NCBI RefSeq assembly: GCF_035084215.1
Contig: NC_090353.1
Location: 37,882,001 to 37,946,000, forward strand
Direction of reading: 5' to 3'
Source of the DNA: Heptranchias perlo
Taxonomy: Eukaryota
DNA length: 64,000 nucleotides
Part shown: positions 1-64,000 of the stretch, in pieces
Position numbering within the stretch: position 1 is the first letter of the stretch
Layout: each line of letters opens with the position of its first letter
Translations under genes and position numbers: made by a program
The notes under the pieces: generated by a model
Database searches by the model: none
The model's input: only the letters and a program-made list of their open reading frames with translations
Told to the model about the DNA's origin: nothing

Positions 1-12589: not shown

Positions 12590-13167
12590 CAATCTCTAGA
12601 CTCCACTATTCCAATGCTCTCCTGCCCGGCCTCCCATCTTCCACCCTCATAAACTTCAGCTCATCCAAAACTCTGCTGCCCCGTATCCTAACTCACACCA
12701 AGTCCTGTTCACCCATCACCCCCTGTGCTCGCTGACCTACATTGGCTCCCGGTCCGGGAACGCCTTGATTTTAAAATTCTCATCCTTGTTTTCAAATCCC
12801 TCCATGGCCCTCGCCCCTCCCTATCTCTGTAACCTCCTCCAGCCCTACAACCCTCCGAGATCTCTGCGCTCCTCCAATTCTGGCCTCTTCCGTATCCCCG
12901 ACTTCCTTCACTCCACCATTGGCGGCCGTGCCTTCAGCTGCCTGGGCCCTAAGCTCTGGAATTCCCTCCCTAAACCTCTCCGCCTCTCTCTCTCCTCCTT
13001 TAAGACGCTCCTTAAAACCTCCCTCTTTGACCAAGCTTTTGGTCACCTGTCCTAATATCTCCTTAAGTGGCTCGGGGTCAAATTTTGTCTGATTTACGCT
13101 CCTGTGAAGCACCTTGGGACATCTTACTCCGTAAAAGGCGCTATATAAATGCAAGTTATTGTTGTTG
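12590..13167 (+). mobile_element. L2 LINE 3' fragment
   Basis: SRLHYSNALL...LAPPYLCNLL...GGRAFS...KLWNSLP; tail gctatataaatgcaagtt(gtt)n. Confidence 0.85.
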
Positions 13168-14349
13168 AAGAAGGTTTTGGGGGCATCAGGAGAGCAAGAA
13201 GTAGGAGTTCTGCGGACGTTCCTCGATGTCCCACTTAACTTCGGCGATCAGGAAAGCAGTGTGGAAATTAGCCGAACGTGCTGGGCAGTGAGTGAGTGGT
13301 GTCAGTGGGGGGGCCAGTAATGGTGGGAGGACCCTGCACTGCAGTCTCATGGTGACATGAGCCCAGTTATTAGTGGGGGAGCACGAAGGATGTTTATATG
13401 ACTCTCCTCTACCTGTTATTTTAGTGCCAGTCATTTAAATCAGCAGGTCAGCACCTGCCTTAAAATAGTAGCTGAAGGAGGATTAGAGTCGTCCTCTAAC
13501 GAGCCACAGTGGTTCCCAGTCTAGAGTTCCCAGGACGAACCAGGCTGTAGTGATGTAAGGAACTGCAACAGTACCTGTCCTGTTAAATTAAACCCACTTC
13601 AATCCAAGATATTTCTCCCAGTCACATCAATCTCCTCAATAAATCGTCAGACAGCTCTGGGAGTTTCTGTTTTTTCCACCAATTAATTCTCCTCGGAGAG
13701 TTATGGAGCACCTTCTCTGATATTGGCCAGGATTCATTACTCCGAACGTCAGCCTTCACAGCAGGATATTCAACAGTGGAAGGCATCACAGATGACCTCA
13801 CTCTTGTCCTCACTCACTGCCCACATATGGATTTTCCAGCAGGTTTACATAGAATGACATAGAATGTACAGCACAGAAACAGGCCATTTGGCCCAACAGG
13901 TCTATGCCGGTGTTTATGCTCCACACGAGCCTCCTCCCTCCCTACTTCATCTCACCCTATCAAGAGTCACTGGATAGTCAGCGATAAGGAGCAGGAACCC
14001 TGGCTGATGTCCCCCCTCCTTGCCCGAGACTTCTGTTGCCCTTTCTGGTACCTGTATCACTCTTGAACTAACTCGGCGCAGGTTGAAGTTTGAAGCCTGG
14101 GTGCTGCAGCTCAGCTAATCCCTGAATAACTCAGTCAGCCATTGGTGGCGCCCGCCTGGCATTGTCTATTGTAATGTTATTCTGTAATAGTTTACATGAA
14201 CCAACTGCTGCTTCCTCGGATGACGGAGCCGGTGTGGGGCGATATTTACGTCTGCGTGCAGGGGTTTCCTGCAGCCTTGTTATAACACCCTTAAATATAC
14301 AGGGGAGAGCTGCAGCTGTGGAAACACATCGTTTAGAGGCAGACAACAA

Positions 14350-14428
14350 ATGGACGTCTCACTGCTTTCTCAGACGCTCAATGTCTTCACTGCTTTGCTC
14401 TCATCTGCTGGAGCCTGCTGCTCACAAG
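14350..14428 (+). CDS. PAR4-like receptor copy 1, exon 1 (signal peptide)
   Basis: MDVSLLSQTLNVFTALLSSAGACCSQ+G, phase-1 donor AAG|gttaga. Homologous to exon 1 of copies 2 and 3 (MD...LLS.A..C.S); TATA-like ttaaatata about 55 nt upstream. Confidence 0.72.
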
Positions 14429-14859
14429 GTTAGATTCATCCCCTTACTTCACTCTTTCCTCCATCACCCATAAGCTATTCTACGTTTAGGGAGCTAAACT
14501 AAAGTCGGGGTCTTTAGAGAGCACATTGAGTGTGTTGCCTGGATAATTCTTCCTGATCCATTAAGTTTTAGATCAAACAGCAAAATGTTGATGGTCCCAG
14601 CCTGGGTGAAATGAAGCTTCTGATTCCGAATCTTTCTAAGATTCCGAGGCTCTGTGAGATGTTCTAAACAAATTGGCCAACTGCAAATATATTTCCTATC
14701 TTCAAAAATAAAGATAGAACTAACCCAGGGAACCAGTGAGCCCAATGTCAGAGGTAGGAAAAATACCAAAATCTTTGCTAAACGATCAGATAACAAAACA
14801 TCTTGAGACAGAGAATGTAATGAAAAAATAGTCAGCATGGATTTCTAAAAGGACGACAT

Positions 14860-15060
14860 AACTAAACAACCTTAATGAATTCTTTGAAGAAATGACAGAG
14901 AATAGACCAGGGCAGTGTAGTTGATGTGATATACATAGACTTTCAGAAAGCCTTCGATAAGATGCCACATAAAGACTCATCACAAAGGTCAGGGCCATTG
15001 GGGTCAGGGGCCAGGAAGCAGAATGGATTGAAAGATGGCGATAGAACAGGAAACAGAAGC
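14860..15060 (+). mobile_element. Degenerate CR1 RT fragment
   Basis: Remnants of TNL.EFFE and DFQKAFDK motifs. Confidence 0.6.
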
Positions 15061-15102
15061 AAGGAGTGAGATCGTTTACCAGGGTGTGGGTCAGGACTGA
15101 GA

Positions 15103-15420
15103 CTGGTTAATGTGTGTGATTGATTGATTGGTTAATATGTGTGATTGGTTGATTGGTTAATGTGTGCGATTGATTGATTGGTTAATATGTGCGATTGATT
15201 GATTGGTTAATGTGTGTGATTGATTGATTGGTTAATGTGTGGAATTGATTGGTTAATGTGTGTGTGATTGATTGACTGATTGGTTGATTAGTTAATGTGT
15301 GTGGTCAATGTGTGGGATTGATTGGTTAATGTGTGGGATTGGTTAACGTGATTGGTTAATGTGTGGGATTGATTGATTGGTTAATGTATGTGATTGGTTA
15401 ACATGACTGATTGATGTGTG
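15103..15420. repeat. Degenerate (gattggttaatgtgtgt)-type minisatellite
   Basis: Repeated gatt/ggttaatgtgtg units. Confidence 0.85.
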
Positions 15421-16233
15421 CTTTCCTGAGGTCACATCAACAAGAAGCAAAAGAATCAGCAGGAAAGTACTTGTACTACAAGAGAATAAAATTCCTGAAA
15501 GAAATGGTTTGGGGGAGGCTTTTGGTGATGTGTACTCATTTTTAAGGGTTAGCCTGAGTGTTATCAGTGTTTTGTAGATTTCCTAAGTTTCAATTGAAAC
15601 TTGGAAGCAGATCCTGGTCGGTGAGCAGATATTCAGTGAAAGGCAACGTTTCAATGTGGATTGGCAGAAGGACAGGTTCATGTTGGGCAAATGAACAGTG
15701 AGACGTGACAGGTTGAACTGATTTAACCACAGCACTGGGAGAAGGTGACACTGGATAGGAGGAGGAGACATTGATATATTAAGATTTCACACATGGGTCA
15801 AGGGCTGAGGCCATTTGCTCTTTGTCGCTGCTGTTCAGTTGTGTCGGGAGGTGGGAGATCCTGTTACTTGAGTCCGCTGTCTTTGACGGTCTCTGCTGCC
15901 TCTCCTTAACTAGTCTTTCAACAGAGAAAAGTGAACACGTGGACAAATAAATAGTGTGAGTATTGGTGAGGACAGTTTGATGTTCATTAAGGCACTGGGT
16001 GCTATTTTACGCACAAGAAATGTCTATCATGATGAAAGGAATATTATTGGAGACACAAATTGTAATAATGTATTTGAGATCCTACCGCTGGATGGAATTG
16101 AGCACAGTGCAGTTAATTAAAGGCGTGTGTTGTACACTAAAATAAACTGACCAATCCTCAAGTCCCAGGGTATAGTTTACACCAACAGGAAGACGAGCTC
16201 CAAAATGACAAAAAAAATCTTTTTTTATTTCAG

Positions 16234-17318
16234 AATCTTCGCTATTTGAATTTCAAGATGTTATTAATCCAATCACAAACTCAACTAATAATTCTGCAAT
16301 AATTCAAAATGTGCTGAGTGAATCACCAAGATATTATCTGACCAGTTCTGTCACCACGGTGATGATTCCTGCCATTTCCAGCATCATCTTTGTCATTGGT
16401 CTCCCAGCCAATGGGCTGGCTCTTTTGGTTCTGGTCACCAAGGTCCAGAGAATGCCTTCCACCATCTTCCTGATGAACCTGGCGACTGCTGATCTTCTCC
16501 TGATCCTAGTGCTGCCGTTCAAAATCCACTATCACTTCCTGGGCAATGACTGGCTCTTTGGTGAGGGTCTGTGTCGGACAATGACCGCCTTCTTCTATGG
16601 GAACATGTACTGCTCCATCCTGCTCCTCACCTTCATCAGCATCGACAGATACTTCGCTCTGGTCCATCCATTCTTCTCCAAACGCTTCAGGGACAATACG
16701 TTTGCCGTTGGTGCCTGTTCGGTGATTTGGGCGCTTGTTGTACTCTCCGTGTTACCGTTTCTCCTCCAGAGGCAGACGTACCCAATCCAGGATCTAAACA
16801 TCACCACCTGCCATGATGCCTTGCCAGGAAACCTGCAGTCTGGTTATTTCTTCTATTACTTTGTGTGTTTGGTTGTGTTTGAGTTTCTCATTCCCTCTCT
16901 TGTTACTATATTCTGTTACGTGTCTATAATCAAAACATTGATGATTAATGAAGGTAAATATGCCAAAGCTGTAAGGACCATAATTCTAGTGCTGATAGTG
17001 TATGTGGTGTGTTTCACCCCCAGTAATATAATCCTCCTCATCCACCACTCTGAGTATCACCTCACACATTCCAGTGACCTGTATTTCTATTATATGATCT
17101 GCCTGGCACTCAGCACCTTCAATAACTGCATCGACCCTTTCATCTACTACTACATCTCCGAGGAGTTCAGGGACAAAGTGAGAAGTTTGATCTGGTTTTG
17201 CAAAGAAACAAAAGATGAAGATTCAAGAAAAACAGCCCAGAAACTCCTTCTGGCCAACATCACATCAGGATCTAGACCAAAAGCACCAGTAGGAGATCTT
17301 GAACGAGGGCAGCTGTAG
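16234..17318 (+). CDS. Protease-activated receptor 4-like GPCR copy 1, exon 2 (7TM); spliced 387 aa
   Basis: Acceptor tttatttcag; in-frame stop at 16206 excludes an upstream extension. Motifs PANGLAL..PST..LMNLATADLLL, YGNMYCSILLL, DRY, TTCHDALP, DPFIYYYISEEFRDKVR; the last two best match PAR4/F2RL3. Confidence 0.93.
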
Positions 17319-18447
17319 GTCCATAAGGAGACAGACCATTAGCATCACTTCTTGCAACATTAAACCCGATACTGGCTGTAACTCCTGGTGCATTCAGCAA
17401 ATATTGGAAATGAAGAACAAACCTTTTAATGAAGGACTTCACCACACACTAAGCTGGTGGAACTTAAGTGAACGCTACTTTGCGTCTTGTGTCAGGCAGA
17501 CTGTTCCCTACTCCCCTCCCATGATTACTGGTCCTCTGTAATATACGTAGCTGCTGCTCATCATCATCATTCAGATGTTGTAACAAAATTGCTGATGAAA
17601 TCATGTCACCAATTCGCTCCCATTTCTCTATCCACCAATAGAGCGCCTCTCTTTGAGACACCCAATATGGTCAAACTTTCCTCATTCCTTTGATTTTTTT
17701 TCTTACCAACTCGTTGCTGTGAAGAGAGGACAGCAAATGCCCCAATAAATCACCATATCACCTCGAACCCTACAGGTCATCAACCAGGATTCAACTGGCC
17801 AGGTGGTAGTTGGACGTTTCTCACTCACTGTCAAACTGGAGGGGGAGAGCAGGCACCTCAAAACTCCACTGATGGGGCGAGCGTTACAAACCACATCCCA
17901 CATCATTGGATCATGGCCGCTGACTAAACACTCTGGGGGCTGGCGCACTTTGCCTGCTGTTCTTTAAAATGGCTGGAATTAATCGCTGAGTCCGTACACG
18001 CTAAATAACACTGAAGGTGCTAACTCTGTGTGGAACATACCCACTCAAATACACTCACTCTACCTGTTACTACAGATGACCTATATTCAGATTCTAATCA
18101 TTTACAGCATGGAGATAAAAGCCAGTACATCTGGCATAGCTGGTTGTTTCAGTGAGTAACTAAGCCACACCGATCAGTAAGACCCTGATTTGATCTCCAG
18201 TCTGTGCTGAGTTGGCCGATAACAGGGATGGTGGCAGTAGGGACGGTACAATTGATCGCAGTGCCCAGGATTCCCAGTCCCGGTCACTATCCATTAATCC
18301 CACTAAAAAGTGTGGGTGCGGACGGATATTAGGCAGGGACAGAATCCATCTTAACTGCGACGCTTCTATGGTTAAATAGTCTGCTGATACTCACCACCTG
18401 GGCTCACACATGAAGAATGGTCACTTGGAGGAGATACAAGATTAGCT

Positions 18448-19412
18448 GAGAGTCAGTGCCTTCAGGAGCGATTGGGACCTGTACCCTAGTGAGAGTCAGT
18501 GCCTTCAGGAGTGATTGGGACCTGTACTCCAATGAGAGTCAGTGCCTTCAGGAGCAATTGGGACCTGTACACCAGTGAGAGTCAGCGCCTTCAGGAGCGA
18601 TTGGGACCTGTACTCCAATGAGAGTCAGTGCCTTCAGGAGCAATTGGGACCTGTACACCAGTGAGAGTCAGCACCTTCAGGAGCAATAGGGACCTGTACT
18701 CCAATGAGAGTCAGCGCCTTCAGGAGCAATAGGGACCTGTACTCCAATGAGAGTCAGCGCCTTCAGGAGCGATTGGGACCTGTACCCCAATGAGAGTCAG
18801 CACCTTCAGGAGCAATAGGGACCTGTACTCCAATGAGAGTCAGCGCCTTCAGGAGCGATTGGGACCTGTACCCCAATGAGAGTCAGCACCTTCAGGAGCA
18901 ATAGGGACCTGTACTCCAATGAGAGTCAGCGCCTTCAGGAGCGATTGGGACCTGTACCCCAATGAGAGTCAGCACCTTCAGGAGCAATTGGGACCTGTAC
19001 ACCAGTGAGAGTCAGCACCTTCAGGAGCAATAGGGACCTGTACCCCAATGAGAGTCAGCACCTTCAGGAGCAATTGGGACCTGTACACCAGTGAGAGTCA
19101 GTGCCTTCAGGAGCAATTGGGACCTGTACCCCAATGAGAGTCAGCACCTTCAGGAGCAATAGGGACCTGTACTCCAATGAGAGTCAGCGCCTTCAGGAGC
19201 GATTGGGACCTGTACCCCAATGAGAGTCAGCACCTTCAGGAGCAATAGGGACCTGTACTCCAATGAGAGTCAGCGCCTTCAGGAGCGATTGGGACCTGTA
19301 CCCCAATGAGAGTCAGCACCTTCAGGAGCAATAGGGACCTGTACTCCAATGAGAGTCAGCGCCTTCAGGAGCGATTGGGACCTGTACCCCAATGAGAGTC
19401 AGTGCCTTCAGG
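18448..19412. repeat. 43-bp minisatellite, about 22 copies
   Basis: Unit gagagtcagcgccttcaggagcgattgggacctgtaccccaat. Confidence 0.95.
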
Positions 19413-20529
19413 AGAGGGAAAATTAGCTGAATAAAGAAATGGGGGGAAAACTGAATTTACGTGGGAGATTAGCATGTGGTGTTAAGACAATCCCTATGGG
19501 CCCTGGCTCTGTCTGCAATTCTATGTTGGACTGTGTGGATCAGTCACCAACTGAGCCAGCAAATGGGTTGAAATTGCTGTCTTTGCAGAATAAATTTTTC
19601 AAGTACAACCTTCTGTCTGGATTTTTTTATTGAAATGCATTGCAATCTTTGAAAAGTCAGTTTTAGTTTCAGCGAGTTAGGTCCTGACCAGTTAAATGAC
19701 TGTTATTAACCTTCTCTGCACCTTAAACACACACTATTGGGACCAGTTGGGCAAGAAAGGCCATTGGGCAGATCAGGCAGAGCTGGATAAACACACAATG
19801 GGTCAGACATCCATATCACAGCTCAATAAAAACACAAATAGGGAGTTTCAAAGGCCAGTCTTTCCCCGAGGTCCACAGAAGGCAGTGTAACTGCAGACGA
19901 GCAGCTGCGTCCACCCCATGTCTGCCCTCCTTATCCCAGACAATGTTATTGGATTGGAATATTTTTAGTGATGTCAATGGAAATGAAACAGTGGCGAGAT
20001 GTACAATGAGGACTGATCACCTGTTTTACACAATTGCCCAAAGTCAAGGTTACCCCCGCTCTCTCCCCAGGGCAAACTTTTGGAGAGGATTTTTTTTAAT
20101 GTTTGAGAAAAGTTATAATCAACACATAAATTCACACAAAGGCACCAAATGGGAGGGGTCTGTAACCAATGCTCTGTCCTCTAACTGATTCTGGTATTTG
20201 GGATGATGCTCTCAAGGCAATAGTTTTGCCCTGAAATGAATTAAAATGAGGGCAGCCTAAACCAATCTCCAGATTCCCGAATATTTGTTGTGTTACTTTT
20301 CCTGATATGACTTTGCATCAGGAGCAGATTTGGGAACTCTGCCTGTTGATTATCTGCGATGGACATTTCCTGCAATTTTAATGTAGACAGCGTAATGTTT
20401 ACACCAGTTTTCCTGCTGTCTGGCTGTAACATTCTGGAGGATAAAGGGCAGACACACAGCAGACCTGAAGGTTAGTCACAGCCAGACCATAGCTCACAGC
20501 AACAGGACAGCCTGTGCATCTCGGCAGCT

Positions 20530-20611
20530 ATGGACTTCCCTGAACTCTCCCGAAGACTCTTTCTCTTTACTCTGTTACTCTCACCTGCAGCAGTCTGCCA
20601 GTCGAAAGAAG
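20530..20611 (+). CDS. PAR4-like receptor copy 2, exon 1 (signal peptide)
   Basis: MDFPELSRRLFLFTLLLSPAAVCQSKE+G; 82 nt; donor AAG|gtaaga; phase 1 joins exon 2 in frame. Confidence 0.85.
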
Positions 20612-21351
20612 GTAAGACTTTTATTGGTTTACTTCACTCCTTCTCTCCTGTAATATATTTTAGATTTATCGGGGAGTCTGTGCGCCTGCAACTCAGAAAA
20701 CCATTTTGAGAACACACTGGAGCCAGTTCAGGAGCTCTCCCTGTTACATCCCTGAAACAGTCTGGGTTGAAGCATATTTTTGATTCCAAATAATTTTAAG
20801 ATGGTGAAGCTGTGTGAGATTTTATCAATAAACGGGTGATTTCCCCAGTTCCTCCGTCTTGTTGCAATTATATCTCTGCTTCTCAGGAGTCGCTCATCTC
20901 TGGTGCCTTTGGCCGACATCATGCGCTCATTTCAGCTTTGTAACATCAGTTTAGCAGCTGGCAGGTTGCAGTTTCCAGCTGCAAGGTAAGACTGTCCCGG
21001 GGTGAGGTGGAGCTGAAGCAGATGTTACAACTGCTGTCGACAGAATTCTTACTCTGCAATTGTTAAATGTTTCATTAGAGTGACACGCACTCGATGGGTT
21101 GATGCTGTCGGTGATGGATTACAGCAAACTGCTTTTTATCCTGCCCCAGTGACATGTCCTACAGCAACGTTATTCCCCTTTAAGAGCATTCGAGCAAGTT
21201 CTGTTCAGAACGTATTTACAGCACACAAAGGCTAGCATTTCCTCCTCACCAGCAGGGTCCTTTTACGATCAGTTTGGTCAAATATAGATGGGTAGATTTT
21301 AAGTTGCTGCCCGGGATCAGACACCCGTTAACAAAACCGCCTGATTTTCAT

Positions 21352-21675
21352 TTCATAGGAACAGGAGGAGGCCATTCAGCCCCTCGGGCTTGTTCCGCCA
21401 TTCAATTAGATCACGGCTGATCTGCAACTCAGCTCCATTTTGCCCACCTTTGCTCCGTATCCCTCGATACCGACAAAAATCTATCGATCTCAGTCTTGAA
21501 AGCTCCAATTGATCCCCAGCATCCACAGCCTTTAGGGGGAGAGTTCCAGATTTCCACTCTCCTTTGTGTGAGGAAGTGCTTCCTGATTTCACCCCTGAAC
21601 AGCCTGGCTCTAATTTTAAGGTTCTGCCCCCTTGTCCTGGACTCCCCCCACCAGACGAAATAGTTTCTCTCTCTC
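21352..21675 (-). mobile_element. CR1 3' end
   Basis: CR1 3' UTR (gaatggcctcctcctgttcctatg); similar copy at 22915-23120. Confidence 0.7.
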
Positions 21676-21809
21676 TCTATTAAAAAGGGAAGTGGGTGAA
21701 TATTTGAAAGGACAGGGGAATGGGATGAAGTGGATGGATAGCGGACACGGGGAAGATGGGAATGGCTTCCTTCTGTGCTGTAAAATTTTAATTTAATGTT
21801 AACTGATGC

Positions 21810-22430
21810 AAGTTAATAAGGCCATAAAAATGCAAACCAAGCACTGGGGTTCATTTCTAGAGGGATAGAATTGAAAAGCAGAGAAGTTATGTTAAACATA
21901 TACAGAACCTTGGTTAGACCACACTTGGAGAACTGTGCGCAGTTCTGGTCTCCATATTATAAAAGGATATAGAGGCACTGGAGAAGGTGCAAAAAAGATT
22001 CACAAGGATGATACCAGAACTGAGAGGTTATAACTATCAGGAAAGATTGAACAGGCTGGGGCTCTTTTCTCTAGAAAAGACAAGGCTGAGAGGTGACCTG
22101 ATAGAGGTCTTTAAAATTATGAAAGGGTTTGATAGGATAGACGTAGAGATAATGTTTCACTTGTGGGGAGGCCATAAATATAAGATAGTCACTAATAAAT
22201 CCAAAAGAGTGGTGAGAATGTGGAACTCGCTCCCACAAGGAGTGGTTGAGGTGAATAGTGGAGATGGATTTAAGGGGAAGCTCGATAAACACATGAGGGA
22301 GAAAGGAATAGAAGGATATGCTGATAGGGTGAGATGAAGTAGGGAGGGAGGAGGCTCGTGTGGAGCATAAACACCGGGATAGACCAGGGGGGCCGAATGG
22401 CCTGTTTCTGTGCTGTAAATTCTTTGTAAT
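21810..22430 (+). mobile_element. CR1 3' fragment
   Basis: VQKRFTRMIP...RLRGDLIEVFKI ORF 21987-22337. Confidence 0.85.
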
Positions 22431-22601
22431 TTAAGGTAACTTTTGGGTCGATACAAATCTATCCCAAAAATGGATAATAAGAAGAAGTTGATAGATTCTT
22501 GTGGCTGATTTTGTATTCTGATTGGCTCTCGATCATTTTTACAAGCTTGATCAAGGACACTGTGAGTTGGATGTGGTAATAAATCCTTGCGCTTGAGGGG
22601 C

Positions 22602-22812
22602 TTTTTTTTTTATTCGTTCACGGGATGTGGGCGTCGCTGGCGAGGCCGGCATTTATTGCCCATCCCTAATTGCCCTTGAGAAGGTGGTGGTGAGCCGCCT
22701 TCTTGAACCGCTGCAGTCCGTGTGGTGACGGTTCTCCCACAGTGCTGTTAGGAAGGGAGTTCCAGGATTTTGACCCAGCGACAATGAAGGAACGGCGATA
22801 TATTTCCAAGTC
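22602..22812 (-). mobile_element. LINE family A 3' end
   Basis: Reverse complement of the family A tail, with polyT. Confidence 0.85.
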
Positions 22813-23185
22813 TGAATGGCCTGCTCCTGTTCCTCTGTAACTAAAGATGAAAAAATGCTTTTATTTGAAATTATCAGCTTATCCTCTATTCTCAGCACAT
22901 AATGGGTTTTTTTCATAGGAACAGGAGGAGGCCATTCAGCCCCTCCTGCCTGTTCCAACATTCAATTAGATCATGGTTCATCTGTACCTCAACTCCATTT
23001 CCCCGCCTTTGCTCCGTATCCCCTGATCCCCTCACCCAACAAAAATCTATCGATCTCAGTCTTGAAAACTCCAATTGACCCCCAGCACCCACAGTCTTTG
23101 GGGAGAGAGTTCCAGATTTCTAGTGCTTTACAACTTTAACTAGGAACTAAAACCCTAACATTAAAAAATCTTTCTTTTTGTGCAG

Positions 23186-24231
23186 ATTCCCCAAAAGCCA
23201 ATGGGAGAAGTTTCCGATTTTCTGTTGCTGGTCCCAACAATGTGCTGAATGAATCAGCATTGAATCACCTGACCAGTTCTGTTACCACGGTGATGATTCC
23301 TGCCATTTCCAGCATCATCTTGATTATTGGTCTCCCAGCCAATGGGCTGGCTCTTTTGGTTCTGGTCACCAAGGTCCAGAGAATGCCTTCCACCATCTTC
23401 CTGATGAACCTGGCGACTGCTGATCTTCTCCTGATCCTAGTGCTGCCGTTCAAAATCCACTATCACTTCCTGGGCAATGACTGGCTCTTTGGTGAGGGTC
23501 TGTGTCGGACAATGACCGCCTTCTTCTACGGGAACATGTACTGCTCCATCCTGCTCCTCACCTTCATCAGCATCGACAGATACTTCGCTCTGGTCCATCC
23601 ATTCTTCTCCAAACGCTTCAGGGACAATACGTTTGCCGTTGGTGCCTGTTCGGTGATTTGGGCGCTTGTTGTACTCTCCGTGTTACCGTTTCTCCTCCAG
23701 AGGCAGACGTACCCAATCCAGGATCTAAACATCACCACCTGCCATGATGCCTTGCCAGGAAAAGTGGACTCTGGTTATTTCTTCTATTACTTTGTGTGTT
23801 TGGTTGTGTTTGAGTTTCTCATTCCCTCTCTTGTTACTATATTCTGTTACGTGTCTATAATCAGGGCATTAATGGTTAGTGAACAGCAATTCGGGCAAGC
23901 TGTAAAGACCATGGTGTTAGTGCTGATAGTGTATGTGGTGTGTTTCACGCCCAGTAATATAATCCTCCTCATCCACCACTCTGAGCATCACCTCACACAT
24001 TCCAGTGACCTGTATTTCTATTATATGATCTGCCTGGCACTCAGCACCTTCAATAACTGCATCGACCCTTTCATCTACTACTACATCTCCGAGGAGTTCA
24101 GGGACAAAGTGAGAAGCTTGATTATTTGCAAAGAAACAAAAGATAAAGATTCAAGAAAAACGGCCCTTCAGCTGGTTCAGAGCAGCTCCTCCTCAGGGTC
24201 TGACACGAAGATATCAGTGAGGAGTATTTGA
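23186..24231 (+). CDS. PAR4-like GPCR copy 2, exon 2; spliced 375 aa; predicted cleavage ANGR/SFRFSV
   Basis: Acceptor tttgtgcag; reads DSPKANGRSFRFSVAGPNNVLNES... in frame with ORF 23242-24231; full 7TM motifs. Confidence 0.93.
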
Positions 24232-25951
24232 ATTCAGTACTTTGGTTACATGAAGGGGCTTAACCATTGAATTCGATCAACACAACTAAAGCCATGTGAT
24301 GGGCAGTAGTTTGGCAGCTTATTCAGGGACTCTGGAAATGCAGAAAGGCTTGTGGCTGAAACCGATCACTTGCTCAATGCATGAAATATACAACAGGAAA
24401 TCCTACTTGTCTTATTTGCATGTTTGTTTCATTTTGTAAGTGAACTTAACTCAGATATCAACTAATGCCAGGCTGCAGCTGGTGATTAACAATTGTCAGG
24501 TCAAACTCAGAAACAGTGCGCTTTCTGCAGACTAGAAATTAGATTAAAAATGAATTGAAAGCAATGTAGGTGTTGATCAGAGTGGGACGGGGGGGGGCGC
24601 CAATGAGTGATGACACAAATGGGGTAAAATGAGTCTTTAACGGGGGCAGGAAATGGGCCGTAGTGAAAGCTGTGCTCGTTTTACACGTGCCTGACATGGT
24701 CAAAAAAAGTGGTGGAAAAAGTTGAACTTTGCATGTTGAGGCTGTGGCGATTGATGAGGGGGGGCAGGGGGGGGCAGTGTGAGTGAACCACTCGCTGGAG
24801 CAGGTCAGGTACGTGTGTGTGTGAGGTCTATCGTCAGACTGGCACTATTCCACATTTACTGTGGGTGATTGTACTAAACTCCTGAGTGCACTTTTTAATG
24901 CAGCAGTTAATTCATTTTAAAGAGAGGAATGTTGCCTGATCCATGAAGGCATTTTACAGAAGTTACCCGCTTCTGAAAATCAGTCTATTTTCTGCATAGT
25001 GAAAGAATGAGAGATGTTAAAAGTGAATGAATATCACTCTGTTGTGTGACTCATGCCCAATTAACTTGTTTAGCTATTTGCCTCCAGGTTTGTGAGGCAT
25101 AAGCCTCTCGGTGTGGTTTGTGGATATGCCATCTTAGAGTGCTGTATGATCACTAGCGACCATGCCTGAAGGACCTGCTTCAGTGGGCAGGAGTCTCTTT
25201 TGTGGTTGGCTCATTGCTTTCAGAGGTGGTGAAGGGTTAGTTGGTGCCATAGAACAGCGACTGACATGACTGTGCTGCTGAACACATGGCTCTGCTGGAG
25301 GGCATCTCCCCACTGATCTGGTTGCAATCAACAGTTGCAGGGCACCAGGAATTTCCTCGGGACTTCTCCAGCTCTCTGCTGTAACTTTGGCACAAACTCT
25401 GCGTGCACATGTTAAACCGGGTTTCCGCAAACTTCTGCCAAGTTACAGCAGAAAGCGGGAGAAGTGCCCAGAAAGCTCCCGGTGTGGGCACTACGAGGAG
25501 TTAGAATCCCTGTAACATTCTGCGAGTAGGTTAAAGTTTGCTGTTATGCTTGATACTCCAAATAGCTTTTGTTTTCAGTATCTCAGCCCAATCTTGTTCA
25601 CTCCCTGTGCCCTGGAGCCTGCCCCTTGGATAGATTGGTTGCAAGGCCAGGAATTGACCAAAGAAGCATTTTCACCATATTTCAGCTATTGGTTCTATTG
25701 TGTGATCTCGATTTCAGAATGCAGAGGGGTGACGTTACTTGAGACCCTGATTTAGGATTTAACTACCAAACAAATTTATTAAACAGTGAAAGAATAAGGG
25801 GCCAAAATTCCAGGGTCACTGTTTCACTGCCAGAAGAGTGGCAGAGTGGGACTGTCAGATGCCAATCACGACCCAGAGTGTGGGGATGGGATCATTGGAG
25901 TGTTCAGGGCGGGGCCCGGGTGTTAGGCCCATTCCTGCCACTCTGACATTA

Positions 25952-26190
25952 GTAAACAATTTTACAACACCAAGTTATAGTCCAGCAATTTTATTTTAAA
26001 TTCACAAGCTTTCGGAGGCTTCCTCCTTCGTCAGGTGAACGATGTGAAAATCGTTCACATCGTTCACCTGACGAAGGAGGAAGCCTCCGAAAGCTTGTGA
26101 ATTTAAAATAAAATTGCTGGACTATAACTTGGTGTTGTAAAATTGTTTACAATTGTCAACCCCAGTCCATCACCGGCATCTCCACATCAT
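25952..26190 (+). mobile_element. Penelope-like element remnant with inverted pseudo-LTR and 13-bp TSD
   Basis: Perfect 97-bp arms 25952-26048 and 26054-26150 with a 5-nt spacer; direct repeat cactctgacatta at 25939-25951 and 26191-26203. Confidence 0.75.
26063..26101 (+). ncRNA. Minimal type I hammerhead ribozyme motif (mirror copy on - strand at 26001-26039)
   Basis: TTCAC-CTGACGA-A-GGAGG-aag-CCTCC-GAAA-GC-TT-GTGAA: CUGAnGA and GAAA core, 5-bp helices I and II, palindromic AGCT in place of helix III. Confidence 0.65.
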
Positions 26191-26912
26191 CACTCTGACA
26201 TTAAGTAAGGAAGCTAAAGTTATTGATAAGGGATAAGTCAATAAAATCCTCCTTATATGGAGTAGTATTTTAATTTTTATATAATGATGTAATGCAGAAT
26301 TGTGAGGATTGTCACATAGAAGAAGTGAGAGGGACGTATAAAGACCGGCTGTTTGTAATAAGTATTTGGATTGGTTAAAGGTCCAAGATACCGAGCTTAG
26401 AATTATGATAAGTTTCAATAACTAACCTACCATCACTAGGTGTAAGTATTACTGTTTAAGTGTGCATTAAGTACTAGTGGATGTACAGTATCCTTAATAA
26501 ATCGGTGACACCTGATTTTCAATGTATAAGAACCTTATTGATTTGAGGAGTAAATTATAAATAAGAGCCCTCCACTACCAATGGCTACATGGTGCTATCA
26601 ACGAGGCTTTCGGGAAGCCAGTCCCTTGGTACAAGTAACGGGACTCCCTCCACTGATCCCCTCCGGCCCGTGGGGAAAGTGACACCGCAGCAATTCAAGG
26701 CTGCAGTGAGCTGATTGACCCATTGACCTGCAGATTAGCTGATCGGGCAAATGTCACCAGTAATGGTTTGAAATAAGTCAGTGACATAGACATTCAGCAA
26801 AGGGTGACCTTAATCACAACAGCCAGCACTGACCCTTCGCTGGAGGTCGACTGAAGGTCAGGCACCAGTAAACAGCACAACTATGTCACTTCCTTTTAAT
26901 CGCTGCACCATT

Positions 26913-28523
26913 GAACATAAGGACATAAGAAATATGAGAAGGAGCAGGACATCCGGCCCCTCGAGCCTGCTCCGCCATTCAATAAGATCATGGCTGATCT
27001 TCTACCTCAACTCCATTTTCCTGCACTATCCCCACATCCCTTGATGCCTTTAATATCTAGAAATCTATCAATCTCTGTTTTGAATGTACTCAATGACTGA
27101 GCCTCCACAGCCCTCTGGGGTAGAGAATTCCAAAGATTCACCACCCTCTGAATGAAGAAATTTCTCCTCATCTCAGTCCTAAATGGCCGACCCCTTATTC
27201 TGAGACTGTGACCCCTGGGTCTAGACTCCCCAGCCAGGGGAAACAGCCTCCTTGCATCTACCCTGTCGAGCCCTGTAAGAATTTTGTATGTTTCAATGAG
27301 ATCACCTCTCATTCTTCTAAACAAGAGAATACAGGCCTAGTCTACTCAATCTCTCCTCATACGACAATCCCGCCATCCCAGGAATCAGTCTGGTGAACCT
27401 TCATTGCACTCCCTCTATGGCAAGTATATCCTTTGTTAGGTAAGGAGACCAAAATTGTACACAATACTCCAGGTGCGGTCTCACCAAGGCCCTATATAAT
27501 TGCAGTAAGACATCTTTACTCCTGTACTCAAATCCTCTTGTAATAAAAGCCAACATACCATTTGCCTCCCTAATTGCTTGCTGCACCTGCATGTTTGCTT
27601 TCAGTGACTCATGTACAAGGTCACCCAGGTCCCTTTGAACATCAACATTTCCCAATCTCTCACCATTTAAAAAATACTCTGCATTTCTGTTTTTCCCACC
27701 AAAGTGGATAACTTCACATTTTTCCACATTATATTCCATCTGCCATCTTCTTACCCACTCATTTAGCCTGTCTGTATCCTCTTGAAGCCTCTTTGCATCC
27801 TCCTCACAACTCAACATTCCCACCTAGTTTTGTGTCATCAGCAAACTTGGAAATATTACATTTGGTTCCCTCATCCAAGTCATTGATATAGATTGTGAAT
27901 AGCTGGGGCCCAAGCACTGATCCCTGCGATACCCCACTAGTCACAGTCTGCCAACCTGAAAAAGACCCGTTTATTCCTACTCTCTGTTTTCGGTCTGTTA
28001 ACCAATTCTCAATCCATGCCAGTGTATTACCCCATCCACCACCCTAAACATTCACTCCTTTCACCACCGGCGCACCATGGCTGCAGTGTGCACCATCCAC
28101 AGGATGCACTGCAGCAACTCGCCAAGGCTTCTTCGACAGCACCTCCCAAACCCACGACCTCTACCACCTAGAAGGACAAGAGCAGCAGGCACATGGGAAC
28201 AACACCACCTGCACGTTCCCCTCCAAGTCACACACCATCCCGACTTGGAAATATATCACCGTTCCTTCATCGTCGCTGGGTCAAAATCCTGGAACTCCCT
28301 TCCTAACAGCACTGTGGGAGAACCGTCACCACACGGACTGCAGCGGTTCAAGAAGGCGGCTCACCACCACCTTCTCAAGGGCAATTAGGGATGGGCAATA
28401 AATGCCGGCCCCGCCAGCGACGCCCACATCCCAAAGAACGAATATATTAAAAAAATTACCCCCAATTCCGTGTGTTCTAATTTTGTTCACCAACCTCCTG
28501 TGTGGGACCTTATCAAAAGCCTT
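26913..28523 (-). mobile_element. CR1 3' half, interrupted by a LINE family A tail (28033-28455, + strand)
   Basis: ORFs 27007-27324 and 27401-27823; CR1 resumes after the polyA with a short duplication (ttaccc). Confidence 0.88.
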
Positions 28524-28529
28524 TGATGG

Positions 28530-28772
28530 ACCTGCCTTCAGCTGCCTCGGGCCCTAAGCTCTGGAATTCCCTCCCTAAACCTCTCCCCCTCTCTCTCCTC
28601 CTTTAAGATGCTCCTTAAAACCCACCTCTGTGACCAAGCTTTTGGTCACCTGTCCTAATATCTCCTTATGCGGCTCGGTGTCAAATTTTGTTTGATAATC
28701 GCTCCTGTGAAGCACCTTGGGACGTTTTACTACGTTAAAGGCGCTATATAAATGCAAGTTGTTGCTGTTGTT
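28530..28772 (+). mobile_element. L2 3' end
   Basis: Matches 12930-13165. Confidence 0.8.
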
Positions 28773-29077
28773 GCAGCTGTCTCTCCCAAACACTACATCG
28801 AGAGATCAATCCGACATCTTCGATTACACTGTCAGAAAAACTCGGAATCCTGCAACCAGAACACCAGTAGAGTTGCCAACTCTGGTTGGAGGCATTCCTG
28901 GAGGTTTGATCACGTGACATTCTGACCACATGACATCTGATCAGGTGAAATCTGATCACATAACTTGTAAAATTTTATTGCATTTATCTGATAACGAGAT
29001 TGGGTCTCTGGCTGAGTATTCACTGCAGCAGCTGCTGAGCGACACGTAACAAGAATCAGAGGGCGTCCCACGAGTAA

Positions 29078-29602
29078 GGGAAGAGGGAAAACCGAGGGGG
29101 GAATGAGGGGAAACTGAGGGAGGGGGAAGAGGGGAAACCGAGGGAGAGGGAAACTGAGGGGGGAAGAGGGAAAACTGAGGGAGGGGAAGAGAGGAAACCG
29201 AGGGGGGAAAGAGGGGAAACCGAGGGAGCGGGAAGAGGGGAAACTGAAGGGGGAAGAGGGGAAACCGAGGGCAGGGGAAGAGGGGAAACCGAGGGAGGGG
29301 GAAGAGGGGAAACTGAAGGGGGAAAGAGGGGAAACCGAGGGTGGGGGAAGAGGGGAAGCTGAAGGGGGAAGAGGGGAAACCGAGGGCAGGGGAAGAGGGG
29401 AAACCGAGGGGGGGAAAGAGGGGAAACCGAGGGTGGGGGAAGAGGGGAAACTGAAGGGGGAAAGAGGGGAAACTGAGAGAGGGGGAAGAGGAGAAACCGA
29501 GGGGGGGTAATCTGAGGGTGGGGGAGAGGGAAACCGAGGGAGGGGGAAGAGGGGAAACTGAGGGAGGGTAATCTGAGGGTGGGGAAGAGGGGAAACCGAG
29601 GG
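29078..29602. repeat. G/A-rich minisatellite (gaggggaaaccgaggg...)
   Basis: Variable 20-24 bp purine-rich units. Confidence 0.85.
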
Positions 29603-29825
29603 CCTGACTCCCTCTCCCCGATTGCCGAGACTCCCGACTCTCCAGCCTCCTCCCGACTGCACTCTACGCAGTTACCACTTTGCCGGGACAGTGGGAAATT
29701 TAAATTGCTGATTTCCTGGGCTTGGGGGGAGGAATCTCTGATTCCAGGAAACTCCCGGTCATTCTGGGAGGTTTGGGAACTCTGAGCACCAGTCACCATA
29801 ATCCGATTTTTCCTGCGCCCACTCA

Positions 29826-30088
29826 GAATCATAGAATCATAGAAAGGTTACAGCACGGAAGGAGGCCATTCGACCCATCGAGTCCGTGCCGGCTCTATGC
29901 ACGAGCAATCCAGCTAGTCCCACCCCCCCGCCCTATCCCCGTAGTCCTGCAGATGTTTTCCTTTCAAGTACTTATCCAGTTCCCTTTTGAAGGCCATGAT
30001 TGAATCTGCCTCCACCACCCCCTCGGGCAGTGCATTCCAGATCCTAACCACTCGCTGGGTAAAAAAGTTTTCCCTCATGTCACCTTTG
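29826..30088 (-). mobile_element. CR1 3' end
   Basis: (agaatcat)n tail and CR1 3' sequence. Confidence 0.75.
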
Positions 30089-30735
30089 CCTTGCGGCCCA
30101 TTCTTTGGGCGACATTATATTGAACAGACTAACAGGGTTCTCTCTCACCACCCAGGGGCTCCACGGATAATGTACTGTCTGTACTGAGCTAAACAGACCA
30201 GGAAATTCTCAGCAATCTCCTGACCGTTAACTTTCATGATACGCTCAAGTCCCGGGTTGCATCGTAAACCCACAAACTGACTCAGAGAGGAGTGCTACCA
30301 ACTGAGACAAGTGATCACTTGGACTCCTTGCCTGTTGTAGTTTAGTTTGACAATATGCTGTAGCACTCGTTTTATTCTTTGTCGTGTGACTGTTGCTTTT
30401 CTGTTTGTAGCAAAAATAAACACAGTGTAAAGTATTTTTTAAAAAGTCAACGGGAAGAATCCCGAGTTTTGTGAGGTAATTTTCCCTCCTCTGCTAGTTC
30501 TGGTCAGCACCAGCGGATAACGCTGTGGTTTCCTGATGTTGCTGCGAGTTGTTTGATAAAGTGCAGGATCAACATCTGTACATGACGAGCTCCTCATCCA
30601 AATGCTCCGGGTTTCCTGCAGCTTCATTGTAACCTCCTAAAATAAAAAGGAGAAAGAGACTGATAAAAAAAACTCACATCAGTTAATCCAGAGCCAGGCT
30701 GTCGCCCAGAGGGCAAACGGTGCAGATCGGCAACT

Positions 30736-30817
30736 ATGGACCTGTCCCGGCTGACCTGTGCACCCACTCTCCCACTCCTGTTACTCTCATGTGCAATGCT
30801 CTGTTACTCCCAGGAAG
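30736..30817 (+). CDS. PAR4-like receptor copy 3, exon 1 (signal peptide)
   Basis: MDLSRLTCAPTLPLLLLSCAMLCYSQE+G; 82 nt; donor AAG|gtaagacttt shared with copy 2; 5' context tcggcaRctATGgac shared with copy 2. Confidence 0.85.
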
Positions 30818-31086
30818 GTAAGACTTTGTGCATCACCCTTTCTTCTCAAAGTGTGTCTAGTCTGGCTGGAGCTGCCTCTGCGTCTCAAAATATTTTGAGC
30901 ATGTGAATTATTTTTTTTGTACCTTCCAGCTGAGATTGGTTGGCAGAAATCCATAAAAGCTGCCTGTGAGCCAGACATTGGTCAGAATGGGAGAGCCTCA
31001 AAACATGCACCCACACATTCCTGCTGCACCTCAACAGTGCTCTACCTGAACAGCATCGAAACCACTGGAGTGCTTAATGATACATA

Positions 31087-31995
31087 ATAGAGGGAGCTTT
31101 ACTCTGTATCTAACCCTGTACCTGCCCTGGGAGTGTTTGATGGGACAGTGTGGAGGGAGCTTTACTCTGTATCTAACCCTGTACCTGCCCTGGGAGTGTT
31201 TGATGGGACAGTGTAGAGGGAGCTTTACTCTGTATCTAACCCTGTACCTGCCCTGGGAGTGTTTGATGGGACAGTGTAGAGGGAGCTTTACTCTGTATCT
31301 AACCCGTGCTGTACCTGCCCTGGGAGTGTTTGATGGGACAGTGTAGAGGGAGCTTTACTCTGTATCTAACCCGTGCTGTACCTGCCCTGGGAGAGTTTGA
31401 TGAGACAGTGTAGAGGGAGCTTTACTCTGTATCTAACCCTGTACCTGCCCTGGGAGTGTTTGATGGGACAGTGTAGAGGGAGCTTTACTCTGTATCTAAC
31501 CCGTGCTGTACCTGCCCTGGGAGTGTTTGATGGGACAATGTAGAGGGAGCTTTACTCTGTATCTAACCCTGTAACTGCCCTGGGAGTGTTTGATGGGACA
31601 GTGTAGAGGGAGCTTTACTCTGTATATAACCCGTGCTGTACCTGCCCTGGGAGCGTTTGATGGGACAGTGTAGAGGGAGCTTTACTCTGTATCTAACCCG
31701 TGCTGTACCTGCCCTGGGAGCGTTTGATGGGACAGTGTAGAGGGAGCTTTACTCTGTATCTAACCTGTGCTATACCTGCCCTGGGAGTGTTTGATGGGAC
31801 AATGTAGAGGGAGCTTTACTCTGTATCTAACCTGTGCTATACCTGCCCTGGGAGTGTTTGATGGGACAATGTCGAGGGAGCTTTCCTCTGTATCTAACCC
31901 GTGCTGTACCTGCCCTGGGAGTGTTTGGTGGGACAGTGTGGAGGGAGCTTTACTCTGTATCTAACCCATGCTGTACCTGCCCTGGGAGTGTTTGA
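31087..31995. repeat. 63/67-bp minisatellite, about 14 copies, in copy 3 intron
   Basis: Unit gggagctttactctgtatctaaccc(gtgc)tgtacctgccctgggagtgtttgatgggacagtgtaga. Confidence 0.95.
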
Positions 31996-32877
31996 TTCTG
32001 GCACTGGACAAATCTTCCATTCTCAGTTAAGATGAGATATTGCCCATCATTCGGGTATGTTTAGAATGTTTGACTGTATTGGGGTGTTTAGATATTGTAC
32101 ATTCCCAGTATTTGCTGGACAATCCGATGGTTTGGGGCAGTCGAGAGCTGAAAATCGCCCCCAGTGTCTTGCACTAATTCAATATCTTTTCCTTGCTTTT
32201 ATTCTCAGCCTCTCAGTATAAAAACCCAGAATCCCATTTCTATTTTTATGACCTTTTCCCCTTGATTCCCACCTTCGAAGTTCTGTTGAGTTTTACCAGG
32301 TGGGATACGCTTCTTTCACTGTTCTTTTCCCCAAAGTTTCCTACTTCACATCGCTCCGCAGTGAACTGTATCTGACCGATCCGCCCACTCCACTAAACCA
32401 GTCCTTGTTCTCCTGCAACCTCCTGCTTTCTTCCTCCCGGTTTGAAAGTCCACCCCAGTTTGGTATCATCAGTAACTTCAGTAGCAATCCTCCTGTGCCT
32501 GCGTCCTAATCATTTATGTGAATGGGAAACAAAGGAGCTAAAAGCACAGACACAATGGGCTGAATGGCCTCCTTCTGTGCTGTAAGATTCTATGATTCTG
32601 GATCCCTGGGACACACCACAACCCACAGTCTGCCATTCCAAAAACACCCATTTGGCCCCACATTTTATTTTCCATTCCCCTCACTTTTCCTGTATCCATG
32701 CAGCTGTCTCACTTTTCGAACTGTTGACAGACAATAAAATAACCTGATGGAAACAGTAAGTATAACAAAGATCTAAAGACAGGACTGGAGCAGAAAATAG
32801 GCACTGAAGGAATTTCAAAATATTAAAAACTATTATTGCACTGTGATTATTAACATCCAGTTTCCTCTTGTCTGTAG

Positions 32878-33944
32878 GAGGTTCAGGAAATGAAGCAAAT
32901 GGAAGAAGTCTATTCATCAATATTGTTACTTCAGCAAAGCACTCAAACATTTCTATGAATGTGTTAGATAAATCAGCCAAGCATCACCTGACCAGCACTG
33001 TCACCACAGTCATGACCCCTGCCTTTTACATCATCATCTTTGTCATTGGTCTCCCAGCCAATGGGCTGGCTCTTTTGGTTCTGGTCACCAAGGTCCAGAG
33101 AATGCCTTCCACCATCTTCCTGATGAACCTGGCGACTGCTGATCTTCTCCTGATCCTAGTGCTGCCGTTCAAAATCCACTATCACTTCCTGGGCAATGAC
33201 TGGCTCTTTGGTGAGGGTCTGTGTCGGACAATGACCGCCTTCTTCTACGGGAACATGTACTGCTCCATCCTGCTCCTCACCTTCATCAGCATCGACAGAT
33301 ACTTCGCTCTGGTCCATCCATTCTTCTCCAAACGCTTCAGGGACAATATGTTTGCCGTTGGTGCCTGTTCGGTGATTTGGGCGCTTGTTGTACTCTCCGT
33401 GTTACCGTTTCTCCTCCAGAGGCAGACGTACCCAATCCAGGATCTAAACATCACCACCTGCCATGATGCCTTGCCAGGAAACCTGCAGTCTGGTTATTTC
33501 TTCTATTACTTTGTGTGTTTGGTTGTGTTTGAGTTTCTCATTCCCTCTCTTGTTACTATATTCTGTTACGTGTCTATAATCAAAACATTGATGATTAATG
33601 AAGGTAAATATGCCAAAGCTGTAAGGACCATAATTCTAGTGCTGATAGTGTATGTGGTGTGTTTCACCCCCAGTAATATAATCCTCCTCATCCACCACTC
33701 TGAGTATCACCTCACACATTCCAGTGACCTGTATTTCTATTATATGATCTGCCTGGCACTCAGCACCTTCAATAACTGCATCGACCCTTTCATCTTCTCC
33801 TACATCTCCGAGGAGTTCAGGGACAAAGTGAGAAGCATAACATCTGCTAGTAAAGATAAGAAGAGTGAAGACTCCAGAAAAACAATCCTTCAAACAGACA
33901 GCTCATCAGCATCGAGAACAATCGCATCACTAAAATGTATTTAA
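32878..33944 (+). CDS. PAR4-like GPCR copy 3, exon 2; spliced 382 aa; predicted cleavage ANGR/SLFINI
   Basis: Acceptor cttgtctgtag; GGSGNEANGRSLFINIV...; full 7TM; TM7 reads DPFIFSY. Confidence 0.93.
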
Positions 33945-34024
33945 ATGGAATGGGAGTGAACAAAGACTCGATGGAAAGACACTAAAGGATTTGGATGAAG
34001 AGAGACCCAGGGTTGAAGTGAGAG

Positions 34025-34595
34025 TGTGAGTGGGGGAGATAACGCCATAGAAAGGCCAAGAGCATTCTGGGTTTTGTAAATAGAAACACAGAATACAAGA
34101 GTAAAGAACGAATGAGAAATTTGTGAAACAAATGATAAAACACTGGTGAGGCCACAGTTACAGAATGGGTGCAGTTTTGGCCGCCCCGTTATAGAAAGGA
34201 TAATGAAGCTGTAGAGAGCGTATGATGTAGATTCACCAGGGTGATGCCCCGCGGGGAGGGGAAACTATCGTTATGAGGAGAGACTTGAGATACTGGGACT
34301 GTTTCCATTGGAGCAGAGACGGTTATGAGGAGATTTAATGGAGGTTTTTAAAGTGATGAAGGATTTTGACAGGGTGAATAGGGAAAGACTATTTCCTGTG
34401 ATTGGAGAGTGAGTAAGGGAGTGAAGAGAGAGATTAGGAGACATTTCTTTACACAGGTTTGTTGGAGTCTGGAATGTTTTGTCACAGGGAGTGGCTGAGG
34501 CTCAGGTCATTGCATCTTTTTAAGGGAAAATTGAATAAATATTTGAAGCAGTAGATACAGGGCCATCGGGCAAGAGCAAGGCAGTGGGATTAGAT
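34025..34595 (+). mobile_element. Degenerate CR1 3' fragment
   Basis: Remnants of LVRP.L...QFW.P and RGDL.EVFK. Confidence 0.65.
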
Positions 34596-35039
34596 TCACT
34601 ATTTTCTCCTCAGTAACTGAAATTTCTATGTCCAAAATGCCCCCCAGGACGGGTGGGGAAGGGACAGAGGGGTTAGGTTAAAATTTCAAAAATCTGAAAC
34701 CTGACCCCAAGCCGCCATGAACGCAGTCACTTCTGGTTTAAGGGAGGCGGACTGCAGCGGTGGACGAGTGAGCTGCTACTGAGAGGCGGGTCAGTTATTT
34801 AATTATGTTAATGACGCTGCGTGTCTCAAGTTTGAACAGAACTTTTACACCGAGTGACTACGGGGAGGGATTCCCAGAGTTCAGGAAACCCGGCAGCTGA
34901 AGGGAGACGAGAACGGCCGTTCCAGCAGGTAGGTGAGGGGCAGGAGGAGCCACAGAGTTTCCCCCGGACCCTCAATTTAAGCTGCTGCGATCGGCCTCCC
35001 ACACCACCATTGGGGTCCTCCCCCCCAGTGATCCAAAGC

Positions 35040-36155
35040 TCCCCCGATCTCCCCCCAACCCGCAAACTCCCCCCCTCCTCCGCTCCCGCAATCTCCCCCC
35101 GCCCAACCCGCAATCTCCCCCCCCCACAACCTGCAATCTCCCCCCCCCCAACCCGCAATCTCCCCCCCCCCCAACCCGCAATCTCCCCCCCTCCTCCGCT
35201 CCCACAATCTCCCCCCTCCTCCGCTCCCGCAATCTCCCCCCCCCACAACCCGCAATCTCCCCCCCCCCAACCCGCAATCTCCCCCCCCCCCAACCCGCAA
35301 TCTCCCCCCCCCCAACCCGCAATCTCCCCCCCTCCTCTGCTCCCGCAATCTCCCCCCCCCCAACCCGCAATCTCCCCCCCCCAACCCGCAATCTCCCCCC
35401 CCCAACCCGCAATCTCCCCCCCCCCAACCCGCAATCTCCCCCCCCGCTCCCCCAATCTCCCCCCCCACCAACCCGCAATCTCCCCCCCCCCAACCCGCAA
35501 TCTCCCCCCCCCAACCCGCAATCTCCCCCCCCCAACCCGCAATCTCCCCCCCCCAACCCGCAATCTCCCCCCCCCAACCCGCAATCTCCCCCCCGCTCCC
35601 GCAATCTCCCCCCCCCCAACCCGCAATCTCCCCCCCCCCAACCCGCAATCTCCCCCCCCTCCTCTGCTCCCGCAATCTCCCCCCCCCCAACCCGCAATCT
35701 CCCCCCCTCCTCTGCTCCCGCAATCTCCCCCCCCTCCTCTGCTCCCGCAATCTCCCCCCCCCCAACCCGCAATCTCCCCCCCCCCAACCCGCAATCTCCC
35801 CCCCCCAACCCGCAATCTCCCCCCCCCCAACCCGCAATCTCCCCCCCCCAACCCGCAATCTCCCCCCCGCTCCCGCAATCTCCCCCCCCCCAACCCGCAA
35901 TCTCCCCCCCCTCCTCTGCTCCCGCAATCTCCCCCCCCCCAACCCGCAATCTCCCCCCCCCAACCCGCAATCTCCCCCCCCTCCTCTGCTCCCGCAATCT
36001 CCCCCCCCCCAACCCGCAATCTCCCCCCCCCCAACCCGCAATCTCCCCCCCCTCCTCTGCTCCCGCAATCTCCCCCCCCCAACCCGCAATCTCCCCCCTC
36101 CTCTGCTCCCATAATCTCCCCCCCTCCTCCGCTCCCGCAATCTCCACCCCCCCAA
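35040..36155. repeat. C-rich minisatellite (aacccgcaatctccccccccc)
   Basis: Units of about 21 bp with variable poly-C length. Confidence 0.9.
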
Positions 36156-36699
36156 CTCTGCTGCCGGCTGGGAAACAGTGAAAAAAAATTCAAATGAGGT
36201 CTTGCTGTTAAATTCGACAGGACATCCGGTTTCCTGTATTTCCACGTTCCCCGTATTTCCGGGTTTCCCGTATTTCCAGGTTTCCCGGCCGCTACGACAT
36301 CCCCACTCCTCCCTCCTCCTGCTCCTTCCCCCCGAACCCTCCCACTCCCTCCCCACACCCCCGCTCCCTCTCCGCACCCCTCATTTGCCCACAAGCACCC
36401 TCCTGCTCTCCCCCCGCACCCTGCCTGCTCCCCCTAACGCTCCCTCCCGCACCCTTCATACTCTTTCCCACGCTCCCCAAACCCACTCCTGCCTCCCCGC
36501 TCCACCCCCCTCCCGCTCCTCCCAACTCCTTCCCTGTTCCCACTGCTCCCACCCTCACTCTCCCTCACCCAGTGCTTTCAGGTCTGTGCTTTTGACAGAC
36601 ACCAATCCACCAGTGAGACAAACCTTCCCTTCCACCCGCAGTTGTGTTGAATCTTAGATTCACTTTCTACAGTGATGTCAGATCAAAGGCCACCCCAAA

Positions 36700-38743
36700 C
36701 TGCAAACTCCACTCACCCAGTGTGAACAAACTCCACTAACCCAGTGTGAACAAACTCCACTCACCCAGTGTGAGCAAACTCCACTAACCCAGTGTGAGCA
36801 AACTCCACTAACCCAGTGTGAGCAAACTCCAGGAGCCCAGTGTGAGCAAACTCCACTAACCCAGTGTGAGCAAACTCCACTAACCCAGTGTGAGCAAACT
36901 CCAGGAGCCCAGTGTGAGCAAACTCCACTAACCCAGTGTGAGCAAACTCCACTAACCCAGTGTGAGCAAACTCCAGGAGCCCAGTGTGAGCAAACTCCAC
37001 TAACCCAGTGTGAGCAAACTCCACTAACCCAGTGTGAGCAAACTCCAGCAGCCCAGTGTGAACAAACTCCCGGAGCCCAGTGTGAACAAACTCCCGGAGC
37101 CCAGTGTGAGCAAACTCCAGGAGCCCAGTGTGAACAAACTCCACTAACCCAGTGTGAGCAAACTCCACTAACCCAGTGTGAGCAAACTCCAGGAGCCCAG
37201 TGTGAGCAAACTCCACTAACCCAGTGTGAGCAAACTCCACTAACCCAGTGTGAGCAAACTCCAGCAGCCCAGTGTGAACAAACTCCACTAACCCAGTGTG
37301 AGCAAACTCCAGGAGCCCAGTGTGAGCAAACTCCAGGAGCCCAGTGTGAACAAACTCCACTAACCCAGTGTGAGCAAACTCCACTAACCCAGTGTGAGCA
37401 AACTCCACTAACCCAGTGTGAGCAAACTCCAGGAGCCCAGTGTGAACAAACTCCACTCACCCAGTGTGAACAAACTCCACTCACCCAGTGTGAACAAACT
37501 CCACTAACCCAGTGTGAGCAAACTCCACTAACCCAGTGTGAGCAAACTCCACTAACCCAGTGTGAGCAAACTCCAGGAGCCCAGTGTGAGCAAACTCCAC
37601 TAACCCAGTGTGAGCAAACTCCACTAACCCACTGTGAGCAAACTCCACTAACCCAGTGTGAGCAAACTCCAGGAGCCCAGTGTGAGCAAACTCCACTAAC
37701 CCAGTGTGAGCAAACTCCACTAACCCAGTGTGAGCAAACTCCAGCAGCCCAGTGTGAACAAACTCCACTAACCCAGTGTGAGCAAACTCCAGGAGCCCAG
37801 TGTGAGCAAACTCCAGGAGCCCAGTGTGAACAAACTCCACTAACCCAGTGTGAGCAAACTCCACTAACCCAGTGTGAGCAAACTCCAGGAGCCCAGTGTG
37901 AGCAAACTCCACTAACCCAGTGTGAGCAAACTCCACTAACCCAGTGTGAGCAAACTCCAGCAGCCCAGTGTGAACAAACTCCACTAACCCAGTGTGAGCA
38001 AACTCCAGGAGCCCAGTGTGAGCAAACTCCAGGAGCCCAGTGTGAACAAACTCCACTAACCCAGTGTGAGCAAACTCCACTAACCCAGTGTGAGCAAACT
38101 CCACTAACCCAGTGTGAGCAAACTCCAGGAGCCCAGTGTGAGCAAACTCCACTAACCCAGTGTGAGCAAACTCCACTAACCCAGTGTGAGCAAACTCCAC
38201 TAACCCAGTGTGAGCAAACTCCAGGAGCCCAGTGTGAGCAAACTCCACTAACCCAGTGTGAGCAAACTCCACTAACCCAGTGTGAGCAAACTCCAGCAGC
38301 CCAGTGTGAACAAACTCCACTAACCCAGTGTGAGCAAACTCCACTAACCCAGTGTGAGCAAACTCCAGGAGCCCAGTGTGAGCAAACTCCACTAACCCAG
38401 TGTGAGCAAACTCCAGCAGCCCAGTGTGAGCATACTCCACTAACCCAGTGTGAGCAAACTCCAGCAGCCCAGTGTGAACAAACTCCCGGAGCCCAGTGTG
38501 AACAAACTCCCGGAGCCCAGTGTGAACAAACTCCACTAACCCAGTGTGAGCAAACTCCAGCAGCCCAGTGTGAACAAACTCCAGCAGCCCAGTGTGAACA
38601 AACTCCACTAACCCAGTGTGAACAAACTCCACTAACCCAGTGTGAGCAAACTCCAGCAGCCCAGTGTGAACAAACTCCACTAACCCAGTGTGAACAAACT
38701 CCACTAACCCAGTGTGAGCAAACTCCAGCAGCCCAGTGTGAAC
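36700..38743. repeat. 24-bp minisatellite, about 85 copies
   Basis: Unit cccagtgtgagcaaactccactaa with variants (aggag, agcag, cggag). Confidence 0.95.
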
Positions 38744-39319
38744 AGTCAAACCTCACCACTGACCAGTGCTTCTAAAGGCCAGGATTGCTCCCAAAGTGCA
38801 AAGCTGTCATCTCCTGTAGCTACAGCCCATTCACCCTCCCCAGTGCTGCTAAATGTCAGCGGGTGCATTCCATGGGGATTCTCCTGCTTTGTTGGTAGAG
38901 CCACAGAAACCCCAGGGAAATGACAGAAATTAAATGCATTCCTTAACGAACTAAGAGCCTCTTCCTTTACCTCAGTAATTATCTCTTTTAAACTTACGAT
39001 TTATGTCAGTGTGGGTGCTCAATGGGAACAGCCATTGGAGAACCAAAGAGCATCCTGAGGCCAAGAAAATAGCAGATTCTCAGGCTTATCTTGAGCAATG
39101 TCACAGGAGGTGTGCTAGTAGAGATTGAGCAAGAGAGGGTGGAGAGAAAGGCAAGGAGAGAAAGACAGAGACCCGCAGAAAGAGGGCGATGGGAAAAAGA
39201 GAGAGGGCCTGGGAGAGATGCCGAGCTCACAGCCGGAGACACGGGTAGATGTGGGGGAGCTCACTCTCTTCCATCACCAGCCTGTGTTGATCCCTAACTC
39301 TCAGCCTCACTGCTTCTCC

Positions 39320-39530
39320 TACATGTTACCTACATGTTACAGATATGTTACCCATGTGTTACCTACATGTACCCTACATGTTACCTACATGTACCCTACA
39401 TGTTATCTACATGTTATCTACATGTTACCTACATGTACCCGACATGTTATCTACATGTATCCTACATGTACCATACATGTTACCTACATGTACTCTACAT
39501 GTACCCTACATGTTATCTACATGTTACCTG
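39320..39530. repeat. (ctacatgttac)-type short tandem repeat
   Basis: Repeated tacatgt core. Confidence 0.85.
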
Positions 39531-40355
39531 CACAGGTAAATAAACAACAAAAACTGGAACCCTGAATCGAAAAACTGAAACCTAGAAAATCTCAATGGCC
39601 TCAAGATCTTTCAGACCTGGGTGGGTTTTAAGTCAGATTGCAGATAGTTTCTCCACCGGGTCACGATGATTTCTTCAGCATTATTGTATTATTTAACATT
39701 TTCACATATGGAATACAGTATTTTGCTGTTAACCAGATTTTGTTATGTTAAAATAAACTTACTCACTTTATGTAAAAGCCTTTTTCCTGTAACTTTAATA
39801 AATGATAATCAAACCCTCCTTTGTCTCTTCCTGCTCAGTTTTACTGGACTGATTTCTGAACAATTTTGTTTCATTTCTGCGAGGTTAAAATAACCCCCTC
39901 TCTCGCCAGAGTGAAGATTAGCCTGAGTCCCACGCTGTTTAAACTTTCAACAGGGACAATTTTCAACAGACTGCTTCCATCGGGAGAGAGACGGACAAGC
40001 CAAGCACACGGCCCACCCAGTCCCGGCAGGCAGGGACCCCAGTGCAGAGCGAGTCATTGCAAATTATTATCCCAGGGAGGGCTGTGCAGGGTCGCACATC
40101 GGAGGGGTCGATTTTTGGAGAGCCTGAAGGAGCGTTACTGTGTTCCTCTTCTTTTTAACCCCTTCAAACACAGCCCTGCTCACTCACTCACTCAGTATAT
40201 GCGGCCAATGACCTGCTGCATCAATCCCTGGTGCTTTACAGTTACCCAACACCCGAATATCCTTCTTCTTCAAAATGCTACATCAGTGGGCAAAACAAGT
40301 ATGGTGGCACTTTTCTGAATCTGTGGGAAGCCCCCATGACGCCCCTGTGACGAAC

Positions 40356-41290
40356 GCCTGTCACTACTGTACCATGAGGTGGCCCTGTCACTACTGTACC
40401 ATAAGGTGGGCCTGTCACTACTGTACCATGAGGTGGGCCTGTCACTACTGTACCATGACGTGGGCCTGTCACTACTGTACCATAAGGTGGGCCTGTCACT
40501 ACTGTACCATAAGGTGGGCCTGTCACTACTGCACCATGAGGTGGGCCTGTCACTACTGTACCATGAAGTGGCCCTGTCACTACTGTACCATAAGGTGGGC
40601 CTGTCACTACTGTACCATGAAGTGGCCCTGTCACTACTGTACCATAAGGTGGGCCTGTCACTACTGTACCATAAGGTGGGCCTGTCACTACTGTACCATG
40701 AGGTGGCCCTGTCACTACTGTACCATAAGGTGGGCCTGTCACTACTGTACCATGAGGTGGCCCTGTCACTACTGCACCATGAGGTGGGCCTGTCACTACT
40801 GTACCATGACGTGGGCCTGTCACTACTGTACCATGACGTGGGCCTGTCACTACTGCACCATGAGGTGGGCCTGTCACTACTGTACCATGACGTGGGCCTG
40901 TCACTACTGTACCATGACGTGGGCCTGTCACTACTGCACCATGAGGTGGGCCTGTCACTACTGTACCATGAAGTGGGCCTGTCACTACTGTACCATAAGG
41001 TGGGCCTGTCACTACTGTACCATGACGTGGGCCTGTCACTACTGCACCATGAGGTGGGCCTGTCACTACTGTACCATGACGTGGGCCTGTCACTACTGCA
41101 CCATGAGGTGGGCCTGTCACTACTGTACCATGATGTGGGCCTGTCACTACTGCACCATGAGGTGGCCCTGTCACTACTGTACCATGACGTGGGCCTGTCA
41201 CTACTGTACCATGAGGTGGCCCTGTCACTACTGTACCATGACGTGGGCCTGTCACTACTGTACCATGACGTGGGCCTGTCACTACTGGAT
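40356..41290. repeat. 27-bp minisatellite, about 34 copies; resumes at 45412-45665
   Basis: Unit gcctgtcactactgtaccatgaggtgg. Confidence 0.95.
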
Positions 41291-41417
41291 CACGAATTGG
41301 CACTTCTTTTTTATTCATTCATGGGAAGTGGGCATCACCTGGCAAGGCCAACATTTATTGTCCATCCCTAATTGTCCTTGAGAATGTGGTGGTGAGCCGT
41401 CTTCTTGAACCACTGCA

Positions 41418-43790
41418 AGGCCTGAGCCAGGTGGTGAGCGAACCAACAAGAGGGAAAAACTTACTTGACTTCATCATCACCAATCTACCTGTCGCAGATG
41501 CATCTGTCCATGACAGTATTGGTAGGAGTGACCACTGCACAGTCCTCGTGGAGACGAAGTCCCGTCTTCGCACTGAGGACACCGTCCAACGTGTTGTGTG
41601 GCACTATCACCGTGCTAAATGGGATAGATTCAGAACAGATCTAGCAGCTCAAAACTGGGCATCCATGAGGTGCTGTGGGCCATCAGCAGCAGCAGAATTG
41701 TATTCCAGCACAATCCGTAACCTTATGGCCCGGCATATTCCTCACTCTACCATTACCAACAAGCCAGGGGATCAACCCTGGTTCAATGAGGAGTGTAGAA
41801 GAGCATGCCAGGAGCAGCATCAGGCATACCTAAAAATGAGGTGCCAACCTGGTGAAGCTACAACTCAGGACGACATGCATGCTAAATGGCGGAAGCAACA
41901 TGCTATAGACAGAGCTAAGCGATTCCACAACCAACGGATCAGATCAAAGCTCTGCAGTCCTGCCACATCCAGTCGTGAATGGTGGTGGACAATTAAACAA
42001 CTAACGGGAGGAGGAGGCTCTGCAAACATCCCCATTCTCAATGATGGCGCAGTCCAGCACGTGAATGCAAAAGACAAGGCTGAAGCATTTGCAACCATCT
42101 TCAGCCAGAAGTGCCGAGTGGATGATCCATCTCAGCCTCCTCCCGACATCCCCACCATCACAGAAGCCAGTCTTCAGCCAATTCGATTCACTCCACGTGA
42201 TATCAAGAAACGGCTGAGTGCACTGGATACAGCAAAGGCTATGGGCCCCGACAACATCCCGGCTGTAGTGCTGAAGACTTGTGCTCCAGAACTAGCTGCG
42301 CCTCTAGCCAAGCTGTTCCAGTACAGCTACAACACTGGCATCTACCCAACAATGTGGAAAATTGCCCAGTTATGTCCTGTCCACAAAAAGCAGGACAAAT
42401 CCAATCCGGCCAATTACCGCCCCATCAGTCTACTCTCAATCATCAGCAAAGTGATGGAAGGTGTCGTCGACAGTGCTATCAAGCGGCACTTACTCACCAA
42501 TAACCTGCTCACCGATGCTCAGTTTGGGTTCCGCCAGGACCACTCTGCTCCAGACCTCATTACAGCCTTGGTCCAAACGTGGACAAAAGAGCTGAATTGC
42601 AGAGGTGAGGTGAGAGTGACTGCCCTTGACATCAAGGCAGCATTTGACCGAGTGTGGCACCAAGGAGCCCTAGTAAAATTGAAGTCAATGGGAATCAGGG
42701 GGAAAACTCTCCAGTGGCTGGAGTCATACCTAGCACAAAGGAAGATGGTAATGGTCGTTGGAGGCCAATCATCTCAGCCCCAGGGCATTGCTGCAGGAGT
42801 TCCTCAGGGCAGTGTCCTCGGCCCAACCATCTTCAGCTACTTCATCAATGACCTTCCCTCCATCATAAGGTCAGAAATGGGGATGTTCGCTGATGATTGC
42901 ACAGTGTTCAGTTCCATTTGCAATCCCTCAGATAATGAAGCAGTCCGAGCCCGCATGCAGCAAGACCTGGACAACATCCAGGCTTGGACTCATAAGTGGC
43001 AAGTAACATTCGCGCCAGACAAATGCCAGGCAATGACCATCTCTAACAAGAGAGAGTCTAACCACCTCCCCTTGACATTCAACGGCATTACCATCGCCGA
43101 ATCCCCCACCATCAACATCCTGGGGTCACCATTGACCAGAAACTTAACTGGACCAGCCATATAAATACTGTGGCTACAGGAGCAGGTCAGAGGCTGGGTA
43201 TTCTGCAGCGAGTGACTCACCTCCTGACTCCCCAAAGCCTTCCCACCATCTACAAGGCACAAGTCAGGAGTGTGATGGAATACTCTCCACTTGCTTGGAT
43301 GAGTGCAGCTCCAACAACACTCAAGAAGCTCAACACCATCCAGGACAAAGCAGCCCGCTTGATTGGCACCCCATCCACCACCCTAAACATTCACTCCCTT
43401 CACCACCGGCGCACAGTGGCTGCAGTGTGTACCATCCACAGGATGCACTGCAGCAACTCGCCAAGGCTTCTTCGACAGCACCTCCCAAACCCGCAGCCTC
43501 TACCACCTAGAAGGACAAGAGCAGCAGGTACATGGGAACTACACCACCTGCACGTTCCCCTCCAAGTCACACGCCATCCCGACTTGGAAATATATCGCCG
43601 TTCCTTCATCGTCGCTGGGTAAAAATCCTGGAACTCCCTTCCTAACAGCACTGTGGGAGAACCTTCACCACACGGACTGCAGCGGTTCAAGAAGGCGGCT
43701 CACCACCACCTTCTCAAGGGCAATTAGGGATGGGCAATAAATGCCGGCCTCGCCAGCGACGCCCACATCCCATGAACGAATAAAAAAAAA
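41418..43790 (+). mobile_element. LINE family A, 2.4 kb (end of APE, linker, RT, 3' UTR, polyA), frameshifted
   Basis: PTRGKNLLD...SDH, KAMGPDNIP, YRPISLLS, QFGFR, QGSVLGP, FADD; one G missing near 43125 relative to the 2452-3615 copy. Confidence 0.93.
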
Positions 43791-43796
43791 TTCCAT

Positions 43797-45411
43797 GTGC
43801 CACACTCGGTCAAATGCTGCCTTGATGTCAAGGGCAGTCACTCTCTCCTCACCTCTGGAATTCAGCTCTTTTGTCCATGTTTGGACCAAGGCTGTAATGA
43901 GGTCTGGAGCCGAGTGGTCCTGGCGGAACCCAAACTGAGCATCGGTGAGCAGGTTATTGGTGAGTAAGTGCCGCTTGATAGCACTGTCGACGACACCTTC
44001 CATCACTTTGCTGATGATTGAGAGTAGACTGATGGGGCGGTAATTGGCCGGATTGGATTTGTCCTGCTTTTTGTGGACAGGACATACCTGGGCAATTTTC
44101 CACATTGTCGGGTAGATGCCAGTGTTGTAGCTGTACTGGAACAGCTTGGCTAGAGGCGCAGCTAGTTCTGGAGCACAAGTCTTCAGCACGACAGCCAGGA
44201 TGTTGTCGGGAACCATAGCCTTTGATGTATCCGGTGCACTCAGCCGTTTCTTGATATCACATGGAGTGAATCGAATTGGCTGAAGACTGGCTTCTGTGAT
44301 GGTGGAGATATCGGGAGGAGGCCGAGAGGGATCATCCACTCGGCACTTCTGGCTGAAGATGGTTGCAAACGCTTCAGCCTTGTCCTTTGCATTCTCGTGC
44401 TGGACTCCGCCATCATTGAGGATGGGGATAGAATCATAGAATCATAGACGTTTACAACATGGAAACAGGCCCTTCGGCCCAACATGTCCATGTCGCCCAG
44501 TTTATACCACTAAGCTAGTCCCAATTGCCTGCACTTGGCCCATATCCCTCTATACCCATCTTACCCATGTAACTGTCCAAATGCTTTTTAAAAGACAAAA
44601 TTGTACCCGCCTCTACTACTGCCTCTGGCAGCTCGTTCCAGACACTCACCACCCTTTGAGTGAAAAAATTGCCCCTCTGGACCCTTTTGTATCTCTCCCC
44701 TCTCACCTTAAATCTATGCCCCCTCGTTATAGACTCCCCTACCTTTGGGAAAAGATTTTGACTATCTACCTTATCTATGCCCCTCATTATTTTATAGACT
44801 TCTATAAGATCACCCCTAAACCTCCTACTCTCCAGGGAAAAAAGTCTCAGTCTATCCAACCTCTCCCTATAAGTCAAACCATCAAGTCCCGGTAGCATCC
44901 TAGTAAATCTTTTCTGCACTCTTTCTAGTTTAATAATATCCTTTCTATAATAGGGTGACCAGAACTGTACACAGTATTCCAAGTGTGGCCTTACTAATGT
45001 CTTGTACAACTTCAATAAGACATCCCAACTCCTGTATTCAATGTTCTGACCAATGAAACCAAGCATGCTGAATGCCTTCTTCACCACCCTATCCACCTGT
45101 GACTCCACTTTCAAGGAGCTATGAACCTGTTCTATAACTCTCCCCAACGCCCTACCATTAACGGAGTAGGTCCTGGTCCGATTCGATCTACCAAAATTCA
45201 TGTTCATGGAGCCTCCTCCTCCCGTTAGTGGTTTAATTGTCTAGCACTATTCACGACTGGATGTGGCAGGACTGCAAAGCTTTGATCTGATCCATTGGTT
45301 GTGGAATCGCTTAGCTCTGTCTATAGCATGTTGCTTCCGCTGTTTAGCATGCATGTAGTCCTGAGTTGTAGCTTCACCAGGTTGGCACCTCATTTTTAGG
45401 TATGCTTGGTG
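43797..45411 (-). mobile_element. LINE family A internal fragment, interrupted by CR1 (44429-45200, - strand)
   Basis: Reverse complement of about 41815-42660; CR1 ORF 44515-45207 with (agaatcat)n tail. Confidence 0.88.
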
Positions 45412-45665
45412 CTGTCACTACTGGATCAGGGGATGGCCCTGTCACTACTGGATTGGGGAATGGCCCTGTCACTACTGGAGCATGAGGTGGCCCTGTCACT
45501 ACTGGATCAGGGGATGGCCCTGTCACTACTGGAGCATGAGGTGGCCCTGTCACTACTGGATCATGTGATGGCCCTGTCACTACTGTACCATGAGGTAGCC
45601 CTGTACTATTGGATGAAGAGTTTGCCCTGTCACTACTGGATCAGTGTCGGCCCTGTCACTATTGG
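45412..45665. repeat. Degenerate continuation of the 27-bp minisatellite
   Basis: ggccctgtcactactgga... units. Confidence 0.85.
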
Positions 45666-46609
45666 ATAGCAAGACCGTTGAATTCTCCACTCAGTACAGC
45701 TCCCCAGCACCAGTCCCTTTGGACACTGTACTTAGTTTGTCTGTAGTCCAGCCGACATCATTCCCCTAACTAGCACCCACTGATTCATCTCTTTCATCCA
45801 GTTCCTTAACCACCTCCAGTTTTTACCTAAGATACCCACAGTCTTAAGCTGTGTAGCAGCCTTTCATGTGGAACATTAAGGAAGGTTTTATGGAAGGATA
45901 GTGTTGTATCACTGACCTTTCCCATGTTCACTTGGGTTGCCATTTCCTCAAAAAAATCAAGCAGGTTAGTCGGACGGGATGTTTCCCAACTGGAACCAGG
46001 TCAGCTTCCACTTACCAGATTAATGTCGTCCAGCTCCCCATCAACTTTATTTCTAATCATCAATTCCTTTATTTCACACTTACAGATGTAAGGCTAATTA
46101 CCCAGGTTTGTTTGATCACTTTTCTTGAAAATAAGTACCAAGCTGGCTCGGTTTCACTTAGTGTGACCTCTGTATTCAGTGACCCCTCTCCCCCGTGATG
46201 ACTGCCAGCACTTTGCAGATTTTGTCCCTTTCCATCGTCACCCATCCTCCGATAATCATTGGTTTTGAGCCTTCTCAGCTTGTCCAGGATGTCTCTGTAG
46301 CGATGTCAAAATCATTAAATGTAGTTTTTAAAATTTCCTATGACGGGAGGAACACTGCTGAATATTTCCAGAAGTTAATCATTTATTACGTTCACTAATT
46401 TTAGTTGATTTGTAGCTCAAACCCTGTTTACACCCTTAAGGGTTCTGAATTCTCCTTTCAACACCCTCTTGCTGTTATAACCTGGAAGAATTTCCTCCTG
46501 CTGCATTTGGCTTCTCCAGCACGGCTCATTTCTCCCTCTTTACATCCCGACCATCTTATAGCATTCGCTGTATTTGTCCCCGTGATTCCCCTCATCTTTC
46601 TCCCTACAG

Positions 46610-48160
46610 GTTTGTAGAATTGGTTTGGGGTATTGGTTAATGGTATTGGTATGGGGTATCGGTTTGTAGTATTGGTTTGCGCTTTCGGTTTGTAGTATTA
46701 GTTTGTGGTATCAGTTTGTATTATTGGTTTGGGGTATCGGTTTGTAATATTGGTTTGTAGTATTGGTTTGTAGTATTGGTTTGTGGTATTGGTTTGTGGT
46801 ATTGGTTTGTAGTATTGGTTTGTGGTATCGGTTTGTGGTATTGGTTTGTGGTATTGGTTTGTAGTATTGGTTTGTGGTATCAGTTTGTAATATTGGTTTG
46901 TGGTATTGGTTTGTGGTATCAGTTTGTAGTATTGGTTTGTGGTATCAGTTTGTAATATTGGTTTGTGGTATTGGTTTGTGGTATTGGTTTGTAGTATTGG
47001 TTTGTGGTATCAGTTTGTAATATTGGTTTGTGGTATTGGTTTGTGGTATCAGTTTGTAGTATTGGTTTGTGGTATCAGTTTGTAATATTGGTTTGTGGTA
47101 TTGGTTTGTGGTATCAGTTTGTAGTATTGGCTTGTGGTATCAGTTTGTAATATTGGTTTGTGGTATAGGTTTGTAGTATTGGTTTGTATTATTGGTTTGT
47201 GGTATCGGTTTGTATTATTGGTTTGTAGTATTGGTTTGTATTATTGGTTTGTAGTATTGGTTTGGGGTATCGGTTTGTAGTATTGGTTGGTGGTATTGGT
47301 TTGTAGTATTGGTTTGTAGTATTGGTTTGTATTATTGGTTTGTGGTATCGGTTTGTATTATTGGTTTGTAGTATTGGTTTGTAATATTGGTTTGTAGTTT
47401 TGGTTTGTGGTATCAGTTTGTAATATTGGTTTGTAGTATTGGTTTGCGGTATCGGTTTGTAGTATTGGTTTGTGGTATCGGTTTGTATTATTGGTTTGTG
47501 GTATCGGTTTGTATTATTGGTTTGTAGTATTGGTTTGGGGTATTGGTTTGTAGTTTTGGTTTGTGGTATCAGTTTGTAATATTGGTTTGTAGTATTGGTT
47601 TGCGGTATCGGTTTGTAATATTGGTTTGTAGTATTGGTTTGTGGTATCAGTTTGTAATATTGGTTTGTAATATTGGTTTGTAGTATTGGTTTGTAGTTTT
47701 GGTTTGTGGTATCAGTTTGTAATATTGGTTTGTAGTATTGGTTTGGGGTATTGGTTTGTAGTTTTGGTTTGTGGTATCAGTTTGTAATATTGGTTTGTAG
47801 TATTGGTTTGGGGTATTGGTTTGTAGTTTTGGTTTGTGGTATCAGTTTGTAATATTGGTTTGTAGTATTGGTTTGCGGTATCGGTTTGTAGTATTAGTTG
47901 GTGGTATTGGTTTGTAGTATTGGTTTGTAGTATTGGTTTGTAATATTGCTTTGTAGTATTGGTTTGCGGTATCAGTTTGTAGTATTGGTTTGCAGTATCA
48001 GTTTGTAATATTGGTTTGTGGTATCGGTTTGTAATATTGGTTTGTAGTATTGGTTTGTGGTATCGGTTTGCCGTATCGGTTTATAGTATTGATTTGTAAT
48101 ATTGGTTTACGGTATTGGTTTACGGTATTGGTTTGTAGTATCGGTTTATAGTATTGGTTA
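46610..48160. repeat. 13-bp minisatellite (tattggtttgtag), over 100 copies
   Basis: Direct reading of tandem units. Confidence 0.95.
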
Positions 48161-48884
48161 GTCCCACATCATGTCCTATTCAGTCACGTGATGGTTGCTG
48201 TCACTACTTCGATTCTCAGTTTGTGATCTGTGTCCCGTGCTCGGTTCAGATGAATTTTGTACTGTCCTCTCTGGCACATCGAAAAGTACATTTTAACTTT
48301 TGAGATCGGTCAAAAAGATGGAAAAAGAAACAGTATTTGAATCCAGAGCAGGAAATGTGTGTGAGAGAGATATGATATTGTTATATTATCTCAGATACAA
48401 AAGTAAGCATGAATTCTGATAACGTAACATGATAAATAAAAACCCTTCCTTTTAAAGCTGTCAAAATCCACAAGTAACTTCCATATTTTAAAGTTTATCA
48501 TTAAAATAATTGTTTCAAATGAGATCTGTTTAGGAGATAAATGGAACTTGCTGCAAAGACAGAACTTAATCCATGGCACTGAACTAACACTGCAGATATT
48601 AGTAGATGAGCACTTAATATGTTTGTACGAAATTCCCTTGCCCGATTTTGAATGGAAGGACTGACATGTGCCAGTCTCTAATCTCCATCAGTTCCAGGGC
48701 GAGCAACTGGTGCCAAGCAGCGCCAATCAATGCTGCCAGGCTCACACTCGCAGGATTTCTGTCTCTGCTCAGAAAATATTAAAACAAAGCTCAGTAGAAC
48801 ACGTTTCGGAGCAACATTTCATTTTAGTCATGTTCTTTCCTTTTGCTTCCAATTTTCTCACCTCCTCTCCTGAAGGTGTTAATT

Positions 48885-50045
48885 CTCCCTGGGCTGCAGT
48901 TCCCCGGGCATTGACTCTCCCTGGGGTACAGTTCGCCGGGCATTGACTCTCCCTGGGGTACAGTTCCCCGGGCATTGACTCTCCCTGGGGTACAGTTCCC
49001 CGGGCATTGACTCTCCCTGGGGTACAGTTCCCCGGGCAATGACTCTCCCTGGGGTACAGTTCGCCGGGCAATGACTCTCCCTGGGGTACAGTTCCCCAGG
49101 CATTGACTCTCCCTGGGGTACAGTTCCCTGGGCGCTGACTCTCCCTGGGGTACAGTTCCCTGGGCGCTGACTCTCCCTGGGGTACAGTTCCCCGGGCATT
49201 GACTCTCCCTGGGGTACAGTTCCCCAGGCATTGACTCTCCCTGGGGTACAGTTCCCTGGGCGCTGACTCTCCCTGGGGTACAGTTCCCCAGGCAATGACT
49301 CTCCCTGGGGTACAGTTCCCCGGGCATTGGCTCTCCCTGGGGTACAGTTCCCTGGGCGCTGACTCTCACTGGGGTACAGTTCCCCGGGCAATGACTCTCC
49401 CTGGGGTACAGTTCCCCGGGCCATGACTCTCCCTGGGGTACAGTTCCCTGGGCGCTGACTCTCCCTGGGGTACAATTCTCTGGGCATTGGCTCTCCCTGG
49501 GATACAGTTCCCCGGGTGCTTAGTCTCACTGGGGTACAGTTCCCGGACACAGACTCTCACTGGGGTACAGTTCCCGGACACTGACTCTCACTGGGGTACA
49601 GTTCCCCGGGCAATGACTCTCCCTGGCATACAGTTCCCCGGGCAATGACTCTCACTGGGGTACAGTTCCCCGGGCAATGACTCTCCCTGGCATACAGTTC
49701 CCCGGGCAATGACTCTCCCTGGGGTACAGTTCCCAGACACTGACTCTCCCTGGGGTACAGTTCCCAGACACTGACTTTCACTGGGGTACAGTTCCCAGAC
49801 ACTGACTCTCCCTGGGGTACAGTTCCCTGGGCACTGACTCTCACTGGGGTACAGTTCCCTGGGCACTGACTCTCACTGGGGTACAGTTCCCCGGGCATTG
49901 GCTCTCCCTGGGATACATTTCCCCGGGTGCTGACTCTCACTGGGGTACAGTTCCCTGGGCACTGACTCTCACTGGGGTTCAGTTCCCCGGGCATTATCTC
50001 TCCCTGGGGTACATTTCCCCGGGTGCTGACTCTCCCTGGGGTGCG
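48885..50045. repeat. 32-bp minisatellite, about 36 copies
   Basis: Unit gactctccctggggtacagttccccgggcatt. Confidence 0.95.
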
Positions 50046-50465
50046 GGTTCCACGGGCACCATGTCCTCTCCACAACCTTGCCCGAGTGACCATGTGTGAA
50101 CCTAGTCAGGAGATTTGGCCTTGGGACGGAGTGTAATATTTCAACTGAATTCGATCTTGTCCTCACCTGACATTCACACAAATAGAAGGTGAAATTGGTC
50201 TTTACCAGCAGCGTGAAACAGGCTCGTAGTAAATCTGTGGCCTGTTTTCTAACACACCCAGTTATCCTTTCCATTGAAGTCAGTCGGGTCCAGTGTAAAA
50301 TGAGCTGCCGATTCACAATGAGCCCATTTTGTGTTACTGGCAAAGACCAATTGCACTCCCCTCCTGTCCAGGATCGGTCACCTGACACTATGTCAGGAGC
50401 TGGATCCCAGGCCGATTTACTCCTCTCCAGCTCAGGCATTGAGAATACATTTTATAGAATAAACA

Positions 50466-51239
50466 TTGGCCCAGAATTTGCGATCAAAATAACGGTCAGG
50501 CTAACGGCAGTCCCCATTATTTATGCGCAAAGGCTACAGCAACCTCAGGCGAGGGGCAGATGTGCGGTTAAACACTGAAATCCAAAAGTTGCTGTCCGAG
50601 ACACACCACTCCACCGTTAGCTTTGCGACAATGACAGCTCGCGTCTGCCTCACTATTGAAATCTATTGAACGGTGTGAAGTTCCTGTATTTGCACGGTGG
50701 ATATGAACAAACTCACCACAGAAAGTTAACGCAAGTCATTTCACGTCTAAGTTACCTTTTAATGACTCGATAAGTGTGAATTATTGCCACAGTCAATCCC
50801 TCTGGCACAGGAAATTAACTACTGTAAGAGTGGAGTCTCATTCCTTCAGATTTTAATTGTAGTTGGAGATTTAAAAAAAAATTAAATTACATTTTTCTTT
50901 TACTTTTCCTTTCTTTTTTCTCTCTCTCTTAATCCAATCTTTCTTCCCCTCTCTTTATTTCTCTTTCTGTACCTGATTTGTCATTAAATTCACCCGCTCT
51001 AATTTACACTTCCTTCTCAGTCCTTGCGCTGTTAATGACCCAATCCGTCAATCTCCTCGGTTAAGGAGATACCCTGTTCACTCTGGTCCCAGATGCCCTG
51101 TTTCTCTCGCTGCCCCGTTATCAGCTCGAACTTTCAGCAACTTGCCACCCAAAATATCATCGAGATTAAACAGGCAAAGGGCAAGTCTGACTGACAGCAG
51201 AGGCCATTCATCGCCCTGCTACAGCAAATTCTGGGCCAA
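50466..51239. mobile_element. Non-autonomous DNA transposon / MITE (possibly PIF/Harbinger-like)
   Basis: Perfect 16-bp terminal inverted repeat ttggcccagaatttgc (50466-50481) / gcaaattctgggccaa (51224-51239); no ORF; TSD unclear. Confidence 0.55.
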
Positions 51240-51377
51240 AACACATTCACGCTCCCAGAGCAGAGTTCGGCCCACAGTGCGGGAATTTAGAAATGGAAGT
51301 CAGTGGGTCTCGTGAATTTAATGTCCATTAAAATCAATGGATGTAAATCCAGTGCAGCCCTTTGAAATCTGTGTCCA

Positions 51378-51596
51378 ATATAGATATAGATATAGATATA
51401 GAATAGATATTGATATAGATATTGATATAGAATAGATATTGATATAGATATTGATATTGATATAGGTATCGATGTAGATATAGAATAGATATTGATATAG
51501 ATATTGATGTAGATATAGGTATAGATGTAGATATAGGTATCGATGTATATAGATATAGATATTGATGTAGATATTGATGTAGATATCAATATAGAT
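51378..51596. repeat. (atatag)n microsatellite
   Basis: Direct reading. Confidence 0.9.
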
Positions 51597-52713
51597 CCCA
51601 GTGGACAAAACCCTGCACCTGAAATGCAAACTCAGAAAATTATCGCTCACCTGTAAAAAGGTCAGTCTGTAAACAGGTTGAGCTAGGTTTTAGAGGGGTT
51701 TAAAAATAAAGATATGAATCCTGGGACAGACAGAGCCAATGTAAGTGGACGAGGATGAGGGCGGCAGGTATACAGACTATCTGCAGATCTCAGAGCGATG
51801 GATTAGCTGGAGTTTGTGACGGGAGGTCAGTTAGGAGAACATTAGAGAGATCGATTCTCGAGGTGAGGTCACCATGTTGGGGATTTCAGCAATAGGTAGA
51901 ACTAGAGGTGGGAAATGGTCCAGGAGTGGAAGGTAGCGGTTTTGATGATGGACCAGATATGTGGTTGTATACTCAGCTTAAGGATGGAAGGTTGGTGGAG
52001 TCACAGCAAGAGGCACTTCGGTCCAGTCCAGGGGGGTGGATTCAGTTTTGCTAATTTTGAGTTGTAGGAAACAAAGAAGTTAATGAGTGAGGTCACTTGG
52101 TTCAAGAGAATCTCCAGTGGGAGCCCCAAGATGTGGCAAACAGGGTTAGAGACAAAGCTTATCCTGGTTATGACCTTTATCTCTTTTAATATCATAGGCA
52201 GGAAAATTTGATTTGTCCTATAGACAAGTCTAGAATTTATAGAAGGGGCAGAGGATTCCCCACATCTCCCCCCAACAAGTGAGCCAGGTTTAGTCTCCAG
52301 TATTACTGGCACAGTAAACAGTGCAGGATCTATTGATCCTTTAATCAAATACCAATAAAGGTGGGAGCCTGGGCTGCGCCATGCGTTAGTTAATGCATTC
52401 CATCTCCAGGACCTGGGTTCAAGTCCAGCCATGGTGATGAGTGAAAGTTTCCTCTGTTGACCAACTGTAAGGGTGTTAAATGGAATGAGGTTGGGCAATT
52501 TCAGCCCAGTTTCCAGTGGACTGGGCCCAAGATATGAGCCTATCCCTCCTGCAGTACCGTCTGGCATAGGGTGATAATCTGACCCGGAAAGCCCCAAAGT
52601 TAGAAAGGCAAATGGATAAATGTTGCACTGGTCTCAAGTTGCGACTGAGGGAACACGTTAGTGCAACGTAAGAGTAGCTGTTCTCTGGCTTTAACCCATG
52701 CTGTGCCTGATGG

Positions 52714-54576
52714 TTTTTTTTATTCGTTCATGGGATGTGGGCGTCGCTGGCGAGGCCAGCATTTTTGCCCATCCCCAATTGCTCTTGAGAAGGTGGTGGT
52801 GAGCCGCCTTCTTGAACCGCTGCAGTCCGTGTGGTGACGGTTCTCCCACAGTGCTGTTAGGAAGGGAGTTCCAGGATTTTGACCCAGTGACGATGAAGGA
52901 ACGGCGATATATTTCCAAGTCGGGATGGTGTGTGACTTGGAGAGGAACATGCAGGTGGTGTTGTTCCCATGTCCCTGCTGCTCTTGTCCTTCTAGGTGGT
53001 AGAGGTTGCGGGTTTGGGAGGTGCTGTCGAAGAAGCCTTGGCGAGTTGCTGCAGTGCATCCTGTGGATGGTACACACTGCAGCCACTGTGCGCCGGTGGT
53101 GAAGGGAGTGAATGTTTAGGGTGGTGGATGGGGTGCCAATCAAGCGGGCTGCTTTGTCCTGGATGGTGTCGAGCTTCTTGAGTATTGTTGGAGCTGCACT
53201 CATCCAGGCAAGTGGAGAGTATTCCATCACACTCCTGACTTGTGCCTAGTAGACGGTGGAAAAGCTTTGGGGAGTCTGGAGGTGAGTCACTTGCCACAGA
53301 ATACCCAGCCTCTGACCTGCTCTTGTAGGAATATGCAGGGCCATGAGGTTACAGATTGTGCTGGAATACAATTCTGCTGCTGCTGATGGCCCACAGCGCC
53401 TCATGGATGCCCAGTTTTGAGCTGCTAGATCTGTTCTGAATCTATCCCATTTAGCACGGTGGTAGTGCCACACAACACGTTGGACTGTGTCCTCAGTGTG
53501 AAGATGGGACTTCGTCTCCACGAGGACTGTGCGGTGGTCACTCCTACCAATACTGTCATGGACAGATGCATTTGTGACAGGTAGATTGGTGAGGACGAGA
53601 TCAAGTAAGTTTTTCCCTTGTGTTGGTTCGCTCACCACCTGCCGCAGGCCCAGTCTGGCAGTTATGTTCTTCAGGACTCGGCCAGCTCGGTCAGTAGTGG
53701 TGCTACCGAGCTACTCTTGGTGATGGACATTGAAGTCCCCCACCCAGAGTACATTCTGTGCCCTTGCTACCCTCAGTGCTTCCTCCAAGTGGTGATCAGC
53801 ATGGAGGAGGACTGATTCATCAGCTGAGGGAGGGCAGTAGGTGGTAATCAGCAGGAGGTTTCCTTGCCCATGTTTGACCTGATGCCATGAGATTTCATGG
53901 GGCCCAGAGTCAATGTTGAGAACTCCCAGGGCCACTCCCTCCTGACTGTATATCACTGTACCGCCACCTCTGGTGGGTCTGTCCTGCTGGTGGGACAGGA
54001 CATACCCAGGGATGGTGATGGAAGAGTCTGGGACGTTGGCTGAAAGGTATGATTCTGTGAGTATGGCTATGTCAGGCTGTTGCTTGACTAGTCTGTGGGA
54101 CAGCTCTCCCAATTTTGGCACAAGTCCCCAGACGTTAGTGAGGAGGACTTTGCAGGGTCGACTGGGCTTGGTTTGCCTTTGTCGTGTCCGGTGCCTAGTG
54201 GTCCGTCTGGTTTTATTCTTATTATGACTTTTTTTAGCGAGATTTTACAACTGAGTGGCTTGCTAGACCATTTCAGAGGGTGGTTAAGAATCAACCACAT
54301 TGCTGTGGGTCTGGAGTCACATATAGGCCAGACCGGGTGAGGACGGCAGGTTTCCTTCCCTAAAGGGCATTAGTGAACCAGATGGGTTTTTATGACAATC
54401 CGGTAGTTTCATGGCTACCATTACTGATACTGGTATTTTAATTCCAGATTTTATTTAATTAATTGAATTTAAATTCCCCAGCTGCCATGATGGGATTTGA
54501 ACTCATGACTCCAGATTATTAGTCCAGGCCTCTAGGATTACTAGTCCAGTTACATAACCACTATGCTACTGTGCCC
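52714..54576 (-). mobile_element. LINE family A with both ends: tRNA-like head, APE endonuclease, internal deletion of RT, 3' end and polyA
   Basis: A-box and B-box at 54558-54568 and 54492-54504; APE motifs TNV.GL, DIAILTES, GDFNVH, SDH; junction at about 53327 joins the linker to the C-terminus. Confidence 0.85.
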
Positions 54577-55079
54577 AGAGAGCATTTTACCCCGAGACTG
54601 GCTCTGGAAATTCCATTGGAAGCTCTCTCTCCCAATTGGCTGCCGTAACTTGGGGTTGAAGATCGGAGGAAACCTCTGCAGAGTCAACACCAAATCTCCA
54701 GAGTGGAACAAGAGTGTTGGAAACATCTGGAGGCAGCTTCAAGGTTCAATCCGTATTATAATGGTGAGTATGACCTGGTGTCAATCTCTCTTAAAATGGC
54801 AAAAGATAGCAAGAGCCCTGTCTCATCAGGCACCATTCTACGAGAATTGGGGGCTGTCAGGATTATACCAGAGGTGAATTGGACGATCAGTTTATTTAGA
54901 TCTGGGAGAAGTAACAGATGTCCCTTCAATCTGAGATAGATAGCTTTTTGGCAACCAAAGGTATTAAGGGATATGGGCCAAAGGCAGGTATATGGAGTTA
55001 GATCACAGATCAGCCATGATCTTATCAAATGGCGGAGCCGGCACGAGGGGCTGAATGGCCTCCTCCTGTTCCTATGTGT

Positions 55080-56545
55080 GGACAATTTTCCAATGCTCCC
55101 TGGCTACAGGCATTGTACCGGAGGATTGGAGGACTGCTAATGTTGTACCGCTGTTTAAAAAGGGAGAAAGAGATAGACTGAGTAATTACAGGCCAGTCAG
55201 TCTAACCTCGGTGGTGGGCGCATTATTGGAATTGATTCTGAGGGACAGGATAAATCGTCATTTTATCAAGGACAGTCTGCATGGATTTGTTAAGGGAAGG
55301 TTGTGTCTGACTAACTTGATTGAATTTTTTGAGCAGGTAACAAGGAGGGTCGATGAGGGTAACGCGTTTGATGTAGTCTACATGGATTTTAGCAAGGCTT
55401 TTGACAAGGTCCCACATGGCAGACTGGTCAAAAAAGTAAAAGCCCATGGGATCCAAGGGAGAGTGGCAAGTTAGATCCAGAATTGGCTCAGTGGCAGGAA
55501 GCAAAGGGTAATGGTTGACGGGTGTTTTTGTGACTGGAAGGCTGTTTCCAGTGGGGTTCCGCAGGGCTCAGTACTCGGTCCCTTGCTTTTTGTGATATAG
55601 ATTAATGATTTGGGCATGAATGTAGGGGGCTTGATCAAGAAGTTTGCAGATGATACAAAAATTGGCCGTGTGGTTGATAGTGAGGAGGAAAGCTGTAGAC
55701 TGCAGGAAGATATCAATGGACTGGTCAGTGGGCAGAAAAGTGGCAAATGGAATTTAATCCAGAGAAGTGTGAGGTAATGCATTTGGGGAGGGCAAACAAG
55801 GCAAGGGAATACACAATAAATGGGAGGATACAGAGAGGTGTAGAGGAAGTGAGGGACCTTGGAGTGCATGTCCACAGATCCCTGAAGGTAGCAGGACAGG
55901 TAGATAAGGTGGTTAAAAAGGCATACAGGATACTTTCCTTTATTAGCCGAGGCATTGAATATAAGAGCAGAGAGGTTATGCTGGAACTGTATAAAACACT
56001 GATTAGGCCACAGCTTGAGTACTGTGTACAGTTCTGGTCACCACATTACAGGAAGGATGTGATTGCACTAGAGAGGGTGCAGAGGAGATTTACGAGGATG
56101 TTGCCAGGACTGGAGAATATTAGCTATGAGGAAAGATTGGATAGGCTGGGGTTGTTTTCTTTGGAACAGAGGAGGCTGAGGGGAGATTTAATTGAGGTGT
56201 ATAAAATTATGAAGGGCCGAGATAGAGTGAATAGGGAGGACCTATTTCCCTTCACAGAGGGGTCAGTGACCAGGGGGCATGGATTAAAGTAATTGGTAGA
56301 TGGAACTGAGGAGAAATTTTTTCAGCCAGAGGGTGGTGGGGGTCTGGAACTCACTGCCTGAAAGGGTGGGAGAGGCAGAAACCCTCAACTCATTTAAAAC
56401 TTGGACGTGCACCTGAAGTGCTGAAACCCACAGGGCTACGGACCAAGAGCTGGAAAGTGGGATAGGCTGGTGGCTTTTTTTCAGCCGACACAGACACAAA
56501 GGGCCGAATGGCCTCCTTCTGTGCTGTAACTTTCTATTATTCTAA
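55080..56545 (+). mobile_element. CR1 LINE RT and 3' end (a separate CR1 tail lies at about 54790-55076)
   Basis: YRPVSLTS, DFSKAFDKVPH, QGSVLGP, FADD, RPQLEYCVQFWSP. Confidence 0.92.
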
Positions 56546-57424
56546 GAATTGGCCCAACAAATTGGGGAGGTTGTATTTAAACAGGAACAATTGCATTGGA
56601 CAGGATGTTAAGGCTACTTATTGTACTCATGGATGGTCGCAATGGACATCAATCTATTCTAGTACAGACTTCATGTAAATGGTCCAGGTGGAGAATAATT
56701 CTCCATCCTGAGCAGAGTCAAAGGCATCAAAGATGTGAATCTGCTTGCAATTAAAAATAAATTATGAAATCTGTCAGTCTAGAACGTTGAGGGGGGCCCC
56801 AGTGATAGACAGAAAGGGGTTCTTGGAAAGGATATAGGACACGGGAAAAAAGACACTCTAAGAGTGCTGACTCTCCCATTAACTGCACGCCTGCTGAATC
56901 CCTGCGTGATTGTGGGACAATTAGTTTTGAATATGAGCTGTAGGTTTAGAGTATCTTCTATTCTTATACACTTGCAGCTGGGATTGGTCCATTTAAAAGA
57001 GGAGTTTTTAACATATAACCTCAGTCTTGGTAAAATAATTTTTTATTCAGAAGTATCTACGTTGCTTGGCACAGGCCCTAGCCCCAGACCGAGAAAGCAG
57101 TGAGAAAGCAGTGAGAAATCAGTGAGAAATCAGTGAGAAAGCAGTGTAGCTCCGCCTGCACATGGTGAGGTTTTACCTCTCGAACAGTGACTTGAATTCC
57201 TTGTTAGTTGCCCATTGGCCAATGTTCTGATAACCACGGTCTCTGGCACCAATGGAAATAGCAGGAGACCGAAATGCTGGAGAGGTTTTATTGCCCGTGT
57301 CTGTCGAGGGGCAGATACAGAGCAGGCTGGGAACTCGACCTCAGCAACATCATCAGCTGGTGCATTGCCCTCAAAGTCGGAACTCCATTTGATCAAATGC
57401 TTTTTTTTGTATCTAGGAAAAGAA

Positions 57425-58410
57425 AGATTTGCATTTCTATCGTGCCTTTCACACCCTCGGGACATCCCAGAGTGCTTTACAGCCAATGAAGTACTTTTGA
57501 AGTGTGGTCACTGTTATAATGTAGGAAATACAGCAGCCAAATTGTGCACAGCAAGATCCCACAAACAGCAATGTGATACTGATCAGATCATCTGTTTGTT
57601 GATTGAGGGATAAATATTGGCCAAGACACTGGGAGAACATTCCAGTTTTTCTTCTTAACGTCCACCCGAGGGGGCGGACGGGACCTCGGTTTAACGTCTC
57701 ATCCAAAAGACAGCATCTCTGACAGTGCAGCGCTCCCTCAGTACTGTCCCTCCCACAGTGCAGCGCTCCCTCAGTACTGACCCTCCGACAGTGCAGCGCT
57801 CCCTCAGTACTGACCCTCCGACAGTGCAGCGCTCCCTCAGTACTGCCCCTCCGACAGTGCAGCGCTCCCTCAGTACTGACCCTCCGACAGTGCAGCGCTC
57901 CCTCAGTACTGACCCTCCGACAGTGCAGCGCTCCCTCAGTACTGACCCTCCGACAGTGCAGCGCTCCCTCAGTACTGACCCTCTGACAGTGCAGTGCTCC
58001 CTCAGTACTGACCCTCCGACAGTGCAGCACTCCCTCAGTACTGACCCTCCGACAGTGCAGCGCTCCCTCAGTACTGACCCTCCGACAGTGCAGTGCTCCC
58101 TCAGTACTGACCCTCCGACAGTGCAGCGCTCCCTCAGTACTGACCCTCCGACAGTGCAGCACTCCCTCAGTACTGACCCTCCGACAGTGCAGCGCTCCCT
58201 CAGTACTGACCCTCCGACAGTGCGGCGCTCCCTCAGTACTGACCCTCTGACAGTGCAGCGCTCCCTCAGTACTGACCCTCCGACACTGCAGCACTCCCTC
58301 AGTACTGCCCTAGGAGAGTCAACCTGGATTTTGTGCTCAAGTCTCTGGAGTGGGACTTGAACCACGACCTTCTGACTCAGAGGTCAGCGTGTGACCCATG
58401 GATGACACTG
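57425..58410 (-). mobile_element. Deu-domain tRNA-SINE with internal 33-bp unit expanded to about 18 copies
   Basis: Reverse complement of the element at 10575-11130; array 57720-58307. Confidence 0.8.
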
Positions 58411-60305
58411 TGGGAGATTACGGTACTAAGGAATTGTATTTTTAACTTGTGTACATGACACACAAGTGTCCATTTCTGAGAACCAGCTGCACATACAAAT
58501 ATAAAGGACAGAGCACAGGAAATTTGTGTAAAGGGATAAGATATTCGAGCAATACCGCAGAACAAAAATAGTCACAGGAGATGAATTGCTGGTTTCATCA
58601 ACTGAAAGAGTCAAAGTGTTTGCTTTCCTTAATTGAATTAACACCATCATACCTGTGATATGAAATAAACAGTTTGTTCAATTATATATAGATTTTCCTC
58701 CAACAAGAGTCAGTCAGCATTATGGGAGGAGGGAGCAGTGAGAAAATTGGTGGAAAAAGGAAAAAGACTGAGAGCCTCAATAACTGAGGAAACTCGGAGC
58801 CAAATTCACAGCTTCATCATTGATCAACAGAAAAGATGAAAGGAATTTTCTCAAATCACTCCTAATGGGCGGAAGTTTGCAATTTGCTTTGAAAAATGTC
58901 CTGTTAGTCTCTGATCCAATGGTCAGTGAGCAATTAGAGAACAGATCCAACAATCTGAGCGTTGTTTATCACAGAGTAGTGAGAATGTGGAAAACAGATG
59001 AGTCTCAGATGATTAACTGGATAAATATCTGGTTGGGAACAGGGCTGGAGGTTACAAGGGCAGTACAAACCGACACCGGACAAAATGGTCTGAGAGCTAT
59101 GGGATGGGGGATGTTGGCTGGAGGGGAGGAGGCCATGGTTGAATAGTGCAGGTGTGAAGATGAGTGAATATTCTCGGGTTTTGATTGATTCCCTTTGGGG
59201 ATCAGAGGTTATTTATGCAGAACTTTCCCTCAGGATTCAGTGGGTGGGGTAGAGCCCACGATGGGGATCATGGTGCACAGCTCATGAATAGAACTGGCCT
59301 TTTGGGCCAAATGGCCTTTTCTCATTCTGTGCTTTCTGCTGTACTTGGATTCCTTTTGTTGAATCTCCTCTCCCAGCTAATCTTAGTTTGGTTTACAGAA
59401 TACAATGTTAGAAAGTGATGTCAAATGTAAACAGAAATACAGACTGTCTGTGTTCTGAGGGCAGTGATCGCACCCCCATTCTAGCACTTAGCTGCATTTT
59501 GAACTGCTCATACATTCCCCTCTCCAACGCCCCCCCCCAGGGAGATTGTTCCAAATATTCCTCATTCTTTGAGTAAAGAAATTCTTCCCAATACAAATAA
59601 AAAGAAAATAAACTTCAAATGCTGGAAATCCTGTTTTTGTTTCAATTGGTCCCCAATATCTGTTTGTAGGTTTGCTGAGACCCACAGTTCAAAACCCCCA
59701 AATTCCTCCATCTGGGGCAGAATAAATTGTGCATTTGGGGTTCCACCGAATCCCTGCTTTTTCTGCCCTCCAGGAATTCCTATGGGTTGTGGAGCAGGCG
59801 TAAGATGTGAGGAATATTTATCACACGATGATTTGACCTGTGCTTCGAGCTCTGCTCTTCGTAAGGTGCAGGTGGACTCCTGTGCTCCAAGCGGAATTTA
59901 AGATACGCTGACACGGAGCATAAACACAGGCATGGGCCTGATGGGCTGAATGGCCTGTTTCTGTGCTGTACATTCTTTGTAATTCTTTCTATTAAATGGG
60001 ACAGAGGGAGGGAGAGTAGAAATCTTTCTCCAATATTTCAATTATAGGGCATATTTTAGAAAGAATGTTTACAGCTTGAGTCCTGTTTTTTTTGTGGTGC
60101 GCTCTAATTTATTAAAATACTCTCAGGAACCCAGGACCCAATTGATTAACGTCATCAAATTGACCTGTGATGTTTACACAGGCTATGATCTCAGTGGAAA
60201 AACATCGATATCAATGTGCTGTGTGAGAAGTCACTGTCCAGCCGAGGAAGCTGCTCACAATCAGAAACTCTGTGTGTTTGCAACTTGCAGGGAGAGTGCG
60301 TCGAG

Positions 60306-60387
60306 ATGAATTGTAATTTGCTGGTACCAGCTCTGCTACTGACACTTTCAACCTTCTGGTGTCGGGCAGCTACTCCAGACTATGACG
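60306..60387 (+). CDS. Probable exon 1 (signal peptide) of a fourth PAR-family gene; exon 2 lies beyond the window
   Basis: MNCNLLVPALLLTLSTFWCRAATPDYD+G; 82 coding nt, phase 1, donor G|gtgagactttt. Same length, phase and donor context as PAR copies 2 and 3. Confidence 0.6.
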
Positions 60388-60761
60388 GTGAGACTTTTCC
60401 CTTTTACAATAATAGGTCAGAAATAGAACAGCGGAGTTTGTGGGGTTTTGTTGTTGATGCTTCCTATGTCCTGGGAAACTCGGAGAGTCTGAGTACAAGC
60501 TGATGGACAGAGTGCCTGAAATGTGCTTTCATTCTGAGTAAATGTGTCTCACACAAAAACTGCAATTTCTATAGAGCTCCTCTCAGAATGCTTTGCATGG
60601 CAGAGGAAAAAGAGTAGACACAGGGGGGATGGGAGGTGGTGGAGAGGGAAAGGGGGAAGGTGAAAACACAGACAAAAGGATAGCTTTTTAGGAAACTTTT
60701 GAAATCAGGAAGGGAGGCCCGAGCCAAGGGATTTATAGAGGGGGCTCCAGAGAGTATGCTA

Positions 60762-62188
60762 TATTCAGAGAGTGCGGTGTATTTAGAGAGTACGGTGTAT
60801 TCAGAGAGTGCGGTGTATTCAGAGAGTGCGGTGTATTCAGAGTGTGCGGTGTATTCAGAGAGTGCGGTGTATTCAGAGAGTACGGTGTATTTAGAGGGTA
60901 CGGTGTATTCAGAGAGTGCGGTGTATTCAGAGAGTGCGGTGTATTCAGAGAGTACGGTATATTTAGAGGGTACGGTGTATTTAGAGGGTACGGTGTATTC
61001 AGAGAGTGCGGTGTATTTAGAGAGTGCGGTGTATTTAGAGAGTGCGGTGTATTTAGAGAGTGCGGTGTATTTAGAGGGTACGGTGTATTTAGAGAGTACG
61101 GTGTATTCAGAGGGTGCGGTGTATTCAGAGAGTGCGGTGTATTCAGAGAGTGCGGTGTATTTAGAGGGTACGTGTATTCAGGGGATGTGGTATATTCAGG
61201 GGATGTGGTATATTCTGAGCGCATGGTATATTGAGAGGGTACGGTGTATTTAGAGGGTACGGTGTATTTAGAGGGTACGGTGTATTCAGAGAGTGCGGTG
61301 TATTCAGAGAGTGCGGTGTATTTAGAGAGTACAGTGTATTCAGAGAGTACGGTGTATTCAGAGAGTGCGGTGTATTCAGAGTGTGCGGTGTATTCAGAGA
61401 GTACGGTGTATTCAGAGTGTGCGGTGTATTCAGAGAGTACGGTGTATTTAGAGGGTACGGTGTATTTAGAGGGTACGTGTATTCAGGGGATGTGGTATAT
61501 TCAGGGGATGTGGTATATTCTGAGCGTACGGTGTATTTAGAGGGTACGGTGTATTTAGAGGGTACGGTGTATTCAGAGAGTACGGTGTATTTAGAGGGTA
61601 CGGTGTATTTAGAGGGTACGGTGTATTTAGAGGGTACGGTGTATTTAGAGGGTACGGTGTATTTAGAGGGTGTGGTGTATTTAGAGGGTACAGTGTGGTA
61701 TATTCTGAGAGTATGGAGTATTTAGAGGGTACGGTGTATTTAGAGGGTGCGGTGTATTCAGGGGATGTGGTATATTCTGAGAGTATGGTGTATTCAGAGG
61801 GTACGGTGTATTTAGAGGGTGTGGTGTATTTAGAGGGTGTGGTGTATTTAGAGGGTACAGTGTGGTATATTCTGAGAGTATGGTGTATTTAGAGGGTACG
61901 GTGTATTTAGAGGGTACGGTGTATTTAGAGGGTACAGTGTGGTATATTCTGAGAGTACGGTGTATTTAGAGAGTACGGTGTATTTAGAGGGTACGGTGAA
62001 TTTAGAGGGTACGGTGTATTTAGAGGGTACGGTGAATTTAGAGGGTACGGTGTATTTAGAGGGTACGGTGTATTTAGAGGGTACGGTGAATTTAGAGGGT
62101 ACGGTGTATTTAGAGGGTACGGTGTATTTAGAGGGTACGGTACGGTGTATTTAGAGGGTACAGTGTGGTATATTCTGAGAGTACGGTG
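60762..62188. repeat. 18-bp minisatellite (agagagtgcggtgtattc / agagggtacggtgtattt)
   Basis: Direct reading; unit composition drifts along the array. Confidence 0.95.
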
Positions 62189-62774
62189 AAGTGTCAGAAA
62201 CAGCATCGCTACCATTGGCGTCTGAGGAATGTGGAGTGTGGGGGAGGATGCTGATGTACGACTGGAAGAGGCTGTTGAAGGAGTGGAGAGTGAGGCCAAG
62301 AAGGGATTTAAAGGCAACGACAGGATATTAAAGTCAATTTATTTGAATGAGAGGAGGCAGTGGAGCTCGATAAGGGCAGAGTGACAGGACAGCAGCACTT
62401 TGAAGTGGTTAGAAGGCTGGACACGGTGCTGTGAATGACAGTAAGAGGGTATCAGCCCGGGGGAGAGTTTTTGAAAATATTACACGATGGAATGAGGGAG
62501 GAGCAGGACAGTGGGAGAGGAAAGAAAGCCTGAAACTGCCGTCTGAGTTCGGCCCATCGTACCTCTGCCGGCTCTTTGAACTAACTGCCCAATCAGTCCC
62601 GCTCCCCTGCTCTTTACCCATAACCCTGCAAATGTTTCCAGTTCTGCACTTGCCTTTCTGTTGACTCCATGAAGACAGTTTCCCCAATGATTGTTGCTGG
62701 GGAGCTGCGCCAATGCAACGAGATTTGGCAGCATCTTGGCAGGTGTTTGCTTCTCCTTTCAACCCTTCAGTAGT

Positions 62775-63445
62775 GCAGTCCAATGATGGGGTTCCTGGGT
62801 GTGACAGTCCAATGATGGGGCTCCCGGGTGTGACAGTCCAATGGTGTGGTTCCTGGGTGTGACAGTCCAATGATGGGGCTCCCGGGTGTGACAGTCCAAT
62901 GATGGGGCTCCCGGGTGTGACAGTCCAATGGTGGGGCTCCCGGGTGTGACAGTCCAATGGTGGGGTTCCCAGGTGTGACAGTCCAATGATGGGGTTCCCA
63001 GGTGTGACAGTCCAATGATGGGGTTCCCGGGTGTGACAGTCCAATGGTGTGGTTCCTGGGTGTGACAGTCCAATGGTGGGGCTCCCGGGTGTGACAGTCC
63101 AATGGTGTGGTTCCTGGGTGTGACAGTCCAATGGTGTGGTTCCCGGGTGTGACAGTCCAATGATGGGGCTCCCGGGTGTGACAGTCCAATGGTGGGGCTC
63201 CCGGGTGTGACAGTCCAATGGTGTGGTTCCTGGGTGTGACAGTCCAATGATGGGGCTCCCGGGTGTGACAGTCCAATGGTGGGGTTCACGGGTGTGACAG
63301 TCCAATGGTGGGGTTCCCGGGTGTGACAGTCCAATGATGGGGTTCCCGGGTGTGACAGTCCAATGATGGGGTTCGCGGGTGTGACAGTCCAATGGTGGGG
63401 TTCCCGGGTGTGACAGTCCAATGATGGGGTTCGCGGGTGTGACAG
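62775..63445. repeat. 29-bp minisatellite, about 23 copies
   Basis: Unit gtgtgacagtccaatgatggggttcccgg. Confidence 0.95.
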
Positions 63446-64000
63446 GCACCATTGACTCTCATCATTGACTCACTCATTCGGCACCAGCCATCAAACAGGA
63501 GGCTATAGGTGCCCCATCACTCAGCCTCAGACTCCATTTCCAGCCTCCGCAATTATTTTCAGGCATTTTTGTTAACCTGAGACTTTAAAAATATTATCAG
63601 CCTTTGCAGCAGCCACCAACATTTTGTTCCCATGTGTGCCACTTACCTTTAAGTGGCTGAATCCCTTTATATTTACCCATAACCCTTTGTAAGCAGCTCT
63701 TTAGGAGATACTGAGAGACGAGGCCTAGCCTGGGCTGGGAGCTCGCTCTCACTCGTGAATAGAGCTGACCTGTAAATTCACTAATGGTGGATATACTGCA
63801 CTGCCTGACTAGCCCCTGACTGGAGCAACTACCCCACTGTGCCATCTCATTCTTATCAGAGGAGAGGAGACCTTTATCCCATATGTGAGGTCTAGATCTG
63901 AATGCAGGAACCAGAAGTGAAAGGACTGTGGTCTGAGCATCACACTCCTGAACACAGTTACCTAATGAGAAGCCGTGGGAATGTTCCACAGATCTGCCTC

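Follow-up and report, generated by a model that had tools for sequence, protein, structure and literature searches.

A tandem array of two-exon receptor genes

The window, that is, the whole stretch of 64,000 nucleotides of Heptranchias perlo DNA analysed here, contains three intact genes for proteinase-activated receptors (PARs) on the plus strand, each with two coding exons split by a phase-1 GT-AG intron and free of internal stops (Table 1). Three intact two-exon genes had been proposed in a first-pass annotation of this DNA, whose gene structures agreed with ours and whose reconstructed N-termini were recovered letter for letter. A two-exon gene is the rule for PARs (PMC4771116). In all copies exon 1 encodes the signal peptide (the N-termini were hydrophobic in a crude scan), and the Pfam domain 7tm_1 was detected in each of the three. 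Copies 2 and 3 are identical (100%, with the same exon junction) to the H. perlo RefSeq proteins P0001 and P0002, respectively, and copy 1 had no counterpart among the 357 database proteins compared. A fourth array member starts farther downstream, its exon 2 lying outside the window. A Peptidase_M1 match at 58784-59143 (E=0.002) was below the cut-off and was taken as chance.

Table 1 Features of the PAR array in the window
Feature	Position	Strand	Remarks
Copy 1 upstream motif	14265..14286	+	TTTCCTGC-N8-TRTAAC, putative promoter element
Copy 1 gene (class C)	14350-14428 + 16234-17318	+	387 aa
Copy 1 exon 1	14350..14428	+	Signal peptide; aligns with Mobula P0021 exon 1
Copy 1 exon 2	16234..17318	+	7TM; ectodomain lacks a canonical cleavage site; 7 Ser/Thr in C-tail
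SLFEFQ, earlier proposed ligand	16239..16256	+	No Arg/Lys before it; not conserved in rays
Copy 1 site homologous to class A scissile bond and tether	16275..16295	+	T41/NSTNNS, two N-glycosylation sequons
Copy 1 converted core	16395..17185	+	791 bp, mid-TM1 to helix 8
Copy 2 upstream motif	20409..20430	+	Shared with other copies
Copy 2 gene (class A)	20530-20611 + 23186-24231	+	375 aa
Copy 2 exon 1	20530..20611	+	Signal peptide; P0001
Copy 2 exon 2	23186..24231	+	RefSeq label proteinase-activated receptor 3-like
Copy 2 cleavage site and tether	23197..23226	+	ANGR/SFRFSV; Arg at this spacing in 14/14 class A proteins
Copy 2 converted core	23326..24116	+	791 bp, broken by two unconverted islands
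Copy 2-specific ECL2 patch	23763..23769	+	KVD versus NLQ
Copy 2-specific ICL3/TM6-start island	23864..23917	+	Keeps 5 class A diagnostic residues common with rays
Copy 3 upstream motif	30612..30633	+	Shared with other copies
Copy 3 gene (class B)	30736-30817 + 32878-33944	+	382 aa
Copy 3 exon 1	30736..30817	+	Signal peptide; P0002
Copy 3 exon 2	32878..33944	+	RefSeq label proteinase-activated receptor 2-like
Copy 3 cleavage site and tether	32895..32924	+	ANGR/SLFINI; Gly-Arg at this spacing in 13/13 class B proteins
Copy 3 converted core	33045..33835	+	791 bp, includes Tyr7.53Phe (codon 33795-33797)
Fourth array member, exon 1 (class D)	60306..60387	+	P0032; 27/27 residues identical, GT donor, phase 1

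Homogenised cores between old ends

Over the 791 bp of the core, copies 1 and 3 differ at 4 positions, copies 1 and 2 at 27, and copies 2 and 3 at 29. In the H. perlo DNA, synonymous difference was 0.00-0.01 from TM1 to ECL2, whereas it was 0.42-0.83, near saturation, in the signal exon, ectodomain and C-tail; similarly, the core had differences at 0-1 of 111-116 four-fold sites, compared with 9-13 of 27-30 beyond it. The longest identical runs (233, 446 and 304 nt) exceeded the shuffle maxima of 108, 99 and 114 nt (5000 shuffles). Common sequence in the introns and flanks was limited to repeats and two short relics. Thus, the strong divergence of ends, introns and flanks, and the difference among C-tails, reported before, are confirmed. 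The near-identity that had been described for TM1-TM7 as a whole applies to the core, but not to the first half of TM1, which differs between copies, to the ECL2 tip and the ICL3/TM6 start of copy 2, or to the DPxxY motif of copy 3, which carries two substitutions including Phe at 7.53. ECL2, TM5, ICL3 and the pocket are identical in copies 1 and 3. The view of one uniform signalling core was not supported, given the distinct ICL3 of copy 2 and the Phe at 7.53 in copy 3.

For the partition analyses we used 68 of the best 120 of 1191 hits, leaving out two Stegostoma cross-gene isoforms, and orthologue classes (copies 1, 2 and 3 being C, A and B) were assigned by eye from the N-termini. In the flank tree, a single branch set off each of the six classes and also tetrapod PAR4 (6 changes for the 7 groups; 42.3 after shuffling), and copy 1 joined five ray proteins (support 100/97). 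Uniting the three H. perlo copies in one clade was rejected by the flanks (AU p=6.5e-5). Support for class B, which has a chimaera member, was 37/38 in the smaller flank tree and 94/93 in the larger one, and the C-tail alone, which had not been used for class naming, recovered class C (89/78). A different picture was obtained for the core, which rejected monophyly of class A (p=3e-113) and was compatible with that of class C (p=0.28). Classes A and B paired within species in Carcharodon (96/89), Scyliorhinus (100/99) and Stegostoma (100/96), and Hemiscyllium A paired with Chiloscyllium B (100/100); in rays, A, B and C each stayed together. In windows from TM2 to TM4, shark paralogues were 0.97-1.00 identical versus 0.64-0.94 for orthologues (6 versus 12 pairs). 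Paralogues were therefore closer than orthologues in the core and the opposite was found in the ends, which is mosaic concerted evolution, and homogenisation extends to synonymous sites (H. perlo DNA only), which is the mark of gene conversion.

Since the ends group by orthologue class and the cores by species in four shark lineages, the paralogues are old and have been repeatedly converted. On the basis of these comparisons, copies 1, 2 and 3 belong to paralogue classes C, A and B, which are older than the shark/ray split (∼250-300 million years), and the array, with at least six genes or classes, is spread across elasmobranchs and is chondrichthyan-wide. Gene conversion in sharks recurs and overwrites the region from mid-TM1 to helix 8 among neighbours, whereas the signal exon, ectodomain and distal C-tail escape it and retain class identity; the shared core, for which the first-pass annotation gave no mechanism, is thereby explained. 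Fourteen diagnostic sites did not single out any one copy as its donor. Purifying selection alone was rejected as the cause of core identity because synonymous sites are homogenised too, and recent duplication was rejected because the ends are near saturation and group with ray orthologues.

The first-pass annotation had instead pictured a lineage-specific repertoire, which would mean a young expansion in which N-termini diversified fast for different proteases over one fixed signalling core. The near-identical cores and the differing tethers and linkers agree with it, and chondrichthyan genes formed their own clade in the full core tree (94/85), so that the entire array may be peculiar to chondrichthyans. 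However, its age is already contradicted by the ends, and copies 2 and 3 have equal P4-P1' residues, ICL3 and 7.53 differ and copy 1 has no site; we consider this reading improbable. The domain-partitioned phylogeny called for at that time thus upheld the PAR-family placement but not the recent origin, as the ends track ray orthologues in genes that predate the shark/ray split. Near-identical repeats are generally prone to assembly or polishing errors, which could make paralogous cores look identical. Such an artefact is extremely unlikely here: four independent shark assemblies were alike, each with its own species-specific core, copy 2 keeps ancestral class A residues in its islands, and 14350-33944 contains no N gap.

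Converted segments with diverged ligand-facing ends have been described for tandem receptors in several lineages, including CCR2/CCR5, TLR1/TLR6, EMR2/CD97 and the chicken FFAR2 cluster (PMC2720389, PMC8877049, PMC4453067). The mechanism being well known from such receptor pairs, the surprise is limited. In contrast with these systems, the unconverted N-terminus here supplies the agonist of the receptor itself, which means that a single common pocket has to accommodate different tethers, and the shark paralogues, which predate the shark/ray split, are older than those mammalian pairs.

Placement among the PARs

The family tree included 31 of 150 unnamed representatives, one mammal-like unnamed representative being left out, and its PAR3-like clade was labelled by tether motif rather than by database names. 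The best 7TM tree joined the array and tetrapod PAR4 (93/89) and set the array apart from the PAR3-like clade (97/91 versus 100/100). In AU tests, a grouping of the cluster with PAR2 was rejected (p=0.006), and p was 0.076 for a grouping with PAR3. The top PDB sequence match was PAR4 by a narrow margin (277 versus 272 bits), and none of the non-chondrichthyan proteins among the 120 matches listed was named PAR1-3. ICL3 is short and aligns with human PAR4 without gaps, the loop span being 34 residues versus 40 in PAR2. The PAR4-like identity first suggested is therefore retained in the sense that the array is best placed with PAR4, with p=0.076 for PAR3.

RefSeq names most array members PAR3-like. 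The PAR2 label of copy 3 was rejected (AU p=0.006; 34 versus 40 loop residues), and the PAR3 label of copy 2 was not supported, as that protein lacks the Lys/TFRG-type site and falls outside the 100/100 PAR3-like clade (p=0.076 for sisterhood). The array could be non-orthologous to F2RL3, lying on a sister region produced when vertebrate genomes were duplicated, or could be a closer relative of PAR3. In line with this are the mostly PAR3-like RefSeq names together with the p-value of 0.076, a second PAR4-like lineage in birds, turtles, crocodilians and salamanders, and an S100 gene upstream of the array, which was the single neighbour found when 150 of 254 candidate frames outside the cluster were scanned; human S100Z lies beside F2RL1. 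The best tree, which keeps the PAR3-like clade out of the array and tetrapod PAR4 group, the PDB match and the names among the 120 listed matches argue against it, and we regard this reading as unlikely.

The array resembles PAR4 (F2RL3) in its two exons, CHD motif, gap-free short ICL3 and sister position in the 7TM tree. It differs in having at least six tandem genes rather than one, in the three copies lacking a Pro-Arg/Gly site or GYPGQV-like tether, in His at 6.59, in cores that exchange sequence and in one copy without a site. Multi-copy PAR4-clade genes were also reported for coelacanth, Xenopus and birds (PMC4771116). The second PAR4-like lineage (sauropsids and salamanders; the P0127 family) is likewise PAR4-like in clade, has a GR/VL-type tether like that of class B and bears equally inconsistent RefSeq names (PAR2-, PAR3- or PAR4-like), but it branches outside the array and PAR4 group.

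Tethers, the site-less copy 1 and its neighbours

In copies 2 and 3, an Arg scissile bond is followed by a tethered ligand. These tethers, proposed previously, look real, being conserved throughout classes A and B (Table 1), with a hydrophobic P2' in 27 of 27 proteins of the two classes. No thrombin-type Pro-Arg site with a GYPG-like tether was present in the three copies, and within class A the variant NPR/GYPL was found in Pristiophorus only. The Gly-Arg likeness to the PAR2 site holds as sequence resemblance and goes no further, as P2 varies among the 14 copy 2 orthologues (6 Gly, 4 Val, 3 Pro and 1 Leu). Copies 2 and 3 differ in ligand, linker length and loops and have the core cleavage motif P4-P1' ANGR/S in common, so the different protease input that had been suggested is unsupported.

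ECL2 CHDxL, Y3.33, Y7.32 and Y7.35 are present in all three copies. At 6.59 they carry His, like most array members; Tyr6.59 contacts the tether in PAR1 and PAR2 (PMC12033368). An AlphaFold model of cleaved copy 3 (pLDDT 88.7) had seven TM helices plus helix 8 and a tether (residues 2-8, block mean 84) predicted to form an ordered strand, and the top seven Foldseek matches of this model were PAR1 or PAR2, the best being tether-bound PAR1. From what is known of the family, a trypsin-fold protease would cut copies 2 and 3 after Arg35 or Arg37, exposing SFRFSV or SLFINI as a new N-terminus that would dock on the CHD-containing ECL2 and activate G proteins. Copies 2 and 3 would then be ordinary PARs, probably with overlapping proteases and different output (ICL3, 7.53 and C-tail), and perhaps with different expression.

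No Arg/Lys cleavage site followed by a tether was found in copy 1, in which juxtamembrane Arg59 is the sole basic residue before TM1. The earlier proposal of SLFEFQ as its tethered ligand was rejected: there is no basic P1, the spacing is unusual and ray orthologues do not have it. Neither of two intron candidates for a cassette exon providing an Arg site was PAR-like. The tether is likewise degenerate in ray class C orthologues, although the N-terminus was long enough to judge in only 3 of 6 proteins, two of them from related rays, which keep Lys at the class A P1 position. A search with residues 1-60 of copy 1 exon 2 returned only P0001 and P0003 (2 of 11 candidates), via TM1, and no class C protein was found in other sharks, which may have lost it or have it concealed within 90% clusters. 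On this sequence evidence, copy 1 is a PAR by descent and not by its scissile bond, and a conserved tetherless PAR next to core-matched partners would be the most interesting lead from this locus. With its pocket intact and the same as that of copy 3 but the canonical tether missing, classical self-activation would be impossible, and copy 1 would most likely serve as an accessory receptor that is trans-activated, acts as a dimer partner or is cut at a non-canonical site. We put at roughly three in four the probability of the overall reading: an ancient tandem PAR4-clade array of cartilaginous fishes with mosaic evolution, in which copies 2 and 3 are ordinary PARs and copy 1 is accessory.

Conversion itself might be favoured by selection if the paralogues have to share a pocket or a dimer surface; copies 2 and 3 would activate tetherless copy 1 by tethers that reach across to it, or the three would work as heterodimers. 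ECL2, TM5, ICL3 and pocket match between copies 1 and 3, conversion occurred in four shark lineages with similar limits, and an upstream motif common to the three genes hints at possible co-expression. Trans-activation is documented for tetherless PAR1, and for PAR2 by cleaved PAR1, and PAR3 is a cofactor of PAR4 (PMC3842752, PMC10179473), which provides precedent for partner tethers and accessory PARs; however, mammalian PARs all have their own cleavage site, and tetherless PAR1 was an engineered mutant whereas copy 1 occurs naturally, with orthologues in rays. A similar proposal was made for CCR2/CCR5 (PMC2720389, PMC8877049), but later studies saw conversion not confined to dimer surfaces (PMC8877049). 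Rays retain all three classes with much less homogenisation, and recombination-permitting identity explains the limits equally well. We therefore consider selection for matching possible but not probable.

Alternatively, copy 1 might self-activate for a non-trypsin protease, either an acidic-site enzyme at [QE]-D-V or a cathepsin G-like enzyme cutting before Arg59. All three full-length class C proteins have Q or E directly before D-V, and Arg59 aligns with Arg68 of human PAR4, where the cathepsin G cut at Ser67 yields a biased ligand that is functional (PMC12927046). Tethers of a non-canonical kind are frequent among PARs (PMC3842752). On the other hand, a juxtamembrane K or R occurs family-wide (50 of 69 rows) and is nothing special to class C, and the motif comes from three sequences, two of them related, so this reading is tentative and we do not favour it. 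Somewhat less likely is a role of class C as a decoy or modulator with poor signalling, or slow decay of a gene that survives intact in H. perlo solely because conversion repairs it. Ray class C has K6.52, E7.40 and F7.53 in 5 of 5 proteins, PAR1 needs its DPxxY motif for activation (PMC11443083) and class C entries were not seen for other sharks. H. perlo copy 1, in contrast, has the normal residues at these positions (N6.52, A7.40 and Y7.53) and shows no damage to its unconverted signal exon, splice sites and C-tail, and the frames kept open in five ray species point to purifying selection.

PAR biology rests on four single mammalian genes, whereas cartilaginous fishes have retained six or more classes of the PAR4 clade, to which databases give the wrong names PAR2-, PAR3- or PAR4-like; we found no paper describing the chondrichthyan array in the open-access literature searched. 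With varied tethers, loops and tails on a near-identical 7TM body, the array is a natural swap experiment, in which control of signalling bias by the tether alone, and trans-activation between PARs as a dedicated physiological design, can be tested. At its most speculative, class C would be a natural and ancient tetherless PAR, trans-activated by neighbours' tethers or by peptides freed through proteolysis, with continual shark conversion selected to match its pocket and dimer surface to theirs, protease input and G-protein/arrestin output on different genes of a combinatorial system, and a new polar pocket or decoy role in rays, where conversion is scarce; we offer this as a conjecture that may well fail. 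For practical purposes, trees built on the core and the mapping of RNA-seq reads will both assign array genes wrongly.

Finally, the motif TTTCCTGC-N8-TRTAAC occurred three times in the window, once 5' of each gene, versus 0.03 expected by chance, an optimistic figure because the pattern was derived from the three sites themselves. Its opposite strand contains a GGAA core, which we take to be of ETS type.

Three PAR genes with a common core and divergent ends

Self-comparison of the window revealed three long similar stretches (~16.3-17.2, 23.2-24.2 and 33.0-33.9 kb) surrounded by LINE-type repeats and minisatellites, each of which was exon 2 of a gene whose two exons are separated by a GT-AG intron in phase 1. 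After splicing, copies 1, 2 and 3 encode 387, 375 and 382 amino acids with no internal stop, and each has a Pfam 7tm_1 match. The H. perlo proteins P0001 (named 'PAR3-like') and P0002 ('PAR2-like') are identical to copies 2 and 3, respectively, exon junction included, and copy 1 was absent from all 357 proteins fetched; two of the three genes are annotated, automatically only. Spliced frames and junctions bore out the first-pass annotation of three intact two-exon genes and their reconstructed N-termini.

Over the 791-bp core (mid-TM1 to helix 8), the copies differ pairwise by 4, 27 and 29 bases. Synonymous difference was 0.00-0.01 from TM1 to ECL2 but rose to 0.42-0.83 across signal exon, ectodomain and C-tail, and the longest identical runs (233, 446 and 304 nt) exceeded the maxima of 5000 shuffles (108, 99 and 114). 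All three measures confirmed the proposed near-identical core with diverged ends. A 22-bp motif lies upstream of each gene and nowhere else in the window; although the pattern was picked post hoc, it is consistent with live, co-regulated promoters. In addition, copies 1 and 2 carry a common 79-bp intronic relic (71% identical, close to the 5' end) that escaped repeat masking in the self-comparison and is possibly a regulatory element. Young LINE-type retrotransposon copies (~95% identical, with reverse transcriptase and endonuclease domains) are also present, and GC-rich minisatellites are numerous in the stretch from copy 3 to the fourth gene.

Features of the PAR array region (window positions)
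Feature	Position	Strand	Remark
S100 gene	939-1079 + 5154-5315	+	intact, 100 aa; closest to S100A1/S100Z (PDB searches); ~9 kb upstream of copy 1
Copy 1	14350-17318	+	class C
Copy 2	20530-24231	+	class A
Copy 3	30736-33944	+	class B
P0032 exon 1	60306-60387	+	class D, within window
Intron relic, copy 1	14598-14672
Intron relic, copy 2	20758-20832
ANGRS codons, copy 2	23197-23211
ANGRS codons, copy 3	32895-32909
LINE-type retrotransposons	41269-43790, 2452-3619, 52714-54244

Age of the array and homogenization of the core

Sixty chondrichthyan proteins were sorted by eye into six N-terminal classes (A 14, B 13, C 6, D 12, E 7 and F 7) and one unplaced chimaera protein, with copies 2, 3 and 1 in classes A, B and C, respectively. 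Further H. perlo array members are P0032, P0044 and P0057 (classes D, E and F), recorded on a contig of equal length to that of copies 2 and 3. Trees built from the unconverted ends placed each class on one side of a branch, with A and C as sisters and copy 1 grouped with five ray proteins (100/97); class C was recovered even from the C-tail alone (89/78). Because the ends group by class, and copy 1 with ray proteins, these sequences place the duplications before the shark/ray split. The young lineage-specific expansion suggested at first is contradicted by this grouping and by the ends, which reject joining copies 1, 2 and 3 as one H. perlo clade (p=6.5e-5).

The domain-partitioned phylogeny that the first-pass annotation had proposed gave a different picture for the core: ends sorted by class, whereas shark cores sorted by species. 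Shark paralogues paired within Carcharodon (96/89), Scyliorhinus (100/99) and Stegostoma (100/96), and the two bamboo sharks paired at 100/100; ray A, B and C sequences sorted by class. Monophyly of class A on the core was rejected (p=3e-113), and that of class C fell short of rejection (p=0.28). In sliding windows spanning ICL1 to helix 8, shark paralogues were closer to each other than were orthologues, with the reverse at both ends, and rays showed at most a slight paralogue excess in TM2-TM3. Paralogues closer than orthologues in one segment and the reverse elsewhere are a hallmark of mosaic concerted evolution (PMC2720389, in excerpt), and the array shows the same mosaic pattern that excerpts describe for CCR2/CCR5 (PMC8877049) and chicken FFAR2 (PMC4453067). 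On this sequence evidence, the shared core is a product of gene conversion. Homogenization may have been favoured by selection, or conversion may simply track high sequence identity; both are candidate explanations.

Two Stegostoma RefSeq isoforms join a class B signal exon to a class D body (P0042) and a class A signal exon to a class E body (P0098), reflecting either cross-gene splicing or an artefact of annotation. Such joins would keep the frame, given that each of the four first exons in the window ends in phase 1.

Cleavage sites, tethers and signalling residues

All 14 class A proteins have an Arg preceding the TM1 anchor by 20 residues (22 in one case), and all 13 class B proteins have one 26-27 residues before it; P2' is hydrophobic in all 27. 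The tether-holding pocket residues known from PAR1/PAR2 (PMC12033368) are retained, except that 6.59 is His. The alignment-based model of cleaved copy 3 (pLDDT 88.7) had an ordered tether strand, and its best match was tether-bound PAR1. Considering the Arg spacing, pocket and model, copies 2 and 3 are probably true PARs.

Both copies have identical P4-P1' residues (ANGR/S), and the 25 residues preceding TM1 include a single acidic one; these features argue for overlapping trypsin-type specificity over distinct inputs, and a site tuned to thrombin is not suggested. Of the earlier proposal, the Arg/Ser sites are supported, with the Arg conserved in classes A and B; distinct inputs are not supported. 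A better thrombin candidate would be class D, whose DYD motif is acidic as in tetrapod PAR4. The ANGRS codons of copies 2 and 3 show two synonymous differences, and Stegostoma A and B both carry RGR at the cleavage site, which suggests parallel change or an older micro-conversion. The NPR/GYPL site of P0005 (Pristiophorus class A) is very similar to GYPG, the first residues of the mammalian PAR4 tether, through either convergence or a retained ancestral state.

In copy 1, the ectodomain has no Arg/Lys apart from juxtamembrane Arg59, a position basic in 50 of 69 rows. Compared with sister class A, its scissile position is Thr41 and its tether position NSTNNS, with two glycosylation sequons. SLFEFQ, previously put forward as its tethered ligand, lies further out, where rays are acidic, and has no Arg/Lys site; the proposal is not supported. 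The two full-length ray orthologues (the other three ray models being truncated) have Lys at the Thr41 position followed by polar GSVNNS or HSVNNS. All five ray class C proteins have K6.52, E7.40 and F7.53, which are absent from copy 1. With no Arg/Lys site in copy 1 and polar tether positions in rays, class C appears to have lost the canonical tether yet kept an open frame, intact in at least six species, and this conserved tetherless class is a lead worth pursuing. Possible roles include activation in trans, demonstrated for engineered tetherless PAR1 and from PAR1 to PAR2 (PMC3842752, in part), a decoy, and a non-canonical cut of cathepsin G type; cathepsin G cuts PAR4 at Ser67 (PMC12927046 and PMC10179473, in part), which adjoins the residue aligned with Arg59.

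Class F (P0057, P0061, P0072, P0073, P0074, P0103 and P0109) lacks a signal peptide as annotated, four of its seven members have no Arg 10-45 residues before TM1, and its pocket is altered (Q6.59, H7.32 and Tyr in ECL2); these features may mark another tetherless class or else models without exon 1. In class E (P0044, P0055, P0069, P0077, P0078, P0098 and P0118), the R/[RK]FPI[ILV]Q site is strongly conserved and the CHD motif has changed, its His being replaced in all seven; tether and pocket of this class may have co-evolved.

Signalling output plausibly differs between copies. Across ICL3/TM6, copy 2 retains an island of 54 bp that encodes five residues diagnostic for ray class A, and in copy 3 Phe replaces Tyr7.53 of DPxxY, at odds with the one fixed signalling core assumed before. 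The C-tails of copies 1, 2 and 3 contain 7, 13 and 14 Ser/Thr. ICL3 shapes Gq coupling of PAR1 (PMC11443083, in excerpt). A-type ICL3 has spread to B in Carcharodon and B/C-type to A in Scyliorhinus, and therefore the difference would be dispensable in some sharks.

Family placement and novelty

Among the best 120 of 1191 homologue matches, the top 46 were cartilaginous-fish proteins or close kin, and no non-chondrichthyan protein was named PAR1, PAR2 or PAR3. A 58-row tree of the 7TM region was built, unnamed representatives serving as outgroups (PDB searches identified PAR1, PAR2 and P2RY8; PAR3 was labelled via a K/TFRG motif only, a PDB search with its representative having found no close structure). 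In it, chondrichthyan genes formed a single clade (94/85), sister to bony-vertebrate PAR4 (jointly 93/89) to the exclusion of the PAR3-like clade. Grouping with PAR2 was rejected (p=0.006). The PAR4-like identity first proposed thus agrees with the tree, but grouping with PAR3 survived the test (p=0.076), and a short ICL3 is common to array, PAR4 and PAR3; PAR4 is the best assignment, short of proof. The sole neighbour found, an S100A1/S100Z-like gene upstream, is insufficient to establish synteny; the PAR-S100 linkage resembles the human F2RL1-S100Z neighbourhood.

No description of a chondrichthyan PAR array or of gene conversion among PARs was found in the open-access literature covered (listings and abstract openings), nor of the array in the parts seen of PMC3408399, PMC5072561 and bioRxiv 2024.05.23.595469. 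The array is a real and apparently undescribed variant within a known family, and the process that shaped it is known as well. The initial view holds in part: the PAR genes are real, but a recent origin, diversified protease inputs and a single shared core for these sensors are not supported.

Several PAR4-clade copies are reported in coelacanth, Xenopus and birds, sharks being unmentioned in the portion seen (Jin et al., PMC4771116). A second PAR4-like lineage (P0127 family) occurs in birds, turtles, crocodilians, tuatara and salamanders, with no mammalian match among 97 listed; its members are inconsistently named PAR2-, PAR3- or PAR4-like.

Follow-up and report, generated by a model that had tools for sequence, protein, structure and literature searches.

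Evidence for repeated gene conversion of the membrane-spanning core in an ancient PAR4-branch receptor array of sharks

Three neighbouring genes of the sevengill shark Heptranchias perlo (copies 1, 2 and 3) are very probably ancient, separate genes of the PAR4 branch in which gene conversion has repeatedly overwritten the membrane-spanning core, while the two ends of each gene have been kept gene-specific. The genes lie in a 64-kb window (the whole stretch of DNA that was analysed) and are the A, B and C members of a six-gene PAR4-branch array found in sharks and rays. All three copies possess two coding exons with GT/AG ends, which is the norm for PARs (PMC4771116), with the signal peptide in exon 1 and the entire 7TM region within one exon. 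Copy 1 (orthogroup A) has the signal peptide coding part of its exon 1 at 14350..14428, where the first 26 amino acids of P0121 are matched ahead of a GT donor, and its exon 2, an open reading frame encoding the ectodomain, 7TM region, C-tail and stop, at 16234..17318 (P0121 suffix match; Pfam 7tm_1, 1.2e-53). Copy 2 (orthogroup B) has exon 1 at 20530..20611 (P0002 prefix match, GT donor) and exon 2 at 23186..24231, the latter with a predicted cleavage site (ANGR/SFRF) and a homogenised core containing two divergent islands. Copy 3 (orthogroup C) has exon 1 at 30736..30817 (P0001 prefix match) and exon 2 at 32878..33944 (100% identical to P0001), with predicted cleavage at ANGR/SLFI. The gene that follows in the array, from orthogroup D (P0026), has its exon 1 at 60306..60387 and its exon 2 beyond the window; all of these features are on the + strand. 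No flanking genes of the array were identified within the 64-kb window.

The Pfam 7tm_1 domain is present in 3/3 copies, and the best 8 of 94 PDB matches are to PAR4, PAR2 or PAR1. Among the best 120 matches, those from outside the chondrichthyans are called PAR4 or are unnamed or hypothetical. Phylogenetically, the array forms a clade (support 95) that is sister to the PAR4 group of tetrapods and ray-finned fishes with moderate support (77), and it falls outside of the PAR1, PAR2 and PAR3 clades (100 each); a separate Callorhinchus PAR3 and a separate Pristis PAR1 are also present.

The first-pass annotation had estimated by eye that copies 1 and 3 differ at about 4 positions over some 800 bp, and the count proved exact. 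The 804-bp converted block, located at 16382..17185 in copy 1 and 33032..33835 in copy 3, differs at positions 16598, 16699, 17146 and 17149 (1 synonymous, 3 replacement); 2 of ~198 synonymous sites in the core differ, one of them at the block edge. The abrupt divergence described beyond the block was likewise found, as 21/75 bases and 9/19 synonymous sites directly upstream differ (approximately half saturated), the C-tails share 13/35 protein identity, and the introns and flanks of the copies are unrelated and unalignable. Beyond exon 2, a blastn comparison of the gene units (word size 7) returned nothing but repeats and some short, weak alignments at or close to exon 1. Copies 1 and 3 stay identical for up to 446 bp without a break, a length reached in 0/20000 random scatterings of 26 differences over 879 bp. 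Core identity among the three copies is 92-99%, and permutation of polymorphic sites is significant for copies 1/3 (0/20000) and copies 1/2 (p = 0.003) and not significant for copies 2/3 (p = 0.57). The patterns of sharing that had been listed are all present: copies 1 and 2 share the pre-TM1 segment, DNT, DPFIYYY and the tail start (17197..17238 in copy 1, 24125-24166 in copy 2; 40/42 bases identical), copies 2 and 3 share tac at 16598 and ANGR and have the most similar first exons (z = 9.3, against 7.1 and 6.0 for the other pairs), and copies 1 and 3 share the ECL2 NLQ and ICL3. Their interpretation as conflicting informative sites, however, had to be given up, as a single site among three sequences is unable to conflict and the sites in question are singletons. 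Positions 16598 and 16699 reflect private CpG-to-TpG changes, and 17146 and 17149 are private to copy 3. Single shared sites were dropped as evidence of conflict, and the evidence for conversion is instead the tract structure and the comparison with other species.

Other species were compared as annotated proteins, and DNA-level comparison is that of H. perlo. Orthogroups were initially assigned by eye from the termini, and the A/B/C trees were built without duplicate isoforms, the B/C chimera P0013, both Callorhinchus proteins, the unnamed P0041 and groups D-F. The expectation that cores would group by species and N-termini by ortholog was borne out at the level of lineages. The termini group by ortholog (A vs B+C 100, C 100, B 78), and in the core tree B and C pair by shark lineage (lamniforms 99, catsharks 100, zebra shark 99, bamboo/epaulette sharks 100). 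The termini tree is rejected by the core (dlnL = 626, p-AU = 2e-5) and the core tree by the termini (dlnL = 891, p-AU = 6e-5). Furthermore, a single C-ortholog clade is rejected in the core (p = 1e-46) and a clade of H. perlo A+C is rejected in the termini (p = 1e-4); in the core, a single B-ortholog clade is only marginally rejected (p = 0.047) and a single A-ortholog clade is not rejected (p = 0.31). H. perlo A, B and C form no strict clade in the core tree, in which B groups with horn shark B (82), an effect presumably of its islands. Within species, B/C core identity is 91-95% in 9/9 sharks with both genes, and the H. perlo cores are 74-86% identical to their own orthologs, while the termini of the H. 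perlo copies are nearer to ray orthologs than to same-genome neighbours. Between-species changes common to B and C were found in the cores of 5/5 close shark pairs (5, 3, 2, 3 and 3 changes, the last three pairs having species in common) and in the termini of none of the five. Ray cores group mostly by ortholog, and no changes common to B and C were found in the cores of 4/4 close ray pairs. Whole-core conversion is a shark trait, rays being largely without it and showing little beyond TM2-TM3.

The orthologs also provide information on the direction and reach of individual tracts. The TM1 end N-L-I/M is kept in 18/18 other C orthologs, and copy 3, alone of the 19, carries the A/B-type motif within its converted block in place of the C-type, indicating that copy 3 was overwritten. 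The ECL2 segment of copy 1 matches shark C and not ray A. The TM7-helix 8 tract common to paralog F (17072..17185) comprises 41 identical amino acids with copies 1 and 2, compared with at most 27 across species, and an F-type contig joins at 17072. The ECL1-TM3 tract of copy 1 (16548..16672) is also found in the more remote paralogs D and E, which are not among the exon 2 copies of the window, as indicated by contig joins and by runs of 45 and 39 identical amino acids. Some comparisons between species give runs at least as long (up to 54), and consequently the D/E tract rests on the contig graph and lineage-specific residues. Cross-family identity in TM2-TM3 (residues 120-189, A-E pairs in sharks), judged by segment-wise identities and a printed alignment, is 84-94%.

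Within the homogenised core of copy 2 are two islands. The ECL2 island (23763..23769, KVD vs NLQ) contains 4 differences, all replacements with 0 silent changes, between identical flanks of 233 and 94 bases, and the TM5-end/ICL3 island (23864..23917), an ancestral B-type loop, contains 14 replacement and 6 synonymous differences. The D231 of B vs Q231 of C is also found in lamniform sharks and several rays. Both islands represent ancestral B sequence not yet reached by conversion, with selection or mismatch density as candidate reasons for their protection. Their loss in catsharks and carpet sharks, together with the transfer of the B-type ICL3 to C in lamniforms, leaves a durable need for them under selection unproven. 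Lasting selection on the ICL3 island was considered and rejected, as this loop is homogenised in 8/9 sharks with both B and C. The ECL2 island was likewise rejected as a proven ligand contact, as it aligns to PAR2 233-235, beyond the last listed contact, L230, and the text of PMC11443083 contains no mention of E260, T261, L262 or L263. Exon 5 of the primate red/green opsins is known as a divergence peak under conversion (PMC3924837), and the islands of copy 2 have the same divergence-peak shape, but islands of this type have been lost or copied in other sharks.

An assembly or polishing collapse would also generate near-identity limited to a repeat-like block, and the window does contain gaps and many repeats. 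This explanation is highly improbable and is largely refuted by contigs (rather than reads) from four runs of one sample, which is possibly the assembly's own, a circumstance that counts in favour of collapse. Contig depth is 7.8-9.7 in the unique flanks and 14.8-25.7 (2-3x) in the core, climbing to 25.7 where the F-type contig joins, and at 16742-16893 a concealed divergent core of single-copy depth cannot be fitted into the total depth of 19.6-21.4. The contig breaks fall exactly at the starts and ends of identity between the assembly's copies, both 16598 alleles are seen, and the variant contigs listed assign to copy 2 or to D, E and F. The D/E-type contigs differ through 16547 and again from 16673 with one common contig between, in which isolated differences may be masked as such contigs drop bubbles. 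Contigs of the runs guessed to be RNA, two in number, begin at the copy 1 exon 2 acceptor, one of them carrying 28 letters located elsewhere. No sign of collapse and no hidden divergent core was found among the contigs listed, and the same pattern, with other lineage-specific residues, recurs in eight other shark species.

The 92-99% core identity could be taken to suggest that the copies arose by tandem duplication only recently and that their termini then diverged very fast, but the introns and flanks are unalignable, the synonymous sites directly upstream are about half saturated, and the grouping of the termini with ray orthologs rather than same-genome neighbours refutes this account, which is left with almost no probability. 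Strong purifying selection or convergence on the 7TM protein, to which the high conservation of TM2-TM3 across species would lend some weight, is just as implausible: it is refuted by the near-identity of the synonymous sites, and the same core differs by 14-26% in orthologs of other species, with the residues in common being lineage-specific. A somewhat better, though still poor, prospect is that the mosaic arose via repeated unequal crossing-over, with expansion and contraction, instead of non-crossover conversion. A sawshark record combines a B-type N-terminus with a C-type tail, as one unequal crossover would yield, and no A orthologs are present among the galeomorph shark proteins retrieved. 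However, the sawshark record may be a chimera created by assembly or annotation, the H. perlo genes are ortholog-like at both ends and foreign inside, which would require two crossovers per tract, and the short internal islands and ~100 bp tracts fit non-crossover conversion. The description of the copies as old paralogs with a homogenised coding core thus holds, given cores that group by shark lineage, termini that group by ortholog, and no sign of collapse.

The mechanism proposed for conversion begins with A, B and C as tandem PAR4-branch array members that predate the shark-ray split. As the 7TM region lies in one exon and the copies share a strand at spacings of 7-17 kb, the paralogs may pair ectopically and overwrite one another by non-reciprocal gene conversion, a process suggested by the observed pattern. 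The tracts span ~100-800 bp in several directions: the copy 3 TM1 end was taken from A/B, copies 1 and 2 have a common tract reaching into the tail, and shorter tracts extend to D and E (TM3) and F (TM7). Conversion stops at the end of homology, and each gene thereby retains its own exon 1, its own ectodomain with the cleavage-site region and its own C-tail. The likely outcome is one receptor core with differing protease-sensing N-termini and regulatory tails. PAR tethered ligands bind mostly to invariant ECL2 and TM7 residues and to the main chain, with further contacts in the pre-TM1 N-terminus (PMC11443083; PMC12033368). Core exchange may be tolerable because ligands bind these invariant residues and the main chain, and the pre-TM1 contacts are unhomogenised. 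Conversion had been called ongoing; its recurrence is supported down to congeneric splits, but present-day activity is not established, as 1 synonymous difference in ~198 sites still allows millions of generations because sharks mutate slowly.

The predicted cleavage Arg, followed by S, T, G or V, is found at the aligned position in 17/17 B and 19/19 C proteins. An Arg/Lys cleavage site was found at the family position in 0/5 A proteins with a full N-terminus; four further A records begin inside exon 2. Copy 1 contains no K/R from the signal peptide to the Arg directly before YYLT, and other K/R residues are present in ray A ectodomains. Copy 1 is without an Arg cleavage site, yet it bears the core of copy 3. 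The pocket residues C-H-D-x-L in ECL2, Tyr 7.32 and Tyr 7.35 (numbered via alignment to PAR2) are present in all three copies and in 8/8 ray A proteins. The tetrapod PAR4-type ligand with Pro-Gly near its start (R/AIPG, R/SFPG and R/SLPG in tetrapod records) is absent in copies 2 (R/SFRF) and 3 (R/SLFI). A protein search with the copy 1 ectodomain alone gave 13 candidates, of which 0 were scored, and is uninformative on A in other sharks. It is conceivable, but rather unlikely, that copy 1 is a PAR without its own tethered ligand, intact in the sevengill shark and rays and trans-activated by a neighbour's cleaved N-terminus, that in H. perlo conversion holds its core, including ECL2, in step with that of copy 3, and that selection guards the ECL2 and ICL3 of copy 2. 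If this trans-activation reading is true, the array would be a protease-sensor panel on one interchangeable core, and conversion would preserve a lock-and-key fit across genes.

The process is of the same kind as the conversion described for CCR2/CCR5 and CCR1/CCR3 in mammals (PMC2880985; PMC8877049), and no description for the PAR family was found in literature searches. As in the shark array, the CCR genes are adjacent class A GPCR paralogs that underwent conversion independently in several lineages, mainly in transmembrane regions and at times in extracellular loops. In contrast, replacement in the shark array covers almost all of the 7TM region (804 bp), tracts pass among as many as six paralogs whose origin precedes the divergence of sharks and rays, and the agonist itself is carried by the N-terminus, which stays unconverted. 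Chicken FFAR2, a chicken-specific expansion with extensive conversion (PMC4453067), is also a conversion-homogenised GPCR cluster in which selection may have let sites near the ligand groove escape, but in sharks and rays the orthogroups persist and the core alone is exchanged. Local duplicates of PAR4 (F2RL3) in gar, coelacanth, frog and birds mark this locus as prone to local duplication (PMC6504862; PMC4771116). The array resembles F2RL3 in its two-exon gene, 7TM region and branch of the PAR tree, and differs in its ligands and in the absence of a cleavage site from orthogroup A; in the available text of these sources, the word 'shark' is absent from both and 'conversion' from PMC4771116.

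Among vertebrates, the array is a clear example of concerted evolution that is confined to one domain and has lasted since before the shark-ray split, with a built-in contrast between sharks, which convert the entire core, and rays. This contrast is unexplained by the proposed mechanism alone. The copies are also natural PAR chimeras, in which one core is combined with differing ligands and tails, two small islands (ECL2, ICL3) and a paralog without a cleavage site. They further serve as a warning that core-based trees, 90% clustering and annotation mislabel such genes: in the databases, the array genes are named PAR2-like or PAR3-like, paralogs are merged as isoforms, and copy 1 is hidden in the cluster of copy 3.

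The long open reading frames of copies 1–3 (16209–17318, 23140–24231 and 32847–33944, all on the same strand) are the second exons of three separate genes, whose first exons start at 14350, 20530 and 30736, respectively, and show GT/AG ends. The encoded proteins match Heptranchias perlo records named PAR2-like or PAR3-like, and three additional paralogs (protein records P0026, P0056 and P0046) are found on the same record, with exon 1 of P0026 at 60306 in the window. In a 42-sequence tree, the six array genes form a single chondrichthyan clade (support 95) that is sister to tetrapod and ray-finned PAR4 with moderate support (77) and lies outside the PAR1, PAR2 and PAR3 clades (each 100); separate Pristis PAR1 and Callorhinchus PAR3 sequences sit within the PAR1 and PAR3 clades. 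Judged from these sequences, the array belongs to the PAR4 branch, and the database names are consequently misleading.

The first-pass annotation counted about four differences between copies 1 and 3 over 16382–17185, and four is the exact number. Directly upstream of this block the two copies mismatch at 21 of 75 bases, and their introns and flanks do not align, save for repeats and a few short, weak similarities in or close to exon 1. Copy 2 equals copy 1 over identical runs of 203, 233, 94 and 130 bp, interrupted mainly by two islands, one in ECL2 (7 bp, four replacements, no silent change) and one in ICL3 (54 bp, 14 replacements, six silent). The letters at the individual sites previously read as conflicting are genuine, but they carry no evidential weight, as each is a singleton among three sequences; 16598 and 16699 are CpG-to-TpG changes, each private to one copy. 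Around the cleavage site (ANGRS; 23195–23211 and 32893–32909), copies 2 and 3 agree in 15 of 17 bases, a form absent from the other B or C orthologs retrieved; this may be an old conversion tract of short length, or both sites may have adapted in parallel to one protease. In 30-codon windows, third-position GC is highest (0.78–0.81) at 16548–16757 and 17088–17177, where the number of paralogs sharing a tract is greatest. It falls to 0.34 in the ICL3 of copies 1 and 3 and to 0.26–0.46 in the tails, a pattern that hints at GC-biased conversion.

The array has also been probed across species. Shark and ray proteins were aligned and assigned by eye from their termini (ectodomain and C-tail) to six orthogroups: A contains copy 1 (9 species), B copy 2 (17 species), C copy 3 (19 species), and D–F the further paralogs. 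Callorhinchus, an unnamed record, a B/C chimera and duplicate isoforms are excluded from the A/B/C trees. With 114 columns of terminal sequence, A, B and C each emerge as groups spanning sharks and rays; in the tree of the seven-transmembrane core (242 columns), B pairs with C within each of four galeomorph lineages (support 99–100). The core data reject the termini topology (p-AU 2e-5), and the termini data reject that of the core (p-AU 6e-5). The earlier expectation that N-termini would sort by ortholog and cores by species is borne out in sharks, where cores group by lineage. For the core, monophyly of C is rejected (p 1e-46), rejection of B monophyly is borderline (p 0.047), and A monophyly is not rejected (p 0.31), as would be expected with only one shark A in the set, itself almost the same as the neighbouring copy. 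Core identity between B and C is 91–95% in nine of nine sharks versus 69–72% in seven of seven rays. Close-species differences are common to B and C in the core of all five shark pairs, including two Chiloscyllium species; no such shared changes were seen in the termini of the shark pairs or in any of four ray pairs. The direction of copying can be read from copy 3, which carries the A/B motif at the end of TM1, where the N-L-I/M motif is kept in 18/18 other C orthologs. Tracts of smaller size extend to the distant paralogs: over TM7–helix 8, 41 residues of F are identical to copies 1 and 2, compared with no more than 27 between species, and lineage-specific TM2–TM3 residues are common to D, E and A–C. 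Tract-shaped identity that includes silent sites, directionality and independent repetition in several lineages are all seen, and core homogenisation by gene conversion is real and well supported.

Several observations accompany this comparison. Whole-core conversion is seen in 9/9 sharks with B and C and in 0/7 rays, where a slight excess of within-species identity is confined to about TM2–TM3. The Pristiophorus protein P0013 starts as B and ends as C, with an ECL2 that is half of each type; unequal crossover may have fused B with C, or the record may be an assembly/annotation chimera. Annotated transcripts P0036, P0154 and P0073 from zebra and whale shark join C exon 1 to D exon 2 or B exon 1 to F exon 2, which may stem from splicing that reads through from one array gene to the next or from RNA reads mapped to the wrong copy. 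An A ortholog was not retrieved among lamniform, carcharhiniform, orectolobiform or horn shark records, reflecting either loss or missing annotation.

Collapse during assembly could also yield near-identical cores. Contigs from four runs of one sample, possibly the assembly's own, were aligned to copy 1 at 80% likeness. Depth in these contigs, which drop bubbles, is 7.8–9.7 in unique flanks and 14.8–25.7 in the core, and contigs break at 16382, 16548, 17156 and 17185, where identity starts or ends in the assembly. Both letters at 16598 are present, each variant contig among those listed can be assigned to copy 2, D, E or F, and at 16742–16893 the summed depth leaves no space for a hidden single-copy core. 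An artefact is in any case unlikely, since homogenised cores of this kind recur in eight further shark species. In the unique flank shown (933 and 545 bases), the DNA-run contigs depart from the assembly at one position, 15647 (C/T), probably a heterozygous site.

Of about 198 synonymous sites, copies 1 and 3 differ at one (0.005; 95% 0.0001–0.028), corresponding to about 3.6 million generations at the epaulette shark mutation rate given in PMC10587355 (7e-10 per base per generation). The paralogs are older than the shark–ray split, and this estimate indicates that conversion, which had been called ongoing, is recurrent and recent relative to paralog age; the claim of present-day activity does not follow. 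The split itself dates to more than 250 million years ago. CpG sites are hypermutable, and allowing for this gives fewer generations than 3.6 million. Mechanistically, the single long coding exon would pair ectopically between tandem neighbours and non-crossover copying would stop at the end of homology, leaving a shared core with differing ectodomains and tails, the former presumably protease-sensing.

In PAR1 and PAR2 structures (PMC11443083, PMC12033368), the tethered ligand contacts the H-D-x-L stretch of ECL2, Tyr 7.32 and part of the N-terminus preceding TM1. The first two are invariant here and the pre-TM1 residues lie outside the converted block, suggesting how different ligands could use one core. 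Gq coupling in PAR1 is influenced by ICL3, and the copy 2 ICL3 island could therefore matter. The B versus C difference persists in one of nine sharks for ICL3 and in three of nine for ECL2 (H. perlo and two lamniforms), which counts against lasting selection. The ECL2 island, just beyond the listed ligand contacts, has persisted in two lineages although the sequence on either side was converted, which hints modestly at selection; alternatively, mismatch clusters could block short tracts and so spare it.

At the family cleavage position, 17/17 B and 19/19 C proteins have an Arg whose next residue is small or hydrophobic. This Arg is missing from all five full-length A proteins (copy 1, ectodomain region 16234–16340; orthologs P0020, P0151, P0149 and P0145), yet orthogroup A retains an intact reading frame and pocket residues, and ray A proteins, little converted past TM3, keep the ECL2/TM7 pocket residues in 8/8. 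A protease other than a trypsin-like one may open A, or A may serve as a cofactor. By analogy with PAR2, which PMC4771116 describes as activated in trans by cleaved PAR1, A may instead be activated in trans.

Conversion between adjacent GPCR genes is known, and the PAR array is an added case. Earlier papers describe conversion of transmembrane regions in the adjacent CCR2/CCR5 and CCR1/CCR3 genes (PMC2880985) and in chicken FFAR2 (PMC4453067), divergence peaks under conversion (PMC3924837), and local duplication of F2RL3 in two fishes, gar and coelacanth (PMC6504862). A search covering few subscription journals turned up nothing in print on PAR arrays of sharks or on gene conversion among PARs; the PAR evolution paper (PMC4771116) gave no match for 'shark' or 'conversion', and the whale shark genome paper has a single brief mention of PARs.

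The window also contains two assembly gaps (356 N; near 1700–1900 and 12115–12270) and two families of LINE-like copies bearing reverse transcriptase, 87–96% alike within each (2472–3551, 41269–44441 and 52691–54244; 6665–7777, 9476–10221 and 26913–28033). Minisatellite arrays, which yield long spurious ORFs, occupy 18447–19414, 31067–31996, 36702–38744, 40348–41304, 46609–48162, 48884–50059, 57717–58319, 60748–62188 and 62776–63445, one of them within the copy 3 intron.

Follow-up and report, generated by a model that had tools for sequence, protein, structure and literature searches.

To our knowledge, all four mammalian PARs have a cut site and a tethered sequence of their own. Most PAR genes consist of two exons (PMC4771116) and the CHD motif has been described as a feature of the PAR ECL2 (PMC10179473). 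The first residue of a PAR ligand has to be free and located deep in a narrow pocket, and the second residue pushes Tyr7.32 (PMC12033368). Cleaved PAR1 can provide the ligand for PAR2 in trans (PMC4771116). In mouse platelets PAR3 is non-signalling; it forms dimers with PAR4, whose activity it damps (PMC3566007). An influence of PAR3 on PAR4 is also described in PMC10179473 and PMC4026716. For PAR4, cleavage by cathepsin G was reported at Ser67 and at Arg68, the cut at Ser67 leading to a biased active ligand and the cut after Arg68 to no signalling (PMC12927046).

In the open literature (main texts in PMC and bioRxiv), no paper was found on a PAR4 cluster of sharks or rays or on a gene-encoded ligand-less PAR. 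The one survey of PAR evolution that was found includes no cartilaginous fish among its taxa (PMC4771116), and in the whale shark genome paper PARs are mentioned once, in generic terms (PMC8455134).

In this study, a window of 64,000 nucleotides of the shark Heptranchias perlo (RefSeq assembly GCF_035084215.1, contig NC_090353.1, positions 37,882,001 to 37,946,000, forward strand) was analyzed. Three complete receptor genes were identified in the window, all on the + strand and each composed of a short first exon and a large exon (Table 1). Of a fourth PAR4-type gene (P0029) the second exon lies outside the window. The cluster comprises at least six PAR4-type genes in H. perlo, two of them beyond the four that touch the window. 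NCBI automatically named the cluster members PAR2-like or PAR3-like; copy 1, whose protein is already annotated in RefSeq, was named "PAR3-like".

Among the solved structures, PAR4 (8yrq) was the best match of copy 1 with 278 bits, followed by PAR2 (269 bits) and PAR1 (264 bits). The bony-vertebrate proteins among the 120 listed of 902 matches were PAR4, PAR4-like, hypothetical or unnamed, and none was PAR1, PAR2 or PAR3. The Pfam domain 7tm_1 was detected in copy 1 with an E-value of 1.2e-53, C219-H220-D221 corresponds to the CHD motif of ECL2, and the layout of a short first exon and one large coding exon matches that of PAR genes. Copy 1, a spliced gene within a tandem cluster, is treated here as a putative paralogue of the PAR4 type (F2RL3-like), a class assignment made with trees that contain no PAR1-3 outgroup. 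By descent and fold it would be PAR4-derived; it was not classed as a functional PAR, since neither a cut site nor a ligand of its own could be recognized.

The Pfam scan covered 107 of the 190 candidate frames of the window and yielded only an EF-hand exon and LINE domains, and no synteny marker of F2RL3. The EF-hand remained below the Pfam cut-off (E-value 5.6e-5) and is located in a frame at 5034-5312 (+), which resembles the last exon of an S100 gene. Long open frames composed of tandem repeats (36676-38775, 40212-41381, 48769-50105, 57449-58383, 60569-63469 and others) are present in the window as well, together with LINE reverse-transcriptase and endonuclease fragments; there was no sign that the long repeat frames are genes.

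Table 1. Features of the PAR4-type genes in the window (positions refer to the window; an arrow marks a cut-site position or the position corresponding to one).
Feature	Position	Strand	Remarks
Alternative upstream exon	12270..12317	+	One X1 contig; 5' end within the N gap 12114-12269
Copy 1 exon 1, coding part	14350..14428	+	Encodes residues 1-26 and ends with one further base; signal peptide predicted, hydrophobic core weak
Copy 1 intron, phase-1 GT-AG, 1805 nt	14429..16233	+	Joint found in X1 and X3; no micro-exon candidate
In-frame TGA 5' of the acceptor	16206..16208	+	Excludes a 5'-extended exon 2
Copy 1 large exon	16234-17318	+	With exon 1, RefSeq XP_067824695.1/696.1 (Heptranchias perlo), 387 aa
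Exon-2-encoded ectodomain	16234..16337	+	35 aa (residues 27-61), the first Lys/Arg being Arg59; aligns colinearly with the ray orthologues
Ser29-Leu30-Phe31	16239..16247	+	Resembles a ligand; differs in rays and lies outside the ligand register of the siblings
Gln34↓Asp35	16254..16259	+	Corresponds by register to the cut site of copy 3; in 6/6 complete members an invariant Asp comes after an acidic or amide residue
Thr41↓Asn42	16275..16295	+	Corresponds by register to the cut site of copy 2; N-glycosylation sequons at Asn42 and Asn45 come next
Pro58-Arg59-Tyr60-Tyr61	16326..16337	+	Arg59 in the column of human PAR4 Arg68, next to the bonds cut by cathepsin G
Rest of exon 2	16338..17318	+	7TM body and lineage-specific C-tail; stop at 17316-17318
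Copy 1/copy 3 near-identical tract	16408..17127	+	60-column bins: 10/12 at 100%, 2 at 98%
Copy 2	20530..24231	+	Exons 20530-20611 and 23186-24231; canonical site R↓S-F; XP_067824700.1
Copy 3	30736..33944	+	Exons 30736-30817 and 32878-33944; canonical site R↓S-L-F; XP_067824699.1
Fourth PAR4-type gene (P0029), first exon	60306..60401	+	tblastn and translation

The intron of copy 1 starts with a GT donor at 14429 and ends with the acceptor AG at 16232-16233, resulting in a spliced frame of 387 aa. The spliced N-terminus given in a preliminary description of this locus matches the RefSeq protein; a second upstream exon, ending at 12317, had been missed. Logan contigs bridging 14428 and 16234 with GT..AG ends were found in two of the four runs (depth 43 in X1 and 25 in X3, the shorter side being 28 letters long); letters between the two sides are marked as not known, and none are listed. 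The four sequencing runs represent one sample from one study, possibly the source of the RefSeq annotation, and their RNA status is a guess, but a spliced joint is expected from RNA. The contig depths provide no ranking of the copies and no level or cell type.

Exon 2 had been described as having no longer form because of the stop at 16206, and this was confirmed: the TGA is in frame, and no AG occurs between it and 16232. An additional exon carrying an Arg site is likewise not indicated, since contigs bridge the joint, no candidate emerged when the whole intron of 1805 nt was screened for micro-exons (phase 1, 9-120 nt), and the alternative upstream exon contributes no Arg. This exon was detected in an X1 contig in which 55 loose letters join 16234; a 30-letter consensus of them maps to 12288-12317 and is followed by GT. 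The junction of 12317 with 16234 creates an in-frame TAA, and the exon is a non-coding leader. The next in-frame ATG after this splice is Met70 in TM1, where the 318-aa form of NCBI (P0122) starts.

Two further observations were made upstream of copy 1. At 14219-14325, alternative N-termini of stingray and manta proteins ("isoform X1/X2") match weakly in two frames (best E-value 0.031), which is probably due to a conserved 5' leader mis-read as coding and would mildly support orthology. In addition, a 48-nt stretch with 77% identity around a TATA-like AT-rich run is found in the upstream regions of copy 1 (14262-14309) and copy 3 (30609-30656).

For the analysis of the activation site, the region 15-36 residues before the L-T-S anchor was searched for a basic residue (R or K) followed by a small and a hydrophobic residue. 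The motif was identified in all 33 complete sibling ectodomains, belonging to three lineages (13, 13 and 7), vs none of the six of the copy-1 lineage, whereby three short ray models and the lineages E and F were left out. The value for the siblings, but not that for the copy-1 lineage, is partly circular, since proteins were assigned to lineages by visual inspection of their N-termini and the motif was defined with these sequences already in view. The lack of an activating Arg site, as stated in the preliminary description, is confirmed. It had been treated there as a property of one copy, whereas it is common to the ray orthologues.

The sequence A-N-G-R precedes the ligand in both copies 2 and 3, as described before. 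Arg59 (16329-16331, after Pro58) is the sole Lys or Arg within residues 1-66 of copy 1, in line with the earlier statement that a Pro-Arg provides the only basic residue before TM1. The propeptide had been regarded as absent, which does not agree with the length of the exon-2-encoded ectodomain (104 nt in copy 1 vs 110 nt in copy 3 and 83 nt in copy 2). Judged by the similar length in copy 3, the propeptide segment of copy 1 is substituted in place, not deleted. Whether the site was lost through a compensated frameshift was considered, and this was not supported: the codons of the copy 3 site R↓S-L-F resemble the copy 1 DNA of Gln34-Ile37 out of frame, but with two gap settings 1074 and 533 of 2000 shuffled sequences attained the same local score.

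The distance between the ligand start and the L-T-S anchor was found to be 20-22 residues in the copy-2 type and 26-27 residues in the copy-3 type and group D. At the copy-3 distance, the copy-1 lineage reads Gln, Glu or Asp followed by Asp. At residue 41, which is the exact copy-2 cut distance, five ray ectodomains carry Lys or Arg and two skates carry Val. Rays with a basic residue 41 may be cleavable there; the freed ends (G/D/H-S-V/M) do not appear ligand-like and lie beside the sequon Asn45-Asn-Ser, which is invariant in all six complete lineage members. Residues 27-35 contain three acidic residues in the shark and four to five in rays, and aromatic residues (two Phe) in the shark only. 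The combination of a hirudin-like exosite-I motif and an own thrombin site, which defines a PAR3-type cofactor, was not found in copy 1. The AlphaFold2 model of copy 1 has a mean pLDDT of 60, with values under 50 for residues 19-56, and is uninformative for the ectodomain.

The S-L-F motif had been interpreted as a ligand exposed near the signal cleavage site. If so, signal peptidase, an aminopeptidase or a Glu-specific cut would provide a ready-made ligand, and the receptor would be constitutively or easily active. The ligand of copy 3 begins with the same three residues, the pocket of the shark receptor is intact, and a PAR ligand positioned right after the signal peptide yielded an active receptor in structural constructs (PMC12033368). 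However, S-L-F starts 33 residues before the L-T-S anchor, compared to 20-27 residues for the sibling ligands, and in three global DNA alignments the R↓S-L-F codons of copy 3 are located opposite Gln34-Ile37, not opposite Ser29-Phe31. The ray residues opposite S-L-F are S-E-S (two), P-E-S (two) and S-I-S (one), so that Leu-Phe is kept in none of the five, which makes a pre-exposed ligand unlikely.

Signal peptidase sites follow the (-3,-1) rule. A cleavage just before Ser29 fails this rule, and the passing sites of copy 1 range from Ser18 to Ser25. The best 9-mer hydropathy of its N-terminus is 1.77, vs 2.57-3.11 in six relatives. A site after Ser25 agrees with the rule in copies 1-3 as well as in both further proteins of the copy-3 type that were tested, but not in the two ray orthologues tested, for which the passing sites are after Ser18 or Thr20. 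In copy 1, cleavage after Ser25 leaves Gln26 at the N-terminus, and an N-terminal Gln tends to cyclise, blocking aminopeptidases. After a cut at Glu27↓Ser28 the chain would begin with S-S-L-F and be shifted by one residue. The motif in copy 1 is probably a coincidence, and its use as a ligand is given a very slight probability. Among the activation modes proposed earlier, a disarmed or decoy-like receptor fits best, whereas constitutive, aminopeptidase or Glu-protease activation based on S-L-F is unsupported. In copy-3-type proteins, the signal peptide is followed by an acidic Ser-Gly stretch (e.g. 32878-32900), with E-x-S-G-D/N in many of them, which resembles the consensus of a glycosaminoglycan attachment site.

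Copy 1 groups with eight ray proteins (two mantas, two stingrays, an electric ray, a sawfish and two skates). The SH-aLRT support was 96 in a quick tree of 67 full-length proteins and 98 for the termini only (42 proteins). Since the ray proteins form one clade, each change in them counts as one event. Five full ray ectodomains could be aligned to copy 1 without internal gaps, with identities of 37-49% and a mean of 43%. In the equivalent shark-ray comparison of the canonical siblings (six proteins each), the mean was 41% for each lineage, and the copy-1 ectodomain is thus not decaying faster. Ten positions are invariant in all six ectodomains: Asp35, Ser43, Asn45, Asn46, Ser47, Ile50, Ser57, Arg59, Tyr60 and Tyr61. 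The split between sharks and rays occurred more than 200 million years ago. The copy-1 lineage is shown to be old, common to this shark and the rays, and devoid of a trypsin- or thrombin-type site with a usable tethered ligand.

No orthologue from galeomorph sharks, sawshark or chimaera was found among the 120 of 902 matches listed and 30 opened clusters; the 20 of these clusters that were opened additionally contained no member of group A (the copy-1 lineage) from galeomorph sharks or chimaera. A search with the N-terminal region of the stingray protein returned only two known clusters among 16 candidates, and no further orthologue was found among five shorter proteins. In the TM-core tree, copy 1 is placed with copy 3 of its own species, unlike in the full-length and termini trees, and in galeomorph sharks the copy-2-type and copy-3-type proteins of one species or of close relatives form pairs. 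This fits concerted evolution or gene conversion of the TM core, with lineage-specific ends. Concerted evolution also conceals paralogues within 90% clusters, and copy 1 itself was found under the cluster of copy 3.

Alternatively, copy 1 could lack a function of its own, either as a redundant duplicate on which selection is relaxed or because the locus was mis-modelled or collapsed. The near-identity of the TM core could reflect an assembly collapse, the leader exon provides no signal peptide, three of the eight ray models are N-terminally short, and the orthologue was not seen in several shark groups among the listed matches. On the other hand, the frame is open, the joint is spliced, and the copy-specific 5' and 3' ends of copy 1 are covered by contigs without differences. 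The ectodomain is as conserved as the canonical ones, and homogenisation of the core is also seen for sibling pairs of other sharks in the core tree. A relaxed duplicate or an artefact is considered very improbable.

Outside the window, a second lineage (SH-aLRT 100; P0050, P0059, P0061, P0062, P0068, P0072, P0083, P0114 and their cluster members) consists of models without signal peptide. Most of them show P-x-x-G-G-(V/L/I) where a clear Arg site would be expected, and in some an upstream Y-S-P-R is added. These may be another non-canonical PAR or truncated models. The protein P0045 of the chimaera Callorhinchus milii is of the PAR4 type; its ectodomain is long and may contain a K↓Y-F site, and its position near group D has modest support.

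The receptor body was compared over 165 aligned proteins, with generic numbers counted from conserved prolines. In copy 1 the motifs CHD, DRY, Y5.58, Y7.32, Y7.35 and DPxxY are intact. The tethered-ligand pocket is kept (ECL2 His/Asp/Leu, Y3.33, H6.58, Y7.32 and Y7.35) with the exception of position 6.59, a His as in 52 of 149 relatives. The pocket residues named for PAR1 and PAR2 (ECL2 His and Asp, Y3.33, Y7.32 and Y7.35; PMC12033368) are present in copy 1 and all eight ray proteins. All ray proteins also carry Lys6.52 (N6.52K) and Glu7.40 (A7.40E), each found in none of the 149 other proteins, as well as Phe7.53 (Y7.53F), which occurs in two others, copy 3 of the window and one horn shark protein. 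Position 7.53 belongs to the DPxxY motif, which is part of the activation path of PAR1 (PMC11443083). The shark copy 1 shows none of these TM6/TM7 changes (Asn6.52, Ala7.40, Tyr7.53); in the four runs no contig difference is listed at the three codons, which fits the assembly, the copies being unphased. TM7 of copy 3 (33783-33830) reads D-P-F-I-F-S-Y, with Phe7.53 despite a canonical ligand. The last 45 residues contain 7 Ser/Thr in copy 1 vs 13 and 15 in copies 2 and 3, and the lower number could mean a weaker phosphorylation-driven shut-off.

The ray substitutions bear on a further explanation, according to which the lineage left protease sensing and binds a soluble ligand (a peptide, a lipid or a nucleotide-like compound), with Lys6.52 and Glu7.40 as the new site in rays. 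Other receptors of the PAR branch of GPCRs bind soluble ligands, and P2Y8 is the next-best solved relative of copy 1 after the PARs. The two buried charged substitutions are unique to the ray clade, the length of the ectodomain is constant and its glycosylation sequon is fixed. In the shark copy, however, positions 6.52 and 7.40 are Asn and Ala and the core hardly differs from that of copy 3, and the residues of the PAR ligand pocket are fully kept. A soluble ligand is regarded as distinctly improbable.

The remaining basic residue, Arg59, is an Arg in all eight ray proteins and basic in 107 of the 149 other proteins of the family (56 Lys, 51 Arg). This family-wide occurrence identifies it as ancestral and not as an adaptation of the copy-1 lineage. 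It had been suggested that a cut at this Pro-Arg would remove the whole ectodomain. A cut after Arg59 should be silent, since PAR4 cut after Arg68 is silent, while a cut before Arg59 is a real alternative.

Copy 1 could have been re-tuned to non-trypsin proteases, with a cut by a neutrophil-type protease before Arg59, which would free R-Y-Y-L, or a cut by an acidic-site protease before the invariant Asp35. The cut before Arg59 would be analogous to cathepsin G freeing the Arg68 ligand of human PAR4, Arg59 being aligned with Arg68. Ser57, Arg59, Tyr60, Tyr61 and Asp35 are invariant in all six complete lineage members, and rays carry Ala or Thr before the Arg. For PAR2, an elastase cut near TM1 was described to result in biased signalling without a tethered ligand (PMC4026716). 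In contrast, the shark has Pro58 before the Arg, and Pro is a poor P1 for neutrophil-type proteases; the basic residue in this column is not lineage-specific either. A ligand starting with Asp does not suit the pocket, which accommodates a small residue in first place and a hydrophobic one in second place (PMC12033368). Activation by non-trypsin proteases, the main rival explanation, is considered somewhat unlikely.

The explanation tentatively favoured here, as possible but short of probable, is that copy 1 is an old ligand-less PAR4-type paralogue acting as a partner or modulator of its cleavable neighbours. The missing motif, the grouping with rays, the constrained ectodomain, the kept pocket, the TM6/TM7 changes of the rays and the precedents of PAR1-PAR2 and PAR3-PAR4 speak for a partner role. 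Copy 1 would be a surface receptor whose ectodomain is short, acidic and glycosylated, and would be unable to activate itself after trypsin-type cleavage. In the shark, where its TM core is nearly identical to that of copy 3, it could take the freed ligand of a neighbour in trans and signal via its own C-tail. In rays, where Tyr7.53 is lost, the lineage would more likely tune or damp its neighbours, as mouse PAR3 does with PAR4. One mechanism may not cover both, since the TM6/TM7 changes of the rays are missing from the shark copy. It is doubtful, although conceivable, that PAR signalling is split in this cluster, with the cleavable copies as sensors and ligand donors and this lineage as a ligand-less acceptor or brake.

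If such a split applies, copy 3 (ligand, Phe7.53) and copy 1 (no ligand, Tyr7.53) would form a genetically encoded donor-acceptor pair, while the receptor of the ray lineage, with its new pair Lys6.52/Glu7.40, would have stopped signalling or been re-purposed. The loss of the site is real, and older and more general than initially assumed; the role is proposed from sequence. A PAR paralogue kept without site and ligand in sharks and rays would be a natural test of ligand-independent PAR functions such as trans-activation, dimer-based tuning and non-canonical cleavage, which are live questions for PAR3 and PAR4. The shark copies, with a near-equal TM core and differing ends, represent a ready-made swap series, and the ray proteins flag three TM positions that can be assayed for their effect on PAR activation.

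Compared to human and tetrapod PAR4 (F2RL3), copy 1 has the same two-exon layout, the CHD motif, an Arg in the Arg68 column and its best structure match. Unlike PAR4, it has no Arg47↓Gly48-type site or ligand and is part of a cluster of at least six PAR4-type genes. The bond Pro58↓Arg59 of copy 1 is located in the same alignment column as the cathepsin G sites Ser67/Arg68 of PAR4, where cleavage is secondary to the canonical site, whereas the P1 residue of the shark would be Pro.

The proposed role resembles that of mouse PAR3, a PAR acting on a sibling and not via its own ligand (PMC3566007; PMC10179473), and both have an acidic N-terminal stretch. Mouse PAR3 differs in being cleaved by thrombin and in having a tethered sequence and a hirudin-like exosite motif, whereas copy 1 has no basic P1. 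In the trans-activation of PAR2 by PAR1, a receptor with an intact pocket similarly takes the freed ligand of its neighbour (PMC4771116); PAR2 keeps its own site, whereas copy 1 as an acceptor would be ligand-less by design. Proteolytic disarming of PARs likewise leaves a receptor without a tethered ligand (PMC4026716). This disarming is post-translational, whereas the loss in copy 1 is encoded in the gene and was kept in sharks and rays.
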